A DNA stretch of 47,623 nucleotides from Desulfosalsimonadaceae bacterium (lineage in GTDB: Bacteria; Desulfobacterota; Desulfobacteria; Desulfobacterales; Desulfosalsimonadaceae). The notes below the pieces were generated by a model. It saw only the letters and a list, made by a program, of their open reading frames with translations, did no database searches and had not been told where the DNA came from. Positions 1-47,623 of the stretch are shown here, piece after piece. The stretch lies in the NCBI GenBank assembly GCA_035312245.1, contig DATGCF010000257.1, positions 1 to 47,623 on the forward strand. The letters are read 5' to 3'. The position numbers and the translations under genes were made by a program. Numbering within the stretch: position 1 is the first letter of the stretch; every line of letters begins with the position of its first letter.

Positions 1-846
1 CATCTCCGGATCATCGACATACCCGGGCACAACCAAAGTGGTCATTTCAAAATGAACGCCCTGATCATGCATGGTTTTAAAGGTGTTCAGCACCGGCTGG
101 AGCCGGCCGCCGTTTAATTTCCGGTACAATTTATCGCTGAATGATTTAAGGTTCACATTGGCCGCATCCAGCACCTTACAGAGGGCGAGAAGCGGCTCAT
201 GATTGATAAACCCGTTGGATACCCATAAATTGTAAATCCCGTTCTGCCGGGCGATTTTTGCCGTATCGTGCATGTATTCAAAATACGTGGTGGGCTCTGT
301 ATAGGTGTACGCAATGGCATCCGCCTGGTGGTCCTTTGCTTTTCGGACCACTGCTTCCGGAAAGAGGTCGTAGTGCCGGACCGCCTCCGGCTTAACTTGG
401 GAAATCTGCCAGTTCTGACAGTTCAGGCATCTGAAATTGCAGCCGGTGGCCGCAATGGACAGGGCTTTGGACTGCGGATGAAAATGAAATAGGGGTTTTT
501 TTTCGATCGGGTCCAGGTGGACCGCGCAGGGATTTCCGTAGGCAAGGGTATATAGCTTGCCATTAATATTGACCCGGGAGCGGCATACGCTGCGGTCGCC
601 ATCAGATAGCGCGCAGCTGTTGGGGCAAATGCCGCAGACAACGTTTCCATTTGGCAGTTGATGATAGTAATCGACTTCGCGGGACCATTTCCACGGGGCG
701 TCCGGTGCGTCATTTTTAAAAATCGTCCCCGAAGCATTGGACTTTTTATCCGATTTGGCGGAAACTGGTGCCTGGCAAGGCAGTAATGTGGCCCCGAATG
801 CCAGGGCGCTGGTGGTTAAAAATTTACGTCTGGATATGGATGTCAT
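1..846 (-). CDS. AmmeMemoRadiSam-system radical SAM enzyme (PFL-activase-like), N-terminal 282 codons; the C-terminus lies beyond the window start
   Basis: Hand translation of the minus strand, absent from the ORF track because there is no stop in the window. It reads MTSISRRKFLTTSALAFGATLLPCQA... with a twin-arginine leader, then CGICPNSC, then CNFRCLNCQNW (CX3CX2C radical SAM motif at nt 418-441). The frame is open to nt 1 and ends ...VVPGYVDDPEM. The ATG at 844-846 overlaps the upstream gene stop (824-826). Confidence 0.8.
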   Translation of the reverse strand, partial: MTSISRRKFLTTSALAFGATLLPCQAPVSAKSDKKSNASGTIFKNDAPDAPWKWSREVDYYHQLPNGNVVCGICPNSCALSDGDRSVCRSRVNINGKLYTLAYGNPCAVHLDPIEKKPLFHFHPQSKALSIAATGCNFRCLNCQNWQISQVKPEAVRHYDLFPEAVVRKAKDHQADAIAYTYTEPTTYFEYMHDTAKIARQNGIYNLWVSNGFINHEPLLALCKVLDAANVNLKSFSDKLYRKLNGGRLQPVLNTFKTMHDQGVHFEMTTLVVPGYVDDPEM

Positions 847-2932
847 GGTCTGCCCGTATTAAAATTAAGCTTGCGGTTTTGATGCCGGCCAAAGCCGCTG
901 CCGTCCATAGAATACCCACATAGGGGATCAGCAGCACGCTGGTAATCAGGGTGCCGGCCGCCGCCCCAATTAAATCGGCGGAAAATGATTGAATCGCTGC
1001 GGACTGGCTGCTTCCACGAAGATAAAGGGCCACGGGGAACTGGCAGCCGCAGGCCGCAGACACCATAAATCCGAACACAAGAAAGCTGCCTAAAGGCAAA
1101 TGGTCACCCACTATGTAAACACTGGCAATGAAAAAAAGCAGCAAAGCGATCAGCAGGGCATCGGTTATGATCAGCACCTGGCGCCCATATTTGCGAAGCC
1201 GCTCGCCGAAAACCGCCCCTGGCAGGAGTCCTGCCAGAAAAACAGTGACAATCAGCCCGATTTGGTAATAAATATAGCCAAAAAATATCTGGAATGCAAA
1301 TATCACCAGGATTTCACTGCCCATGGTCAGACACCCGGTGGAAAAAAGGACGAACTCCTCCCGGGTGATGAGGATAAAATAAATCCCGGCCAGCACCGCG
1401 ATCAAGGCCATGAACAGCGTCGGCGAACTGGCATACTGGCTGAACCATTCAGAGAACATAATGCGGATCATGTTCGGGGCGTAGTCCCGGTTGACCGGCG
1501 CATCGCGAATCATCTCATCCTGCAGGCGGTCAATCCGGTTCGCGGTAATATTTCCGTAGAAGTAGCCGTGTATATAAGTGGTTTCAATCCCTTTAGCGGC
1601 AAGCAGATTCGGTATATCCGGACTAAGGGGGGCGTTTCGGCATAGGAAGTATATCCGGTCGCCCGGAAGCATCAGAATGTGCTCAAACTGCGTCTTGGCC
1701 GTCCGGTAGAGCGAGGATATCTTCTGCCGCTGCGCTTTGGAGAGATAGTTGTCAATGCCGCTGACAGAAAACTGGAAAATACCGTCCGGGTTTAAGCGTT
1801 TTTGGGCTAACTCAAAAAACCGGGCCGTATAGAAGCGGTTCAGCTGAAAGGTCTCCGGCTCCGGCAGATTTAGTAGAATAGCGTCATAGCCGTTATCAGT
1901 TTCCTTTAGAAACGCGCGGCCGTCCTGATGGATCACATTGAGGGCGGGTGGTTTTTTGAGCAGATCAAACCGGAATTGTACCTGCGTGATCCGGGGATCG
2001 ATTTCCACATAATCCACTTGTTCGGGCTGGTACTTGGCAATTTCCTTCATGATACCGCCCTTTGCGGAAATCAACAGGATTTGATTGACCGCATCAAGCT
2101 GGGATAAGGGGTAATGGACGGTTTCTTCGGCCAGGGTTAAGTTCTGACTGCTGAATAAGGGCACCCCGTCTAGAAAAAGGGTCTGCTGCCCGTCTGCCTG
2201 ATGCACTTCGATCCGTCCATATCTGGACTCTTCGTAATAGGCCACCTCGCCTTCCATGGGAGCCAGCGACGGGCGTTCGATATAAAGACCGAATGCCAGG
2301 CAGCTGAGGCTCACGGCCAATCCGGCGATAAATGCACTTTTGAGCCGCTTTGGGCGGGGCATCAATAGAAACGCCGCGAGGATTAGCGGCAGGTTGGCAA
2401 AAAAAAGGGCCTGAAACGGGGTTAAGAAAATGACCAGGGCAAAGGAGAATAACGCGCCGCCGGTCACATCGCCGATGTTGTCGGTGATATAGATCCGGGT
2501 GCCCGGGTAATTGGGGATCAGCCTTCCCGCCACACTCAAGCTGTAGGGCAGGGCAAAGCCTAAAACCAGGCAGTATGGGGCAATGGTTAAAAGCGTGTAG
2601 ACAAGCGTGGGGTAAAACCCGACCGATACGCCATGGATAAAGAAGATATCCCGCAGTACCCGGATCGCATAGAGCTCAAGCGGGGATAGCGCCACCAGAA
2701 ACAGCGAGAGCCAGCTGAGTCTCGCCATCGATGCATGCTGGCCGGCTGTTTTGGCCAGCATGGTGCCGATGCCGCCCAACATCAGCCAGTTAAAAAGGAT
2801 CAGGGCAACGACGAATTCATTTCCGTTGAACTGGGACAAAAACTCCCGGATGACCAGGAGCTGGGTGACCACCGAGGATATGCCGGTGGCAATGACAACA
2901 AGGGCGATCAGCCGATCATTTGCGTTCTTCAA
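824..2932 (-). CDS. Polytopic membrane protein with a central spermidine-synthase-like (class I AdoMet/dcAdoMet-fold) domain
   Basis: 702-aa ORF with roughly 7 hydrophobic helices N-terminally and 4-5 C-terminally. The central soluble region (VDYVEIDPRITQV ... DGRAFLKETDNGYDAILLNLPEP ... FYTARFFELAQKRLNPDGIFQF) resembles SpeE-type aminopropyltransferases, but the glycine-rich loop is atypical (SAKGG). It overlaps both neighbours, by 17 nt and 23 nt. Confidence 0.6.
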   Translation of the reverse strand: MKNANDRLIALVVIATGISSVVTQLLVIREFLSQFNGNEFVVALILFNWLMLGGIGTMLAKTAGQHASMARLSWLSLFLVALSPLELYAIRVLRDIFFIHGVSVGFYPTLVYTLLTIAPYCLVLGFALPYSLSVAGRLIPNYPGTRIYITDNIGDVTGGALFSFALVIFLTPFQALFFANLPLILAAFLLMPRPKRLKSAFIAGLAVSLSCLAFGLYIERPSLAPMEGEVAYYEESRYGRIEVHQADGQQTLFLDGVPLFSSQNLTLAEETVHYPLSQLDAVNQILLISAKGGIMKEIAKYQPEQVDYVEIDPRITQVQFRFDLLKKPPALNVIHQDGRAFLKETDNGYDAILLNLPEPETFQLNRFYTARFFELAQKRLNPDGIFQFSVSGIDNYLSKAQRQKISSLYRTAKTQFEHILMLPGDRIYFLCRNAPLSPDIPNLLAAKGIETTYIHGYFYGNITANRIDRLQDEMIRDAPVNRDYAPNMIRIMFSEWFSQYASSPTLFMALIAVLAGIYFILITREEFVLFSTGCLTMGSEILVIFAFQIFFGYIYYQIGLIVTVFLAGLLPGAVFGERLRKYGRQVLIITDALLIALLLFFIASVYIVGDHLPLGSFLVFGFMVSAACGCQFPVALYLRGSSQSAAIQSFSADLIGAAAGTLITSVLLIPYVGILWTAAALAGIKTASLILIRADHDIHIQT

Positions 2933-4391
2933 AATACTGTACCTGATAGGTCAGGACTTCCAAATCCCCCTTTTTCCATTCATTCCCCGGCAATCCGGCT
3001 TTCAGGCAGAGATGGGACAGAAACATTTCCTTATCCGGGAGCTGCTCCCAAACCTGCGGAAGAAAGGTCGAACTATACATGCCTTTTCGCAGAATCACGC
3101 CGTCTACATGCAGCCGAAGCTTGGCCAAAAGATCCTCCGCATCCTTGTATTCAAGGGGCTGGGGCTCTGTCAGCAGGCTAACCTCGATCACGATCTGATC
3201 CAATTCATCCTTGGAAAGGGCCGGAAAGCGGGGATCATTAAACGCGGCATTCATCGCGTTATCTTTAACTCCTTCCTTCAGCGGTTTATCCGGCAACAGG
3301 TTGCCGATACATCCCCGAAGCTGATCATTTTTGGTCAGGGTGACGAATGTGCCCCGACGAGACTGAAAAATATCATCTGATAGACGCGACTCGACATCCG
3401 CCGCCTCATCCGGTTCAACACCCAGCCGCTTGGCAATGGTCTGCCGCGCCAGCTGCACGAGCTGTTGGCCTTTTTCTTCGCTCATTTCATTTGATTGTGT
3501 CATAGACTCCTCTCCGTAAAATGCAATGGCAGCGTAACCAACGACCTGCTGACGGGAGCCGGCAGTGTCCGCGCTGTTCTCATGAAAAAGCAGCACAGGT
3601 TTCCATTTATGCTGTTTGGCCAGATCGATCAGGACCCGAAGCGGCGTCACACCGCACGCCCGATTGCTGCCATCTGCCAAATTTTTACCATTTAAATTTA
3701 ATATCATGTTTATCGTCTGGCGGTCCCGCCTATTGGCTTTTGCATATGAAAGATAATGCGAAAGATCCGTGCTGACAACCAAAAGGCTTGTATCCGCATA
3801 GATGCTGTTAATAGCTTCAGCGTATTGCTTGATGTTGCCCGGGCCCAATACTATCGGTATCAACTGGAATCCATTGAGCTGGGTTTGGAGAAACGGCAGA
3901 ATTACTTCAATGCTGTGCTCCTTTTGATCGGATGCCAGTACATGCCTGAAGCAGTCAAAACTGTTCCGCAGTTTGGCCGCATCCGGGTGCAGGTCGATTC
4001 GTCCCAACGGGGTTTTATATGCTTTCGCATTACTGATGGCGCCATTTTGAAACCCTACGCGGTGATCAGGCCCTAATATGATCGCTTTTGAAAAATTTGC
4101 ACCGGTCAACGTCCGGGCCGCATGGGCGGCCGTGCGGCCGGAATACACATACCCGGCATGGGGCATCACCAATGCTTTTAATTTCTTTTTCGCCGGGGTT
4201 TGAATGTCTGTCTTCCGGGCCTCTTCTAAAAGCTCCTGTATTTGCTGATGCAACTGCTCTGAATCGGCAGGATAGAATTTCCCGGCAAACACGGCCTCCC
4301 GGATGCCGCCCGCATGAAGGGGCTCTGCGCTGAAAAAGGCGAATAAACTTAGCACTATAAATATGTTAACTATTAAGAGGTTGATTTTCAT
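2916..4391 (-). CDS. Fusion of AmmeMemoRadiSam protein B (Memo-like) and protein A (AMMECR1 domain), with an N-terminal Sec-type signal peptide
   Basis: 491 aa. It starts with MKINLLIVNIFIVLSLFAFFSAEPLHA, followed immediately by the Memo-type start (AGKFYPAD ... MPHAGYVYSG ... STDLSHY). The C-terminal half has the AMMECR1 signature (GTFVTL ... LRGCIGN ... DPRF). Confidence 0.8.
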   Translation of the reverse strand: MKINLLIVNIFIVLSLFAFFSAEPLHAGGIREAVFAGKFYPADSEQLHQQIQELLEEARKTDIQTPAKKKLKALVMPHAGYVYSGRTAAHAARTLTGANFSKAIILGPDHRVGFQNGAISNAKAYKTPLGRIDLHPDAAKLRNSFDCFRHVLASDQKEHSIEVILPFLQTQLNGFQLIPIVLGPGNIKQYAEAINSIYADTSLLVVSTDLSHYLSYAKANRRDRQTINMILNLNGKNLADGSNRACGVTPLRVLIDLAKQHKWKPVLLFHENSADTAGSRQQVVGYAAIAFYGEESMTQSNEMSEEKGQQLVQLARQTIAKRLGVEPDEAADVESRLSDDIFQSRRGTFVTLTKNDQLRGCIGNLLPDKPLKEGVKDNAMNAAFNDPRFPALSKDELDQIVIEVSLLTEPQPLEYKDAEDLLAKLRLHVDGVILRKGMYSSTFLPQVWEQLPDKEMFLSHLCLKAGLPGNEWKKGDLEVLTYQVQYFEERK

Positions 4392-4541
4392 GGTATTATA
4401 ATTCCTAATGGTGTTGGCTCCTGGCCCCTGAAATCACCAAATTATCCAAAATACCATGCAATCTTGTCAAACAAAAATATTGCGGAAATCTAATGGCCAT
4501 CCTATTATTTGCTGAAACCTTTTCAGAACTAGGCTAAGTGC

Positions 4542-7367
4542 ATGAAAAAGCGCCTGATTATCCTGAAATTCGAGTCAAGTGAGGATTTCTGCCGGTACTA
4601 TGAAACAATCCAGCAGAAACGGCTGTTTTTGCCTTCTCGTTCCGCCATCGCCACTGGCACCCCGCTTGTTATCTCCCTGATTATCCCGATGGTCAATCGC
4701 CTTTTCTCTTTGGAGGGGAGTGCCGAAATACATACAGATTTAGTGACTGCCGGCATACAGGTCAATCTGGATGAGAGTTTTGATGACTTTATGTATGAAC
4801 TTGACACTGAACTCTCAGCACATGATGAATATGCCCGAAAATTGAACTGTGCGCCTTTCTTTGAAACGCCGATAAGCGAAACCGATGACGGCGAACTCAC
4901 CCTGGACTTGGATTATGGCAAGCGTATCGGCGTTGGTGGCAATTTGGAGACTTCCGATCCTGAACCGACGACCGAGCCATCTGAACCGGCGCTGCCTGAA
5001 ACAGAAAAGAAGCAGAAATATAGCGCCGAATCGGCCGATGATGAACCGTCAGATACGGCCAAGGCACCAGCCTCTTTTGAATGGATCCGCGAAGTCGTCT
5101 CTCATGAAGAATATGAAATCGAGGCCGACGCACCGCCTGAAGATCACGGCCAGGCCGTTCACGATAAAAAGGATTTGACTGCGGAAGAGCGGCAGCGGGT
5201 GGAGCCCGTCGGGCAGTTTACTATGAATTTCACCAAGGCGGTTCTGCGGAGCGGCTATTATGATCCGGACCATCCGGGCGCGGTGTCAGCTAAGCAGGGG
5301 CTTTACGAAGAATTTCAAAAAGTGCTCTTTGATACCCGGGAACTGATGATCACCAAGGAAGAAACCCGCGAGCATGTTGACTTTATGATCACCGGCATCC
5401 TGGATCTGCCGGTCACCGTCCGCACGGTCGTAGGGCAGGGGGTGGCTGAACTATTTGCGCCCAAGCTGCATGAGTATTTTGAGAAAAAGGAACTCATCAG
5501 CCTGGCGATCAAAAAAGAGATTACTAACGAACATTTTGAAAAATTTATTGATATCATGAGCGATCCCAAAGTGGACCGCTCGGAAGAGCGCACGCCCGGT
5601 CAGATTTTGACCAATGCCCTGGTCGAACAGGAGATCTCCGAAATTTCCGCCATATTCTTTGATGACCGGTTAAACCTTGAGAAGGATCTGCCGTGGCGGG
5701 TTGAAATGGCCATGCACCGTTTAGCCAAAGATCTCAAACTGCTGCCCATGTTCAAAGGCACGGAATCGGATATTGTCTCCCAAATCAAGGAGCAGTCCAT
5801 CCAGGATATCATCCGCCCTTTAAAGCATCCCAAACTGCTGAACGATTTTCTGGTCAACTGCTATATTATCGCCCAGCATATCGAGAACATGGAGCCGCGG
5901 GAGATCGAACAGATCATTGTGGACGCTTTTCCGATTGATATGCTGCTGCCCACCTCCAATTATACATTTGAAGAGCTTGACCGTCTGAATGCCATGAAGC
6001 TTGAGTATCCGGATAGCAGTATTGTTGACCGGAGACTAAAGGGCATCAAGCGTATCCTTAAAATGGTCGCCCGACGGGTGGTGATTGAAAAAGCCAAAGG
6101 CGGCCAGAATTTTTTGGCCCATTTGTATGATAACCAGATCCTTACCTTTGAAGAGCTTCCGGCAGACGCCCAGTATGTCATCAATACGCGGGAAATGGCG
6201 CGGGATGTTAAAAACCATTTTACCAGTTATTCCCAAGCCATGCGAAGCGCAGATGATGTGGATGACCTTGTTGTTTTTTTGAAGTGTTTTCGACGGATCA
6301 TGCCGCTTTTGATTGAAGAAAAGGATTGGAAGCTTATTGTGGACATTTCCCAGGTAATCGAAAAAAGCGCCGATAGATTCCCGCATCCCAAAAATAAATC
6401 CATTGACGCATTGGCGGCCGAGACGGTTTACTTGAAAGTTGATAAAAACAAGGATGCCTCAGTTGCTGATAAAAATGAGACCGTACAAAGCGCACTTGAC
6501 TATGTATTCATGGATCAAACCCATACTCTGGCCCTGGCTTATGAAACGGTCGCTCCTGAAGAACGAAAAAATCTGACCCCCATCTTTGATTGTCTGGGCT
6601 ATTTAGGGGTTGAAACACTGGGCCGGATCCTGGCGGATACCCAGGACCGCCAATTGCGGGGTCATATCGTCAACTGGCTGATACAAAAAAAGGCCGCCGC
6701 CCGGAAATGGGCGCATCGCATTTTGAATGAGCCGAATCGCATGTGGTATTTGTACAGAAATGCCATGCTCATCCTCCGGGAAGTGAGCAATGATCCCGCA
6801 GATGCCGACAGTATTCGCCCGTTTCTGGATGATGCCAACTCCCGGCTGAGGCTTGAGGCATTAAATGTCATTTCAAGCCTTAAGCCCGGGGATTTGGAAG
6901 CCTTAATCATCGCCTCGATTGGGGATTCAGACTCCCGGATAAACTGGCGGGCGGTAAAGGCGCTGGGCGAGCTCCCATCCATCAGCAGCAGCAGCATTCA
7001 AGAGATTCTCGGCCGCCTCACCCTTGAACCCCAGGATCCGGACAATGCATCCGGACATTTCAGACATGTATCCCTTCTGATCAGTGCCATCAATGGATTG
7101 CACCAGATTCCCATGCGCGGGCGTATTGAATCCGATATTATCCGGCTCGGCGAACAGATCGCCTTTAAGGACAAAAAATGGCGGCAGTTTTTAAAGCGCG
7201 CGGTGGGCGCCGAAGACGCGTCGGTGATTCTAAAGGCCGCTATCCCCCTGCTTGGCCGCATCGGCGGATCGGATGCCCAGGTCTTTCTTAAAAAGCTCTT
7301 AAAAAGCCGGCCAGACCTCTCTTCAGCAATCAATGAGGCCCTTGAAAGCATTCAAAACCGCGCTTAA
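4542..7367 (+). CDS. Large uncharacterised protein with a degenerate PilZ-like N-terminal barrel, an acidic linker and C-terminal HEAT/ARM-like repeats
   Basis: 941-aa ORF. The N-terminus (KKRLIILKFES...RLFLPSRSAIATGTPLVISLIIP...LEGSAEI...GIQVNLDE) follows the PilZ beta-barrel pattern but lacks the RxxxR motif. The C-terminus has HEAT-like repeats (LRLEALNVISSL..., DSDSRINWRAVKALGEL). Confidence 0.45.
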   Translation: MKKRLIILKFESSEDFCRYYETIQQKRLFLPSRSAIATGTPLVISLIIPMVNRLFSLEGSAEIHTDLVTAGIQVNLDESFDDFMYELDTELSAHDEYARKLNCAPFFETPISETDDGELTLDLDYGKRIGVGGNLETSDPEPTTEPSEPALPETEKKQKYSAESADDEPSDTAKAPASFEWIREVVSHEEYEIEADAPPEDHGQAVHDKKDLTAEERQRVEPVGQFTMNFTKAVLRSGYYDPDHPGAVSAKQGLYEEFQKVLFDTRELMITKEETREHVDFMITGILDLPVTVRTVVGQGVAELFAPKLHEYFEKKELISLAIKKEITNEHFEKFIDIMSDPKVDRSEERTPGQILTNALVEQEISEISAIFFDDRLNLEKDLPWRVEMAMHRLAKDLKLLPMFKGTESDIVSQIKEQSIQDIIRPLKHPKLLNDFLVNCYIIAQHIENMEPREIEQIIVDAFPIDMLLPTSNYTFEELDRLNAMKLEYPDSSIVDRRLKGIKRILKMVARRVVIEKAKGGQNFLAHLYDNQILTFEELPADAQYVINTREMARDVKNHFTSYSQAMRSADDVDDLVVFLKCFRRIMPLLIEEKDWKLIVDISQVIEKSADRFPHPKNKSIDALAAETVYLKVDKNKDASVADKNETVQSALDYVFMDQTHTLALAYETVAPEERKNLTPIFDCLGYLGVETLGRILADTQDRQLRGHIVNWLIQKKAAARKWAHRILNEPNRMWYLYRNAMLILREVSNDPADADSIRPFLDDANSRLRLEALNVISSLKPGDLEALIIASIGDSDSRINWRAVKALGELPSISSSSIQEILGRLTLEPQDPDNASGHFRHVSLLISAINGLHQIPMRGRIESDIIRLGEQIAFKDKKWRQFLKRAVGAEDASVILKAAIPLLGRIGGSDAQVFLKKLLKSRPDLSSAINEALESIQNRA

Positions 7368-7387
7368 AATATTAGTTTGAAATGACG

Positions 7388-8245
7388 CTAACCGGGCCGC
7401 TTTTCGTGGATCATCATGCTCCCGGTGGGGCAATCCGTGTGGGCGGCCACGACCGGGCATTTGACCTTAAAAATGAAGAAAATATGCTGGTCTGCGTCTG
7501 ACAGGGACTCAAAGTTGCCCTGGCCCTTTGCCACCACCAGGTCGGCATCACCAAAAGCCTGCTGAAAGGCTTTGCTGCATTGAGACAAAATAGTGCCGGG
7601 CGCATCCGATCCATTGTCCATTACATCCACTATTTCCGTCATACCGGTGGACTCCGCATCCGCGCGTGTGGCATCATTGATGACCGGGCCGCCGCGGACC
7701 ACATAGGTAATATGGTCGCGCTCAAGGGTTTCAATAAGAAGGCGGTCAAAAACGATTTCCCCGGCATTGTCGCCTAAAAACAGGATGTTTTGGGCAGATG
7801 CCATGGCCTTTTGAAATGCGCTGATATCCCCCTCCAGGGTTTGGGTCAGGGACTTTTCAATCACCGATGCGACTTCCGCCTGATTGACGGACTCGGCCAC
7901 CCCGAAGTCAATGATGTTTCCCGCAATGGAGAGGCGGATGGCGGTTTCAAGCGGGTTTGCCGACTGCGCAATCGTTTGTTTCAGTTGCGGATAAAGTTCC
8001 ATTCCGAACTGATTGTATTGTGTTTTGACTGAATCATAGGGATCACGGCTGCCCGTGGCCTCCCGGATGATCTGGTGAATCCGCTGTCCCATCATGGGCG
8101 GGGGCTGATTGAGGTTTAATTTCGCGGCATCGGCCAGTACGCGTCTTAGCACATGTTCATGGACGCCGGTCTCCGAGGTCGCAAGTCTTGCGGCATTTAA
8201 CGCCTGTTTTAGAAAACAGGGGATACATTCGTGATAGGTCTGCAT
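7388..8245 (-). CDS. DUF89 / ARMT1-like damage-control phosphatase
   Basis: 285 aa. It has the N-terminal CIPCFLKQ motif, LFLGDNAGEIVFD, and the KGQGNFE signature typical of DUF89 subfamily I. Confidence 0.8.
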   Translation of the reverse strand: MQTYHECIPCFLKQALNAARLATSETGVHEHVLRRVLADAAKLNLNQPPPMMGQRIHQIIREATGSRDPYDSVKTQYNQFGMELYPQLKQTIAQSANPLETAIRLSIAGNIIDFGVAESVNQAEVASVIEKSLTQTLEGDISAFQKAMASAQNILFLGDNAGEIVFDRLLIETLERDHITYVVRGGPVINDATRADAESTGMTEIVDVMDNGSDAPGTILSQCSKAFQQAFGDADLVVAKGQGNFESLSDADQHIFFIFKVKCPVVAAHTDCPTGSMMIHEKRPG

Positions 8246-8291
8246 ATATGATTTTTTTTCTGCGGTTTAATTCTAATTTTTACAGTAAAGG

Positions 8292-9221
8292 CTAAAAGCG
8301 CTTCCGATAAGCCATAAACCGGTCTTTGACCGTAGCCATGGCCGATGCGTCCGAATAGTTTTTGAGCTGTTCATAACACCTTTCCAGCCGGGCATCCAGC
8401 GGCGGGTGGGTGGAAAACCAGGATCCCTTATGCGTGGCTGATGCCTGTTTTTCCTTTAGCATTTCCAGTACCCGGATCATGCCCCGCGGGTCATAGCCGG
8501 TGCGGTAGGCGAACTCCATGCCGGATTTGTCCGCTTCAAACTCCATGTTCTTGTCAAGGCCCTTATCAAAAAGCACGGTTTGAAGATCGCCGATCATCGA
8601 TCGATATTTTTCGCCTTCCTCGCTGTCCATGTTGATGGTGCCGATTTTGCCCAGCCCCTCAAAAAATTTGGCCCGGCGGATGGACTGCAGGGCATGCTTG
8701 TGCGAGACATGGCCCACCTCATGGGCCAGTACGCAGGCAAGTTCTGCTTCATCCGACATTGACCGAACCAACTGGGCGCTCAGAAAAATAATCCCGCCGG
8801 GACAGGCAAATGCATTGTATAAAGGGCTATCGACGATGACAAAATAGTAATTGATATCCGGCCGGATCGAATTTTTAGCCGCCGCTTTGCCGAGCACATT
8901 GACATATTCCTGGAGCTTTTGATCCTTTACTGGCAGTCCGTACCGCTGGAAGCCTTCAAGGGCCAGACTTTCACCAATATGGAATTCGGTTTCATAATCA
9001 ATACCCGCCGCACTCTGGGCGATGCTGCCTATCCCCTCCATCGCCTGTTTGGCCTTCTGGATATCCTCGTTTTTGCCTTCCGGATCAAGCATTTTAAAAA
9101 GATCCATGGCATAGGCCGGGGTGGCCAGCCCCAGCGCCAGGGGGGCGGCCAGTTTCAGAAACTGGCGGCGGGTCTGATGGTTTTGATGATTGCCTTTTTT
9201 ACCCATAATCATATCCCTCAT
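8292..9221 (-). CDS. M48-family zinc metallopeptidase with a Tat-type signal peptide
   Basis: 309 aa. The leader is TRRQFLKLAAPLALGLATPAYA, and the HEVGHVSHKH (HExxH) motif sits in an M48/BepA-like context. The start lies 2 nt after the upstream gene stop. Confidence 0.8.
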   Translation of the reverse strand: MRDMIMGKKGNHQNHQTRRQFLKLAAPLALGLATPAYAMDLFKMLDPEGKNEDIQKAKQAMEGIGSIAQSAAGIDYETEFHIGESLALEGFQRYGLPVKDQKLQEYVNVLGKAAAKNSIRPDINYYFVIVDSPLYNAFACPGGIIFLSAQLVRSMSDEAELACVLAHEVGHVSHKHALQSIRRAKFFEGLGKIGTINMDSEEGEKYRSMIGDLQTVLFDKGLDKNMEFEADKSGMEFAYRTGYDPRGMIRVLEMLKEKQASATHKGSWFSTHPPLDARLERCYEQLKNYSDASAMATVKDRFMAYRKRF

Positions 9222-9223
9222 CG

Positions 9224-9757
9224 TTACTCGGCATATTCACCGACATCTCCCTTTTTTAAAAACGACTCGATTTCATTTTTTAAGATCGACATGGAAAGCA
9301 CCTGATCCAGCGCTTCCCGGCTTTGCTTCGGGGTGCCGGTTTTTTCCGCATACGCTTGGGCCTCAGGTGAGAGTCCCCGGATACTGCGGGCGCTGTCAGC
9401 GGCATCGGTTTCAACCGAGCTGCCGCCTAAACCACCGAGTAACCCGCCAAGCCCGCCCCCTTCATCCTTTTTTTCGCCCTCTGGGACGTCGGGTTGGATA
9501 TCAGACACCTTCCCCCGGTAGACCCAGCCGGTTTGGTCATCTTTGGTGGTCACCTGATACCAGCGGGATTCATATTGCTGAACCGAAAGTTCGGTCCCCC
9601 GTTGCAGTGTGGTAATGGTATCAGAAGAGATTGAGCGTTCGGCCTTTAAATCCGCGCTTTCCGAGGTAACCCAAAGGGTTTCCTGGGCAGCCGCAGAAGT
9701 TACCACGGCCAGGCAAAACAGAATTAGATAAAAAATCGGTTTAATGCGTATTTTCAT
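9224..9757 (-). CDS. Secreted bacterial SH3-domain protein with a Gly-rich linker
   Basis: I prefer the internal start MKIRIKPIFYLILFCLAVVTSAAAQE (ATG 9755-9757, AGGGGG Shine-Dalgarno upstream) over the track start at 9853, which would overlap the CHAT gene. The SH3_3-like core is LWVTSESADLKAERS...GTELSV...WYQVTT...GWVYRGKVS, followed by GGGLGGLLGGLGG. Confidence 0.7.
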   Translation of the reverse strand: MKIRIKPIFYLILFCLAVVTSAAAQETLWVTSESADLKAERSISSDTITTLQRGTELSVQQYESRWYQVTTKDDQTGWVYRGKVSDIQPDVPEGEKKDEGGGLGGLLGGLGGSSVETDAADSARSIRGLSPEAQAYAEKTGTPKQSREALDQVLSMSILKNEIESFLKKGDVGEYAE

Positions 9758-9785
9758 TTTGCCCCCTGATTTATGCAGCTTCTCA

Positions 9786-12700
9786 TCATTTAAAATCCCC
9801 CACCAGCGTAAACGCCCCCCAATAGCCCGGATGGGGATACCGGTCTTTGACATGCCGGGCGGCGGCGCGCAGACTGTCCGCCTTATTGTTTTCCGTATAC
9901 CGGCGGTAGAAAGTCTTAATCAGCATGGCGGTAGAGACATCGCTTACCCGCCAGAGGCTTGAGATGATCGTATGGGTACCGGCATAAAAAAACGACCGGT
10001 TCAGACCAATGATTTCATCTCCGGCCTTTACTTTACCCAGTCCGGTCTGACATGCACTTAAACATACCATATCTGCCCGAATATCCAAGCCGAAAACTTC
10101 AGCTGCCCGCAGATCCCCGTCAGTTTTGATGTTTGTAAAGCTTTGTGCATCTGCCGCCCGGCTTAGCTTGATGGCAGACATCAGCGGATTGATGGGATCA
10201 AACTCCCCGTGGGAGGCGATGTGGATGATATCAAACCGGGCGATATTTTCCACCACCCAGGCTTCAGTCGCCTTGTCCCGGGTGAGGAGGGTGATTTCCG
10301 GAAAATTCCAGTGAATGGAGTTGACCTCCTGCTCGGCAAAGGGCAGCTCCAGCGCCGGATTGCCCAGATCCGGGTTGCCGATGGCAAGGACCTCAAGCTG
10401 GAGCTTTGGCCGCTTGATCCGCCGGGGCAGGGTGTAGTCGAGCACACTGGCGCTCGGCAGATAAAAGAGCGAGAATCGGTCAACCAGAAAATCTCCTCCG
10501 CTATAAAGGGTGGCAAAGGATAGATAATGCAAAGACCCGTGGGGGATGATGCCCACGGTATGGATGCCCTCAAGTGCGTCCCTGACCGGTGCGATCAACC
10601 GGTCGTAGAGCTTGCTGGAATGGGTCTCATAGGGCTCCAGATTTTGAATGATCCGCCGGTATTCAAGTACCCGGCTGTTTAACCGGTCTTGATCCGACGG
10701 GATGCGGAAAAGCTGGATGCGGCCGTCATCTGAGCCCGTGTTTGTATTTCTCAAAACCCAGCACAGGATTTCATTATCCAGCACATAATAGGACAAAAGA
10801 GCGGCCCCCGCCTCCAGGCGCCCGACAATTTTATCGGCACTCACCGGAGGGATGGAAATAAGTGTCGAAAGCCGGGGATGTTTGGCCTGAATATCGAGCA
10901 TCAGGTTTTGCCGCTCATTTTTGAGCTCTTTGAGCCCCTCCTGGTAGGCCTTGACTTCAGCCGTATTTTCGGCAGTGGCCAGAAGCTGTTGGGTGGCCTC
11001 GATCTCGCCAGCCAGGGTGGCTTGTTTGTCGTAGAGCTCAGCTTCAACCTTGCTTCCCAACGACACCCGCTGAGTGCCCAAAAGGTCGATAAAATTTCGG
11101 GATCGGGACCGCTCCGCGATTTCAAACGCCGCTTCTGGTTTTTCCATATCCGCCAGCAGCTTGACCAGATCTTTATACACGTCAAGCCGGTTTTGCATGA
11201 AGTTTTCCTTAAGCTCTTTTACTTTTATGGCCGAGCGCATGGACTCGATAATTTCAATCGCATCGCGAAGATAGGCGGCAGCCGCATCCTGATTGTTTTC
11301 AAGCCCAAGGCGCACCCGGCCCAGGCCGTAAAGCGCCCGCCAGTGGGTTTCCTTTATCCGCATTTGCGTTGACAGGTTAAGCGCCTGGTCATAGGCACCT
11401 TTGGCGGAGTCATAGTTATCCAGGGCGAGCTGCGCATTCCCCTTGCCCAGCAATGCCTTGGCCGCGTTTATCTGGTTGCCGATGGCATTGGATAACCGAA
11501 ACGCTTCATCAAAAAGCGGCGCCGCGGTCTTGGGCTGGTCCATTTTCAGATAGGTCAGCCCCTTGTTCCGATAGTCATAAGCCATGGCCCATTTGGATTG
11601 GAGCTCCGTATCAATGGCCAGGGCTTGATCAAAGATTTCCAGGGCTTTCTCATAATCGCCCCGCTCCCGGTGCACCAGACCGATATTGTTCAGCGTGGAG
11701 GCGACTTCATCCGGCCGGATATCAAGCTGCCGAGCTTGTTTTAGCGCGATTTCCATCTCGGTCAGGGCTTTTTCGTAGTTGCCCAGAGACCACCAGATCA
11801 GCCCGGCGGTATTTTTCGAGATCACTTCCAATAAGGGATAGTCCTGGTTGGCAGCCAGTTGATAGCACTCCCGCTGAAGTTTGAAGGCCGTCTCAAAATC
11901 GCCCTGAAACCAGGCGTTGTTTGCCTGTTCGATGATAATTTTCGCTTTAAGCCGCCGTTCTCTGGCTGTTTTGCCGGAAACCATGGAAAACGCCTGCTCA
12001 TAATGGGTCTTGGCTTTGGGGAAAACACCCAGCAGGCGATAGCATCGGCCGATATTCAGTCGGGCTTCGGCGGTTTTTTCCGGGTTGCCCATCTCCTTAT
12101 ACAGGGCAAGCGATTTTTCATAGTGGCGGATGGCCTCAGGGTAGCGGTTTAAGCGGAGATCATGGATGCGGCCGATGTTTAGATGCTGGGCGGCAAGCAT
12201 CTGGCGGTCATTGATGTCCCGGCTTAATTCGGCCGCTTTTTGAAACCGGCTTAGCGCGGATTCATAATGGGTGGCATTCTCCAGAACCACCCCCAGATCC
12301 TTCATGGCGGCGGCCAGCTTCTGATCCGCGCCCAGCATGGAAAACATATCCACTGCCGTCTCGATCACCGGCACGGCCCGGTCATATTGGCTTTTCCGGG
12401 CATGGATGAGGCCCAGGGTCAGCATGGCCTCGGCATGGGCGCGGCTGTCCGGCTTTTCGGCTTCGAGTATTTCTGTAAGTTTCTCTGCAAACGTAAGCGC
12501 CTTTTCCAGATGTCCCGCCTGATAGGCGGATTCCCGGCCAAACTGGTACAGGGCCGGCAGGTATTGGCTGTAATCCGGAACCTTAGAAGCGATGGATACG
12601 GCATGCTCAAAATTGACCAGCGCTTCTTTCGGGCTGCCGTTATCAAAGGCTGAGCGGCCGGCCTTGATATAGGCAATAAAGTTTTTTCTGGCAAATTCGG

Positions 12701-15700
12701 CGGATTCATCCGGTGTCATGCCGGCATCCCCGATATAAAGCGGCCGGAAAGGTTGGCCAGCCATGGCAATGGCATCAAAGGGGGTCATCTCCATATATCC
12801 GCTCAATAAATCCGCAATCCGGGTCTTTTCCTCGGAAAACGGCTGTTTAAGCAGGATAAGGCTCGGGCACCCGTAAATCGCAAACAAATGGGCGATGCGA
12901 TCGATTTCCGATGCCGGGGGATTGGATACAACAGATAGCGTCAGACTTGAAGTCTGCGAAAGCAGATCCGTCAGAGGCAGACGCTTTCCAGATCCCGTAT
13001 AAACCGCCAGAAACGATTCGGCTGATTCCCCGGCATTGGTGGGGACGGTCGAAACCCGGGCCAAAGCATGAGGCATGATAAGGGTATTTGCGGCGCTCAG
13101 CGTATATGAATCATTGACAGCGGACCGGTCTGCCCCGTCTTCCCAATTCATGACCTTAAACAGATCCGCCAAACCGCTTAAACCGAACTCATCCGATATG
13201 CTGAGAAGATGCTGTTTAAAGGGTTTTTTACTGGAAAGACAGCGATACAGATGAGTTCCGCTTAAGGCCTGCGGACAGGGTTGTTCCGGATCAAAGGCCA
13301 ACGGGGCTTCATAGGCAATATAGGCCGACTGTTCAGGGTCGAATTCAGACAGAGTTTGTTTGATGGCATCCATATTTTTGGCGGTATTAACAGAAAGGCT
13401 CTCCGGTGTCACAATGAAGACCATGTATGCAGGCTCGGGCCTGCCGGTGGGAAATATCCGGAGCATGGCCTCGTCCTCTCCCAGGGCATCCATTACATCC
13501 ATTGCCTCGGCGGGCCGGGGGCTTAAAAAATCCATAAAATCCGATGACATAACGCTGTCGCCGTTTTGGATGCGCGCCGGGAGGGTGCGGCAGGTGGAGA
13601 TAAGCTCCTCATAGCGCGAGCGAAGCCCGGAAAGTTTATCCATATCCGGATTTTCCGACTGGTTTTCTGCTGCCAGTTGATCAGCGATTTTTTCCGCCTG
13701 AATGGACGCACCCAGGATCATCATGACTTGGTGTTGGGTGTCTTTGTTTTTAATTTGCCGGATAAGATCCGGCAAATTCTCGGTCTCAGATGCCAGAAGC
13801 GACTTTTCACGGTCAAGCCGTTCTTTGATATACGGCTTTCTATCCGGATCCGCAGCATCCAGTTCGGTTTGATAGGTGCGTATCCGCTCAAGCCGCGGAT
13901 ACACATTCTCATAAAATGCGGCTTCGTTTTTCCCGGCCGGCTGGATATGCTCTGCCGTCCGGTTGAAGCGCTCCAGTTCGGCAATTTGTTCGGCCAGGTT
14001 AAAGGCGGCTTCCGCGTTTTCCGTTTTAAGCGTCTTGAAAACCAGCGGGCTGAATGGGTTTAAAATTTCCATGGACTGACAGCCGGCCCGGGCCGGGCTT
14101 ATATTCCGGAGCACGGAGAAGGCTGCTTCAAGCCGCCCCAGTCCGGCAAGGGCCCGCCATTTGTAATCCGGAAGGACGCCTTCTTCCGCGGCGGAAAGGG
14201 CTTTTTCAAAATGTTCATCCGCTGTTTGGCTTTCTTTCAGCCGATGGGCGAGGGCTGCGAGATTCAAATTCAGCCGGGCTTGAACTGCATAAGCCTCCCG
14301 GGCCGGCTGCAGGGCCGTTTGCCCGCAAAGTTCAAGGCCTGCCGTAAAATGGCCGGCCGCAAGGATGAGGCGGTTCATCTTCTTAACCGCAGCGTCGGCA
14401 TCCGCCCCAAACAAACGGCCGGCCGTCGCGGCATAGGCCACGCCCATGTGATTGTGGTATTCAGCCAGGCGAAGGGAGTTTTGGGTGGCAGCCGAGGCCT
14501 CAAGCAGGTCCCGGGTCTTACCATCCAGGGCCTCAAATCTTTTTATCCGGGTATCTGTCAACCCGCGGCCCGGCTTTTCCGTTGGGCGCATGGCTTCCAT
14601 TCCCGCGGCCATGTTGGTAAGATTCATGGCCGCGCTGACCGGGGCCTGCATTTTAAGACAGAGCTCAGCTGAATAGGCGAACCGGTCAAAGGCTGTCTCC
14701 GGCTCGTCCATGGCATGGGCCAGAAGTCCGGCCCGGTGATAAAGAAGCGCCACGCCGTAGCGGTCGTTTTCGGAAACGGTATCGCCCATGGGGTATTCGT
14801 CTAACTGTTTGTCAATATGGGCGCGGGCGGCCGCCAGGTCCCCCAATTCAAGACGGATGCGTGCGATAAAAGTTTCCGCCAGGCGCTTTTCCTGGACTTC
14901 AGAGAATCCGTGGGCCGCCTCAGTGGCGCCCGAGGTATCCAGGGCGGTTTGAAAGGAAATATCGAAGAGGGCCTGTTTTTTCTTTTTCTTCTTCTCCGGT
15001 TTGGGCACTCCGTGGGCGTTGATCAGCTCCGGTACCTTTTGGAACTCTTCGGCAGCGGTTTCAAGCAGGCGCCGCCGCTTGGCCCCGGTAAAGGTCCGGG
15101 CATGGTGATAGGTGTTATAAGCGACGGCCCGCCGGTTTCTGGCCAGATTTCGGGTCAGGCCCTGTTTTTGATTGAGGAGAAACGCTTTCTTAAATGCAAC
15201 AACGGCACATTCCCAATCTTCAAGTTCCTGGCACACAAGCCCCAGCCGGTCGGCCATTTCCGTTTTAAGGGTGACCAACTGTTCCGGCAAGGAAAGGGCA
15301 GACTCGATTTTTTGGGTCATCGAACCCAGCGTACCGGCAGGGTTATCCATAAACGCCCGGCATTGCCCGTCAGCACATGCGGTATTCACTGCTTCGGCGA
15401 GGTCGGCCGCGGATTTATTGACCGTCCGCTGCTTATCCAGCATCTGCTGGATGCCGGACTTATATTGGTCCCACGCATCACTTGGCGGCGCTTTGGCAGA
15501 ATTGGCGAGTTGGGCCACCTGGTCACTGATTTCCGCCTGGTCTTTGGCAATGGTTTTGGCGCGGGCTTCCAATCGCGGGAGTTTAAGGGCCGGGGCAATG
15601 ATCCGGTCCCGGACCAGCCGGTGCAAATGATCAAAACTTTTGGCAGCAGTCAGCGGCGCCATCCGCTGATCAATTTTGTCAAGTGCCCGCGTATACGCGG

Positions 15701-18341
15701 TTTTGGCCTGTTTTGCGGCGTTGGCCTGAAAGGCGCATTCCCCCAGCCGTTTGTAAAAAATGATTTCCGTATTTGGATCTGAAAAGGCAGCCTCCCGGGC
15801 GAGGCGTTTGGTGTAGAACTCGAGGCCCTTGCCGTATTGGCCGAGCAGATAAAATGCGTTTCCGATGTTTAGTTCCAGGTTGGCGGCATTTTCCGGGTTG
15901 GCGTCCGGATCATTTAAAAAATAGGCTTTTTTATAGGATTCCAGGGCGTGTTCAAGCTGCTGCGGCCTGCCGTAAACCGTTTCCGAGACTTCATAAATAT
16001 AGCCCAGGGTTTGATGGAAATATTCGATATGCCCGTTTAAGCGGACCGCCTGTTCAACCAGTTTTCGGGCCTCTTCAACGGTCTCTTCGGTTTCAAGATA
16101 TGTCAGGGCAAGTCCCGTGGTATAGAGCCGGATCGGCTCGTTCGGGTGCTGCTCAAGTTTTCGGCGATAGTCGGCCAGTATTTGCTTTATATCGCCGGCA
16201 GCGGCCGCACATTTGATGTAGCCCCGATGCGCCGGGATGATGGTTTCGTCATAGTCGATCAGTTCTTTGAAGGTGTTTCTGGCAGACGGAATCTCGCCCA
16301 GCCGGTACAGAAATTCTCCGGAAGATACGGTTTTGCGGATATACCCGTTTCTAGCCAGTTGATAGATACGATCCGTTGACGGTCGCAGCGAAATCTCCTT
16401 TTCGTAAAGATCAAGCGCCTGTCTGAACCGTTCTTCCTGGTAAAGAAGCTCTGCCAGCGAAAACCGGGCGGCGGCCGCCGGGGTGTTCATTTCAGTGAAG
16501 CTCTCAATAACGGTTTGGTAGGCGGATTTGGCGCTGTCCAGGTCACCGGCCGTATAATAGAGGTCGCCGATGCGATTGAATGCGGCCATGGCCAGCACCG
16601 GCATATCCTTACGGCTTTTTTCCGCCATCCGGCGGAGATTAGTGATTTTCATTTGTCTGGAGGCATCCGGAATTTCAGCGAGCGCCATATCAAGCAGGCG
16701 ATTGACGGCATCATTCGACCAGGGGCGCTGATCCGGGAAACGTTTTAAAAGACGGCGATAAACCGTATTAGCCGTCTCGGTAATACCGGCCTGCTGATAG
16801 GCCGCCCCCTTTAAAAACAGGGCCTGGGCCGTCTGGGATGGCGGGAGCTGAGATTCACCAGTGATTGGATCCAGCCACTGCATGAGGGTCAGGATTTCAG
16901 CAGCCCCCTGGTTTTCGGCTAACACCAGGCGGGATTTGGCAAATGCGGCCGCTGCCTGGACAGCAATTTTTTTGCCGGCCGCAAACTGGTCAATTTTTTG
17001 AATCGTCTGATCCAGAATTTTTTTTCGCCGTCTTTTTATGGCCGCCTGACGGATTTTTTGCATGCCCGTAAGCCTTATCGCCTGGATGGATGCCACCGGA
17101 CCTTCCGGGGTGACGTCCGGATAGGTCTCTGCGACATGGTCATAGGCTTGCCGGGCGGCATGATGGAAATTTAGGCGCTCAAAAAAATCGCCAATAGCAT
17201 AGCCGGCTTGGGCAGCGACCGGTCCATTATCGGCAAAAGCTTCCATGACCCGGTAATAGGCAAGCAGGGACAGGTAAGGTTCAGCCGGGATGCGGCCCGC
17301 GACCTCCCGGGCAAGTTCAAGCTGGGCCCCGGCTGTTTTCATTATGGGAATACGGCCGGACCTGGGCAATGACCAGCAGTTGACGACAGTCGCCCGGTCC
17401 GACAAATAGAATAACCGATCCCCGCGCACCTGGGGATGCATCGCCGAATGGTTCAATGGCGTCAGGGGGCATGCCCGGGCATTTGCCGCTTCCGCCGGGA
17501 TTCGGCAGATGACGGAATGATCAGAACCCGTTGAACTGCCGTCTTGGTTAGTGTCCGCATCGATCCGGGAAAAGTAAATGCGCATCCCGGCCGGTCCCCA
17601 GACGGGAGACCGGTCAATGGCCGGTCCGCCGGTGATCTGGCGGGTTTTTCCGCTTTTAAGATCATAGGTAAATATATCGCCCGACGCATCTTTCCGAAAA
17701 GTGACGAATGCCAGTTTTTGGCCGTTTGGCGAAACCGCCGCAGACATGGCGTCACCGCCGACATTAATGGGTTCGGCAGACGCGTCCGGGTGGCTGAGAT
17801 CAAGGCTGACCAGATGATTTTGGCCGTTTGATTTTGCCTGGTGAAAATAAAGCCGATTACCTTCTGATGAGAACCAAGGGCTGTCATCCGCTGAATCACG
17901 GCCGGTTAAGCGCACCGGCGGTCTATCGGGGGTTTTTAGGTTTAGGAGAAAAATATCGCCTTTGGCATCAAACCGGGTGTCCACATAAGCGAGCTGTTTG
18001 CCGTCCGGAGACAGGGCAGGGGCGCGCTTGGTCGAAGGGGTGGGGGCGAGTTTGCGCGGCAGTTTAAAGGCCGCCGGGTCGGCGGAGCCGATCCATAGGG
18101 TAGATGCCGTCCGGCCGCCGGTGACATAGACAATATCTTTGCCGTCGGCTGACACCGCCATATCCAGAACCGGTTCGGTTTCTGCGGTAACTTGAAGCGG
18201 CGGGACAACCCGGCTTTTATTGTCAGCCCGGGCATGGGCGAGAGTCAGCAGAACGGCCAGAAATAGCCACACGCCGGTGGTGAAGCCCACAATTTTATGT
18301 AATCCATGCATCCTCATCAGGATGCGTTCTTGGTTTTCCAT
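9786..18341 (-). CDS. Giant (about 2850 aa) signal-anchored protein with TolB/PD40-like beta-propeller repeats, a long TPR array and a C-terminal CHAT (caspase-like) peptidase domain
   Basis: The N-terminal hydrophobic segment is GFTTGVWLFLAVLLTLAHA. PD40-type repeats include SPDGKQLAYV, SPNGQKLAFV and DRSPVWGPAG. Dozens of TPR-like repeats follow. The C-terminus carries the caspase-fold dyad IIHIASHGEF (His codon 10209-10211) and MVCLSACQTGLG (Cys codon 10050-10052). An alternative start at 18317 forms a TGATG overlap with the upstream stop. Confidence 0.85.
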   Translation of the reverse strand: MENQERILMRMHGLHKIVGFTTGVWLFLAVLLTLAHARADNKSRVVPPLQVTAETEPVLDMAVSADGKDIVYVTGGRTASTLWIGSADPAAFKLPRKLAPTPSTKRAPALSPDGKQLAYVDTRFDAKGDIFLLNLKTPDRPPVRLTGRDSADDSPWFSSEGNRLYFHQAKSNGQNHLVSLDLSHPDASAEPINVGGDAMSAAVSPNGQKLAFVTFRKDASGDIFTYDLKSGKTRQITGGPAIDRSPVWGPAGMRIYFSRIDADTNQDGSSTGSDHSVICRIPAEAANARACPLTPLNHSAMHPQVRGDRLFYLSDRATVVNCWSLPRSGRIPIMKTAGAQLELAREVAGRIPAEPYLSLLAYYRVMEAFADNGPVAAQAGYAIGDFFERLNFHHAARQAYDHVAETYPDVTPEGPVASIQAIRLTGMQKIRQAAIKRRRKKILDQTIQKIDQFAAGKKIAVQAAAAFAKSRLVLAENQGAAEILTLMQWLDPITGESQLPPSQTAQALFLKGAAYQQAGITETANTVYRRLLKRFPDQRPWSNDAVNRLLDMALAEIPDASRQMKITNLRRMAEKSRKDMPVLAMAAFNRIGDLYYTAGDLDSAKSAYQTVIESFTEMNTPAAAARFSLAELLYQEERFRQALDLYEKEISLRPSTDRIYQLARNGYIRKTVSSGEFLYRLGEIPSARNTFKELIDYDETIIPAHRGYIKCAAAAGDIKQILADYRRKLEQHPNEPIRLYTTGLALTYLETEETVEEARKLVEQAVRLNGHIEYFHQTLGYIYEVSETVYGRPQQLEHALESYKKAYFLNDPDANPENAANLELNIGNAFYLLGQYGKGLEFYTKRLAREAAFSDPNTEIIFYKRLGECAFQANAAKQAKTAYTRALDKIDQRMAPLTAAKSFDHLHRLVRDRIIAPALKLPRLEARAKTIAKDQAEISDQVAQLANSAKAPPSDAWDQYKSGIQQMLDKQRTVNKSAADLAEAVNTACADGQCRAFMDNPAGTLGSMTQKIESALSLPEQLVTLKTEMADRLGLVCQELEDWECAVVAFKKAFLLNQKQGLTRNLARNRRAVAYNTYHHARTFTGAKRRRLLETAAEEFQKVPELINAHGVPKPEKKKKKKQALFDISFQTALDTSGATEAAHGFSEVQEKRLAETFIARIRLELGDLAAARAHIDKQLDEYPMGDTVSENDRYGVALLYHRAGLLAHAMDEPETAFDRFAYSAELCLKMQAPVSAAMNLTNMAAGMEAMRPTEKPGRGLTDTRIKRFEALDGKTRDLLEASAATQNSLRLAEYHNHMGVAYAATAGRLFGADADAAVKKMNRLILAAGHFTAGLELCGQTALQPAREAYAVQARLNLNLAALAHRLKESQTADEHFEKALSAAEEGVLPDYKWRALAGLGRLEAAFSVLRNISPARAGCQSMEILNPFSPLVFKTLKTENAEAAFNLAEQIAELERFNRTAEHIQPAGKNEAAFYENVYPRLERIRTYQTELDAADPDRKPYIKERLDREKSLLASETENLPDLIRQIKNKDTQHQVMMILGASIQAEKIADQLAAENQSENPDMDKLSGLRSRYEELISTCRTLPARIQNGDSVMSSDFMDFLSPRPAEAMDVMDALGEDEAMLRIFPTGRPEPAYMVFIVTPESLSVNTAKNMDAIKQTLSEFDPEQSAYIAYEAPLAFDPEQPCPQALSGTHLYRCLSSKKPFKQHLLSISDEFGLSGLADLFKVMNWEDGADRSAVNDSYTLSAANTLIMPHALARVSTVPTNAGESAESFLAVYTGSGKRLPLTDLLSQTSSLTLSVVSNPPASEIDRIAHLFAIYGCPSLILLKQPFSEEKTRIADLLSGYMEMTPFDAIAMAGQPFRPLYIGDAGMTPDESAEFARKNFIAYIKAGRSAFDNGSPKEALVNFEHAVSIASKVPDYSQYLPALYQFGRESAYQAGHLEKALTFAEKLTEILEAEKPDSRAHAEAMLTLGLIHARKSQYDRAVPVIETAVDMFSMLGADQKLAAAMKDLGVVLENATHYESALSRFQKAAELSRDINDRQMLAAQHLNIGRIHDLRLNRYPEAIRHYEKSLALYKEMGNPEKTAEARLNIGRCYRLLGVFPKAKTHYEQAFSMVSGKTARERRLKAKIIIEQANNAWFQGDFETAFKLQRECYQLAANQDYPLLEVISKNTAGLIWWSLGNYEKALTEMEIALKQARQLDIRPDEVASTLNNIGLVHRERGDYEKALEIFDQALAIDTELQSKWAMAYDYRNKGLTYLKMDQPKTAAPLFDEAFRLSNAIGNQINAAKALLGKGNAQLALDNYDSAKGAYDQALNLSTQMRIKETHWRALYGLGRVRLGLENNQDAAAAYLRDAIEIIESMRSAIKVKELKENFMQNRLDVYKDLVKLLADMEKPEAAFEIAERSRSRNFIDLLGTQRVSLGSKVEAELYDKQATLAGEIEATQQLLATAENTAEVKAYQEGLKELKNERQNLMLDIQAKHPRLSTLISIPPVSADKIVGRLEAGAALLSYYVLDNEILCWVLRNTNTGSDDGRIQLFRIPSDQDRLNSRVLEYRRIIQNLEPYETHSSKLYDRLIAPVRDALEGIHTVGIIPHGSLHYLSFATLYSGGDFLVDRFSLFYLPSASVLDYTLPRRIKRPKLQLEVLAIGNPDLGNPALELPFAEQEVNSIHWNFPEITLLTRDKATEAWVVENIARFDIIHIASHGEFDPINPLMSAIKLSRAADAQSFTNIKTDGDLRAAEVFGLDIRADMVCLSACQTGLGKVKAGDEIIGLNRSFFYAGTHTIISSLWRVSDVSTAMLIKTFYRRYTENNKADSLRAAARHVKDRYPHPGYWGAFTLVGDFK

Positions 18342-18907
18342 GATCCATCTTCAGCCTGTATTTTGACCCCTTCGGCCGCATTTTCAGCATGAATCCCGGC
18401 AAAGACCTTCTGCACCCGGGGCATATCCGATTCCTTTAAATTTTCATTCATATAAATCACGCGTTCCATAAGGACCTTTCGGGCGGAATTGACCCGGGAG
18501 ATCACATAATCAAACTCGGATTCCGAAAACCGCTCGGCAAAAGGCTTCAGATCCGCAGGGACATTTCCCTTTTTCATGGCAAACGGTTCAATATAGCCCT
18601 GGTTGTTCTCCCCGACCCAGCCCAGCCGCTTGAATGCTTCCAGATCGTCGGCATGAAAATCAAGGGTCTGCATGGCGGTGATGGCGTCTTTGTATTCCCG
18701 GCTGTGCCTGGGCGGCTCGCTGATTGTACCGCTTTCATCCACCCCTCTGACCGATGCGGCGAGAAGCATTTGGGCATCCAGGGAGTTATAAGTCCCCAGT
18801 ACCTGATTTTCCAAAGCGGTGCGTTCGCTCACCATTTCCACGTTGACCTGTGCCAGCGTGCAGCCGGTGAGAAGCGTCAAAAGCAAAATACAGATTGCCT
18901 GTTTCAT
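18317..18907 (-). CDS. Lipoprotein with a YdbL-like (DUF1318) domain
   Basis: 196 aa with the lipobox LLTGC. The motif KRLGWVGENNQGYIE and the C-terminal GVKIQAEDGSWKTK resemble the DUF1318/YdbL pattern, from memory rather than a search. Its position directly after a YdbH-like gene mirrors the E. coli ydbH-ynbE-ydbL order. Confidence 0.45.
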   Translation of the reverse strand: MKQAICILLLTLLTGCTLAQVNVEMVSERTALENQVLGTYNSLDAQMLLAASVRGVDESGTISEPPRHSREYKDAITAMQTLDFHADDLEAFKRLGWVGENNQGYIEPFAMKKGNVPADLKPFAERFSESEFDYVISRVNSARKVLMERVIYMNENLKESDMPRVQKVFAGIHAENAAEGVKIQAEDGSWKTKNAS

Positions 18908-18927
18908 GGGATGATTCCTTCCAAATT

Positions 18928-21900
18928 TTATTTTCCAAACACTTTCTCTGCTGAAAGTTTTTCAGCGGCCGCCATGTCGAGCGCCTTTATAATCGGTTCC
19001 ATGACTGAAAGTCCGGAGGCATAGCTCTTAATCCCCGGGAGTTGGGCAAAATTTAAGCGTTGCAGGGGCGGAATGGAAATCGGCACGGATTTGACCAGAA
19101 TTTCTCCCGTCAATGAGAGGAAGCCATCTTTGATGGAAATTTGAATCTCTTTGGGCGACCCCATTCGAAGCAGGCGCCGCTGGGAGACGATGGCTTCATT
19201 GTTCTCATAGGGGTCCAAAGCGTAAAGCAGCCGTTCTAAAGCCCGGCTGCCAATTTTACGGAATTCGATGCGGATTTCCGAGTTTTCCAGCAGATTTTCC
19301 ATTTTCCGGGCTACCGGCACATTCGCGTATAAGGCCCCGCTGATTTCGGATGCACCGCCTTTGATGCCGGAAGCTGCTTCCGGAAAAATACTGGCCGGGT
19401 CCAGGCCGGTAAAATTGATTCGGGTTTCCAAAAAATAGCCGTCTGCTTGTTGATTGATCAACAAATCACCCAAAAGCGTGCCGCCAAGGACGTCGAGTTT
19501 TATGGACTCGATTGCAGGCAGGCCCTGGGAAAGCCCAATGGCGATCCGGGATGGGCCGATCCTTATTGGCAGGCCGTCGGCCCGGATTTTGCCGGACTGC
19601 AGCGAAAGCCCGCGTCCAGGACCTGTATAATCCGGGCGCGTGCTGCTCATATCACTGCTAAAAGCGCTTGAGCCTGAAGGCCCGGTCATCGGATATGCGC
19701 CGCTGCCCTGCATCACCTGCTGCGAAAGCCATGTGCCAGTAGCATCGCCTTTAGCCATTGATGGTTTTGGGGTAATCTTTACCACTTTGGATAATATAAT
19801 ATTTCCGTTTATGCCGGTGAAAGCAAACAGATCCGGCATTTCTGTTGAAAAATCCTGAATATTAAGCCGGACATTGGCTCCCAGCGTATCTTCCGGAAGT
19901 TTCTGAATGTTCACATCACTTGATATTGCCCCGCTGATAACAATGTCATTTAAGCCCGGAACAGCCAATTCTTTTAATGCCTGGCTTTCCTGAATTTTAA
20001 CACTTACCGCTGCCTGGCCGCTGATTTGTCGAAAGAACCCGTAAGGGGTTTCGGCGGCGAGGGCGGGCGCCACGCCTTCCAGGGCGAGTTCAATCGATTG
20101 ATCAATAAGGCCCGGTTCTATTTGCAGACGCTGCGTGCCATTGAACCGGTCCAATCCGCGGTGCCCAATATCAAGAGTCATCTCACCGGCTACCGGTTTT
20201 TCCGGCTGCACACCCATTAAATCCGAAATCCCGTGGATTTTAATTTGGCTGGACACCTTTCCGGCGGCGTTTTTGCCGGAAAGTGCATAGGAAAGGAGGG
20301 GGGTGCCTGACATGCCGTTAATGGCAACACGGGATGTTTCATCAATTTTATAATCCATTTCCCCGTCGGCCAGGGTCAGGTTAATCCGGCAATGATCCAG
20401 AAAGTCGAGGTTTTCTGAAACCTTAAAGGTTTTGAGGTGTTCCAGCTCTTGGGGAGTGGGGCGCCTGCCGGCCATCTGGATGGTCAGTTTCGCATTTCCT
20501 GCAGCATCCATATGCAATCGATCCTGAAGCTTTAGCCCGCTCATAATCCGGGCCAAATCAATATCTGAGGAAATATGTGCATTGAATTGTTTTTTACCGG
20601 TCTGTTCCGCATCAGCAGTGAAGTCGAGAGCGAGCATGCGGCCCACATCAACACCTAAAGCCAGTCCCTTAATATCAAGATCCAAGGTTTCCATGTCGTT
20701 TAACCGCAGGTCGGCAAGGGATAGATCCAAACCGGCCCTGGTTTCCGGTATTTCATGGCCTATATTTTTAAGATTTAACCCGGGTATTTCAATGCTTAAG
20801 CGACCAATCGTGCCTGCCGCCTGTCCGCCCGGCGCTACCGCCAGGTTTGCATCCAAAGACTGGCGGGTGCCGGTTAGCGCTAACAGATTCTTTATTTCGA
20901 ATGAATTCATCTTCATGGTGTTGGAGAACGCGTAATTGCCGGACACCCCAAAGGGCGAATTTTCTTCAATGCGTATTTGATCGGCGGCAGCATGGAGGCT
21001 ATCGAGGGCGAACTCGCGCATTGTCATGATTGTTTTATCCGCCTCATAAGCCAAATGTCCGATCCGGATAGCGGCGTTTATCTCGGCAGAGGACGGCATC
21101 AGGTCGTTCAGCGTGGCACTGACGGACGGCAGTTTAATGCCTGCATCCTTAACCCTTACTCCTTCACCCGATGCCGGATTTGTTTGATACCCCATATCAG
21201 ATGCGCAAAGGTTGAAGGCTTTTATATTCACTGAGGCTTGTCCGGCGGGGATCCGGCCTTTTAAATGGATTTTCTCGATGGATAATTCTTGTTTGTCTCC
21301 AGTTGCCTGGCCAAGAACAAGCTGGGGCGGGAGGTAATCCTTTCCAAAGGCGGCAATTTCCTGAAGATCTATATGAACCGGAGCCATCGTCAGATCCACG
21401 CCTTTTGAGGCATGTTTTAAATCCGTCATGCGACCGCGGCAGACCAGACGGCTGTTTTTCAGAAGCTTAATCTCTGACCGATCAAGTTTGAGGTCAAATT
21501 TTTTCAGGTCTATTTGGCCGGCTGCCGCCACCTGCATGTTTCCGGGCCCCAGCCGCTTTCCAGTAAGTATTTTGCCGGTAAGGGAAATATCTTCTCCGGC
21601 AAGCACTGCATCAAACCGAATGATATCCGGATGCGCCTGAGCCGCCTCAGCTTTAAAATCAATTTTGCCTTTCATGTCGCTGCCTTTGAAAAGTTCCGGC
21701 AGAAGGGGGGAGGCAGCGCTGGCAAGCGCCTCAAGATCAACCGAGGCTTTGCTTTGAATTCCTGTGGCGGCCATATCCCCCTTAAGATGGATTGCCGCCC
21801 CGGGCAGATCCGCATCGATTTGGGCGGCCACTTGATCCAGTTGCATCCGCCGGGATGCGTCAAACAGCCGATGCAATTTGGCGTTAATGGCAGCGTGTGG

Positions 21901-22671
21901 AATTTTTTGGTCATTTACGAATATGTCCGCATCAATCGAGGCGGCAACCGGCTGATCAACCAGAGCCGGCGCTTTAAGGCGGATATCTCCGTTTTTGATG
22001 CGATAGTGCTGACCCGCCTGATGATCCTGGTATGAGATATAAATATCCGCCAGGTGGATGTCTGTACGGATATCCAAGGGTAGTTTAAACGGTTCTGTGG
22101 GTTTTTCCGGTTCAGGTGGTGTCGCCGATTCCGGTTTAGATTTTTTTTCACCGTCGTCGCTGCCGGCAAACGCTTCCACAATATTTAGACGGCCTTTTTT
22201 GTCCCGGACCAAATGAATCGCCGGATTTTTGATTAAAAATGAAAAATCCAGGCGTCCCTTGAATAAATTCAGGACATCAATTTCCAGATGGGCCTGCGAG
22301 ATGTTTATCAAGGATTTACCCGTGCCGTTTTTTTCTTCCGGAATATTGATATCCGAAAGCTTGAGGCCGCTTGTCCATGTCCAGTCAATACCTCGTATCT
22401 GGACCGGATGGTTCAGGGACTGCGAAAGATTGTCGGTTATCAGCTGTCTGGCCTTGTCAGTGGAGACAATCCGGGGCAAAAAGGCGACCGTCAGAGCGGC
22501 CATAATCAAGACAAGGACTAAAAATCCGCTAAAAACGAGCAGGATTTTCAATAAAAGCCGCGGCAATCTTTTTCGAGGGCTTTTAGAGGGCATAAGCGCA
22601 TGCCTCGGATATTTGCTGGCTATGCGCCAAAGATAGGCAGCTGTCCTTGATCGCCTTTTCTCCGGACGCAT
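18928..22671 (-). CDS. AsmA-like / YdbH-family large envelope (intermembrane lipid-transport type) protein
   Basis: 1247-aa ORF. It has an N-terminal basic stretch plus a single TM (LLLKILLVFSGFLVLVLIMAALTVAF), then an AsmA-type start (ITDNLSQSLNHPVQIRGIDWTWTSGLKLSDINI), with long beta-rich repetitive sequence throughout. The real start may be the Met at 22593 (MPSKSPRK, GAGG 9 nt upstream). Confidence 0.55.
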   Translation of the reverse strand: MRPEKRRSRTAAYLWRIASKYPRHALMPSKSPRKRLPRLLLKILLVFSGFLVLVLIMAALTVAFLPRIVSTDKARQLITDNLSQSLNHPVQIRGIDWTWTSGLKLSDINIPEEKNGTGKSLINISQAHLEIDVLNLFKGRLDFSFLIKNPAIHLVRDKKGRLNIVEAFAGSDDGEKKSKPESATPPEPEKPTEPFKLPLDIRTDIHLADIYISYQDHQAGQHYRIKNGDIRLKAPALVDQPVAASIDADIFVNDQKIPHAAINAKLHRLFDASRRMQLDQVAAQIDADLPGAAIHLKGDMAATGIQSKASVDLEALASAASPLLPELFKGSDMKGKIDFKAEAAQAHPDIIRFDAVLAGEDISLTGKILTGKRLGPGNMQVAAAGQIDLKKFDLKLDRSEIKLLKNSRLVCRGRMTDLKHASKGVDLTMAPVHIDLQEIAAFGKDYLPPQLVLGQATGDKQELSIEKIHLKGRIPAGQASVNIKAFNLCASDMGYQTNPASGEGVRVKDAGIKLPSVSATLNDLMPSSAEINAAIRIGHLAYEADKTIMTMREFALDSLHAAADQIRIEENSPFGVSGNYAFSNTMKMNSFEIKNLLALTGTRQSLDANLAVAPGGQAAGTIGRLSIEIPGLNLKNIGHEIPETRAGLDLSLADLRLNDMETLDLDIKGLALGVDVGRMLALDFTADAEQTGKKQFNAHISSDIDLARIMSGLKLQDRLHMDAAGNAKLTIQMAGRRPTPQELEHLKTFKVSENLDFLDHCRINLTLADGEMDYKIDETSRVAINGMSGTPLLSYALSGKNAAGKVSSQIKIHGISDLMGVQPEKPVAGEMTLDIGHRGLDRFNGTQRLQIEPGLIDQSIELALEGVAPALAAETPYGFFRQISGQAAVSVKIQESQALKELAVPGLNDIVISGAISSDVNIQKLPEDTLGANVRLNIQDFSTEMPDLFAFTGINGNIILSKVVKITPKPSMAKGDATGTWLSQQVMQGSGAYPMTGPSGSSAFSSDMSSTRPDYTGPGRGLSLQSGKIRADGLPIRIGPSRIAIGLSQGLPAIESIKLDVLGGTLLGDLLINQQADGYFLETRINFTGLDPASIFPEAASGIKGGASEISGALYANVPVARKMENLLENSEIRIEFRKIGSRALERLLYALDPYENNEAIVSQRRLLRMGSPKEIQISIKDGFLSLTGEILVKSVPISIPPLQRLNFAQLPGIKSYASGLSVMEPIIKALDMAAAEKLSAEKVFGK

Positions 22672-23107
22672 TGGAAACGGAAAAATAGAGTTGGATGCCG
22701 TCTGACTCGCTTGATTTATGATTTAGCATCACGCGAAGCGCGGTTCCCGTCCGTACCATGCCGGTAAATCGGCCATAGATAGCCTTCACGCGCTGCGGCC
22801 TGGCTTCAACTTCATGGTTGATGAGTTCGCGGACGGCAAAGGCGAGGGTAGCTGTACCCTGACGGATAATCCCCGGCAGGCCGACTCTCCGGGCAAATGA
22901 TTCAATAAATTCGCTGATCCGCTCAATCATGGGCCATGTCGCGGCCACCGGAAAAATGGGCAGCGCTGTGATGCCGCGGGCCATGTCGTCAAAGTAGGCG
23001 TCATTTGGGTCATCAACGGCCGCGGCGTAATTCATGGTATCACGCCAGTGAATTGTTTTCTGGTATGGCTTAAGAGGCGTGCCGACGAAATGGGAGTCAA
23101 GCTTCAT
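22583..23107 (-). CDS. MaoC-like hotdog-fold protein, probably degenerate or internally shortened
   Basis: 174 aa. The N-terminal piece (NYAAAVDDPNDAYFDD...ALPIFPV) resembles the first half of double-hotdog MaoC dehydratases, and the second part (GLPGIIRQGTATLAF...RFTGMVRTGTALRV) resembles the end of the second half. I did not see the catalytic HxD-type segment. The tail overlaps the next gene. Confidence 0.45.
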   Translation of the reverse strand: MKLDSHFVGTPLKPYQKTIHWRDTMNYAAAVDDPNDAYFDDMARGITALPIFPVAATWPMIERISEFIESFARRVGLPGIIRQGTATLAFAVRELINHEVEARPQRVKAIYGRFTGMVRTGTALRVMLNHKSSESDGIQLYFSVSNASGEKAIKDSCLSLAHSQQISEACAYAL

Positions 23108-23192
23108 TCAAGCGTACCAACGATGGCACTGGTAGCGTAGAAAGGGCCGCAACACCGGACTGCCCCTGCGGCGGCCCATAAAAATTTCGGCA

Positions 23193-23621
23193 TCAAACGA
23201 TTTCCATCAACTGGATTTCGAAGGTGAGGTCTTTGCCGGCCAAGGGATGGTTGGCATCCAATGTGACTTCATCATCTGAGATATTTGTGACAATCACAAA
23301 CACGCTGTTACCGTCTTCCTGCTTAAGCTCGAGCTCAAGGCCCAGTTCGGGCTGAATGTGCTCGGGAAATTTGTTTTTTTCCACTTCCACCACCATATCC
23401 TCATGATAATGGCCATAGGCTTTGTCCGGCGGGATTGTGGTGGTTTTGTTTTCCTCCGGATTCATCCCGATGACGGCTTCTTCGACACCCGGGATAACCT
23501 GACCGTCGCCGATCACAAATTCCAGGGGGTCGTTTTCGCTGGAGGAATCAAATACCGTCCCATCATCGAATTTTCCGGTATAATGGATTCTGACGGTGTC
23601 TCCTTCTTTTGCTTGTGGCAT
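23193..23621 (-). CDS. FKBP-type peptidyl-prolyl cis-trans isomerase (SlyD/SlpA-like, with an insert-in-flap domain)
   Basis: I prefer the start MPQAKEGDTVRIHYTGKFDDGTVFDSS (ATG 23619-23621, AAGGAG upstream). The C-terminal NHPLAGKDLTFEIQL is typical of the family. The track start at 23849 adds a non-homologous 76-aa extension. Confidence 0.8.
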   Translation of the reverse strand: MPQAKEGDTVRIHYTGKFDDGTVFDSSSENDPLEFVIGDGQVIPGVEEAVIGMNPEENKTTTIPPDKAYGHYHEDMVVEVEKNKFPEHIQPELGLELELKQEDGNSVFVIVTNISDDEVTLDANHPLAGKDLTFEIQLMEIV

Positions 23622-23816
23622 AAAATGCTCCTTTATTTTCGATTTTTTGTCATTCCAGTTGGACACATGTATTTCTAAAAACTTTAAATCATTATTATAT
23701 ATCATGCAAGGATGGATCAACAGAGAAAATATGCCGGGGAAACCTATCTCCTTGACGTATCTGGCTATCATGCAAATTTTTGTGGTTTTAAAACATTTCT
23801 GTATTTCGGAGCCAAA

Positions 23817-24722
23817 ATGACGCAAAAACGGATGCAACTTCGGACACATGGCACTGTCGGGCGTTTACTGGGGCAGCAGGGGTTAATCGTCCTTGGGGCG
23901 TTGGTTACGGCGCTGGGCTATAGTCTTTTTCAAGTGCCGTTCAACATTACCGCCGGGGGGTTGAGCGGTCTGGCGATTGTGATCAATCATTTTACCGGCT
24001 GGCCGGAGGGGTCGCTTTTTCTAGTGATGAACATTCCCCTGGTGATTTTAGGTTTCTATCAATTGGGCAGATGGCGATTTATCGTTTCGGTCGTTGTGTC
24101 GCTGCTGGTTTTTTCTTTTGCCACGGATATTTTTATCCATGCTTTGCCCCGATTTATGGCCAATTATCCGATTACTGACAATATTCTTTTAAGCGCCCTT
24201 TATGCCGGGATCGTTTTCGGTATTGGGAATGGCCTTATTTTCAGAGCGGGCGGATGCTTTCCGGGCACGACCATTCTCGGACGCGTGATCCAGAATAAGA
24301 CCGGTTTTCCGCTCAGCCAGACGTTTTTATATACGGATTCATTGATTATTTTATCCGCCGGCATCGTCTTCGGATGGGAGCTCGCCCTGCTGGCACTGAT
24401 CAGCCTCTTTTTTTCCGGTTTTGCCGCGGATTTCGTGGTGGAAGGGGCGAGCCAGGTTCGCACCGCGCTCATCATTACCGAAACCCCGGATGAACTCAAA
24501 CACGCTCTGATGACGGGGCTTCATAAAGGGATCACGGAATGGGAAGTGGCCGGCGGGTATACGGGCAATTACCGAACCATGCTCTACTGCATCATCCATC
24601 GCTCGCAGGTCAATGATTTGAAGTATATTGTCGGACAGACCGATTCCGATGCGTTTGTCGTTATTGGCGTGGCCCACCAAGCCTTTGGCGGCACTTCATT
24701 TCCCATGGTCAAACGGCGATAG
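23817..24722 (+). CDS. YitT-family membrane protein (DUF2179 C-terminal domain)
   Basis: Multi-TM N-terminal region (GALVTALGYSLFQVPFNITAGGLSGLAIVI) and a C-terminal soluble domain (RTALIITETPDELKHALM...GITEWEVAGGYTG...). The start is taken as MTQKRMQL; the track start at 23712 overlaps the divergent FKBP upstream region. Confidence 0.7.
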   Translation: MTQKRMQLRTHGTVGRLLGQQGLIVLGALVTALGYSLFQVPFNITAGGLSGLAIVINHFTGWPEGSLFLVMNIPLVILGFYQLGRWRFIVSVVVSLLVFSFATDIFIHALPRFMANYPITDNILLSALYAGIVFGIGNGLIFRAGGCFPGTTILGRVIQNKTGFPLSQTFLYTDSLIILSAGIVFGWELALLALISLFFSGFAADFVVEGASQVRTALIITETPDELKHALMTGLHKGITEWEVAGGYTGNYRTMLYCIIHRSQVNDLKYIVGQTDSDAFVVIGVAHQAFGGTSFPMVKRR

Positions 24723-24855
24723 ATAGCGATTACCCCTATCCATGCCAAAGGGCGCAAAAGGGGGCCTGTTGGCCTTTCAGGGCTTTCTGCCTATAGTTGG
24801 CGTTTATATGCCTGGTACTTTTTCATAGGGTAGATGTGTTTTTGGCATCCATTCC

Positions 24856-24978
24856 TTAAAAAAGTACGCGAACAAGCGCATCAGTCATCTTGCAAGCGCT
24901 TGAGACATTTCGCTTTACCTGATCGATGGAATAGCCGGCGACGGTTTGATTGCTGAAAATCACATTATATGCTGTCAT
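24856..24978 (-). CDS. Candidate 40-aa small ORF or gene remnant
   Basis: Hand translation gives MTAYNVIFSNQTVAGYSIDQVKRNVSSACKMTDALVRVLF*. It resembles the start of a recurring N-terminal module (xYxVxFxG..G....VK.N...LFK......LF) that normally continues for 30 or more further residues. The SD is weak (GAGAAG). It is too short for the ORF track. Confidence 0.25.
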   Translation of the reverse strand: MTAYNVIFSNQTVAGYSIDQVKRNVSSACKMTDALVRVLF

Positions 24979-25130
24979 GATGAGCTTCTCGCCTGGTTAA
25001 GGGTAAGCCCTTTATGCGTCGGATAAAAGAAAACTTTTAAGATTTTTTAATAATGGTTTCATATCACTAGATATTATGGCAAAATAGATGGAATTTTAAA
25101 AACAGCCGATTAACCCCCTGACTGTAAAGC

Positions 25131-25946
25131 ATGCCAGCCATGAGCGAGCAAGAGATTGAAAACCGTGACCAGGAAGTCGTTAACAAGTTCCGGGCGATGG
25201 TTTACGCGAAAGAACGCGGAAAAAAAAAGAAAACCGCCTATGTCGCTGCTGTCAGCGGCATCAGCCTGCTTGCCGGCATCAGCTTGTTGGCTCTTTATCT
25301 AAGTGTTTCTGAAAGCCCGCCTTCTAATACTGTTAAACATCATTCGGCGCGCATCGCTTTGGATGCCGGAAGAACGCAAAACGCATCGCTCCCTTCGGAT
25401 ACACCCCCCCCACCAACAAATTTTTCTGAAAAAGCATCGTCTGCTAAAGAAAAGACCGGAAAAACGACCAGCCCTGAATCATCTGTTAATGTAGTGGCAT
25501 CCAATTTAAATAAGGCTGACGTCCTCAATCAACCGGCAAAATCTGCTGTACCCGAGACAGAACCGGTAATCAAAGCGGCTGAACCGGAAAAGAAGGTTCC
25601 TGACGGCATACGCATCGCCGAGATAATTACCTGTCGAAAGGTGGAAAACAAACAGTATGTATCTCCTGCGACTGAATTTTCGATTCGTGCGGATAATCGG
25701 CCGGAGGTTTGGGTGTGGATGGATGTGCGCTCCAAGGAACGCCGGCTTCCCTACCTGTTGCGGCATGTCTATTATTGCAATGACCAAAAATATGCAGTCG
25801 TGGTTTTGGAGATTAAATACCCGCGGATGCGGACATGGAGCAATATTACCCTTGACCATGAAAAGTATGCGGGGGATTGGCGGATCGAAGTATTAACAGC
25901 GGATAAGCAGACAATCGCCGAAACTCAATTTCAAGTAATTCCTTAG
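25131..25946 (+). CDS. DUF2914-domain membrane-anchored protein
   Basis: 271 aa with one TM (YVAAVSGISLLAGISLLALYL), a Ser/Pro-rich linker and a C-terminal domain (ITCRKVENKQYVSPATEF...VWVWMDV...RHVYY...YPRMRTWSNITL...GDWRIEVLTADKQTIAETQFQV) matching the DUF2914 pattern as I recall it. Confidence 0.6.
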   Translation: MPAMSEQEIENRDQEVVNKFRAMVYAKERGKKKKTAYVAAVSGISLLAGISLLALYLSVSESPPSNTVKHHSARIALDAGRTQNASLPSDTPPPPTNFSEKASSAKEKTGKTTSPESSVNVVASNLNKADVLNQPAKSAVPETEPVIKAAEPEKKVPDGIRIAEIITCRKVENKQYVSPATEFSIRADNRPEVWVWMDVRSKERRLPYLLRHVYYCNDQKYAVVVLEIKYPRMRTWSNITLDHEKYAGDWRIEVLTADKQTIAETQFQVIP

Positions 25947-25969
25947 ATGTTTACCCGGGAGAAAGAGGT

Positions 25970-26419
25970 TTGAAAGAAAAATATGGCCTGCTTAGCTATC
26001 CTCCATTTTCCCGCCGGATAGTTTTTATCATCCTTTTGATTGTCGCGAATGTGGCCATTCACCCGGCTGCCTTTGGAGAGGAAACCGGAAATGGGATGAT
26101 AAATATTGAAAAAGCCGTGATTTGTGAAGCCGTGCAGAATTTGAAGCCGGTCCACCCGGCTATCGCATTTTCCATCAAGATCGGTAAAGTTCTCTGCTAT
26201 ACCGAGTTTTCCGAGATTTCCCAGGAAACCTTTGTCTTTCACCGCTGGTACCGCCGGGATGAGCTGGTGACGGAAAAAAAGCTCGTCCTGAAACCGCCCC
26301 AGTGGTCGACCTACAGCAGTATCCAGCTGCGCGAATCGGATAAAGGCCCCTGGCGCGTCAATATCGTTAATGTCCATGATCAGACGATGAAAATCCTTAG
26401 ATTCAGCGTTACCGAATAG
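25970..26419 (+). CDS. DUF2914-domain protein (second paralogue, signal or anchor plus the domain only)
   Basis: 149 aa with a TTG start and AAGAGG 5 nt upstream. It shows the same pattern as its neighbour (VICEAVQNLKPVHPAIAF...VLCYTEF...FHRWYRRDE...PQWSTYSSIQL...GPWRVNIVNVHDQTMKILRFSV). Confidence 0.6.
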   Translation: MKEKYGLLSYPPFSRRIVFIILLIVANVAIHPAAFGEETGNGMINIEKAVICEAVQNLKPVHPAIAFSIKIGKVLCYTEFSEISQETFVFHRWYRRDELVTEKKLVLKPPQWSTYSSIQLRESDKGPWRVNIVNVHDQTMKILRFSVTE

Positions 26420-26424
26420 CTGCA

Positions 26425-27861
26425 ATGATACCATTGGAACCGTTGTCCTCTGTTATCCGGTGGCAGGATATCCTGGATATCCTGTTAAACAGTTATATTC
26501 TTTTCCGTCTATATGTGCTGTTTCGCGGAACGCATGTGATTCGCGTGGTTGCCGGTCTGGTCCTGCTTTGGCTGTTTCAGCGCGTGGCCACCCAGATGGG
26601 GCTGATCGTTACGAGCTGGGCCATGCAGGGCATTATTGCCGCCGCGGCATTGATTGTCATCATTGTCTTTCGCAATGAGATCCGCAACGTGCTCCAGGCC
26701 CAGAATCTGCGCGCCATCCTTTGGGGGTTTCCCAAAAAAAACATCCAGACGCCGGTTGACATTTTAACCGAGAGCGTAAGCGACCTGTCGCGCCGCCGGA
26801 TCGGCGCGCTGATTATTCTGCCGGGAAAAGAAGATCTGCGGGATATGGTGCAGGGCGGCGTAAACTGGCAGGGATTGATCTCAAAGGAGATGCTTTTATC
26901 CATTTTCTGGAACGGCAACCCGGTCCATGACGGGGCGGCTGTCATTGAAGGGAACCGAATCGCCCGGGTGGGCACCATTCTCCCGCTTAGCCAGCGTCAG
27001 GACCTGCCCCAGCGGTTTGGCACCCGGCACCGGGCCGCATTAGGCCTTGCGCAGAATTCGGATGCCATGGTGATTGTGGTGTCTGAAGAAACCGGTAACA
27101 TTATTGTCGCCAAAGGGCATGAGATTATTGATATCCACGACAACCAGGTCTTGCGTTACAATATCCGGAAACACCTGGGCATCGGGCTGGAACCGCCGAA
27201 GGGCGTAAAGCGGGAGACCATAGAACTCTCCATCGCTGGCCTGCTGTGCCTCATTTGCATGACATTCATATGGTTTAGCTTTACCAGGGGGATGGAAACC
27301 CTGACCACCATGGAAATGCCGGTGGAGTTCGTCAACCGCGCATCTGGGCTGGAAATCTTTGACACTTCAGCCAGCACGGCCAAACTTTATCTCAGTGGTT
27401 CTGGTGCGCTGATTAAGAATATGCGATCCGATCAGGTAAAAGTTACGGTGGATTTAAGCCGGGCGGATATCGGGGCAAATGTTTTTAATTTAAACAGCAA
27501 AAATGTCAGCCTGCCGCCCGGTATCCACTTAAACCGGATTGAGCCCTCAGTTTTAACAGTGACCCTTGACAAACTCACCACCAAAGTGATTCCCATCCAG
27601 GTTAACTGGGTTGGCGAGATGCCGGGCGGCATGCTGCTTAAAAGCGCTGAGGTGAGCCCTTCGACGGTTAAGGTAGTTGGCGCCAGCCAGCGGCTCGCTG
27701 AAACCCCCACCATTTACACGGAGCCGGTAAGGCTTGGCCGATTAGAGGCCTCGGGAACCTTCAACGCCAAATTGATTCTCGAGCCTGCCTCTCTCCAGGT
27801 GGCGGAGGGGGCTGAGGACCGGGTAAAAGTCACCTATGTGATGCAATCCCGCAGTCCATAG
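26425..27861 (+). CDS. cdaA: Diadenylate cyclase CdaA fused to a YbbR/CdaR-like domain region
   Basis: 478 aa. It has three N-terminal TM helices and a DAC domain with HDGAAVIEGNRI, GTRHRAALGL and VVSEETGNIIVA. From about aa 255 (about nt 27190) there is an additional TM (LSIAGLLCLICMTFIWFSF) and two YbbR-type repeats (VEFVNRASGLEI..., VIPIQVNWVGEMPGG...VKVVG). Confidence 0.8.
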   Translation: MIPLEPLSSVIRWQDILDILLNSYILFRLYVLFRGTHVIRVVAGLVLLWLFQRVATQMGLIVTSWAMQGIIAAAALIVIIVFRNEIRNVLQAQNLRAILWGFPKKNIQTPVDILTESVSDLSRRRIGALIILPGKEDLRDMVQGGVNWQGLISKEMLLSIFWNGNPVHDGAAVIEGNRIARVGTILPLSQRQDLPQRFGTRHRAALGLAQNSDAMVIVVSEETGNIIVAKGHEIIDIHDNQVLRYNIRKHLGIGLEPPKGVKRETIELSIAGLLCLICMTFIWFSFTRGMETLTTMEMPVEFVNRASGLEIFDTSASTAKLYLSGSGALIKNMRSDQVKVTVDLSRADIGANVFNLNSKNVSLPPGIHLNRIEPSVLTVTLDKLTTKVIPIQVNWVGEMPGGMLLKSAEVSPSTVKVVGASQRLAETPTIYTEPVRLGRLEASGTFNAKLILEPASLQVAEGAEDRVKVTYVMQSRSP

Positions 27862-27880
27862 GGGATAGGGGGAAATCACT

Positions 27881-28486
27881 TTAAGCGCGGATAATCTCCA
27901 TAATTTTTCTGGAGGTATACTCTCCCACATCCGCCAGGGCATCGACCGGCAGAAATAACCCCGCGTTATTTGAAAAAAGGCAGGTGCAGGATGCCGGAAA
28001 ATCTTCATCCGCCTCATAGAAAATGTAGCACAGCGCGATTTTGGGAAGCGGATAAACAAGAAACGAAAAATCGCCGCTGACTTCAGCCGGCGCATCTTCT
28101 CCCTTCAGTCCCCCTTTAATTTGAGAAACTGAGGCCCCAATCGCGTTGACATGGGGCGCCAGCAGCTGCTCTGTATGCGAGGAAAAAGCCGCCACATAGG
28201 GCATACTGTCCGGAAAATCCTTATATGACTTAAACGGCTGCAGCAGGGGCTGTTCAGGTTTGGCATGCAAAGCATAAAGTGAAATCAGGATTTCCAGAAC
28301 GCTTGGGTGGCCGCCCTCCCCAATTTTGATTTCCTGCGGAGTAATCCAGCAGGTTTCTCCAAATGTTTCAAAAATAAACTGATCCCCATCTTGCCGGGCC
28401 GGCAGATTTTCGGCCAGATCAGCCGGCAGCGCCTCATAGAGTTTCTTCAAATTGGTTTTGGCAATTTTCGTGTAATTATCGATCAT
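27881..28486 (-). CDS. DUF3786-like protein
   Basis: 201-aa ORF with a GGAGGTGG SD. The sequence pattern (NLKKLYE..., ...FGETCWITPQEI..., YPLPKIALCYIFYEADEDFPASCTCLFS) matches my recollection of DUF3786, common in anaerobes. This was not verified by a search. Confidence 0.5.
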   Translation of the reverse strand: MIDNYTKIAKTNLKKLYEALPADLAENLPARQDGDQFIFETFGETCWITPQEIKIGEGGHPSVLEILISLYALHAKPEQPLLQPFKSYKDFPDSMPYVAAFSSHTEQLLAPHVNAIGASVSQIKGGLKGEDAPAEVSGDFSFLVYPLPKIALCYIFYEADEDFPASCTCLFSNNAGLFLPVDALADVGEYTSRKIMEIIRA

Positions 28487-28640
28487 GAGCCACCTCCCAT
28501 CTATGGATGATTGCTTTTAAACCTTGATAAAATAGCACTCATAAAAATGGCAGGCAAATGAATATCAGATGGGGGCGCGCTTGGAGTGTCGATTTTGGCT
28601 TGTAGAAAAGAAAAAGATCGGAAAATGGGGTCTGATAGCT

Positions 28641-28675
28641 CCGGAACGGGGCCATTTACAATCACCCCGTTCCGG
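28641..28675 (-). terminator. Perfect 11-bp hairpin directly after the 38-aa ORF (possible terminator or RNA stabiliser)
   Basis: CCGGAACGGGG-N13-CCCCGTTCCGG, starting 10 nt after the ORF stop. The T-rich tract (ttttccgatctttttctttt) begins about 20 nt further downstream, so this is not a textbook intrinsic terminator. Confidence 0.45.
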
Positions 28676-28685
28676 ATGGGGAGAG

Positions 28686-28802
28686 CTAGTACATCATATA
28701 ATCTTCACCAAGCAGGCACCAGGTGTTTACCTGGGCAAACACTTCCTTCAGCTCGGCAATGATTTCTTCGTAATCCTTAATAATAATCTCTTTAATTTTC
28801 AT
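28686..28802 (-). CDS. Unannotated 38-aa acidic small protein
   Basis: Hand translation gives MKIKEIIIKDYEEIIAELKEVFAQVNTWCLLGEDYMMY*. A near-consensus SD (AAAGGAGGA) lies 7 nt upstream of the ATG (28800-28802). It has its own sigma-54-like promoter upstream and a hairpin downstream. It falls below the ORF-track length cutoff. Confidence 0.5.
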   Translation of the reverse strand: MKIKEIIIKDYEEIIAELKEVFAQVNTWCLLGEDYMMY

Positions 28803-28891
28803 GGTTGTATCCTCCTTTTAAATTTTTTTGATTCAATGCGATTTTTGTTTGAAGATGAAGCCACCCTAACCACGCATTTATAAAGAAGGGA

Positions 28892-28908
28892 TACAAGGTT
28901 TGTGCCAA
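28892..28908 (-). promoter_or_regulatory. Sigma-54 (-24/-12)-type promoter candidate
   Basis: The minus strand reads TTGGCAC-AAACC-TTGTA. This gives a perfect TGGCAC -24 element and correct 5-nt spacing, but the -12 element is TTGT rather than consensus TTGC. It lies about 90 nt upstream of the small-ORF ATG and immediately downstream of a sigma-54 activator gene. Confidence 0.45.
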
Positions 28909-28998
28909 ACTATCACTATTTTTATATTCTATATTAATTTCGGGGTATTATAATTTATTCCGATACGATGCGGGAAAACGGAAACCTCCCTGTTTGAA

Positions 28999-29024
28999 CA
29001 TGCAATGTACAGGCAATGTGCATG
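28999..29024. promoter_or_regulatory. Candidate upstream activator site (inverted repeat plus direct repeat)
   Basis: CATGCA-N14-TGCATG, containing the direct repeat GCAATGT twice. It is centred about 105 nt upstream of the putative -24 element, a typical enhancer-binding-protein distance. Confidence 0.3.
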
Positions 29025-29104
29025 AAGGGTATAGAAGCGAATAAGCCGGGGATGAGAGGGGCTTTAACCGTCAGCGGGGATAAAAGAAAGGGGCTGTGCG
29101 CTGT

Positions 29105-30589
29105 TTATTCGGCGGAAGGCGTTTGCCAGTCCTGAATATATTTTTTGACCGTTCTGCGGTCCAGGCCGGTCCGCCGGGCCACCTCTTCAAATGTCTGATG
29201 GCGCTCATAGAGAAGATAGCAGTAGCCGGAGACCAATGATGCCGCGTCAATGCTGCCGTTTTCAATCCCGCTGATCAGTTTGCGGTCGAGATCCGGTTCC
29301 GTATAACCGGATTCGCCGCTATAGACGCCCTTTAATAGAATACGGCGGGCGCATTGCTCAAGCTCCCGCACATTACCGGGCCATGGATAATCAATATCCA
29401 GTTCTTTATCAATCACTTCGCGTACCATGGATACGAGCTCAGGCGACGGCTTGCCGATCAAGCGGCCGATGGTCGTTGACAAAAGCAAATCCAGTTCCTT
29501 GGGGTCTTCTTGGATCCGCTGCCGAAGGGGCGGTACGGTAATAATATCCGAACAAAGGCGATAATAGAAGTCTTCGCGGAACCGGTCTTTCTGCCGAATA
29601 TCTGCTTTTGAGCGGTTAGTGGCGGCAATGACCCGACCCTGGAACCGGCTCTGCTTTTGACTGCCCACCGGACTGAACACCCGCTCCTGGAGAACCTGAA
29701 GCAGTTTGATCTGGATCGGATGCGACGCCTCGCCGATTTCATCGAGAAGAATCGCCCCATATGGGCTGCAGCGGTCAAACACGCCCTGATAATCCTCTAT
29801 TGCGCCGGTGAAAGCGCCTTTCCGGTGGCCGAACAGGGCGGATTCAATCAGTGTTTCCGGGAACTGTGAAAGATTCAGGGAAATAAATGATTGGGTGAAG
29901 CTCTCAACAAAGATCTTCCGCCGCCGGTCCAAGGGGATAAACCCGGATCGGCCGATCGCCTGAGCGGCGGTTCCTTTGCCGGTGCCGGTTTCTCCGAGGA
30001 GCAGGGTGGAGAAGTCTTCCATCCGGTCCTTTAAGTACCGGTCATATAGGTCGATGTTATGGGTAAATACGTTGTTCCACAGATTCCACCGCAAAAGCTT
30101 CATACACGGGCTGCTGCCAACCAGATTCCTGTCGATAAAATAAAACGCCCGTCTTATCTGAAACCCAAGCGCCAGGTAGCGCCGGAAGGCCTCATCGTCA
30201 AATCCGCGTTGAATGGCGGCAGTCTGGGCATCATTGTAAAAAGGAATTTTGGCCGGCGTGCTGCCGGCAGCGATCTGGCTGGTAATTAACTGGTCGAATT
30301 TATCCTTGAACCGATAAAAGAGTTCCACCATGAAGACCCGTTCCATCAGGGTCCTGTCCTCACCGGTAAATGCGGTAAGGGTCGCCTTGTTGGCCCTCTC
30401 GAGTTCACCGATCCGGGCGCCGATGGCATAAACAAAGGCATCAGTCCTTTTTTTCCGGGATGCGGTCTTGGAAAGTCCGCTAATTCGGGATTCAAGAGCT
30501 TCCCGCTCACTGCCGAACGGATTGATAAACCCGGCCCGGCCGACTAAGGTAAAAAATTCTCTTTGCTCCGGGGTTAGCTGATTTGCCAT
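29105..30589 (-). CDS. Sigma-54-dependent transcriptional activator (bEBP) with an uncharacterised roughly 190-aa N-terminal domain and a C-terminal HTH
   Basis: 494 aa. The AAA+ core has Walker A GETGTGKG, the sigma-54 contact loop GAFTGA (HRKGAFTGA), ILLDEIGE and WPGNVRELE. The C-terminal HTH is FEEVARRTGLDRRTVKKYI. I recognise no receiver, PAS or GAF domain in the N-terminus. Confidence 0.85.
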   Translation of the reverse strand: MANQLTPEQREFFTLVGRAGFINPFGSEREALESRISGLSKTASRKKRTDAFVYAIGARIGELERANKATLTAFTGEDRTLMERVFMVELFYRFKDKFDQLITSQIAAGSTPAKIPFYNDAQTAAIQRGFDDEAFRRYLALGFQIRRAFYFIDRNLVGSSPCMKLLRWNLWNNVFTHNIDLYDRYLKDRMEDFSTLLLGETGTGKGTAAQAIGRSGFIPLDRRRKIFVESFTQSFISLNLSQFPETLIESALFGHRKGAFTGAIEDYQGVFDRCSPYGAILLDEIGEASHPIQIKLLQVLQERVFSPVGSQKQSRFQGRVIAATNRSKADIRQKDRFREDFYYRLCSDIITVPPLRQRIQEDPKELDLLLSTTIGRLIGKPSPELVSMVREVIDKELDIDYPWPGNVRELEQCARRILLKGVYSGESGYTEPDLDRKLISGIENGSIDAASLVSGYCYLLYERHQTFEEVARRTGLDRRTVKKYIQDWQTPSAE

Positions 30590-30617
30590 GGCATGCGTTT
30601 ATACCTTTTGGATGATT

Positions 30618-31466
30618 TCATTTAAGCACCTGCTTGACTAGCTGACGCAGATCCGTGATGACCAAGTCCGGAGAAATGCCTTGGCAGCGCGGATCATCTT
30701 CACGCCGGCGAAGAGACCGTTTATCGCCGGCGAATAATGCGGTTTGAAAGCCCTCAACGTAAGCCGGCAGCATATCGTTTAACATGTCATTTCCCACATA
30801 TACCGTCTCCTTCGGTGCGATTCCATGAACCTTGAGTTCCTCCGCAGCCAGTTGAAAAAGACGGCGCGAGGGCTTGGCCACGCCATGCTGATAGGAATAT
30901 AAAACCAAATTGGCTTCAAAGCCTATATTTTCCGGTAAAGCCCCCAAAAGCGTTTGAAACAGGATCGGGGTAAAAAACTGGGCGTTTGAGACAATGCCCA
31001 TGACCATGGGGGAGTCCCTGAAGGCAGACAGGACAGATTCCAAATAAGGCATGGGATAGCCGGGGTTAACGATCATTTCAAATTCGACGGCAAACCGGCA
31101 GGCTTTTTCAATATCTGAGGCTTCCAACACCTGCTGCCAGATCTCATCGATTTGCACCTCCGGGTAATCAATGCCCCGCCGCCGCATGGCCTCGTGGCTG
31201 GATTGAATGGCTTTGGAAAAAGCGTCAATCAGATCATCCGCCGACCCCGGATACTCATAAGCCTGGATCAGGGATGCCAGTTGGGCGCCGGTTTGGGCCT
31301 CTTGTTTGGCGATGCTGATATCGCCGGACCGGCTGACAAAAAGCGTGCCGTAGACATCAAACAGCACGGCCTTTACCGGTGCTCGCAAATGGCCGGCAGG
31401 TTCCATATCCGTTAATATCGGCTGAAGGGGGGTGATATATTTTTGTATTAAGTCTTTATGGCCCAT
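30618..31466 (-). CDS. HAD-superfamily hydrolase (DxYGT variant of motif I)
   Basis: 282 aa. Motif I is VLFDVYGTLF, the second Asp being replaced by Tyr as in haloacid-dehalogenase-type subfamily IA. Motif III/IV is YVGNDMLNDM. It overlaps the upstream glycosyltransferase gene by 11 nt. Confidence 0.7.
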   Translation of the reverse strand: MGHKDLIQKYITPLQPILTDMEPAGHLRAPVKAVLFDVYGTLFVSRSGDISIAKQEAQTGAQLASLIQAYEYPGSADDLIDAFSKAIQSSHEAMRRRGIDYPEVQIDEIWQQVLEASDIEKACRFAVEFEMIVNPGYPMPYLESVLSAFRDSPMVMGIVSNAQFFTPILFQTLLGALPENIGFEANLVLYSYQHGVAKPSRRLFQLAAEELKVHGIAPKETVYVGNDMLNDMLPAYVEGFQTALFAGDKRSLRRREDDPRCQGISPDLVITDLRQLVKQVLK

Positions 31467-32880
31467 CCTCGCTCCATTTCAGAAGGCTGAAGGTTTCCGG
31501 GCGTAAAAATTCAAGCGCGAGCCGGGTCTTATCAATTCGGTGCCTCACAGCGGTTTGTTTGACGTTTTGATAGATCCCGAGCAGCTGTTCCTGATATCTC
31601 TCCGCATTGTAACGGGAAAGCACAGCCGCCCGATTTTTTGCGATCCGATCGGCCCGGTCGGAAACTGTTGTCAGGTTTAAAAGCAGGAGATTGGCATCGA
31701 GGATTTTCTTGTAAATTGTTGAATCCGAGAGCGCCTGTATAATCACCTGTTGCTGAAATTCCTCATCCAGCATCCCGAAATCAATGCTCTGATTCCGGGT
31801 AAGGTGATCAAAGGCCTCTTTTATGGTCTGATTTTTTATTTGAAGGTTGTAGCGCTCGGCGTTCCGCTTGATACAGGCCTGCCATTTGTTAAAAAACCGG
31901 ACCGTATCCATGGCTTGAAGGGGGACCGCCAGGCAATCATAGAGATGATCTAAGTTTAGCCCGTTTTGTTCAAAATCGCGGCAGATATCCGGCAGGTTCC
32001 GGCCGGAAAGGAGTTGCCCGGCCGTCCATGGCTCCAGGAAGGCGAATCCGAATCCTTCGGTAATGCTGGTGGTGATCATACTCTCAGCCGATTGGACCAG
32101 GTCAGTGAATTCATATTTATCAGATGCTTCGAAAATAACCGGTAACCGGTGTTTTTTGACAAACGTCTGCCAGTGTTGATAGGGCACCCAGTCCCGCGGG
32201 CTGTTCGGCGGCAGCGTGATCGCCAGCGCCACATCCGGGTAAAAAAAGCAGGCCGCTAAAATCGCCTCCCCGATGTTTTTTCGTCGGATGGCGCGCACTG
32301 GATAGAGCACGAATTTCTGATCAATTGTTTTTATCGGTTCCAGGCAAAAAGGATTTACCATGTTGGGCAGCAAATGAAGGCCATCAGATGAAAGGCCGGA
32401 TCGGCGGAGGATGCCATAATCCCTGGAGTTGATAACGCAGTAATGGCAATTCTCAGGGTAGGGGACGCCGGCATAATAGGTGCCGGGCCGGCCATCTTCG
32501 GCAAAATCATGAACCTGGAGGAGTAGTTTGATATCCTGCTGCTGAAGATGGGCCAAAATCTCGGGCAGACGCCAATTCTTTGCCAGCAGCGGATTGTGTA
32601 CGTGCAGGATATCGCAACCGTCCGTCCATTTGTCGTCAATCGCCCGGATAATTTGGTCGGCAATCGTTTTCGCGGATTCATGCGGTCTTTCTTTGCCCGT
32701 TTCCGTCCCATCATAGCCGAGACCATAAATTACGCGGGTTTCTGCGCCAATCGACTGCTGCGGGGAAGCGCCGGTAAGCATAAGGATTTCCGCGTGATCG
32801 GTGAGGGCGGCAAATTGCTGCCGAATGACCCGGGTCACCCCTCCCGGTTTCAAATGATAATGGAGCAATGCGATTCGCAT
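31456..32880 (-). CDS. GT-B fold glycosyltransferase (GT4-like), specificity unknown
   Basis: 474 aa. It starts MRIALLHYHLKPGGVTRVI, followed by HVHNP, and the C-terminal-half motif TSITEGFGFAFLEPW corresponds to the EX7E-type region of retaining GT4 enzymes. Confidence 0.6.
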   Translation of the reverse strand: MRIALLHYHLKPGGVTRVIRQQFAALTDHAEILMLTGASPQQSIGAETRVIYGLGYDGTETGKERPHESAKTIADQIIRAIDDKWTDGCDILHVHNPLLAKNWRLPEILAHLQQQDIKLLLQVHDFAEDGRPGTYYAGVPYPENCHYCVINSRDYGILRRSGLSSDGLHLLPNMVNPFCLEPIKTIDQKFVLYPVRAIRRKNIGEAILAACFFYPDVALAITLPPNSPRDWVPYQHWQTFVKKHRLPVIFEASDKYEFTDLVQSAESMITTSITEGFGFAFLEPWTAGQLLSGRNLPDICRDFEQNGLNLDHLYDCLAVPLQAMDTVRFFNKWQACIKRNAERYNLQIKNQTIKEAFDHLTRNQSIDFGMLDEEFQQQVIIQALSDSTIYKKILDANLLLLNLTTVSDRADRIAKNRAAVLSRYNAERYQEQLLGIYQNVKQTAVRHRIDKTRLALEFLRPETFSLLKWSEDGP

Positions 32881-32885
32881 GGCGT

Positions 32886-33584
32886 CTATTGATCGGCGTA
32901 TTTCTGCGGATCTTTGAGGCCGGCCTCAAAAAACCCTTTTTTCCGAAGTTGGCAGGAGTCGCATTTTCCGCAGGCAAGTCCTTCCATTGTGGGATCATAG
33001 CAGGAATGCGTCAAGGAATAGTCTATGCCTAAAGATACGCCTTGTTGGATGATTTGCGCTTTGGTCATATAAAGAAGAGGGGTTTGAATGCGGATTGCCC
33101 CCCCGCCTTCAACAGCCGTCTTGGTGGCCAGGTTGGCCATCTGCTCAAACGCTTTGATGAATTCCGGCCGGCAGTCAGGATAGCCGCTGTAATCGATGGC
33201 ATTGACGCCGATAAAAATATCTGTTGCGCCAATGACCTCGGCCCATGCCAAGCCATAGGAGAGGAAGATGGTGTTTCGCGCCGGCACATAGGTCACTGGA
33301 ATACCGGCCGCCAGCTCCGCATCTGATCGATTTTTAGGTACAGAAATATCCGCTGTCAATGCTGAGCCGCCGATTCCCGCCAGATCCACCTGGATGACCA
33401 GATGCTTTTTAACCCCCATATTTTCGGCAATTTTTCGGGCGGCATCAAGCTCCAGGATGTGTCGCTGACCGTAGTCAAAGCTCATGGCATAGCATTCCCA
33501 TCCCTCTGCGCGCGCTATAGCCAGTGCAGTAGCAGAATCCAAGCCGCCGCTTATCAGTATCACTGCCTTTTGGGCTTTAGTCAT
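32886..33584 (-). CDS. queC: 7-cyano-7-deazaguanine (preQ0) synthase
   Basis: 232 aa with the PP-loop [21 protein letters not shown], and the C-terminal zinc cluster [14 protein letters not shown]. Confidence 0.9.
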
Positions 33585-33647
33585 TGCCTGCTTTTTGTCT
33601 GCCTTAAATCGTTCAAATTCGGTTTACTTTGATCGGCGCTTGATCGA

Positions 33648-34754
33648 TTAGTTGAGATACGGACCAAATTCACTTGTTGCCACCCGGATGGGAATCGCAA
33701 AGCCAAGGCCCTCAAACCGACGGGTCAGCTGTTTAAATGAGTTGATCCCCACAACCCGCCCATCCTTGTTAATCAATGGCCCGCCGCTGTTTCCGGGATA
33801 AATTTTGGCGTCGGTTTTAATGAAGCTTTTTTCATAGCCGGAAAAAATCCCTTTGGACACGGAATCCCGAAGGCCCACCGGACTGCCGATGGCGTAGAGC
33901 GGATCGCCCTGGCAGAGGCGGCCTGGCTGAGCTATACGGATATCCGGCGTCCGGTATCCGTCTATTTTTAGAAGCGCCAAATCATGATCCCTGCTTATAC
34001 GTATCAGGTAGGCATAAAGCTCCCGGCCGTTTTTCAGGATAATTTTGAAATTGCGGGTCAGCGCCGCGGCACTGGTGGTATACCGGTACGCATGTTTTTT
34101 ATCCTCATAGATCGCCTTGCGGTTTTCGTATTCGGATTGTTTGTTTTTAAACTCCTGCTTCTGGGATTCATACCGGTCGCGCTCAATCTCATACCTTCTT
34201 TGTTCCCGCCTTTTGGTCGCGCCCTCAGGCAAATCGGCAATGGCCCGCTGGTATTCATTCAAATGCCGTTTAAATTTTTCAAGCCGCGCCTTTTCGGCAG
34301 CGAATTGATCATTAATTTTATCAAGCCGCTCATCAATGGTATCAAGGGCTTTATCGGCTTTTTGAAACTGTTCGGTGTCGCCGCGGATGACATGGCGGTT
34401 GGTCAGAATATGCCCGTCTGTTGAGATAAAAAATCCAGACCCCTTGCCGATATTGGATTCAATGGTCACAGTGGCAATAGCTGCGGTTTCAACCGGGGTT
34501 TCTGGATGATATTTTTCAGTGAGGGCCTTTCTGAGGTCCTCCAGGCCGGTCTTTGACTGGGCGGCTTCTCCCATGGGCTCTGCCGAATCGGCCTTGCTTT
34601 CCGGCGGGGTATCGGTAAAATGCCATTTGCCGGCTTCATCCTGATACTTATATATTTCCGCATCCGCCGGAATGCCGCAAAAACCAGTGAGTAAGCATAA
34701 GCCCAGGACCATTGCCACCGACTGCATCTTTTGCGTACACATTTTCATGCTCAA
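33648..34754 (-). CDS. Secreted trypsin-like (S1C-type) serine protease with a DUF4124-like N-terminal motif and a coiled-coil insert
   Basis: 368 aa. It has a signal peptide, IYKYQDEAGKWHFTDTPP, a His region GHILTNRHV, a lysine/glutamate-rich coiled-coil insertion, HDLALLKI, and the catalytic Ser motif GNSGGPLINKDGRVVGI. The start overlaps the queE stop by 4 nt. Confidence 0.75.
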   Translation of the reverse strand: MSMKMCTQKMQSVAMVLGLCLLTGFCGIPADAEIYKYQDEAGKWHFTDTPPESKADSAEPMGEAAQSKTGLEDLRKALTEKYHPETPVETAAIATVTIESNIGKGSGFFISTDGHILTNRHVIRGDTEQFQKADKALDTIDERLDKINDQFAAEKARLEKFKRHLNEYQRAIADLPEGATKRREQRRYEIERDRYESQKQEFKNKQSEYENRKAIYEDKKHAYRYTTSAAALTRNFKIILKNGRELYAYLIRISRDHDLALLKIDGYRTPDIRIAQPGRLCQGDPLYAIGSPVGLRDSVSKGIFSGYEKSFIKTDAKIYPGNSGGPLINKDGRVVGINSFKQLTRRFEGLGFAIPIRVATSEFGPYLN

Positions 34755-35395
34755 ACCCCGCGTTCAACCGCCGGCCATAGGATTTTGTGGAGCTGAATCT
34801 GAAGCCTTACAGGTAAATGGTCTTTTAGTATCCATGCTGCGCAAGCTGCCGGATCAAGCCATCCCACTGCCGGAGAAAACAGTACGGCCACCGGGGGGCC
34901 ATCCGGCCACCTATCCAGCAGCATGCGTCTGGCATAATCATAGTCCTTTCGATCGGTTAGCACAAATTTGATCTGATCCTTTGGCCCCAGGTGATTGAAA
35001 TTCGAAAAATCGGTTTTGCCCGCTTCGCCGCTGCCGGGACATTTAACATCCATAATCCGCGCGCAGCGGCTATCCACGACCTGGATATCGAATGTGCCGT
35101 TTGTCTCGAGAAGTACCGTGCATCCGCGGTTCAACAGTTCGGTGATCAGCCTGGGCGTCTCCGGCTGGAGCAGTGGTTCCCCGCCGGTTACTTCTATAAG
35201 GGAACATTGATAGGCTTGGAGCGCGCGGATAATATCTTCAAGCGCCATAGGGGTCCCGTTCTCATAGGCATATGTCGTATCGCAGTACCGGCAGCGCAGA
35301 TTGCAACCGGATAGGCGAACGAATGCACAAGGCAGTCCCGCATAGAGGGATTCGCCCTGAATGCTGTAGAATATTTCGGAAACGGAGAGCCTCAT
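34751..35395 (-). CDS. queE: 7-carboxy-7-deazaguanine synthase (radical SAM)
   Basis: 214 aa with EIFYSIQGES and a CNLRCRYCDT cluster motif in the typical QueE N-terminal context. Confidence 0.85.
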   Translation of the reverse strand: MRLSVSEIFYSIQGESLYAGLPCAFVRLSGCNLRCRYCDTTYAYENGTPMALEDIIRALQAYQCSLIEVTGGEPLLQPETPRLITELLNRGCTVLLETNGTFDIQVVDSRCARIMDVKCPGSGEAGKTDFSNFNHLGPKDQIKFVLTDRKDYDYARRMLLDRWPDGPPVAVLFSPAVGWLDPAACAAWILKDHLPVRLQIQLHKILWPAVERGV

Positions 35396-35403
35396 CAGAT
35401 ACT

Positions 35404-36651
35404 TTATGCCGGCATCAAATCACCAACAGCCGCGCGATAAATTTTAGCTGTGCCGGAAATACTGTATTGACTCACCGCAGCGGGAATTAAAAACGCATCT
35501 CCCCGGCTGATCCGGATGGTTTCTGACGCATCCGCCCATTGGATTTCCCCTTCACCCCGGATACAAAGCAAAATTTCCGGGCCGATAATTTGATCCGCGC
35601 GATACGTGCAACTGCGGTCGACCTGGATAATACTCAAAGAGAATTCCTCTGCTGATGTTGGAAAAGTTTTTTCGCACGCCAGCCGCTCCTTTGGGGTCAG
35701 GATATCCAGGCCGTGGGGTTCAAAGTTTAACACCCGCATGAGCTCCTCAACATCCACGTGCTTGGCGGTCAATCCGCCGCGCAGCACATTGTCGGAATTG
35801 GCCATGATCTCAATGCCGGCCCCGTGCAGGTAGGCGTGCATCTCCCCGGAATTTAAAAAAAGCGCTTCTCCCGGCTGCAAGCAGACCAGGTTCAGCAGAA
35901 TAGGGGACAGAATGCCGATATCCTCCGGATAGAGTTCGTAAAGCGTCTTGATCCATCGAAACTCATCGTTTTCAGACTGACGCGCCATGGCATTGCCGGC
36001 GGTTTCATCAATGACCTGTTGAAGTTTTTGGGCGGGCAGGGTCATCAACGCTTCGAAAAATCTTTGAAATCCGTTGCCATTTGGCTTCTGCTTTAAAAAC
36101 TCGATGGCATCGCCAAGGGTTTCCGGGCAAGCCCCCTTAAGCAGTTCTACCATTTCACTGATCGGGCGAAAGCCCTCCATTGCCCAAAAGGGTGTCAGCG
36201 CGCAGATGCATTCGGGTTTGTGGCGATTATCCTTGTAATTTCGATCTGATGCGGTCAGGGGGATGCCTTCATGATTTTCCCGGTCAAACCCGTTTTTAGC
36301 CTGCTCCCGGTTTGGATGCGCTTGAATGGAAAGGGGCTGTTCCGCGGCCAGGATTTTAAACAAATAGGGCAGGGTATTGTTAAACCGCCGGGCCGTTCGA
36401 TGCCCCAGGATTTCTTCCGGATACTTTTCAATCAGTCTGTCCAGCGACTGCCAGCCGCCATTCATCTGAATCTTTGACGGCGCTTTGGGATGGGCGCCCA
36501 TCCATAGCTCCGCCCAGGGAGTGTCGGTTTGCTCAGCGCCCAGCAGATCCTGAATAAACGAATAGGATCCCCAGGCATAATCCTGAATCTCGTTTTTCAG
36601 ACAAAGGGGTTTGTTTTCCATTCCTGGCCTCGTTTTAGATGGTTGCTCCAA
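35404..36651 (-). CDS. manA: Mannose-6-phosphate isomerase, class I
   Basis: 415 aa with AELWMGAHP, QAHPN, YKDNRHKPE and SDNVLRGGLT motifs. Confidence 0.9.
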   Translation of the reverse strand: MEQPSKTRPGMENKPLCLKNEIQDYAWGSYSFIQDLLGAEQTDTPWAELWMGAHPKAPSKIQMNGGWQSLDRLIEKYPEEILGHRTARRFNNTLPYLFKILAAEQPLSIQAHPNREQAKNGFDRENHEGIPLTASDRNYKDNRHKPECICALTPFWAMEGFRPISEMVELLKGACPETLGDAIEFLKQKPNGNGFQRFFEALMTLPAQKLQQVIDETAGNAMARQSENDEFRWIKTLYELYPEDIGILSPILLNLVCLQPGEALFLNSGEMHAYLHGAGIEIMANSDNVLRGGLTAKHVDVEELMRVLNFEPHGLDILTPKERLACEKTFPTSAEEFSLSIIQVDRSCTYRADQIIGPEILLCIRGEGEIQWADASETIRISRGDAFLIPAAVSQYSISGTAKIYRAAVGDLMPA

Positions 36652-36725
36652 AAATAAGATATACCTGATAAGGCTACGACATCCAATTTCAAATGCGACG
36701 TTCCGGCAAATCTATTCATGGGGGG

Positions 36726-37925
36726 TTAACAGGCAAACCGGCCATTTTCATATATCAGTTTTTTATGCCCTGACGTCAAATGGGCGGTCACCCGCTTTTT
36801 TTCCGTGTTTACAATATCCCAGTGCAGGGCGGAGTCATTGAAACCAAGATCCGCCTTTTTTTCTTTTGTCAGATCCGAGGGGCGGCCGCTGTATGTGTCT
36901 GAATAGGAAGCGCCCAGCGCAATATGGGAGTTGCCGTATTGGCCGCCGAAATTCTCATCAAACAGGGTGTTGGCCATAAACCGGTCAATTTTGGAAAACG
37001 TCCGATCCGTCAAAGAAAATTCCCCGATTTTATTGGCCCCATTGTCCATGGCCAGCTGTTTTTTAAGAAAGGTTTCGCCTTCTTCGGCCTGAGCAGACAC
37101 CACCTTTCCGTTTTTAAATTCCACCCGGATGCCGCGAACATAATTACCGCTGCGATATGAGGGCTGATCCGCATAATAAACACCAGAGGTGCCCCGCCAG
37201 TCCGGGGAAGTAAACAGCTCAAAGCTCGGGATATTGTGACCCGAAATACCGATCCAGCGCCGATTTTCTCCAGGTGTGATGAAAAGGTCTATATTGGCGG
37301 ATTCCACATGAAATTTTTCAACCGATAACCGGTTAAGCCAATTCTTAAGCGTTTGGGCCTTTTTGTAGATCTCCTCCCATTGGGCGATCGGGTCCCTGCG
37401 ATTTAAAAAACAGGCCTTGATAATCTGTCGGGCGTATTCTTCTGCTGAAATCCCTGCATGGATCGCCAGTTCCTCGGTAGGGTACATGGCCAGGGTCCAG
37501 CTGAAGCGGCCCTCCTCTTCGCGCTGATCGAGAATGTCCCGGAGGTATTTTCTGGCCTTTATTGGTTTGCTGATTTTAGCCGGATCCACGCGGCTTAAAT
37601 GGGTAAGGGATTTGGGGGCCAAAACGGCGATGCTGCCGTTTAAATTTCGATACAACTCCTCCTCACCCGGGGCGATAAACGTCAGCTGACGGTTATTCGA
37701 GAGGGTATAAAAAGATGTCTCCATAGCCGGCGTCTGAAGTAATCGATGCAAAGGGTGTACGCCCATCTCAAAGAGTTTGGCGTAAAGCGTCTCTGCCAGT
37801 TGCATGGCCGGCAGGTCATAGCGGATCATGATGACATCGCCCTTTTTTATTTTTCCGGTGCGGGCGGTTTCAAGGCCCCATAGCAGGACATCCGCATAAC
37901 GCTGAATCTGTTTTTCTGAAAGCAT
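36726..37925 (-). CDS. M29-family aminopeptidase (AmpS/PepS-like)
   Basis: 399 aa. The overall pattern, including ...FDENFGGQYGNSHIALG... and ...HWDIV..., is typical of thermophilic-metalloprotease M29 enzymes. Confidence 0.7.
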   Translation of the reverse strand: MLSEKQIQRYADVLLWGLETARTGKIKKGDVIMIRYDLPAMQLAETLYAKLFEMGVHPLHRLLQTPAMETSFYTLSNNRQLTFIAPGEEELYRNLNGSIAVLAPKSLTHLSRVDPAKISKPIKARKYLRDILDQREEEGRFSWTLAMYPTEELAIHAGISAEEYARQIIKACFLNRRDPIAQWEEIYKKAQTLKNWLNRLSVEKFHVESANIDLFITPGENRRWIGISGHNIPSFELFTSPDWRGTSGVYYADQPSYRSGNYVRGIRVEFKNGKVVSAQAEEGETFLKKQLAMDNGANKIGEFSLTDRTFSKIDRFMANTLFDENFGGQYGNSHIALGASYSDTYSGRPSDLTKEKKADLGFNDSALHWDIVNTEKKRVTAHLTSGHKKLIYENGRFAC

Positions 37926-37958
37926 GGCCTCTCCTGTCAGGCAAATAAGCTGGGCAGC

Positions 37959-38234
37959 CTATGGATGCGGCTCCTTAAGAAATAACCGATGGTATTCCCC
38001 GTCATTCAAGTGGGTTCTCAGCAGCCGATTGATTAAAAAATAGATTTCCTCGAGCTCTTCATCTTTTAAGCGATGTCTGAGCTTTTGCATCAACGCATCA
38101 TCTGAAAACATCTGCAGATAACAGATTACTGTATTTTCATTGGTTTCCCGATCCCATCCGAAACCCATGAATTCGTCCTGGGCTTCGACAAAATGATGTG
38201 TATACCGTGTCATATAGAAATTCCGTGAATTCAT
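37959..38234 (-). CDS. Hypothetical small protein (84-91 aa)
   Basis: The ORF is co-directional with, and 33 nt upstream of, the M29 gene. I recognise no family. The start is ambiguous (38234 or the MTRYTHHF Met at 38213). Confidence 0.4.
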   Translation of the reverse strand: MNSRNFYMTRYTHHFVEAQDEFMGFGWDRETNENTVICYLQMFSDDALMQKLRHRLKDEELEEIYFLINRLLRTHLNDGEYHRLFLKEPHP

Positions 38235-38362
38235 GCTTTTGATAATTCATTGACAGCAAGGGCAATATGATACATGGTAAGCACCATATGGGATCATTGC
38301 TGAAACAACCATTACCGCAATTACAATAAAGAAAAAAAACGTCAAGGTCAACCCGGCTTTCC

Positions 38363-39271
38363 ATGGCAAAAAGCGCCAGTTATTTTAAGACGCGGGACAA
38401 TCTATCCATCCGGTATGCCAATTATACGCCTGAAGGGCCGCCTCCTGCCGGCACGGTCGTGCTGCTTGGCGGGCGGGCGGAGTTCATTGAAAAACACCAG
38501 GAGACCATTGAGGAGCTAAATCAGCGTCATTTGGCGATCTATACAATGGACTGGCGCGGCCAGGGTTTGTCCAGCCGTCTTCTGGATGATCGGCATAAAG
38601 GTTATATTGATTCGTTTGATTGGTATATCGATGACCTCGATCTTTTTATGCAAACGCGGGTCCTGCCGAATGCCCACCCGCCGCTTATCTTCCTCGCCCA
38701 CTCCATGGGCGGCCATATCACGCTTCGCTACCTGCGCCGGTCGACTGTAGCCATTTCCGGAGCCGTATTGGTTTCACCGATGATCAAGATTCAAACAAAG
38801 CCCTTGCCGTATCCGCTTGTCCGACGGCTTGTCCGGATGGCCAGTCGGAGCAACTGGTCGGAACACTATATTCCCGGGGATAGCTTTTATGATCCGGAGC
38901 AGAAACCATTTAAAAATAATCCGCTCACGAACGATCCGGAACGATTCAAAGATGAGAGACAAAAGATAGAAGCCAATCCAGATCTTGCCCTGGGCGGTGT
39001 AACCTATGGCTGGTTGTCCGCCGCATTTGACTCCATCGATGCGATTGCTGGGGCGGACAACTGGAAAAGCATGGCTGTACCGGTATTGATGCTTGGCGGC
39101 AGTGCGGACCGTGTGGTATCCATTCCTGACATCCAGTGGATGTGTCAGCGCCTGGCAAGTTGCCGATGTATTATTTTAGAAAACGCCAAACATGAAATAT
39201 TAAATGAAACGGATTCAATCCGCCGGCAGTTCTGGCTTGAATTCGATCAATTTATTGAAAAAATCAAGTAA
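38363..39271 (+). CDS. Alpha/beta hydrolase (lysophospholipase / monoglyceride-lipase-like)
   Basis: 302 aa with the HGxxE-like start VVLLGGRAEFIEK, the nucleophile elbow AHSMGG, and a C-terminal AKHEILNE (catalytic His). Confidence 0.7.
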   Translation: MAKSASYFKTRDNLSIRYANYTPEGPPPAGTVVLLGGRAEFIEKHQETIEELNQRHLAIYTMDWRGQGLSSRLLDDRHKGYIDSFDWYIDDLDLFMQTRVLPNAHPPLIFLAHSMGGHITLRYLRRSTVAISGAVLVSPMIKIQTKPLPYPLVRRLVRMASRSNWSEHYIPGDSFYDPEQKPFKNNPLTNDPERFKDERQKIEANPDLALGGVTYGWLSAAFDSIDAIAGADNWKSMAVPVLMLGGSADRVVSIPDIQWMCQRLASCRCIILENAKHEILNETDSIRRQFWLEFDQFIEKIK

Positions 39272-39291
39272 ATCAAATCAGGAGGCTTAAA

Positions 39292-39981
39292 ATGGACTGG
39301 AAATCCGAGGTCGACGCTGAAAACGAAGAGCTAAACGACAAACCGTATTCAACGTTTTCTAACGAGGACCCGCAACGCTTTCTCAATCGGCCGAAATATC
39401 CCTATTTGCTATTGGGCGCCGGGGTTCTGCTGCTTATTGTATTGGTCCTGGTCTTTTTTCCGAATAATCCGGAATCCGCAAATGAAGCGGGCAATGAAGC
39501 GACGAATCAAACCCGGCCCGTGGCCAATGATGATTCCATGGCCCGGCTGGATCGGATTGAATCGAAAATTGACGCATTGGAGGGCGTCCAGGATCGTCTC
39601 GCCCAATTGGAAAATCGGATTGCCGGTCTTGAGGAAAACTTTCGGCTCATCAATGAGGGCGATATCTCAGCCACTTCGGAAAATCCGGAGCAGCTGCAGG
39701 CCAATGCCCAGCTAATTCAGAATACCGCTAATCGCCTGGATGCGATAGAGAAACGGCTGAACCAGATGGAGAAACAGGTTGCCGCCAATAAATCGCAGTT
39801 TGATAATCTGCAACCCTCCAGCCAGACGACGCAAACGACCGAGGTGCATATGGTCAAAAAGGGGGATACGCTATACAGCCTCTCCCGCAAGTATGATGTA
39901 AATCTGGACAAGCTGCTCCGGGCCAACGGATTAAGCAAGAAGGCGGTGATTTATCCGGGACAGAAATTAAAAATTCCTTAA
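39292..39981 (+). CDS. Membrane-anchored coiled-coil protein with a C-terminal LysM peptidoglycan-binding domain
   Basis: 229 aa with one TM (YLLLGAGVLLLIVLVLVFF), a heptad-like region (LDRIESKIDALEGVQDRLAQLENRIAGLEE) and a LysM domain HMVKKGDTLYSLSRKYDVNLDKLLRANGL...YPGQKLKIP. Confidence 0.75.
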   Translation: MDWKSEVDAENEELNDKPYSTFSNEDPQRFLNRPKYPYLLLGAGVLLLIVLVLVFFPNNPESANEAGNEATNQTRPVANDDSMARLDRIESKIDALEGVQDRLAQLENRIAGLEENFRLINEGDISATSENPEQLQANAQLIQNTANRLDAIEKRLNQMEKQVAANKSQFDNLQPSSQTTQTTEVHMVKKGDTLYSLSRKYDVNLDKLLRANGLSKKAVIYPGQKLKIP

Positions 39982-39988
39982 TCGTTTG

Positions 39989-40717
39989 CTAAAGCAGGCG
40001 CCAGGCGTGCTGTTCCGGCAGACCGGCCTTGTAGATTTTCTGAACCGTATCATTGATGTCATAAGCCACAAACCGAACGGTCAGCTCATGGGAACTGTCG
40101 TCCCAGATGACATATTTGGCCTTGTTGTCCCCGTCCCTGGGCTGGCCCACGCTGCCGACATTAATCAGGTATTTCTTATGGGGATCCAATTGAATGGTTC
40201 CCTGGTGCAGGGGTTCGGTTTCAATGTTTTCGCCGTCGGATTCGATGATCAGAAGCTCATGGGTATGCCCGACAAATACCAGCCGTTCCGCCAGTTGGGT
40301 TAGCGTATACCGGAGATGGTCCGGGGCAACCTCGAAGAGGTAGGTCGTGGGCGAATCCGGCGGAAATCCATGTACGAGCCGAAAAGCGTCAATGGTCATA
40401 CTGGTGCGAAAATCGGCGATATGGGCCTTTGCGGTGTCAGATAAAAAATGGGTGGTTTTTTCCAGTGAGCGCCGGGCCATGGGATTAAACCAGGAAAGCA
40501 TTTCCGGCTGATTGATGGCGAGCTCATGATTGCCAAGCACGGAAGGAATCTGCCGCTCTGTCAGCATTGAAATGACCTTTTCCGGCTCCGGCCCGTAACC
40601 GACATTGTCGCCCAGCGAGTAAATCGCTTCCACCCGCGCATGGGCGTCAATGTCCGCCAATACGGCTTCAAATGCCGTGGCATTTCCATGAATATCTGAG
40701 ATGATGGCTATCCGCAT
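39989..40717 (-). CDS. Calcineurin-like metallophosphoesterase (YfcE/MJ0936-type)
   Basis: 242 aa with MRIAIISDIHGN, LGDNVGYGP, GNHE and GHTH motifs. Confidence 0.8.
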   Translation of the reverse strand: MRIAIISDIHGNATAFEAVLADIDAHARVEAIYSLGDNVGYGPEPEKVISMLTERQIPSVLGNHELAINQPEMLSWFNPMARRSLEKTTHFLSDTAKAHIADFRTSMTIDAFRLVHGFPPDSPTTYLFEVAPDHLRYTLTQLAERLVFVGHTHELLIIESDGENIETEPLHQGTIQLDPHKKYLINVGSVGQPRDGDNKAKYVIWDDSSHELTVRFVAYDINDTVQKIYKAGLPEQHAWRLL

Positions 40718-41157
40718 CGTCGTACTGATAACTCAACGGTCGCGCTTTTAATTTTTACAATCGGCGGCATGATTTTCAGTAGATATAAACCGCCACCGGG
40801 CAAACGCCTGTTCAAATTCCTTTATCCGCTTTTCGACTTAATAATGTCAACCCCTTCGGATCGAATTCCGATATTCACCGCCTCCCCGATGCCCGGCCGT
40901 CTATCTTGATAAGCGGTTTCTCTAAAATCAGGGATAATTGGACGCCTTTATCCATCAATGCCCGCACGGCCCCATGTTGCTTCAGCGATCTCCACCAGTC
41001 GGCCGGCAATACCCTGCTGAGCTGGTGTCCCGGTGCCATTGGGAGCCAGTAGCTCAATGGCCTTGGGATGACTCGAAATTTTGAGTTCCTCTTTCCATAC
41101 GGTTGATGAAAACATAATCGGATGCTGATTGCCCCGCACCACCGGGGCCCGGGCTGG

Positions 41158-42741
41158 TCAGCCGGTAAGATCCTGAAAATAAACGGGGTTGGTCGCATGC
41201 AGGAGCCCCTCGTCAAATGAAATTCTACCGGCTTTGACATGATTGGCCAGGCCCACATCCATAGGTACGAATTCATCCGCCCCGGTTTCCATCTGGGAGC
41301 GGATATGGTGGATTCGGTTTTCCCGGATAAAGTTTTTCACCCGGTGCGATGTCGCCATTTTTTCATACGCGAGCAGCATGCCGGTCCCATCCTTTTTTTT
41401 GACCAACCGCTGGGAAAAAGAGAGCAGCAGTGAATCAGCCAGCATCAACCGGATCAGGTCCTGCTGCTCGACCGGGAACATATTGATAATCGTCTGAATA
41501 ACCGCCGTGGAATCAAACGCGTTCATGGTGCTTAATACCAGATGGCCGGTTCTGGCGGCTTTGATGGCGGTTTCAAAAGTGATTTTATCCCGCATTTCCC
41601 CGATGACGATCACATCCGGGGCCTGACGAAAAATGCCGCGCAGCCCTTCTTCAAAAGTTGCCGTATCCCGGCCCACTTCCCGTTGGTTGACATTGCTTTT
41701 TTTATGCTTGTGTAAGAATTCAATCGGCTCTTCCAAACTAATAATATTAGAGCGCCGATTGGTGTTAATAATATCCAGAATAACAGAAAGCGTGGTTGAT
41801 TTCCCGCTGCCCGCCGGCCCTGAAACCAATATTAAACCTTGCGGGGATAGGGCAAAATCATGCAGCCATTCAGGCAGTCTTAATTCCTGCAAGGAAGGTA
41901 TTCGATCCGGCAAATGTCGAATGGCAATCGACACGGAATGGCGCTGGCGATAGCATGTAACCCGGAATCTCGCCTTGTCCTTATATGTAACGCCGGTTTC
42001 AAGTTCATTCTCCTGGTTGAATATATCCCATTCATCGGTTGTCAGGATATTTCGGGCGTATCCTTCAAGATTGGCAGGGGTCAGGGATACCGTGGCCAGG
42101 CGTTTTAAAATACTGCCGATTTTAATGGACGGCGGAACACCGGCAGTCAGCAGCATATCGCTGCCGCCGGATTTTATGAGGTAGGTAAAGAGCTTTTCGA
42201 TTTCCGGTGGCTGCTGGGTGTCCGTTGACTCATGCATGGAGAGTTTTTCGATATCCGAACCGTTAATACCGCCCTCGTAGTGATCGGAAAGCAAATTTAA
42301 AGCCGCCTCCATCATAAAAAAGGGCACCACCACCGGCCTTATTTTTTTGCCCATGGTAAATTCCAGGTCGCTGATGGTCATAAAATCCTGAGGCGTCACC
42401 ATGGCAAGGGTTAGGTTATTGTTTTCCACGGAAACCGGCAGGATGCGAAACTTTTTCATTTTCTCCTGGGGGATAAGCCGAAGCACCTCCGGTTTGATAT
42501 CGACTTTAAACAGATTAACGGGAGGCACGCCAAATTTTTGGGATAGGAATGACAACATTTTGTCAACCGTGACAAATCCCATTTCAATTAAAATGGAACC
42601 CAACGGCATATCAACCTGTGTCCGGCGCTGCAGCGCCTTTTCAAGCTGTTCATGATTGATTAGATTGTGGCTGACCAGCGCCTCTCCGAGCAAATTTTTC
42701 TGTGCAGAAAGTTTTGGCTTATTGTTGACTTCGGCCGACAT
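41158..42741 (-). CDS. PilT/GspE-family secretion or pilus ATPase with an N-terminal T2SSE_N (MshEN-like) domain
   Basis: 527 aa. The N-terminus reads LLGEALVSHNLINHEQLEKALQ...PLGSILIEMGFVTVDKMLSFLSQKFG. The C-terminal PilT-type core has Walker A SGPAGSGKSTT, an Asp box, and Walker B VIVIGEMRD. Confidence 0.8.
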   Translation of the reverse strand: MSAEVNNKPKLSAQKNLLGEALVSHNLINHEQLEKALQRRTQVDMPLGSILIEMGFVTVDKMLSFLSQKFGVPPVNLFKVDIKPEVLRLIPQEKMKKFRILPVSVENNNLTLAMVTPQDFMTISDLEFTMGKKIRPVVVPFFMMEAALNLLSDHYEGGINGSDIEKLSMHESTDTQQPPEIEKLFTYLIKSGGSDMLLTAGVPPSIKIGSILKRLATVSLTPANLEGYARNILTTDEWDIFNQENELETGVTYKDKARFRVTCYRQRHSVSIAIRHLPDRIPSLQELRLPEWLHDFALSPQGLILVSGPAGSGKSTTLSVILDIINTNRRSNIISLEEPIEFLHKHKKSNVNQREVGRDTATFEEGLRGIFRQAPDVIVIGEMRDKITFETAIKAARTGHLVLSTMNAFDSTAVIQTIINMFPVEQQDLIRLMLADSLLLSFSQRLVKKKDGTGMLLAYEKMATSHRVKNFIRENRIHHIRSQMETGADEFVPMDVGLANHVKAGRISFDEGLLHATNPVYFQDLTG

Positions 42742-42865
42742 GATTCCCTCCCCAGTGAATTGATCATTGAACTGATAATCGTTAGTCGCCCGTATCTATC
42801 CTAAAAATAATAAAAAATCCAGACTAAATTTGTTGGTTGCCGTTAGCGTCAATTAGGCCTGGCAA

Positions 42866-42894
42866 TTGACAGAAAAATGAAACCCGGTTATGAC
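42866..42894 (+). promoter_or_regulatory. Sigma-70-type promoter candidate for panE
   Basis: TTGACA-N17-TATGAC, about 100 nt upstream of the panE start. Confidence 0.3.
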
Positions 42895-42930
42895 AAGCCA
42901 TCGATACCCCTAAACCCAAGGAAAATATTT

Positions 42931-42987
42931 ATGCATAAGCGGAAATTTGACCCTTCGCATATCGATAAGCTAAGTGAACGTTTTTAA
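42931..42987 (+). CDS. Candidate 18-codon upstream ORF whose stop lies inside the panE Shine-Dalgarno
   Basis: MHKRKFDPSHIDKLSERF*, with AAGGAAAA 8 nt upstream. Its TAA (42985-42987) is the first three bases of TAAGGAGGA, which precedes the TTG start of panE. The peptide resembles the extreme N-terminus of some class I methyltransferases, so it may be a remnant. Confidence 0.2.
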   Translation: MHKRKFDPSHIDKLSERF

Positions 42988-42996
42988 GGAGGAAAG

Positions 42997-43956
42997 TTGA
43001 AATTTGCAGTTATTGGAACCGGCGCAGTGGGCGGGTATTATGGCGCGCTGTTGGCGCGAAGCGGTTTTGAAGTCCATTTTCTGCTCCATAGCGATTTTGA
43101 ACATGTCCGGGATAACGGCCTCTTAATCGAATCCAGGGATGGCGATTTTGTTCTGGAATCGATTAATGCCTATGGCAAGCCAAACGACATGCCGGGGTGT
43201 GATGTAGTTATCGTGGCGTTAAAAACCACCCAAAATCATCATCTGCCGGCCATATTGCCCAAAGTCGTCAAAGAAAACGGTATTGTCGTACTTTTACAAA
43301 ATGGACTGGGCGTTGAGCGGGAAATCGCTAAAAAACTGCCGCAGGCAACCGTTATTGGCGGCCTGTGTTTTTTATGCAGCAATAAAGTGGGGCCCGGCCA
43401 TATCCGCCACCTTGATTATGGGAGTATCCGGATGGGGCAGTTTTCCCGGGAGGAAACAGCCGCCGGCATCACGGATAGCCTGAAATTCGTTGCCGATGTC
43501 TTTGGCAAAGCCGGCATTTCAGTCCATCTGACAGAAAACCTTGGCAGGGCGCGATGGGAAAAACTGGTTTGGAATATGAGTTATAATGGTTTGTCGGTTG
43601 TCCTCGATGCCAACACCGATCAGTTGATGAATGATCCGGCCACAAGGCGCTTGGTTGAAAAGCTGATGGCAGAGGTCATTGGCGGTGCGCGCGCCTGCGG
43701 TTTCGAATTGGCTGATGCGTTTGCCCAGCAGATGCTTGCGGCCACTGAAAAAATGGTGGCTTACAACCCGAGCATGAAACTCGATTTTGAAGCCGGAAGA
43801 GACTTAGAGATCCATACGATTTATTGGCGGCCTATCCAATCGGCTTCGGATAATGGTTATGAAATGACCGCGGCCGTAATTTTGGCCCGGCTGTTAGAAT
43901 ATTTGGATCGCCATAATCCCCGAAATCATAGATGTCAGACTAAATCTCTTCGGTAG
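42997..43956 (+). CDS. panE: 2-dehydropantoate 2-reductase (ketopantoate reductase)
   Basis: 319 aa with a TTG start after AAGGAGGA. It has the N-terminal Rossmann motif KFAVIGTGAVGGYYGALLARSG, later QNGLG, and KLVWN... in the ApbA_C region. Confidence 0.8.
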   Translation: MKFAVIGTGAVGGYYGALLARSGFEVHFLLHSDFEHVRDNGLLIESRDGDFVLESINAYGKPNDMPGCDVVIVALKTTQNHHLPAILPKVVKENGIVVLLQNGLGVEREIAKKLPQATVIGGLCFLCSNKVGPGHIRHLDYGSIRMGQFSREETAAGITDSLKFVADVFGKAGISVHLTENLGRARWEKLVWNMSYNGLSVVLDANTDQLMNDPATRRLVEKLMAEVIGGARACGFELADAFAQQMLAATEKMVAYNPSMKLDFEAGRDLEIHTIYWRPIQSASDNGYEMTAAVILARLLEYLDRHNPRNHRCQTKSLR

Positions 43957-44128
43957 TTTTACCTTTTTAAAAGATGGCGGGCTGTTGCGTTCGATTAGGA
44001 TTAAGCCATTTTTTTTCCGCAACATGCTTCTTTCCTGTTTTATATTGAAATCAAGCGGATAACGGTTATTGCGGGACTATCTGTTCGGTATGCCGAAAAT
44101 AATTTATCGGTAATAGTAAAATTTTTTC

Positions 44129-44156
44129 TTGACCCTACTGATTCAGACTTTATAAT
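44129..44156 (+). promoter_or_regulatory. Near-consensus sigma-70 promoter
   Basis: TTGACC-N16-TATAAT, about 90 nt upstream of the ComEA-like gene start. Confidence 0.5.
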
Positions 44157-44245
44157 AACCCCAAATTTATAGGGATAAGGAAAGTATTAGATTTTCCTTA
44201 ACGTAAACGAAAAGTTTTAGACTCGAAACTGGAAAGGAGGTAGTG

Positions 44246-44548
44246 ATGGCACGGAAATTGGTAAAAACAGTTGTGGTATTGGCTCTGATTGGTCTGCTAA
44301 CCGGATTTGGCGGTAACGTACTGGCAGCCGATGAAGGCGGGAAGATTAATATCAACACCGCCAGCGTGGATGAGCTGACACAGCTTAAAAACGTCGGGCC
44401 CGCTTATGCGGAGCGGATTGTTGAATACCGGGAGGCACATGACGGATTCAACTCGGTCGAGGAAATTACAAAGGTCAAGGGCATCGGCCCGAAGACCCTC
44501 GCGGACAATATAGATAAAATTACTGTGGGCATTCCGGAAAAGGAATAA
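44246..44548 (+). CDS. ComEA-family helix-hairpin-helix DNA-binding protein (secreted or anchored)
   Basis: About 100 aa with a signal or anchor (VVVLALIGLLTGFGGNVLA), then ININTASVDELTQLKNVGPAYAERIVEYRE..GFNSVEEITKVKGIGPKTL. AGGAGG lies 5 nt upstream of the ATG at 44246. Confidence 0.85.
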   Translation: MARKLVKTVVVLALIGLLTGFGGNVLAADEGGKININTASVDELTQLKNVGPAYAERIVEYREAHDGFNSVEEITKVKGIGPKTLADNIDKITVGIPEKE

Positions 44549-44577
44549 ACACCTCAGCTCGGACGTTAATTAAAAAA

Positions 44578-44615
44578 AGAGCCTGTGCAGGATTTGCACG
44601 GGCTCTTGGTGTTTT
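44578..44615. terminator. Bidirectional rho-independent terminator between convergent genes
   Basis: AAAAAAA-AGAGCCTGTGCA-ggatt-TGCACGGGCTCT-tggtgTTTT. The stem is 12 bp with one G-U pair, with an A-tract on the 5' side and a T-tract on the 3' side. Confidence 0.8.
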
Positions 44616-44659
44616 AATCGGTTGTTTCCAATATGAAGAAATTTGCTGCCCCTTCGGTG

Positions 44660-44836
44660 TTACGTATAATAGGTTCCGGAGCAGGATATCCCCCTGGCGA
44701 GAAGGCCTTTGATCTCATCCATTAACCGGCACCTCTCCGAACACTCCGGCAGATTTCTCCTGTAGATACAATGCCGGCAAGGGCTTTCAAGCAGGTAACC
44801 GATTTCAAAATCAAATTTATCGCGTTTAATTGGCAT
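44660..44836 (-). CDS. Small Cys-rich protein (58-63 aa), CX2C-X8-CX3C
   Basis: The ORF-track entry is 44660-44851. I favour the second Met (MPIKRDKF..., ATG 44834-44836) because GAAGGAA lies 8 nt upstream. Four spaced cysteines (SPCRHCIYRRNLPECSERC) suggest a metal site. It ends at the bidirectional terminator. Confidence 0.45.
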   Translation of the reverse strand: MPIKRDKFDFEIGYLLESPCRHCIYRRNLPECSERCRLMDEIKGLLARGISCSGTYYT

Positions 44837-44856
44837 AGAAAATTCCTTCATAATTC

Positions 44857-45000
44857 TTAATATAATATCTGACGATATCTCGGCAAATTTAATTTAATAC
44901 CACTACAGCCTTCTCGGGTCAAATCCATCACAATATTTTTATGGGGCCGTATAATCGGCAAAAGCTTTTCATGCCCTGGTTCCTGGATGGCTTCCGTCAT
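44857..45000 (-). CDS. Candidate 47-aa small ORF immediately upstream of the Cys-rich ORF
   Basis: Hand translation gives MTEAIQEPGHEKLLPIIRPHKNIVMDLTREGCSGIKLNLPRYRQILY*, with a GGGGG run 8 nt upstream of the ATG (44998-45000). It is too short for the ORF track, and I recognise no family. Confidence 0.25.
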   Translation of the reverse strand: MTEAIQEPGHEKLLPIIRPHKNIVMDLTREGCSGIKLNLPRYRQILY

Positions 45001-45041
45001 ATAGAGCCCCCGCCTGCTATACCTTCCACCTGAAAAGTTGC

Positions 45042-45068
45042 TTGACAGCTAAATGGTATATATTTAAT
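45042..45068 (+). promoter_or_regulatory. Possible sigma-70 promoter for the DUF2760-Hsp70 operon
   Basis: TTGACA-N15-TTTAAT. The spacing is suboptimal and the region is AT-rich, so this is weak. Confidence 0.25.
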
Positions 45069-45228
45069 TAAATGCCTTCAACAGCGCAACAGCGCATTTG
45101 ATTAAAGGTATGTTTAGACAATACAAAAGTGATCCTTATTTTTGAATTCAGACACCGGTATGGTATACATTCCGCTCGTCCTTAGATGATCGCAGACATG
45201 CACCGAAAATCAATCAAGGAGCCTGGTC

Positions 45229-46038
45229 ATGAACATAATCAAATCCTTTTCCCGGCGAAGTCTGGCCTGGATTCTTTTTTTCATGCTGGTCCTGTCAGCC
45301 CTGCTGAACGGCGCCTTATATTGGGGATGGTGCGTTTTAACACGGGTCATACCCTTGAATGTGCTGGACAAAGCAGCTGCACAAACCCCCGAGCTGCAAG
45401 CCGGCCTGAATCGATTGCAGCCATGGACGGAATTTTTTAAACTTTATTTTATTCCAATCTCAACCGCTGTTCTGGTAATCATCGGATTGATTCTTTGGCT
45501 TTTCCTAAGAGGCTCGCTGGCCCGGCAGATGCGGAAAAACGGTTTGATAGAAGACAAAAAATCCGCCCCAAAAAAGTCGAAGAAAAAAAAGGTTGAAGGC
45601 ATGCCAGCCAAAACCGAAGAAAAGCCGCAAGCGGATAAAAAGGCGCAGCGTGATCTGAATCAGCGGTATTATCTCCATTTGCTGTCCGTGCTGCAGCGGG
45701 AGGGGCGGCTGGTGGATTTTTTAGAAGAGGATTTGAATCTTTATGAGGACGCGCAGATCGGCGCCGCTGTGCGCAGTATTCAAGACAACTGCCAAAAAAC
45801 CGTAAATAAATCCCTCTCGCCTCAGCCGGTGCTTGAAAAGAATGAGGGCGACACGGTCACCGTGCCGGCGGATTTTGATCCGGCATCCATTAAGCTGACC
45901 GGCCATGTGGGCGGGGAACCGCCGTTTACAGGCGTTTTAAGGCATCGGGGGTGGCGGGCGGCAAAGCTTGAACTGCCGACCCTTTCTGTTTCCCAGGACC
46001 CCCGAATTATTGCGCCGGCGGAAGTCGAAATCCAATAG
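45229..46038 (+). CDS. DUF2760-domain membrane protein
   Basis: 269 aa with two N-terminal TM helices and a Lys-rich linker. The C-terminal domain (YYLHLLSVLQREGRLVDFLEEDLNLYEDAQIGAAVRSI...FDPASIKLTGHVGGEPPFTGVLRHRGWRA) matches my recollection of DUF2760, which typically precedes atypical Hsp70 genes. Confidence 0.6.
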   Translation: MNIIKSFSRRSLAWILFFMLVLSALLNGALYWGWCVLTRVIPLNVLDKAAAQTPELQAGLNRLQPWTEFFKLYFIPISTAVLVIIGLILWLFLRGSLARQMRKNGLIEDKKSAPKKSKKKKVEGMPAKTEEKPQADKKAQRDLNQRYYLHLLSVLQREGRLVDFLEEDLNLYEDAQIGAAVRSIQDNCQKTVNKSLSPQPVLEKNEGDTVTVPADFDPASIKLTGHVGGEPPFTGVLRHRGWRAAKLELPTLSVSQDPRIIAPAEVEIQ

Positions 46039-46082
46039 CCAAAGCCCGGTTTCAAATAAAATTTAAGCTTTAGGAGGGTTTT

Positions 46083-47623
46083 TTGACAGAGCCCACATAT
46101 ATCATCGGAATTGACTTGGGGACAACCAACAGTATTGTCGCGTATACGGAAACCCAATCAGAATCCGCTTCGGATATCCGGATTTTTCAAATTCCTCAGC
46201 TGGTAGATGCCGGAGTGGTTGAAACGCGCGACATTCTGCCGTCTTTCATTTATTTGCCGACCAGCCACGAAATCTCGGCTGAGGGGCTGGCGCTGCCATG
46301 GGGCACCTGGAGTAGACTCATTGTAGGCGAGTTTGCCCGTAATCGCGGGGCCGAAGTGCCCAACCGCCTGATTGCCTCCAGCAAATCCTGGCTCTGTAAT
46401 ACCCATGTGGATCGGAACAAACCGATTCTGCCGTGGGATGCGCCGGAGGACGTCGAACGGTTATCGCCGGTGGAAGCATCGGCCATGATCCTAAGCCACA
46501 TTCGGGAAGCCTGGAACTACGAGATGGCGGGGGCGGATGACCGCCTTCGCATGGAAAACCAGGAAATTCTTTTAACCGTGCCGGCATCATTTGATGCTGT
46601 GGCCCGTGAGCTTACTGTCCAGGCGGCGGAGTCCGCCGGAATCCCCAATATTACATTGCTTGAGGAGCCTCAGGCAGCTTTCTATTCATGGATCGAGGCT
46701 GCGGGGGATCAATGGCGGAAGCGGGTGGAGAAGGGCGATCTGGTCTTGGTCTGCGATATCGGCGGCGGCACCACGGACTTTAGCACCATTCGAATTTCAG
46801 AATCTGACGGGGAACTCATCCTTGAACGGATCGCCGTTGGCGAACATCTGCTGGTGGGCGGAGACAATATGGATCTGGCCCTGGCCTATGCCATTGCCCG
46901 GAAGCTGGCCGAGTCGGGCAATAGGCTTGACTCCTGGCAAATTCGGGGGGTGGTACAGAGCTGCAGAAATGCCAAGGAGCAGATCCTTTCAGACCCGGAT
47001 ATCAGCGAATACCCCGTCACTGTGCTCGGACGGGGCAGCAGTCTCATCGGCGGCACCATGCGCGCCACTCTGGCCCGAAACGAACTGGAATCGGTGATTG
47101 TGGAGGGATTCTTTCCCGTGTGTGAGGCGTCCGCCATGCCCCAGCGCCAGCAAAAAGTCGGGCTCCAGGAGGCCGGGCTTTCCTATGAGTCCGACCCGGC
47201 GGTGACCCGTCATATGGCCAAATTCATCAGCCAGCATCAAAGCGAAACTGCGAATGTCCGCGAATTGCCCACTGCCATTCTATTTAACGGCGGGGTCATG
47301 AAGCCGGACGCGGTTCGGCAGCGCATCATGGATATCCTTGGCTCCTGGATGCCGCCGGCAACCGATGCCTCCGTCCGCACCCTGGACGCGGAATCTTTTG
47401 ACCTGGCCGTTGCCCGGGGCGCTACCTATTACGGGCTGGCCCGCAGGGGAAAAGGCATCCGGATTCGGGGCGGGCTGAATAAAACCTATTATGTGGGGAT
47501 TGCCGCCTCCATGCCGGCAGTGCCCGGAATGCCCGCGCCGGTGAAAGCGCTTTGCGTCGTACCATTCGGTACAGAGGAGGGTACGGATCTATATATTTCC
47601 GATCAGGTGTTTACCCTTGTGGT
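46083..47623 (+). CDS. Non-canonical Hsp70-family ATPase (partial; continues beyond the window end)
   Basis: Hand translation from TTG 46083 (AGGAGG 5 nt upstream) gives LTEPTYIIGIDLGTTNSIVAYTE..., ILLTVPASFD, VCDIGGGTTDFS and LVGGDNMDLA, the actin-fold phosphate-1/phosphate-2/adenosine motifs. The frame is open to nt 47623, which is why it is absent from the ORF track. Confidence 0.85.
   Translation, partial: MTEPTYIIGIDLGTTNSIVAYTETQSESASDIRIFQIPQLVDAGVVETRDILPSFIYLPTSHEISAEGLALPWGTWSRLIVGEFARNRGAEVPNRLIASSKSWLCNTHVDRNKPILPWDAPEDVERLSPVEASAMILSHIREAWNYEMAGADDRLRMENQEILLTVPASFDAVARELTVQAAESAGIPNITLLEEPQAAFYSWIEAAGDQWRKRVEKGDLVLVCDIGGGTTDFSTIRISESDGELILERIAVGEHLLVGGDNMDLALAYAIARKLAESGNRLDSWQIRGVVQSCRNAKEQILSDPDISEYPVTVLGRGSSLIGGTMRATLARNELESVIVEGFFPVCEASAMPQRQQKVGLQEAGLSYESDPAVTRHMAKFISQHQSETANVRELPTAILFNGGVMKPDAVRQRIMDILGSWMPPATDASVRTLDAESFDLAVARGATYYGLARRGKGIRIRGGLNKTYYVGIAASMPAVPGMPAPVKALCVVPFGTEEGTDLYISDQVFTLV

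Follow-up and report, generated by a model that had tools for sequence, protein, structure and literature searches.

The locus described here raises the question of whether a radical SAM enzyme and its partner proteins can work outside the cytoplasm. Such enzymes are regarded as strictly confined to the cytoplasm, since SAM and low-potential reductants are found there. At the start of the window, by which we mean the whole analysed stretch of 47,623 nucleotides (Desulfosalsimonadaceae bacterium, contig DATGCF010000257.1), lies an AmmeMemoRadiSam operon whose two soluble proteins carry export-type leaders and whose remaining gene encodes a membrane protein with a spermidine synthase (SpeE)-like domain. 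An earlier note on this locus left two explanations standing, a misleading topology prediction or an extracytoplasmic or membrane-associated role of the system. Here, we show the family membership of the encoded proteins, the conservation of both leaders, a hydrophobicity gap between them of the kind that separates Tat from Sec leaders, the layout and charge bias of the membrane protein, and the tight synteny of the genes. This evidence favours the extracytoplasmic or membrane-associated role; export has not been shown experimentally.

A conserved three-gene cassette

The minus strand of positions 1 to 4391 carries three genes, followed upstream by a promoter-like site:

2916..4391, minus strand: Memo-AMMECR1 fusion (AmmeMemoRadiSam proteins B and A joined in a single chain), 491 aa, ATG start
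824..2932, minus strand: inner-membrane protein with 14 TM helices, 702 aa, TTG start
1..846, minus strand: 5' part of the gene for an AmmeMemoRadiSam-type radical SAM enzyme (rSAM), first 282 of 389 codons
4441..4470, minus strand: promoter-like site, candidate operon promoter (TTGACA, 18 nt, GATAAT; 11/12 matches)

The rSAM gene is cut by the window start after 282 codons, and the complete 389-aa gene is found on the same ENA contig (L001:11542-12711). The fusion stop overlaps the start of the membrane-protein gene by 17 nt (2916-2932), and the stop of the latter overlaps the rSAM start by 23 nt (824-846). The earlier note had described this layout, with the 491-aa fusion, the 702-aa protein and both overlaps, and all of it held, as did the Desulfobacterota origin that it presumed; its reading of the overlaps as co-translation is corrected to translational coupling of the three proteins, which is itself inferred from sequence alone. 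The promoter-like site lies some 50 nt ahead of the ATG of the fusion gene; it rests on consensus matching alone, without evidence of function, and is at most a possible promoter.

The GTDB species genome collection contains relatives of the 702-aa family at 432 places. The order fusion, membrane protein, rSAM is kept in the best 80 of these, which are Desulfobacterota MAGs save for two contigs labelled otherwise, so that the claimed synteny of the 702-aa gene with AmmeMemoRadiSam genes held in this set. The 17-nt junction between the fusion and membrane-protein genes has the same length in 67 of 71 loci, and the membrane-protein and rSAM genes overlap in 61 of 75. One genome locus, L031, is an exception with no rSAM gene nearby. 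No further gene is conserved across the best-matching loci. A 3D-domain gene downstream of the rSAM gene was considered as a core component and ruled out, because it is found in only 12 of 81 loci.

The Memo-AMMECR1 fusion and its Sec-type leader

The fusion consists of a leader and two domains:

4311..4391, minus strand: Sec-type signal peptide MKINLLIVNIFIVLSLFAFFSAEPLHA, residues 1-27, with the AxA-type site LHA/GG
3519..4301, minus strand: Memo domain, residues 31-291 (motifs PHAGY, GPDH, DLSH and RACG)
2931..3464, minus strand: AMMECR1 domain, residues 310-487 (LRGCIG motif)

Both domains score above the cutoffs of their family models, residues 31-291 with 238.6 bits against TIGR04336 (cutoff 26) and residues 310-487 with 208.1 bits against TIGR04335 (cutoff 99). 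The leader, MK...LHA/GG, has a basic n-region, a strongly hydrophobic h-region and a small-x-small site before the mature domain; this site, as MKINLLIVNIFIVLSLFAFFSAEPLHA/GG, lies 3 residues ahead of the start of the Memo model. Among the best 80 genome loci, Memo and AMMECR1 are fused wherever the junction could be read (about 75), and every complete fusion has a hydrophobic leader at a fixed position. In 56 of 64 fusions, an [AVSGTC]xA motif lies no more than 14 aa from the Memo start, and the mean Kyte-Doolittle (KD) value of the h-region is 2.74. The claim of a Sec-type leader before the Memo start thus held. The fusion itself had been called unusual, and this part failed, since a Memo-AMMECR1 fusion was already reported in 2007 (PMC2034487).

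A twin-arginine leader on the radical SAM enzyme

Three features stand out in the rSAM:

757..846, minus strand: twin-arginine leader, residues 1-30 (S-R-R-K-F-L, mildly hydrophobic h-region, VSA/K site)
583..636, minus strand: N-terminal Cys motif CGICPNSC...C (residues 71-88), which probably forms an auxiliary metal or Fe-S site
418..441, minus strand: radical SAM CX3CX2C motif CNFRCLNC, residues 136-143, by motif match

Against TIGR04337 (cutoff 220), the truncated window enzyme scores 216.7 bits and the full-length protein P0001, 98% identical to it, 345.9 bits. Family membership therefore held for all three AmmeMemoRadiSam parts, for the rSAM on full-length P0001. The Cys positions of the N-terminal motif and of CX3CX2C are invariant in an alignment of 24 diverse Tat-leader representatives (A3), which argues that the Tat-leader forms are still cofactor-bearing SAM enzymes and as such typical Tat passengers.

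The leader MTSISRRKFLTTSALAFGATLLPCQAPVSA/K precedes a core that starts at residue 59. Of 120 close homologues (65-98% identity), 115 keep its RR motif, as do 28 of the 119 cluster representatives at 50% identity that could be classified (20 under a stricter filter); for 27 of those 28, the nearest neighbour has a leader or a fusion. The mean KD of its h-region, 1.40, compares with 2.74 for the fusion leader, and of 64 paired loci, 63 have the less hydrophobic h-region on the rSAM (p = 4e-12), matching the known difference between Tat and Sec leaders. The curated family models, like the solved homologues, begin only downstream of both leaders, which counts in favour of export. Scores against Tat profiles fall just under or below their cutoffs, with 16.3 bits for TIGR01409 (cutoff 16.7) and 14.9 bits for PF10518 (cutoff 22.7, E 0.027), and PF10518 is precomputed on at least one rSAM homologue, P0065. 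The assignment as a Tat leader, which held as far as the motif is concerned, thus rests on this motif and its conservation. The recurrence of the cassette, of the junction length and of the RR motif is more than chance. A lipobox (LLPC) in the rSAM leader was considered and rejected because of the Pro at position -1.

Could this be an ordinary cytoplasmic AmmeMemoRadiSam operon, with over-extended start sites or chance hydrophobic N-termini in place of leaders? In favour of this reading, the curated family models and solved homologues lack leaders, and TIGR01409 and PF10518 stay under cutoff. Against it, the leaders are conserved as protein across dozens of species-level genomes with a nearly invariant RR, AxA-type sites are kept at fixed distances from the domain starts, the rSAM start overlapping the membrane-protein gene is conserved, and the two leaders differ systematically in hydrophobicity. 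This conservation already contradicts the cytoplasmic explanation, which we regard as all but excluded.

A membrane protein with an inserted SpeE-like domain

The 702-aa protein is divided as follows:

2282..2911, minus strand: TM1-TM7, residues 8-217, of which TM1-6 form repeat A (hydropathy, AF2 model, hhalign)
1433..2260, minus strand: spermidine-synthase-like Rossmann domain, residues 225-500 (motifs LLISAKGG, YVEIDP, QDGR and NLPEPETFQLNRF)
857..1426, minus strand: TM8-TM14, residues 503-692, of which TM9-14 form repeat B (hydropathy, AF2 model, hhalign)

Its order is 6-TM repeat A, TM7, SpeE-like domain, TM8 and 6-TM repeat B, and the N-terminus MKN.N[DE]R after the TTG start is kept in homologues. 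The AF2 model (pLDDT 84.6) has 7 helices ahead of the domain (4-34, 39-66, 69-97, 106-138, 144-169, 172-190 and 199-218). Residues 11-197 align with residues 527-699 (TM1-6 versus TM9-14; hhalign 98.2%, E 3.6e-14), a repeat detectable only by profile-profile comparison; BLASTP of the N-terminal versus the C-terminal TM block was not significant, and no Pfam family matches either block. Since TM1-6 align with TM9-14, TM7 and TM8 appear to serve only to place the domain on the other side, with TM7 predicted to take the chain to the outer face and TM8 to bring it back to the cytoplasmic side. Counts of K+R inside versus outside are 18.0 versus 3.8 in close homologues and 19.1 versus 4.2 in homologues at 25-30% identity. 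The 6+6 repeat with one extra helix on each side and the charge bias are two independent arguments that the SpeE-like domain is periplasmic, an orientation that is likely, albeit resting on model prediction and sequence inference.

The domain matches PF01564 over residues 269-387, and its top 30 Foldseek matches are all aminopropyltransferases (best E-value 3e-10), with TM-scores of about 0.65-0.7 (normalised to the target) covering the Rossmann fold and the N-terminal beta-hairpin. The SpeE equivalogs TIGR00417, PRK00811 and PRK03612 reach 53.1, 67.8 and 101.9, all far under their cutoffs of 249.55, 260 and 472. NF037959, a model of fused MFS/spermidine synthase, gives a marginal 42.4 bits against a cutoff of 40, over residues 147-419 only. 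The ribose-binding Glu and the adenine-binding Asp are retained. The glycine-rich nucleotide loop is degenerate in the window clade (SAKGG, without the GGGDGG Asp), and the catalytic DSSDP reads NLPEP family-wide, with Asn at the D173 equivalent and Glu at the D176 equivalent. Given the degenerate loop and the change of the catalytic Asp to Asn, SAM binding by this domain is not assured. Homologues of the protein carry the JGI label 'spermidine synthase'.

Distant relatives and variant architectures

The collection scan used a 4-sequence alignment as query, A3 being too divergent. Of 54 Tat-type metagenome loci, some with only short flanking sequence, 29 have a full-length distant homologue of the membrane protein next to the rSAM gene, and homologues lie beside TIGR04337 rSAM genes, in differing gene orders, down to 25-30% identity. 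That a homologue adjoins about half of the distant rSAM genes argues that the membrane protein is a real fourth component, and the proposal of such a component is thereby supported. In 14 listed metagenome loci, no Memo or AMMECR1 gene was found within 7 kb.

Alternatively, the 702-aa protein might be an independent membrane-bound polyamine aminopropyltransferase that merely lies in the operon. Its SpeE fold, the matches to PRK03612, speE and PF01564 and the JGI label would fit this explanation. It is very unlikely, however, considering equivalog scores far below the cutoffs, the family-wide replacement of DSSDP by NLPEP, the missing GGGDGG Asp, the conserved 17-nt coupling, and an association with rSAM genes that persists at 25-30% identity and through rearranged gene orders.

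Membrane-protein neighbours were absent from all 6 leaderless archaeal-type rSAM loci looked up. In these look-ups, which covered mostly archaeal-type loci, Memo and AMMECR1 are not adjacent, and they bear only on the absence of the membrane gene. The leaderless archaeal-type members sit in information-processing neighbourhoods. This agrees with the old idea that they serve in RNA modification, an idea that does not suit the window variant. In a related clade of 8 loci, the rSAM is leaderless, Memo-AMMECR1 is of lipoprotein type, and the same membrane protein occurs, its gene lying immediately upstream in L107, L108, L115, L120, L138, L143 and L149. Here, the rSAM probably acts at the cytoplasmic side, as inferred from its sequence, and thus need not be outside in every variant. 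Further relatives either begin with a Sec-like leader or have Memo and rSAM fused behind such a signal, which is hard to square with Fe-S insertion before export.

Other rSAM relatives (45-51% identity) are fused to DsbD_2, FMN_bind or NapH-like Fer4_5 modules, suggesting that the clade as a whole is wired to the membrane. FMN_bind and NapH-like (PF12801) modules have been linked to extracytosolic electron transfer (Meheust et al. 2021, PMC8238504), a paper in which radical SAM enzymes are not mentioned. Flanking charges in these fusions conflict, with P0259 pointing outside, P0242 inside, and P0263 and P0265 ambiguous, and we do not rely on them for the sidedness of the FMN_bind, NapH-like and DsbD_2 fusions. 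The DsbD_2-rSAM fusion P0242 has a very basic linker after its last TM helix.

These variants bring up a split trans-membrane arrangement, in which only Memo-AMMECR1 is outside, the rSAM works at the cytoplasmic face with its RR leader as an uncleaved anchor or chaperone-binding remnant, and the 14-TM protein relays an intermediate, either a lipid or a small molecule, from the rSAM to Memo-AMMECR1. The leaderless-rSAM clade with its lipoprotein-type Memo-AMMECR1 and upstream membrane gene speaks for it, as does the P0242 linker, which suggests a cytoplasmic rSAM domain, and no SAM or strong reductant would be required in the periplasm. Vestigial twin-arginine motifs do occur on cytoplasmic proteins such as NarG and NapF. 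However, remnant motifs normally lose the h-region and cleavage site, whereas the window clade keeps a full Tat signal (SRRxFL, Tat-like h-region, AxA), in 115 of 120 homologues. The split arrangement would also leave a SAM-type fold, predicted to be periplasmic, without explanation. We consider it unlikely.

A proposed model for an envelope-located system

Weighing these points, we lean, with reserve, towards an envelope-located AmmeMemoRadiSam variant of three translationally coupled proteins, whose export is inferred from sequence. The Memo-AMMECR1 fusion would be exported by Sec and its leader cleaved at LHA/GG. The rSAM would fold and receive its Fe-S clusters in the cytoplasm before Tat export via the SRRKFL leader. 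The 702-aa protein would stay in the inner membrane, as a 6+6 TM transporter-like scaffold with the SpeE-like (AdoMet/dcAdoMet-fold) domain at its periplasmic face. The three catalytic domains may come together at the outer face of the inner membrane and act on a substrate embedded in the membrane or belonging to the envelope, most plausibly a lipid or an isoprenoid-type molecule, because related clades seem to keep the rSAM cytoplasmic and Memo-AMMECR1 outside. The membrane protein may carry an adenosyl-sulfonium cosubstrate across and hold it, or present the substrate, and electrons may come from low-potential periplasmic carriers, given the relatives' rSAM domains fused to membrane redox modules (DsbD_2, FMN_bind, NapH-like). 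Counting against the envelope reading, neither SAM nor a sufficiently low-potential reductant is known in the periplasm.

It is tempting to speculate further, although this is no more than a possibility, that the Tat-exported TIGR04337 enzyme catalyses its reaction at the periplasmic face of the inner membrane, fed SAM or a SAM-derived cosubstrate by a 6+6 TM exporter that holds it in the SpeE-like domain, and together with Sec-exported Memo-AMMECR1 modifies a lipid of the membrane or envelope, perhaps an isoprenoid. If true, a radical SAM pathway would for the first time be placed outside the cytoplasm, and the Memo and AMMECR1 families would gain a first concrete class of substrates.

In the searchable literature, neither an exported form of AmmeMemoRadiSam nor a Tat-exported rSAM was found described; an earlier description of the SpeE-like partner is not excluded, Burroughs et al. 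2019 (JBC, PMC6664185) being outside the search. The locus is thus likely to be a new variant of a known system whose function is unknown, with the exported form and the SpeE-like partner apparently undescribed. The strictly cytoplasmic view of radical SAM enzymes is called into question by a large, conserved clade that has a canonical Tat leader, and further by putatively co-exported partners and a membrane protein whose SAM-type fold is predicted to face outward. The arrangement poses the question by what route anaerobes would provide SAM and electrons to their periplasm. Memo and AMMECR1 have human homologues linked to disease, and their substrate is unknown. An envelope-located version would argue against RNA modification, at least in this branch, and point to a membrane or envelope substrate. 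In addition, a protein family previously called 'hypothetical' is named as a putatively obligatory fourth partner of the system.

Relation to known systems

Memo-AMMECR1-rSAM contexts are reported to have been treated in Balaji & Aravind 2007 and in Burroughs et al. 2019. The window operon shares with the AmmeMemoRadiSam system the joint presence of TIGR04335, TIGR04336 and TIGR04337, all above cutoff (the rSAM via full-length P0001), and an rSAM with a PFL-activase-like core and CX3CX2C. It differs in the leaders on both soluble proteins, absent from the family models and solved homologues, and in the 14-TM SpeE-like gene inserted as a fourth, translationally coupled component.

A kinship of the membrane protein with major facilitator-like 6+6 transporters is at most possible: its internal 6-TM repeat is shown by hhalign (98.2%), but no Pfam family matches either TM block. 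With SpeE, including the membrane-anchored PRK03612 type and NF037959, it has in common the fold, the ribose-binding Glu and the adenine-binding Asp. In contrast to SpeE, it has Asn for the catalytic Asp, SA(E/K)GG for GGGDGG and a family-specific motif NLP(E/D)PxTxQxNRF; its domain is inserted between two 6-TM repeats and predicted to be periplasmic, and its gene is tied to a radical SAM enzyme, not to polyamine genes. Extracytosolic electron-transfer modules (FMN_bind/ApbE-flavinylated, NapH-like PF12801, DsbD) are fused to close rSAM relatives, but none is encoded in the window operon.

Tat-exported Fe-S proteins include hydrogenase small subunits as well as the ferredoxin-type subunits found in periplasmic formate dehydrogenase and in DMSO reductase, and the lineage of the window is rich in Tat-exported redox enzymes. 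The rSAM shares with these proteins the S/T-R-R-x-F-L leader with its mildly hydrophobic h-region and AxA site and, as passenger, an Fe-S protein with several clusters. In the HXS system, the nearest case found, the rSAM is cytoplasmic and only its product is Tat-exported. What sets the window protein apart from the known Tat-exported Fe-S proteins is that its passenger is a radical SAM enzyme, for which the cosubstrate SAM would be needed outside the cell.

Organization and conservation of the cassette

The three genes of the cassette lie on the minus strand at the start of the window, behind a promoter-like site.

Features of the cassette
2916-4391, minus strand: ORF, Memo-AMMECR1 fusion, 491 aa
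824-2932, minus strand: ORF, membrane protein, 702 aa, TTG start; N-terminus MKN.N[DE]R kept in homologues
1-846, minus strand: ORF, radical SAM enzyme (rSAM), first 282 codons of a gene running off the window start
About 50 nt upstream of the fusion ATG: promoter-like site, TTGACA, 18 nt, GATAAT (consensus match)

The full 389-aa rSAM and the DNA past the window start were obtained from L001, an ENA metagenome contig with the same sequence. The fusion scored far over the cutoffs of the AmmeMemoRadiSam models TIGR04336 (Memo-like; 238.6 bits, residues 31-291) and TIGR04335 (AMMECR1-like; 208.1 bits, residues 310-487). Against the rSAM model TIGR04337 (cutoff 220), the truncated window copy reached 216.7 bits and P0001, a full-length rSAM 98% identical to it, 345.9 bits. 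The enzyme carries CX3CX2C, N-terminal CxxCxxxC...C, and C-terminal four-Cys motifs. The genes of the fusion and the membrane protein overlap by 17 nt, and those of the membrane protein and rSAM by 23 nt. Since the former overlap is exactly 17 nt long in 67 of 71 loci and the latter two genes overlap in 61 of 75, there is strong evidence for translational coupling of the cassette genes.

With an alignment of the 702-aa family as query and each GTDB species represented by a single genome, 432 places encoding a relative of the family were detected, and the best 80 belong to Desulfobacterota MAGs save for two contigs labelled otherwise. The order Memo-AMMECR1 fusion, membrane protein, rSAM was found in these 80 loci wherever the flank sufficed, with one clear exception, L031, in which no rSAM gene was found within 6 kb. 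Clustering of all ORFs in these loci revealed no additional conserved gene. A 3D-domain (PF06725) gene follows rSAM in only 12 loci, the closest ones; the copy beyond the window start (L001:12812-13351), directly downstream of rSAM, encodes a 179-aa protein with a lipoprotein-like leader. The same cassette, at 59% identity, is also present on L043 (JAIWHJ010000169.1), a 5-kb contig binned in a 'Promethearchaeota archaeon' MAG and probably a binning contaminant from a Desulfobacterota genome.

Predicted export leaders of the fusion and rSAM

The earlier note had proposed that the module looks exported. In the fusion the curated models start at residue 31, and in rSAM at residue 59. These positions are also where the N-termini of solved homologues (human MEMO1 and archaeal AMMECR1-like proteins) fall in alignments, indicating that both N-terminal stretches are additions to the canonical families. 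Every fusion with a complete N-terminus in the genome loci of the 702-aa family begins with a hydrophobic leader. In 56 of 64 cases this leader closes with a small-x-Ala site, a few residues ahead of the (I/V)R...AG.FYP sequence conserved at the start of Memo. Of the 120 top-ranking rSAM homologues, which come from MAGs of Desulfobacterales and Desulfosalsimonadaceae and show 65-98% identity, 115 have an [RK]R-x-F/L-type motif near the N-terminus. In the 64 loci with both leaders, hydrophobicity, calculated as the Kyte-Doolittle average over the most hydrophobic 12 residues, had a mean of 1.40 for rSAM versus 2.74 for the fusion, with rSAM the lower of the two in all but one pair (63/64; Wilcoxon p = 4e-12). 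Cristobal et al. 1999 reportedly established that Tat signal peptides are less hydrophobic than Sec signal peptides, and the leader pair fits this difference. The leaders of the fusion and rSAM are real and conserved, and to this extent the claim held; export itself is inferred from the leader sequence. Judged from sequence alone, the pairing would also fit the expected logic, with a cofactor-bearing passenger directed to Tat and a cofactor-free one to Sec. Tat-signal profiles gave borderline scores for the rSAM leader (TIGR01409, 16.3 versus a cutoff of 16.7; PF10518, 14.9 versus 22.7). The alternative that the leaders arise from mis-called starts is all but excluded by their conservation.

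Architecture of the membrane protein

Hydropathy analysis of the membrane protein indicated seven TM segments, a 285-residue soluble domain, and seven further TM segments, and an AlphaFold2 model (60 homologues; pLDDT 84.6, pTM 0.84) places seven helices before the soluble domain. Profile-profile comparison revealed homology between TM1-6 (residues 11-197) and TM9-14 (residues 527-699; hhalign probability 98.2%, E 3.6e-14), which implies a 6+6 repeat in parallel orientation, an arrangement shared with many secondary transporters. TM7, the SpeE-like domain, and TM8 constitute an insertion in the central loop of this repeat. The SpeE-like domain is predicted to be periplasmic, on the face opposite to the termini, because an extra helix on each side would otherwise make no sense. 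This repeat argument agrees with the independent charge bias of the short loops: with the N-terminus taken as inside, mean K+R was 18.0 for cytoplasmic versus 3.8 for outside loops, and 19.1 versus 4.2 in 28 homologues at only 25-30% identity. The periplasmic placement remains an inference from sequence.

Foldseek neighbours of the soluble domain are spermidine, spermine, and thermospermine synthases, and a PF01564 Spermine_synth domain was detected at residues 269-387. The protein scored far under the cutoff of every spermidine-synthase equivalog model and barely passed NF037959 'fused MFS/spermidine synthase' (42.4 versus a cutoff of 40). Alignment to human spermidine synthase revealed that the 702-aa family retains the Glu that binds ribose and the Asp that binds adenine, that NLP(E/D)P stands in place of DSSDP, with Asn as the D173 equivalent, and that the Asp of GGGDGG is absent (SA(E/K)GG in the window clade, GGGxGG in distant homologues). 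We infer from sequence and predicted fold that the protein has a SpeE fold and is not a canonical aminopropyltransferase. An unrelated polyamine synthase that merely lies in the cassette is all but excluded by the scores far under the equivalog cutoffs and by the tight pairing with rSAM.

Pairing of rSAM with the membrane protein

When four distant Tat-type rSAMs were used as seeds for scanning metagenomes, 80 loci were recovered, with rSAMs 40-54% identical to that of the window; all those tested exceeded the TIGR04337 cutoff. The rSAM leader is of the Tat type in 54 of these loci, and in 29 of the 54 a near-full-length 702-aa homologue (25-30% identity) adjoins rSAM, a share that probably underestimates the true one because many contigs are short. 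All 30 Memo homologues with a complete N-terminus in this set bear a hydrophobic leader. No Memo or AMMECR1 was found within 7 kb in 14 listed loci; instead, DUF362 (26/54) and secreted DUF6599 (12/54) accompany the rSAM/membrane protein pair. Thus, rSAM and the SpeE-like membrane protein form an old and tight pair within part of TIGR04337. The further claim of the earlier note, that the membrane protein is a fourth component of the system, held on the strength of this pairing, which persists at 25-30% identity and even without Memo/AMMECR1.

Eleven of the distant loci (L101, L104, L105, L112, L114, L126, L131, L136, L137, L140, and L150) form a clade in which a Tat-leader TIGR04337 rSAM is immediately followed by a SpeE-like 14-TM protein, with DUF362 and secreted DUF6599 present and no Memo/AMMECR1 within 7 kb. 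This raises the possibility of a distinct, undescribed system.

Leaders and fusions in wider TIGR04337 relatives

Among 1.84 billion cluster representatives, a sensitive search with P0001 as query identified 150 relatives at 37-51% identity. Sixty-seven of them begin at the rSAM core, the classic cytoplasmic form; a Tat-like leader was assigned in 28 of 119 classifiable relatives (20 by a stricter filter), and 13 carry long N-terminal fusions. Leader status is phylogenetically coherent, as the nearest neighbour bears a leader or fusion for 27 of the 28 Tat-type sequences.

Fusion architectures of rSAM
DsbD_2 + rSAM
DsbD_2 + FMN_bind + Fer4_5 + rSAM
FMN_bind, with or without Fer4_5, + rSAM
signal-Memo-AMMECR1-rSAM triple, 835 aa
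beta-propeller or CBM11 + rSAM

Representatives with DsbD_2, FMN_bind, NapH-like Fer4_5, or triple fusions are the relatives P0242, P0244, P0248, P0259, P0262, P0263, and P0265; the FMN_bind domain of P0248 contains a DxxSGAT flavinylation motif. FMN_bind and NapH-like PF12801 modules are hallmarks of extracytosolic electron transfer (PMC8238504), a study in which radical SAM enzymes are not mentioned. Flanking charges gave conflicting indications of the side on which rSAM lies in the redox-module fusions.

Two groups of variants complicate the picture. Eight metagenome loci form a clade with a leaderless rSAM starting MAKTV..., preceded directly by the membrane gene where the flank suffices and followed by a Memo-AMMECR1 fusion with a lipoprotein-type leader ending in Cys (...SIGC, ...TSGC, ...NGC). 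The order membrane protein, leaderless rSAM, Memo-AMMECR1 was observed in L107, L108, L115, L120, L138, L143, and L149. On the simplest reading, inferred from these sequences, rSAM would be cytoplasmic and Memo-AMMECR1 periplasmic in this clade, and the AmmeMemoRadiSam system might therefore be able to span the membrane. The main rival to a fully periplasmic system is such a split arrangement, with rSAM kept at the cytoplasmic face; it remains possible, though we rank it below the periplasmic reading. For the window's clade, the case for rSAM lying outside depends on how good and how well conserved its Tat signal is, without export data.

The second group comprises relatives whose leaders are Sec-like and lack RR, and relatives in which a Sec-like signal precedes a Memo-rSAM fusion; a stand-alone DsbD_2 membrane protein accompanies some of them. 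It is difficult to account for Sec export of an Fe-S enzyme. A separate 218-aa DsbD_2/DsbD_TM gene occurs in seven loci (L119, L121, L124, L127, L135, L145, and L155), most of which have a Sec-like (no RR) rSAM leader or a Memo-rSAM fusion. The safe common denominator, itself an inference, is that this whole branch of TIGR04337 acts at the membrane and has Memo-AMMECR1 on the outside.

Other genes in the window

Further observations concern the remaining genes.

Other features of the window
4542-7367, plus strand: 941-aa HEAT-repeat protein, divergent from the cassette
7388-8245, minus strand: ARMT1-like gene
8292-9221, minus strand: M48 zinc peptidase with a twin-arginine-like leader HQTRRQFLKLAAPLALGLATPAYA, the second Tat-looking leader in the window
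9224-9853: SH3_3 protein, after the M48 zinc peptidase
9786-18341, minus strand: 2851-aa ORF with PD40 (WD40-like beta-propeller), many TPR repeats, and C-terminal CHAT (caspase-like), surrounded by envelope-related genes
18317-22671, minus strand: DUF1318 protein, then a 1247-aa AsmA/YhdP/DUF748-like protein
26425-27861, plus strand: 478-aa protein, diadenylate cyclase (DAC) domain fused to YbbR repeats

Neither the HEAT-repeat nor the ARMT1-like gene is kept beside the cassette in other genomes. The AsmA/YhdP/DUF748-like family has been linked to lipid trafficking between the inner and outer membrane; together with DUF1318 it provides an envelope context that is not conserved with the cassette. 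The DAC-YbbR fusion unites the domains of a CdaA-like cyclase and a CdaR-like regulator in one chain.

Proposed function and comparison with known systems

In the window clade, all three catalytic domains likely meet at the periplasmic face of the inner membrane, although both export and catalysis are inferred. We propose that a membrane-embedded or envelope substrate would lose a hydrogen to the Tat-exported rSAM and that the resulting product would then be processed by Memo and AMMECR1. Two roles are conceivable for the 6+6 TM protein: it may export an adenosyl-sulfonium cosubstrate, held by its SpeE-like domain, or it may present the substrate. Among candidate substrates, a lipid of the membrane or an isoprenoid would be attractive, because it could be reached from either face, which would reconcile the Tat-type and leaderless clades; Burroughs et al. 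2019 reportedly also associated 'aliphatic isoprenoid modification' with Memo contexts. Sulfate reducers typically have low-potential redox proteins in the periplasm, and these might supply the electrons, which is inference only.

The Memo-AMMECR1 fusion was already known (PMC2034487), as were the Memo-like, AMMECR1-like, and radical SAM families, which have NCBIfam names; NCBI annotates the SpeE-like membrane partner as 'hypothetical protein.' In the literature searched, which did not cover Burroughs et al. 2019, we found no description of export leaders of AmmeMemoRadiSam proteins, of a periplasm-facing SpeE-like 6+6 TM partner, or of DsbD_2, FMN_bind, and NapH-like links of rSAM. The leaders, this partner, and the redox-module links thus appear to be new, although Burroughs et al. 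2019 might cover part of this.

Six TIGR04337 loci whose genes are leaderless and mostly of archaeal type lack the SpeE-like membrane gene; these genes adjoin PCNA, tRNA-guanine transglycosylase, RNase J, or tRNA synthetase. In three loci of DPANN-like archaea with leaderless TIGR04337 (L164, L165, and L167), an LTD-domain protein is also adjacent. The leaderless archaeal-type rSAM genes and the exported form thus reside in wholly different gene contexts.

Follow-up and report, generated by a model that had tools for sequence, protein, structure and literature searches.

The minus strand of the window, by which we mean the whole 47,623-nt stretch of DNA from a sulfate-reducer-type Desulfosalsimonadaceae bacterium that was analysed here, carries the gene of a sigma-54 activator (bEBP) followed by a candidate upstream activator sequence (UAS), an AT-rich spacer, a predicted sigma-54 promoter, a 38-codon open reading frame with its SD, a 3' hairpin and a DUF3786 gene (Table 1). 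Every element listed in a preliminary description of this DNA was found in its place, and comparison with relatives joins these elements into one functional unit. The bEBP gene, UAS, promoter and ORF recur in the same order and with the same spacing in 11 genomes belonging to 5 genera, where the common set consists of the phased TGYACA array, the AT-rich spacer, TGGCAY-N5-TTGT(A), a strong SD and a 3' hairpin. The full arrangement is seen again in relatives whose peptides are 37-97% identical, with the bEBP gene lying immediately upstream of the peptide gene in 11 genomes as well as on metagenome contigs. The central claim of the preliminary description, that a sigma-54 activator stands beside its own UAS and promoter driving a real gene for an acidic microprotein, is thus supported by the sequence comparisons.

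Table 1. Coordinates of the features of the locus within the window.
Feature	Position	Strand	Description or basis
Whole locus, including bEBP, UAS, promoter, ORF, hairpin and DUF3786	27881-30589	minus	
bEBP gene, 494 aa	29105-30589	minus	Novel all-helical N-terminal sensor, divergent AAA+ with GAFTGA, predicted C-terminal HTH
N-terminal sensor domain, about residues 1-155, seven predicted helices	30125-30589	minus	Fold search and model
Candidate UAS, four TGYAC-type units (TATAC/TGCAC/TGTAC/TGTTC) with 11-bp phasing	28996-29033	minus	Comparison across loci
AT-rich spacer, UAS to promoter	28909-28995	minus	70% A+T in the 80 nt upstream of -24
Predicted sigma-54 promoter, TTGGCAC-N5-TTGTA	28892-28908	minus	Orthologous loci
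Predicted 5' UTR, 79 nt	28803-28881	minus	TSS near 28881 inferred from -12 geometry
SD, AAAGGAGGA	28810-28818	minus	7 nt before ATG; unpaired in predicted leader fold
Microprotein ORF, 38 aa, MKIKEIIIKDYEEIIAELKEVFAQVNTWCLLGEDYMMY	28686-28802	minus	Coding by comparison
3' hairpin, 11-bp perfect stem, 13-nt loop	28641-28675	minus	MFE and centroid folds
DUF3786 gene, 201 aa	27881-28486	minus	Pfam match, 1.2e-34

The composite pattern of two phased TGYAC units, 75-100 nt and TGGCAY-N5-YTG matched once in the 3.25-Mb assembly, where about 0.008 matches are expected by chance, and not at all in a reversed-sequence control; a second target with this combination of UAS and promoter was not found in the assembly, which is 94% complete. 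A scan of the window against Rfam returned no matches. On the opposite strand, an ORF of 104 aa (28569-28883, plus strand) is regarded as spurious, since it is the minus-strand frame that is under selection. The sigma-54 unit next to the bEBP gene contains no gene other than that of the microprotein.

The activator and its sensor domain

The Pfam model Sigma54_activat (PF00158) matches residues 190-346 of the bEBP (E = 1.6e-41), with the first 20 positions of the AAA+ model left unmatched, and among the 27 PF00158 matches of the genome this protein scores lowest of the full-length bEBPs (142 bits vs more than 210). Its translation contains intact Walker A (GETGTGKG) and Walker B (LLDEIGE) motifs together with the sigma-54 contact loop, GHRKGAFTGA, in which K257, G258, F260, G262 and A263 are invariant among 63 homologues. 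Having an AAA+ domain with both Walker motifs and GAFTGA, in a genome that also encodes rpoN (PF04552 match, 1e-62, contig C25), the protein is a member of the bEBPs. The AlphaFold2 model of the full-length protein has a mean pLDDT of 89.4, and its fold matches in the PDB are limited to the AAA+ part (FleQ, NtrC1, LuxO and PspF; E values of 1e-14 to 1e-17). At the C terminus, the model places the helices of a putative HTH region at residues 449-489, where matches to HTH families of Pfam are sub-threshold.

The preliminary description had noted that the GAFTGA and Walker motifs are intact and that the N-terminal part could not be assigned to any family, and both observations hold: the sensor domain, which spans residues 1 to about 155, has no match in Pfam or NCBIfam, and neither library identifies a receiver or other known control domain anywhere in the protein. 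As the fold search with the full-length protein was dominated by the AAA+ domain, the N-terminal domain was then modelled separately, yielding a pLDDT of 83.6. No significant relative of this fold was found in the PDB (best E value 0.64, TM at most 0.33), and resemblances to the TetR, FadR and nuclear-receptor ligand-binding-domain folds (E above 0.6) were discounted as evidence. The sensor domain is shared by 129 homologues, mainly from Desulfobacterales with additional ones from Verrucomicrobiota and Magnetococcales, and its invariant residues include N23-P24-F25, D99, Q105 and Q144-x-R146-R147.

The microprotein gene, its promoter and its 3' end

Homologues of the microprotein were detected in 12 of 41 relatives, and more than 12 genomes from 5 genera carry an uninterrupted reading frame of 37-41 codons, preceded by GGAGG-type SDs; a frameshift or stop occurred only in one deletion chimera. 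Within the genus, 14 synonymous differences were counted vs 6 non-synonymous ones (20 synonymous and 94 non-synonymous sites), and the pN/pS values of 0.03, 0.04 and 0.09 indicate purifying selection. The coding sequence is 82-94% identical, compared with 54-72% for its flanks, and conservation of the amino acids reaches down to 32-47% identity. We conclude from these comparisons that the 38-aa ORF is a genuine protein-coding gene.

The gene is single-copy, as a six-frame search of the genome for a paralogue or domain mimic returned only the gene itself. Searches of the microprotein profile against Pfam, NCBIfam and PDB sequences gave chance-level matches only, about 30 clusters of the microprotein exist among 1.8 billion representative proteins, and in public databases it is unnamed or labelled hypothetical. 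It represents a small, previously undescribed family that is confined to a few Desulfobacterales families. The protein consists of an amphipathic acidic helix (residues 2-25) and an acidic/aromatic C-terminal tail. Conservation is higher over the first 25 residues than towards the C terminus, most family members contain a single Cys, and the family as a whole retains LIGDELLP[MF] as its C-terminal motif. Some members end in GEELLPF or GEELIPF, which prompted a comparison with the SSBs of relatives, whose C termini read DDDIPF or EDDIPF. Mimicry of the SSB C-terminal tip (DDDIPF-COOH) was rejected for the window peptide, which ends in EDYMMY; because the last residue varies within the genus (Y, D or H), the extreme C-terminal tip is no fixed anchor here.

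In the predicted promoter, the GG at -25/-24 corresponds to positions 28906/28905 and the GT at -13/-12 to 28894/28893. The -24 element, TTGGCAC (28902-28908), has the characteristic GG, and TGGCA[CT] is kept in all orthologous loci, being followed by N5-TTGT in 13 of them and by TTGA in one (L092). In place of the canonical GC of the -12 element (TTGCW) this promoter has TTGTA, with T at -12, and the 10-nt spacing between GG and GC is correct. This deviation had been raised as a caveat, which is resolved by the finding that every orthologous promoter keeps T (or A) at -12, as do, in most cases, the promoters of other genes targeted by this bEBP family. Among the sigma-54-like sites of this genome, 13 intergenic ones have TTGC vs 3 with TTGT, and those inside long ORFs comprise 11 of each. 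Since T (A in L092) is kept in 14 loci, and T also occurs in other family targets and at 3 of 16 intergenic sigma-54-like sites of the genome, we regard the T at -12 as a tolerated and probably selected promoter variant. Non-consensus -12 elements have been associated with weaker repression of melting (PMC4551910).

Upstream of the promoter, the palindrome CATGCA-N14-TGCATG that had drawn attention in the preliminary description is present at 28999-29024, but it is species-specific; it forms part of the longer TGYAC array, and the conserved element is the phased TGYACA array itself. When 12 loci are aligned, the UAS lies at a fixed distance, with the core pair TG[C/A/T]ACAT-N4-TGTACA at -115/-104 from TGGCA in six loci, and in L008 the core pair is displaced by about one helical turn. 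For the 8 orthologous loci with enough upstream sequence, the equivalent of the AT-rich spacer has an A+T content of 54-84%, and its sequence identity within the genus is only 56-64%. We suggest that it is probably a bend or an IHF-type site. Downstream, the predicted leader folds into a 5'-proximal stem-loop (about 28835-28878), the stem of which is found in all four members of the genus, with a differing sequence in L004. The SD was rightly described as strong, and in nearly every locus compared a GGAGG-type SD precedes the start by 6-8 nt.

The perfect 11-bp hairpin reported earlier appears in both the MFE and the centroid fold (about -29.6 kcal/mol), and in its stem an A-U pair is replaced by G-C through compensatory substitution between L001 and L002. 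It was not called in the terminator scan, because no U-tract follows (no U-run within 2 nt), and in this genome it is accordingly no intrinsic terminator; canonical terminators are found at the same position in L005, L095 and all genes of a second peptide subtype, subtype B. The predicted hairpin is a weak terminator or an RNA-stabilising element. A further 155 nt on, on the same strand, lies the DUF3786 gene, for which co-regulation with the peptide, or a role as its partner, had been proposed. This proposal is unsupported: DUF3786 follows the peptide in only 4 loci, is absent beside it in four genomes (G004, G010, G013 and G016), and adjoins or overlaps the bEBP gene in five genomes in which the peptide cassette is absent (G002, G003, G005, G007 and G017). 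Each of the 58 genomes examined from the taxonomic family has 1-7 copies of DUF3786-family genes, and sigma-70-like hexamers can be seen in the sequence preceding the gene. Literature searches on DUF3786 found nothing relevant. Its genomic distribution indicates that DUF3786 is a partner of the bEBP locus, not of the peptide.

Other targets, gene neighbourhoods and the proposed role of the microprotein

The bEBP and the microprotein had been read as a dedicated pair. The adjacent output is indeed conserved, but the pairing is not strictly dedicated, as sister species without the peptide keep the bEBP, and in these the same UAS and promoter stand before a FabD-like operon. Several genera (g7 and g10) retain the bEBP but lack the peptide, so the peptide is neither its sole nor its universal output. 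Upstream of the operon of a FabD-like acyltransferase and an SDR in G002, G003, G004 and G005, and of a PKS operon beside a distant bEBP homologue (L099), stands the same motif with TTGT or TTGA as its -12 element. The FabD-like operon of the sister species was not found in this assembly (94% complete), and in G006, a member of the same genus, this operon is absent together with both the bEBP and the peptide. On sequence grounds, we conclude that this type of UAS and promoter belongs to this bEBP family and is used on lipid genes in relatives.

The gene neighbourhoods of the sensor domain point in the direction of lipid and acyl metabolism. MFS-acyltransferase(-AMP-binding) fusions lie beside homologues at four distinct distant loci (L055-L057, L100 and L101, with L055 and L056 being two records of one locus), a PlsC-type acyltransferase (lysophospholipid-acyltransferase) gene and a PKS gene accompany a distant bEBP homologue, and tannase and esterase genes are found near others. 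Genes for FadL and a hydrolase directly follow the peptide in G013, and an enoyl-CoA hydratase gene adjoins the bEBP in G010 and G016. Subtype-B peptide genes stand beside an acyl-CoA dehydrogenase-rubredoxin gene or beside a CoA-disulfide-reductase-like gene and coaBC, the latter two being putative assignments from sequence motifs. These associations hint at a lipid link through guilt by association, partly in related and non-independent genomes.

We propose, with a probability of roughly 0.55, that the microprotein is a signal-induced, protein-binding product that forms the output of a lipid/acyl-linked sigma-54 regulon. Through its novel helical N-terminal domain, the bEBP would sense a signal, probably one connected with lipids, fatty acids or acyl-thioesters. 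Bound to the phased TGYACA array, which lies some 105-115 bp ahead of the -24 element, it would remodel sigma-54 RNA polymerase at TGGCAC-N5-TTGTA across the AT-rich, probably bent spacer. The product would be a short, essentially monocistronic mRNA composed of the 79-nt leader, the strong SD, the 38-codon ORF and the 3' hairpin, and its translation would yield an acidic protein made up of an amphipathic helix and, at the C terminus, a conserved [G][DE][DE]-aromatic/hydrophobic tail. By binding to a second protein, for which an enzyme or regulator of acyl-lipid metabolism is the most plausible candidate, it may act in trans. Within this scheme, it is the activation by this particular bEBP, the position of the TSS, the nature of the signal, the mode of protein binding and the identity of the target that we infer. 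A bolder version of the proposal, which we consider doubtful, would make the microprotein the effector of a hitherto unrecognised sigma-54 pathway that senses lipids or acyl compounds. It would bind and re-programme an existing acyl-lipid enzyme and so serve as a metabolic switch controlled by the bEBP. The new sensor would then detect a fatty-acid, acyl-CoA or lysophospholipid signal and the 38-aa protein would be induced in place of, or alongside, enzymes, with the acyl-CoA dehydrogenase-rubredoxin encoded beside the sigma-70-driven paralogues as a candidate target and the conserved non-GC -12 element tuning basal versus induced output.

Among the alternatives, a feedback anti-activator, an option already considered in the preliminary description, would have the microprotein bind its own bEBP, at the N-terminal domain or the AAA+ ring, and shut it off in a miniature loop of the PspA-PspF type. 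The tight adjoining of the peptide gene to the bEBP gene in 11 genomes, its solitary position in the adjacent sigma-54 unit, the suitability of a small acidic helix for docking on another protein and the lack of a receiver or other known control domain in the bEBP are all consistent with such a loop. This option is weakened, however, by the subtype-B paralogues, which carry sigma-70-type promoters and one of which is present in a genome without a bEBP of this family (G374), by the sigma-54-type peptide gene of genus g105, which is unlinked from the bEBP, and by the many genomes in which the bEBP functions without the peptide; we therefore find it unlikely. Far less probable is that the transcript acts mainly as a regulatory RNA like CrcZ, Qrr or GlmY, or has a dual function, with the ORF being incidental or secondary. 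A bEBP gene and a sigma-54 promoter with a transcript of about 240 nt that has terminal hairpins do match cbrB-crcZ, and the predicted transcript folds better than shuffled sequence (z = -2.5), but the pN/pS of 0.03-0.09, the conservation of amino acids even at 32-47% identity, the unpaired strong SD and the lack of an Rfam match all argue against it. Loss of the frame with retention of the nucleotides had been named beforehand as the pattern that would point to an sRNA, and the opposite was found, as the coding frame is kept and the UTRs diverge faster than the coding sequence.

We give hardly any credence to a leader peptide with an attenuator hairpin that controls read-through into DUF3786. 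The hairpin does lie between the ORF and DUF3786 on the same strand, and in this genome it has no U-tract, but most peptide loci have no DUF3786 downstream, many have canonical terminators, DUF3786 has sigma-70-like hexamers of its own, and selection covers the entire peptide sequence, which contains no regulatory codon runs. Just as improbable in our view is the precursor of a RiPP or signalling peptide that is modified or exported. Small size, the higher conservation of the N-terminal 25 residues and the single Cys of most members would fit such a precursor, and a signalling peptide had been suggested earlier; however, there is no signal sequence, the C-terminal LIGDELLP[MF] is conserved where a RiPP core would be hypervariable, and the contexts differ between loci, with no conserved modification enzyme, protease or exporter beside the peptide gene in any of them.

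Comparison with known systems

Small proteins are systematically missed, and few of them have a defined regulatory input. The input of the microprotein is unusually clear, as the locus pairs a single activator with one candidate enhancer of known position, one predicted promoter and one gene of 38 codons, and three items of this locus are new to current libraries, namely the microprotein family, the helical bEBP sensor of about 155 aa and sigma-54 promoters with T or A at -12. Natural promoters of this kind could inform how the -12 element sets leakiness, and a lipid-responsive sigma-54 circuit, if true, would be physiologically relevant for sulfate-reducing anaerobes in which fatty acids and hydrocarbons are degraded. 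Our literature searches did not find sigma-54/bEBP control of such a microprotein described.

The closest layout is that of CbrB-crcZ in Pseudomonas, where a bEBP gene likewise lies beside a very small sigma-54-dependent gene with the UAS in the short intergenic region, and LuxO-qrr1 and GlrR-glmY share this arrangement of a bEBP with an adjacent small sigma-54 gene. These three systems differ from the locus described here in that their outputs are non-coding sRNAs, whereas the predicted output here is a translated 38-aa protein, and in that their activators are response regulators, whereas this bEBP has a helical N-terminal domain and no receiver. PspF-PspA resembles our locus in having a bEBP without a receiver domain and a target product that could act back on the activator. 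However, PspA is a protein of about 220 aa of an ESCRT-III-like family, PspF is without any N-terminal domain, and the peptide paralogues of the present family exist without the bEBP. With regard to the product, the cyanobacterial glutamine synthetase (GS) inactivating factors IF7/IF17 together with PirA, and MciZ and Sda of B. subtilis, are signal-induced soluble microprotein modulators; they are shorter than 70 aa, form helices, have their own regulated promoters and each bind one target protein. None of them is related in sequence to the microprotein of the window. With regard to the activator, XylR/DmpR with V4R, NorR with GAF, PrpR and TyrR combine a sensor with an AAA+ domain containing GAFTGA and an HTH, a plan that our bEBP shares with its putative HTH, and in the structural model its AAA+ part superposes on FleQ, NtrC1, DmpR and others. 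It is distinguished from these activators by an all-helical sensor that matches neither a Pfam or NCBIfam model nor any fold in the PDB, and by the targets of its family, which mostly have T or A, not C, at -12.

A conserved microprotein gene and its regulatory unit

The palindrome, -24/-12 element, Shine-Dalgarno (SD) sequence, ORF and perfect hairpin that a preliminary description had proposed downstream of a sigma-54 activator (bEBP) gene were each recovered at their positions on the contig (C257 of a 3.25-Mb assembly with 416 contigs and 94% completeness, which encodes rpoN).

Features of the bEBP-microprotein locus in window coordinates
Feature	Position	Strand	Remarks
bEBP gene	29105-30589	-	494 aa
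Phased TGYAC array	28996-29033	-	encloses CATGCA-N14-TGCATG (28999-29024)
AT-rich stretch	28909-28995	-	
TTGGCAC-N5-TTGTA promoter	28892-28908	-	
Leader	28803-28881	-	79 nt, inferred transcription start
SD AAAGGAGGA	28810-28818	-	
38-codon ORF	28686-28802	-	
Hairpin	28641-28675	-	perfect 11-bp stem
DUF3786 gene	27881-28486	-	begins 154 nt past the hairpin

The 38-codon ORF occurs once in the window's genome and has homologues in 12 of 41 relatives, spread over several genera of the same taxonomic family (37-97% identity), with frames of 37-41 codons that are intact in every case. Synonymous changes dominate (14 at 20 sites, against 6 non-synonymous at 94 sites, between loci L001 and L004), giving a pN/pS of 0.03-0.09 within the genus, where the coding sequence is 82-94% identical versus 54-72% for the leader, spacer and 3' flank. 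Judged from these alignments, the ORF is a real gene. A 104-aa antisense ORF that overlaps it (28569-28883, +) is probably spurious, because the minus-strand frame is under selection. An Rfam scan of the window returned no matches; the hairpin was found in both MFE and centroid structures and is absent from the terminator scan because it has no U-tract.

The peptide has no match in Pfam or NCBIfam, and a profile search of 1.84 billion representative proteins yielded ~30 small proteins, with no other credible match. Family members are unnamed or called 'hypothetical protein' in the source records and, among 401 genomes of the class, are confined to families f1 (11/37), f35 (3/14) and f50 (1/9). 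Their consensus, M-K-x4-I-I-[KR]-D-[FY]-E-E-I-x2-E-L-x-E-V-L-x6-L-I-G-[DE]-E-L-L-P-[MF], is predicted to form an acidic amphipathic helix, after which comes a conserved acidic/hydrophobic motif at the C-terminus. Two loci depart from this form. At L074 (G480:C59) the entire regulator and the intergenic region are deleted, and the product (P0024) is a chimera that opens with the ~23 N-terminal bEBP codons (MTKTQLNSEEKEFLTQVCWAAFTN) and continues in frame with codons ~11-38 of the peptide (FEEIIAELKKVLSKMRTNFLEDEHLVSK). In one genus (L024, G180:C84; P0034), the reading frame of a sigma-54-type peptide extends upstream without a stop through ~50 conserved codons (…EDPLYFG[YF]FALEG[MI]ERRW…), which belong either to a longer isoform or to an upstream ORF coupled to the peptide.

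This bEBP, at 65-90% identity, is the immediate upstream neighbour of the peptide gene in 11 genomes (G000, which is the window's own, G001, G004, G008, G020, G010, G013, G016, G353, G500 and G501) and on metagenome contigs. The promoter at these loci reads TGGCA[CT]-N5-TTGT, with TTGA in one, and where enough upstream sequence is available the preceding 80 nt are 54-84% A+T. A core pair, TG[C/A/T]ACAT-N4-TGTACA, forms the candidate upstream activator sequence (UAS) and is found at -115/-104 from TGGCA in six loci, with a seventh shifted by about one helical turn; when loci are aligned at a fixed promoter distance, three to four TGYAC-type units recur with 11-bp phasing. The composite UAS and promoter pattern matches once in the window's genome (~0.008 expected; none in a reversed control). 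The bEBP, UAS, promoter and peptide gene are thus conserved as one unit. In one genome (L019, G010:C21) an opposite-strand enoyl-CoA hydratase gene (10544-11320) separates the bEBP stop codon from the peptide UAS, which shows that everything between UAS and terminator behaves as one block, whether it moves or persists.

A non-canonical -12 element

The T in place of C at -12 had been raised as a caveat to the promoter assignment. Across all orthologous peptide promoters, however, T (or A) is kept at this position while the N5 spacer varies, and other targets of the bEBP family carry TTGT or TTGA as well; targets of three distant bEBP homologues retain the GC (TTGC or CTGC). The non-GC element is therefore a conserved trait of the peptide promoter and not a defect. 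Intergenic sigma-54-like sites in the window's genome comprise 13 TTGC versus 3 TTGT, and those inside long ORFs divide 11 to 11, as expected by chance. The two further intergenic TTGTA sites (C197, ~1331, +; C109, ~21678, -) both have AT-rich DNA upstream and look like genuine promoters; one, sited just past another bEBP gene, drives a 125-aa receiver-like protein, whereas the other, preceded by an inverted repeat of the GTAACGTTAC type, drives a membrane protein. Non-consensus -12 sequences have been tied to weaker melting repression and low-level activator-bypass transcription (PMC4551910), and we infer that this element tunes the basal output of the peptide promoter.

The activator and its predicted other targets

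The Sigma54_activat domain of the bEBP spans residues 190-346 (Pfam, 1.6e-41), and neither Pfam nor NCBIfam has a match for the first ~155-190 residues. The domain model has 27 matches in the window's genome; of the full-length ones, none diverges nearly as much as this protein (142 bits versus >210), whose match opens at model position 20. Its AAA+ start is unusual (residues ~156-190): after LVGSSPCMKLL, an insert, RWNLWNNVFTHNIDLYDRYLKDRMEDF, that is almost invariant across the bEBP family replaces the usual segment. A confident AlphaFold2 model (63 homologues, pLDDT 89.4) predicts an N-domain of seven helices, an AAA+ core and a helical C-terminal HTH, and its PDB fold matches (FleQ, FlrC, LuxO, NtrC1, DmpR and PspF) cover the AAA+ part only. 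Modelled by itself (pLDDT 83.6), the N-domain has no significant relative in the PDB (best E 0.64, TM <=0.33). It is present in 129 proteins, mostly from Desulfobacterales, with some from Verrucomicrobiota and Magnetococcales; going by the source names of the nearest bEBP homologues, the window's organism itself belongs to Desulfobacterales.

The locus had been read as a dedicated regulator-target pair. The conserved bEBP-peptide unit upholds the pairing, but the same UAS and promoter occur on another operon in sister species. Four genomes of the window's genus (G002, G003, G005 and G007) keep the bEBP and lack the peptide. In G003 and G005 a pattern search located this combination of UAS, AT-rich spacer and TGGCAY-N5-TTG[TA] at another place in the genome, ahead of a FabD-like malonyl-CoA:ACP transacylase gene and then an SDR gene (L107, G003:C44; L108, G005:C12). 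G002 and G004 carry this operon with the same upstream elements (L109, G002:C4; L110, G004:C90), and it was not found in G000, G001 or G008. G004 has both targets, and in G006 the bEBP, peptide and operon are absent together. This distribution is as predicted for a shared regulator with alternative targets, in genomes that are related and not independent. The bEBP is thus apparently not strictly dedicated to the peptide; in genus g7, 13 of 16 genomes keep the bEBP, the gene downstream of it is convergent, and the peptide is missing.

The preliminary description also considered that the DUF3786 gene (Pfam, 1.2e-34) could be co-regulated with the peptide, or its product a partner of it. The conserved linkage is instead between DUF3786 and the bEBP (genera g1, g10 and g13), and nothing links it to the peptide, whose cassette lies between the two genes in four genomes. 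In G005, G002, G007, G003 and G017 (L082-L084, L081, L087) DUF3786 directly follows the bEBP, with an overlap in some and a gap of up to ~90 bp in others, which suggests a bEBP-DUF3786 operon, and the DUF3786 protein may work with the regulator as its partner or co-sensor. The domain, on which there is essentially no literature, occurs in forms of ~200 and ~280 aa in multiple copies across all 58 genomes of the taxonomic family (1-7 per genome, 4 in the window's) and in none of 14 model-organism control genomes.

Other neighbourhoods point, circumstantially, to acyl-lipid metabolism. An MFS-acyltransferase(-AMP-binding) fusion, often behind a sigma-54 promoter, adjoins bEBP homologues at four distinct distant loci, in some cases together with VIT, VWA, rhomboid and hydrolase genes. 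Another distant homologue adjoins a PlsC-type acyltransferase and a PKS of >3,800 aa, with a promoter region (ATGCACTGGCTGTACACGCCATGTTCA ... TGGCACAATACTTGTA) almost identical to the window's. FadL and alpha/beta hydrolase genes lie directly 3' of the peptide in G013, with no strong hairpin separating them, and an enoyl-CoA hydratase gene lies 2 bp upstream of the bEBP in G016, in addition to the one between bEBP and peptide cassette in G010. One bEBP homologue adjoins tannase and esterase genes, and one RtcB.

Proposed control and role of the microprotein

Comparison across genomes establishes a coding gene that keeps its order and distance relative to the bEBP, UAS and promoter, and cis elements that are reused on lipid genes. 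We consider a real sigma-54/bEBP-controlled microprotein gene the best reading (probability roughly 0.85); that its signal and function are lipid- or acyl-related is tentative, at somewhat less than an even chance. It had also been suggested that the peptide could be an anti-activator that feeds back onto its bEBP. This is improbable, since peptides of a second subtype (B) occur apart from the bEBP. In these peptides position 5 is almost always Cys (M-x3-C-x2-[IV]-[KR]-[DE]-[FY]...); they end in LIGDELLP[MFV] or LI[GS]DELLWI and are encoded by monocistronic genes with sigma-70-type hexamers and canonical terminators (L075, L076, L079, L080; L045, L025, L046). Subtype B genes hold a fixed position in family f1, flanked by glnS on one side and an acyl-CoA dehydrogenase-rubredoxin fusion gene on the other; those of genus g105 precede the gene for a CoA-disulfide-reductase-like oxidoreductase and are divergent from coaBC, and elsewhere they are solitary, adjoining a TrkA_N gene. 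Both subtypes are found in G013 and G353, no bEBP of this family accompanies subtype B in G374, and in g105 a sigma-54-type peptide gene is present with the bEBP on a different contig. The job of the microprotein is thus not tied to the bEBP alone, and a role purely in feedback is weakened.

For the bEBP-controlled gene, we propose that the N-domain would keep the activator inactive until a ligand or partner relieves it, a logic common to XylR, DmpR and NtrC1-type activators. The bEBP would then bind the phased sites and reach the sigma-54 holoenzyme across the AT-rich spacer, yielding a transcript that would start near 28881 and mostly stop at the hairpin. The peptide, with a net charge of ~-4 and a broad hydrophobic helical face, would bind a protein rather than a membrane.

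Nothing is unusual in the sigma-54 enhancer logic of this locus. What is new is the microprotein output and the sensor domain, both undescribed, and the conservation of a non-canonical -12 element. We found no description in the literature of a sigma-54-dependent microprotein of this kind, nor of this peptide family. As at cbrB-crcZ, a small target is encoded immediately downstream of a bEBP gene and, unlike there, the product is a protein; the layout of LuxO-qrr and GlrR-glmY matches this locus too, with the same distinction of a protein product here.
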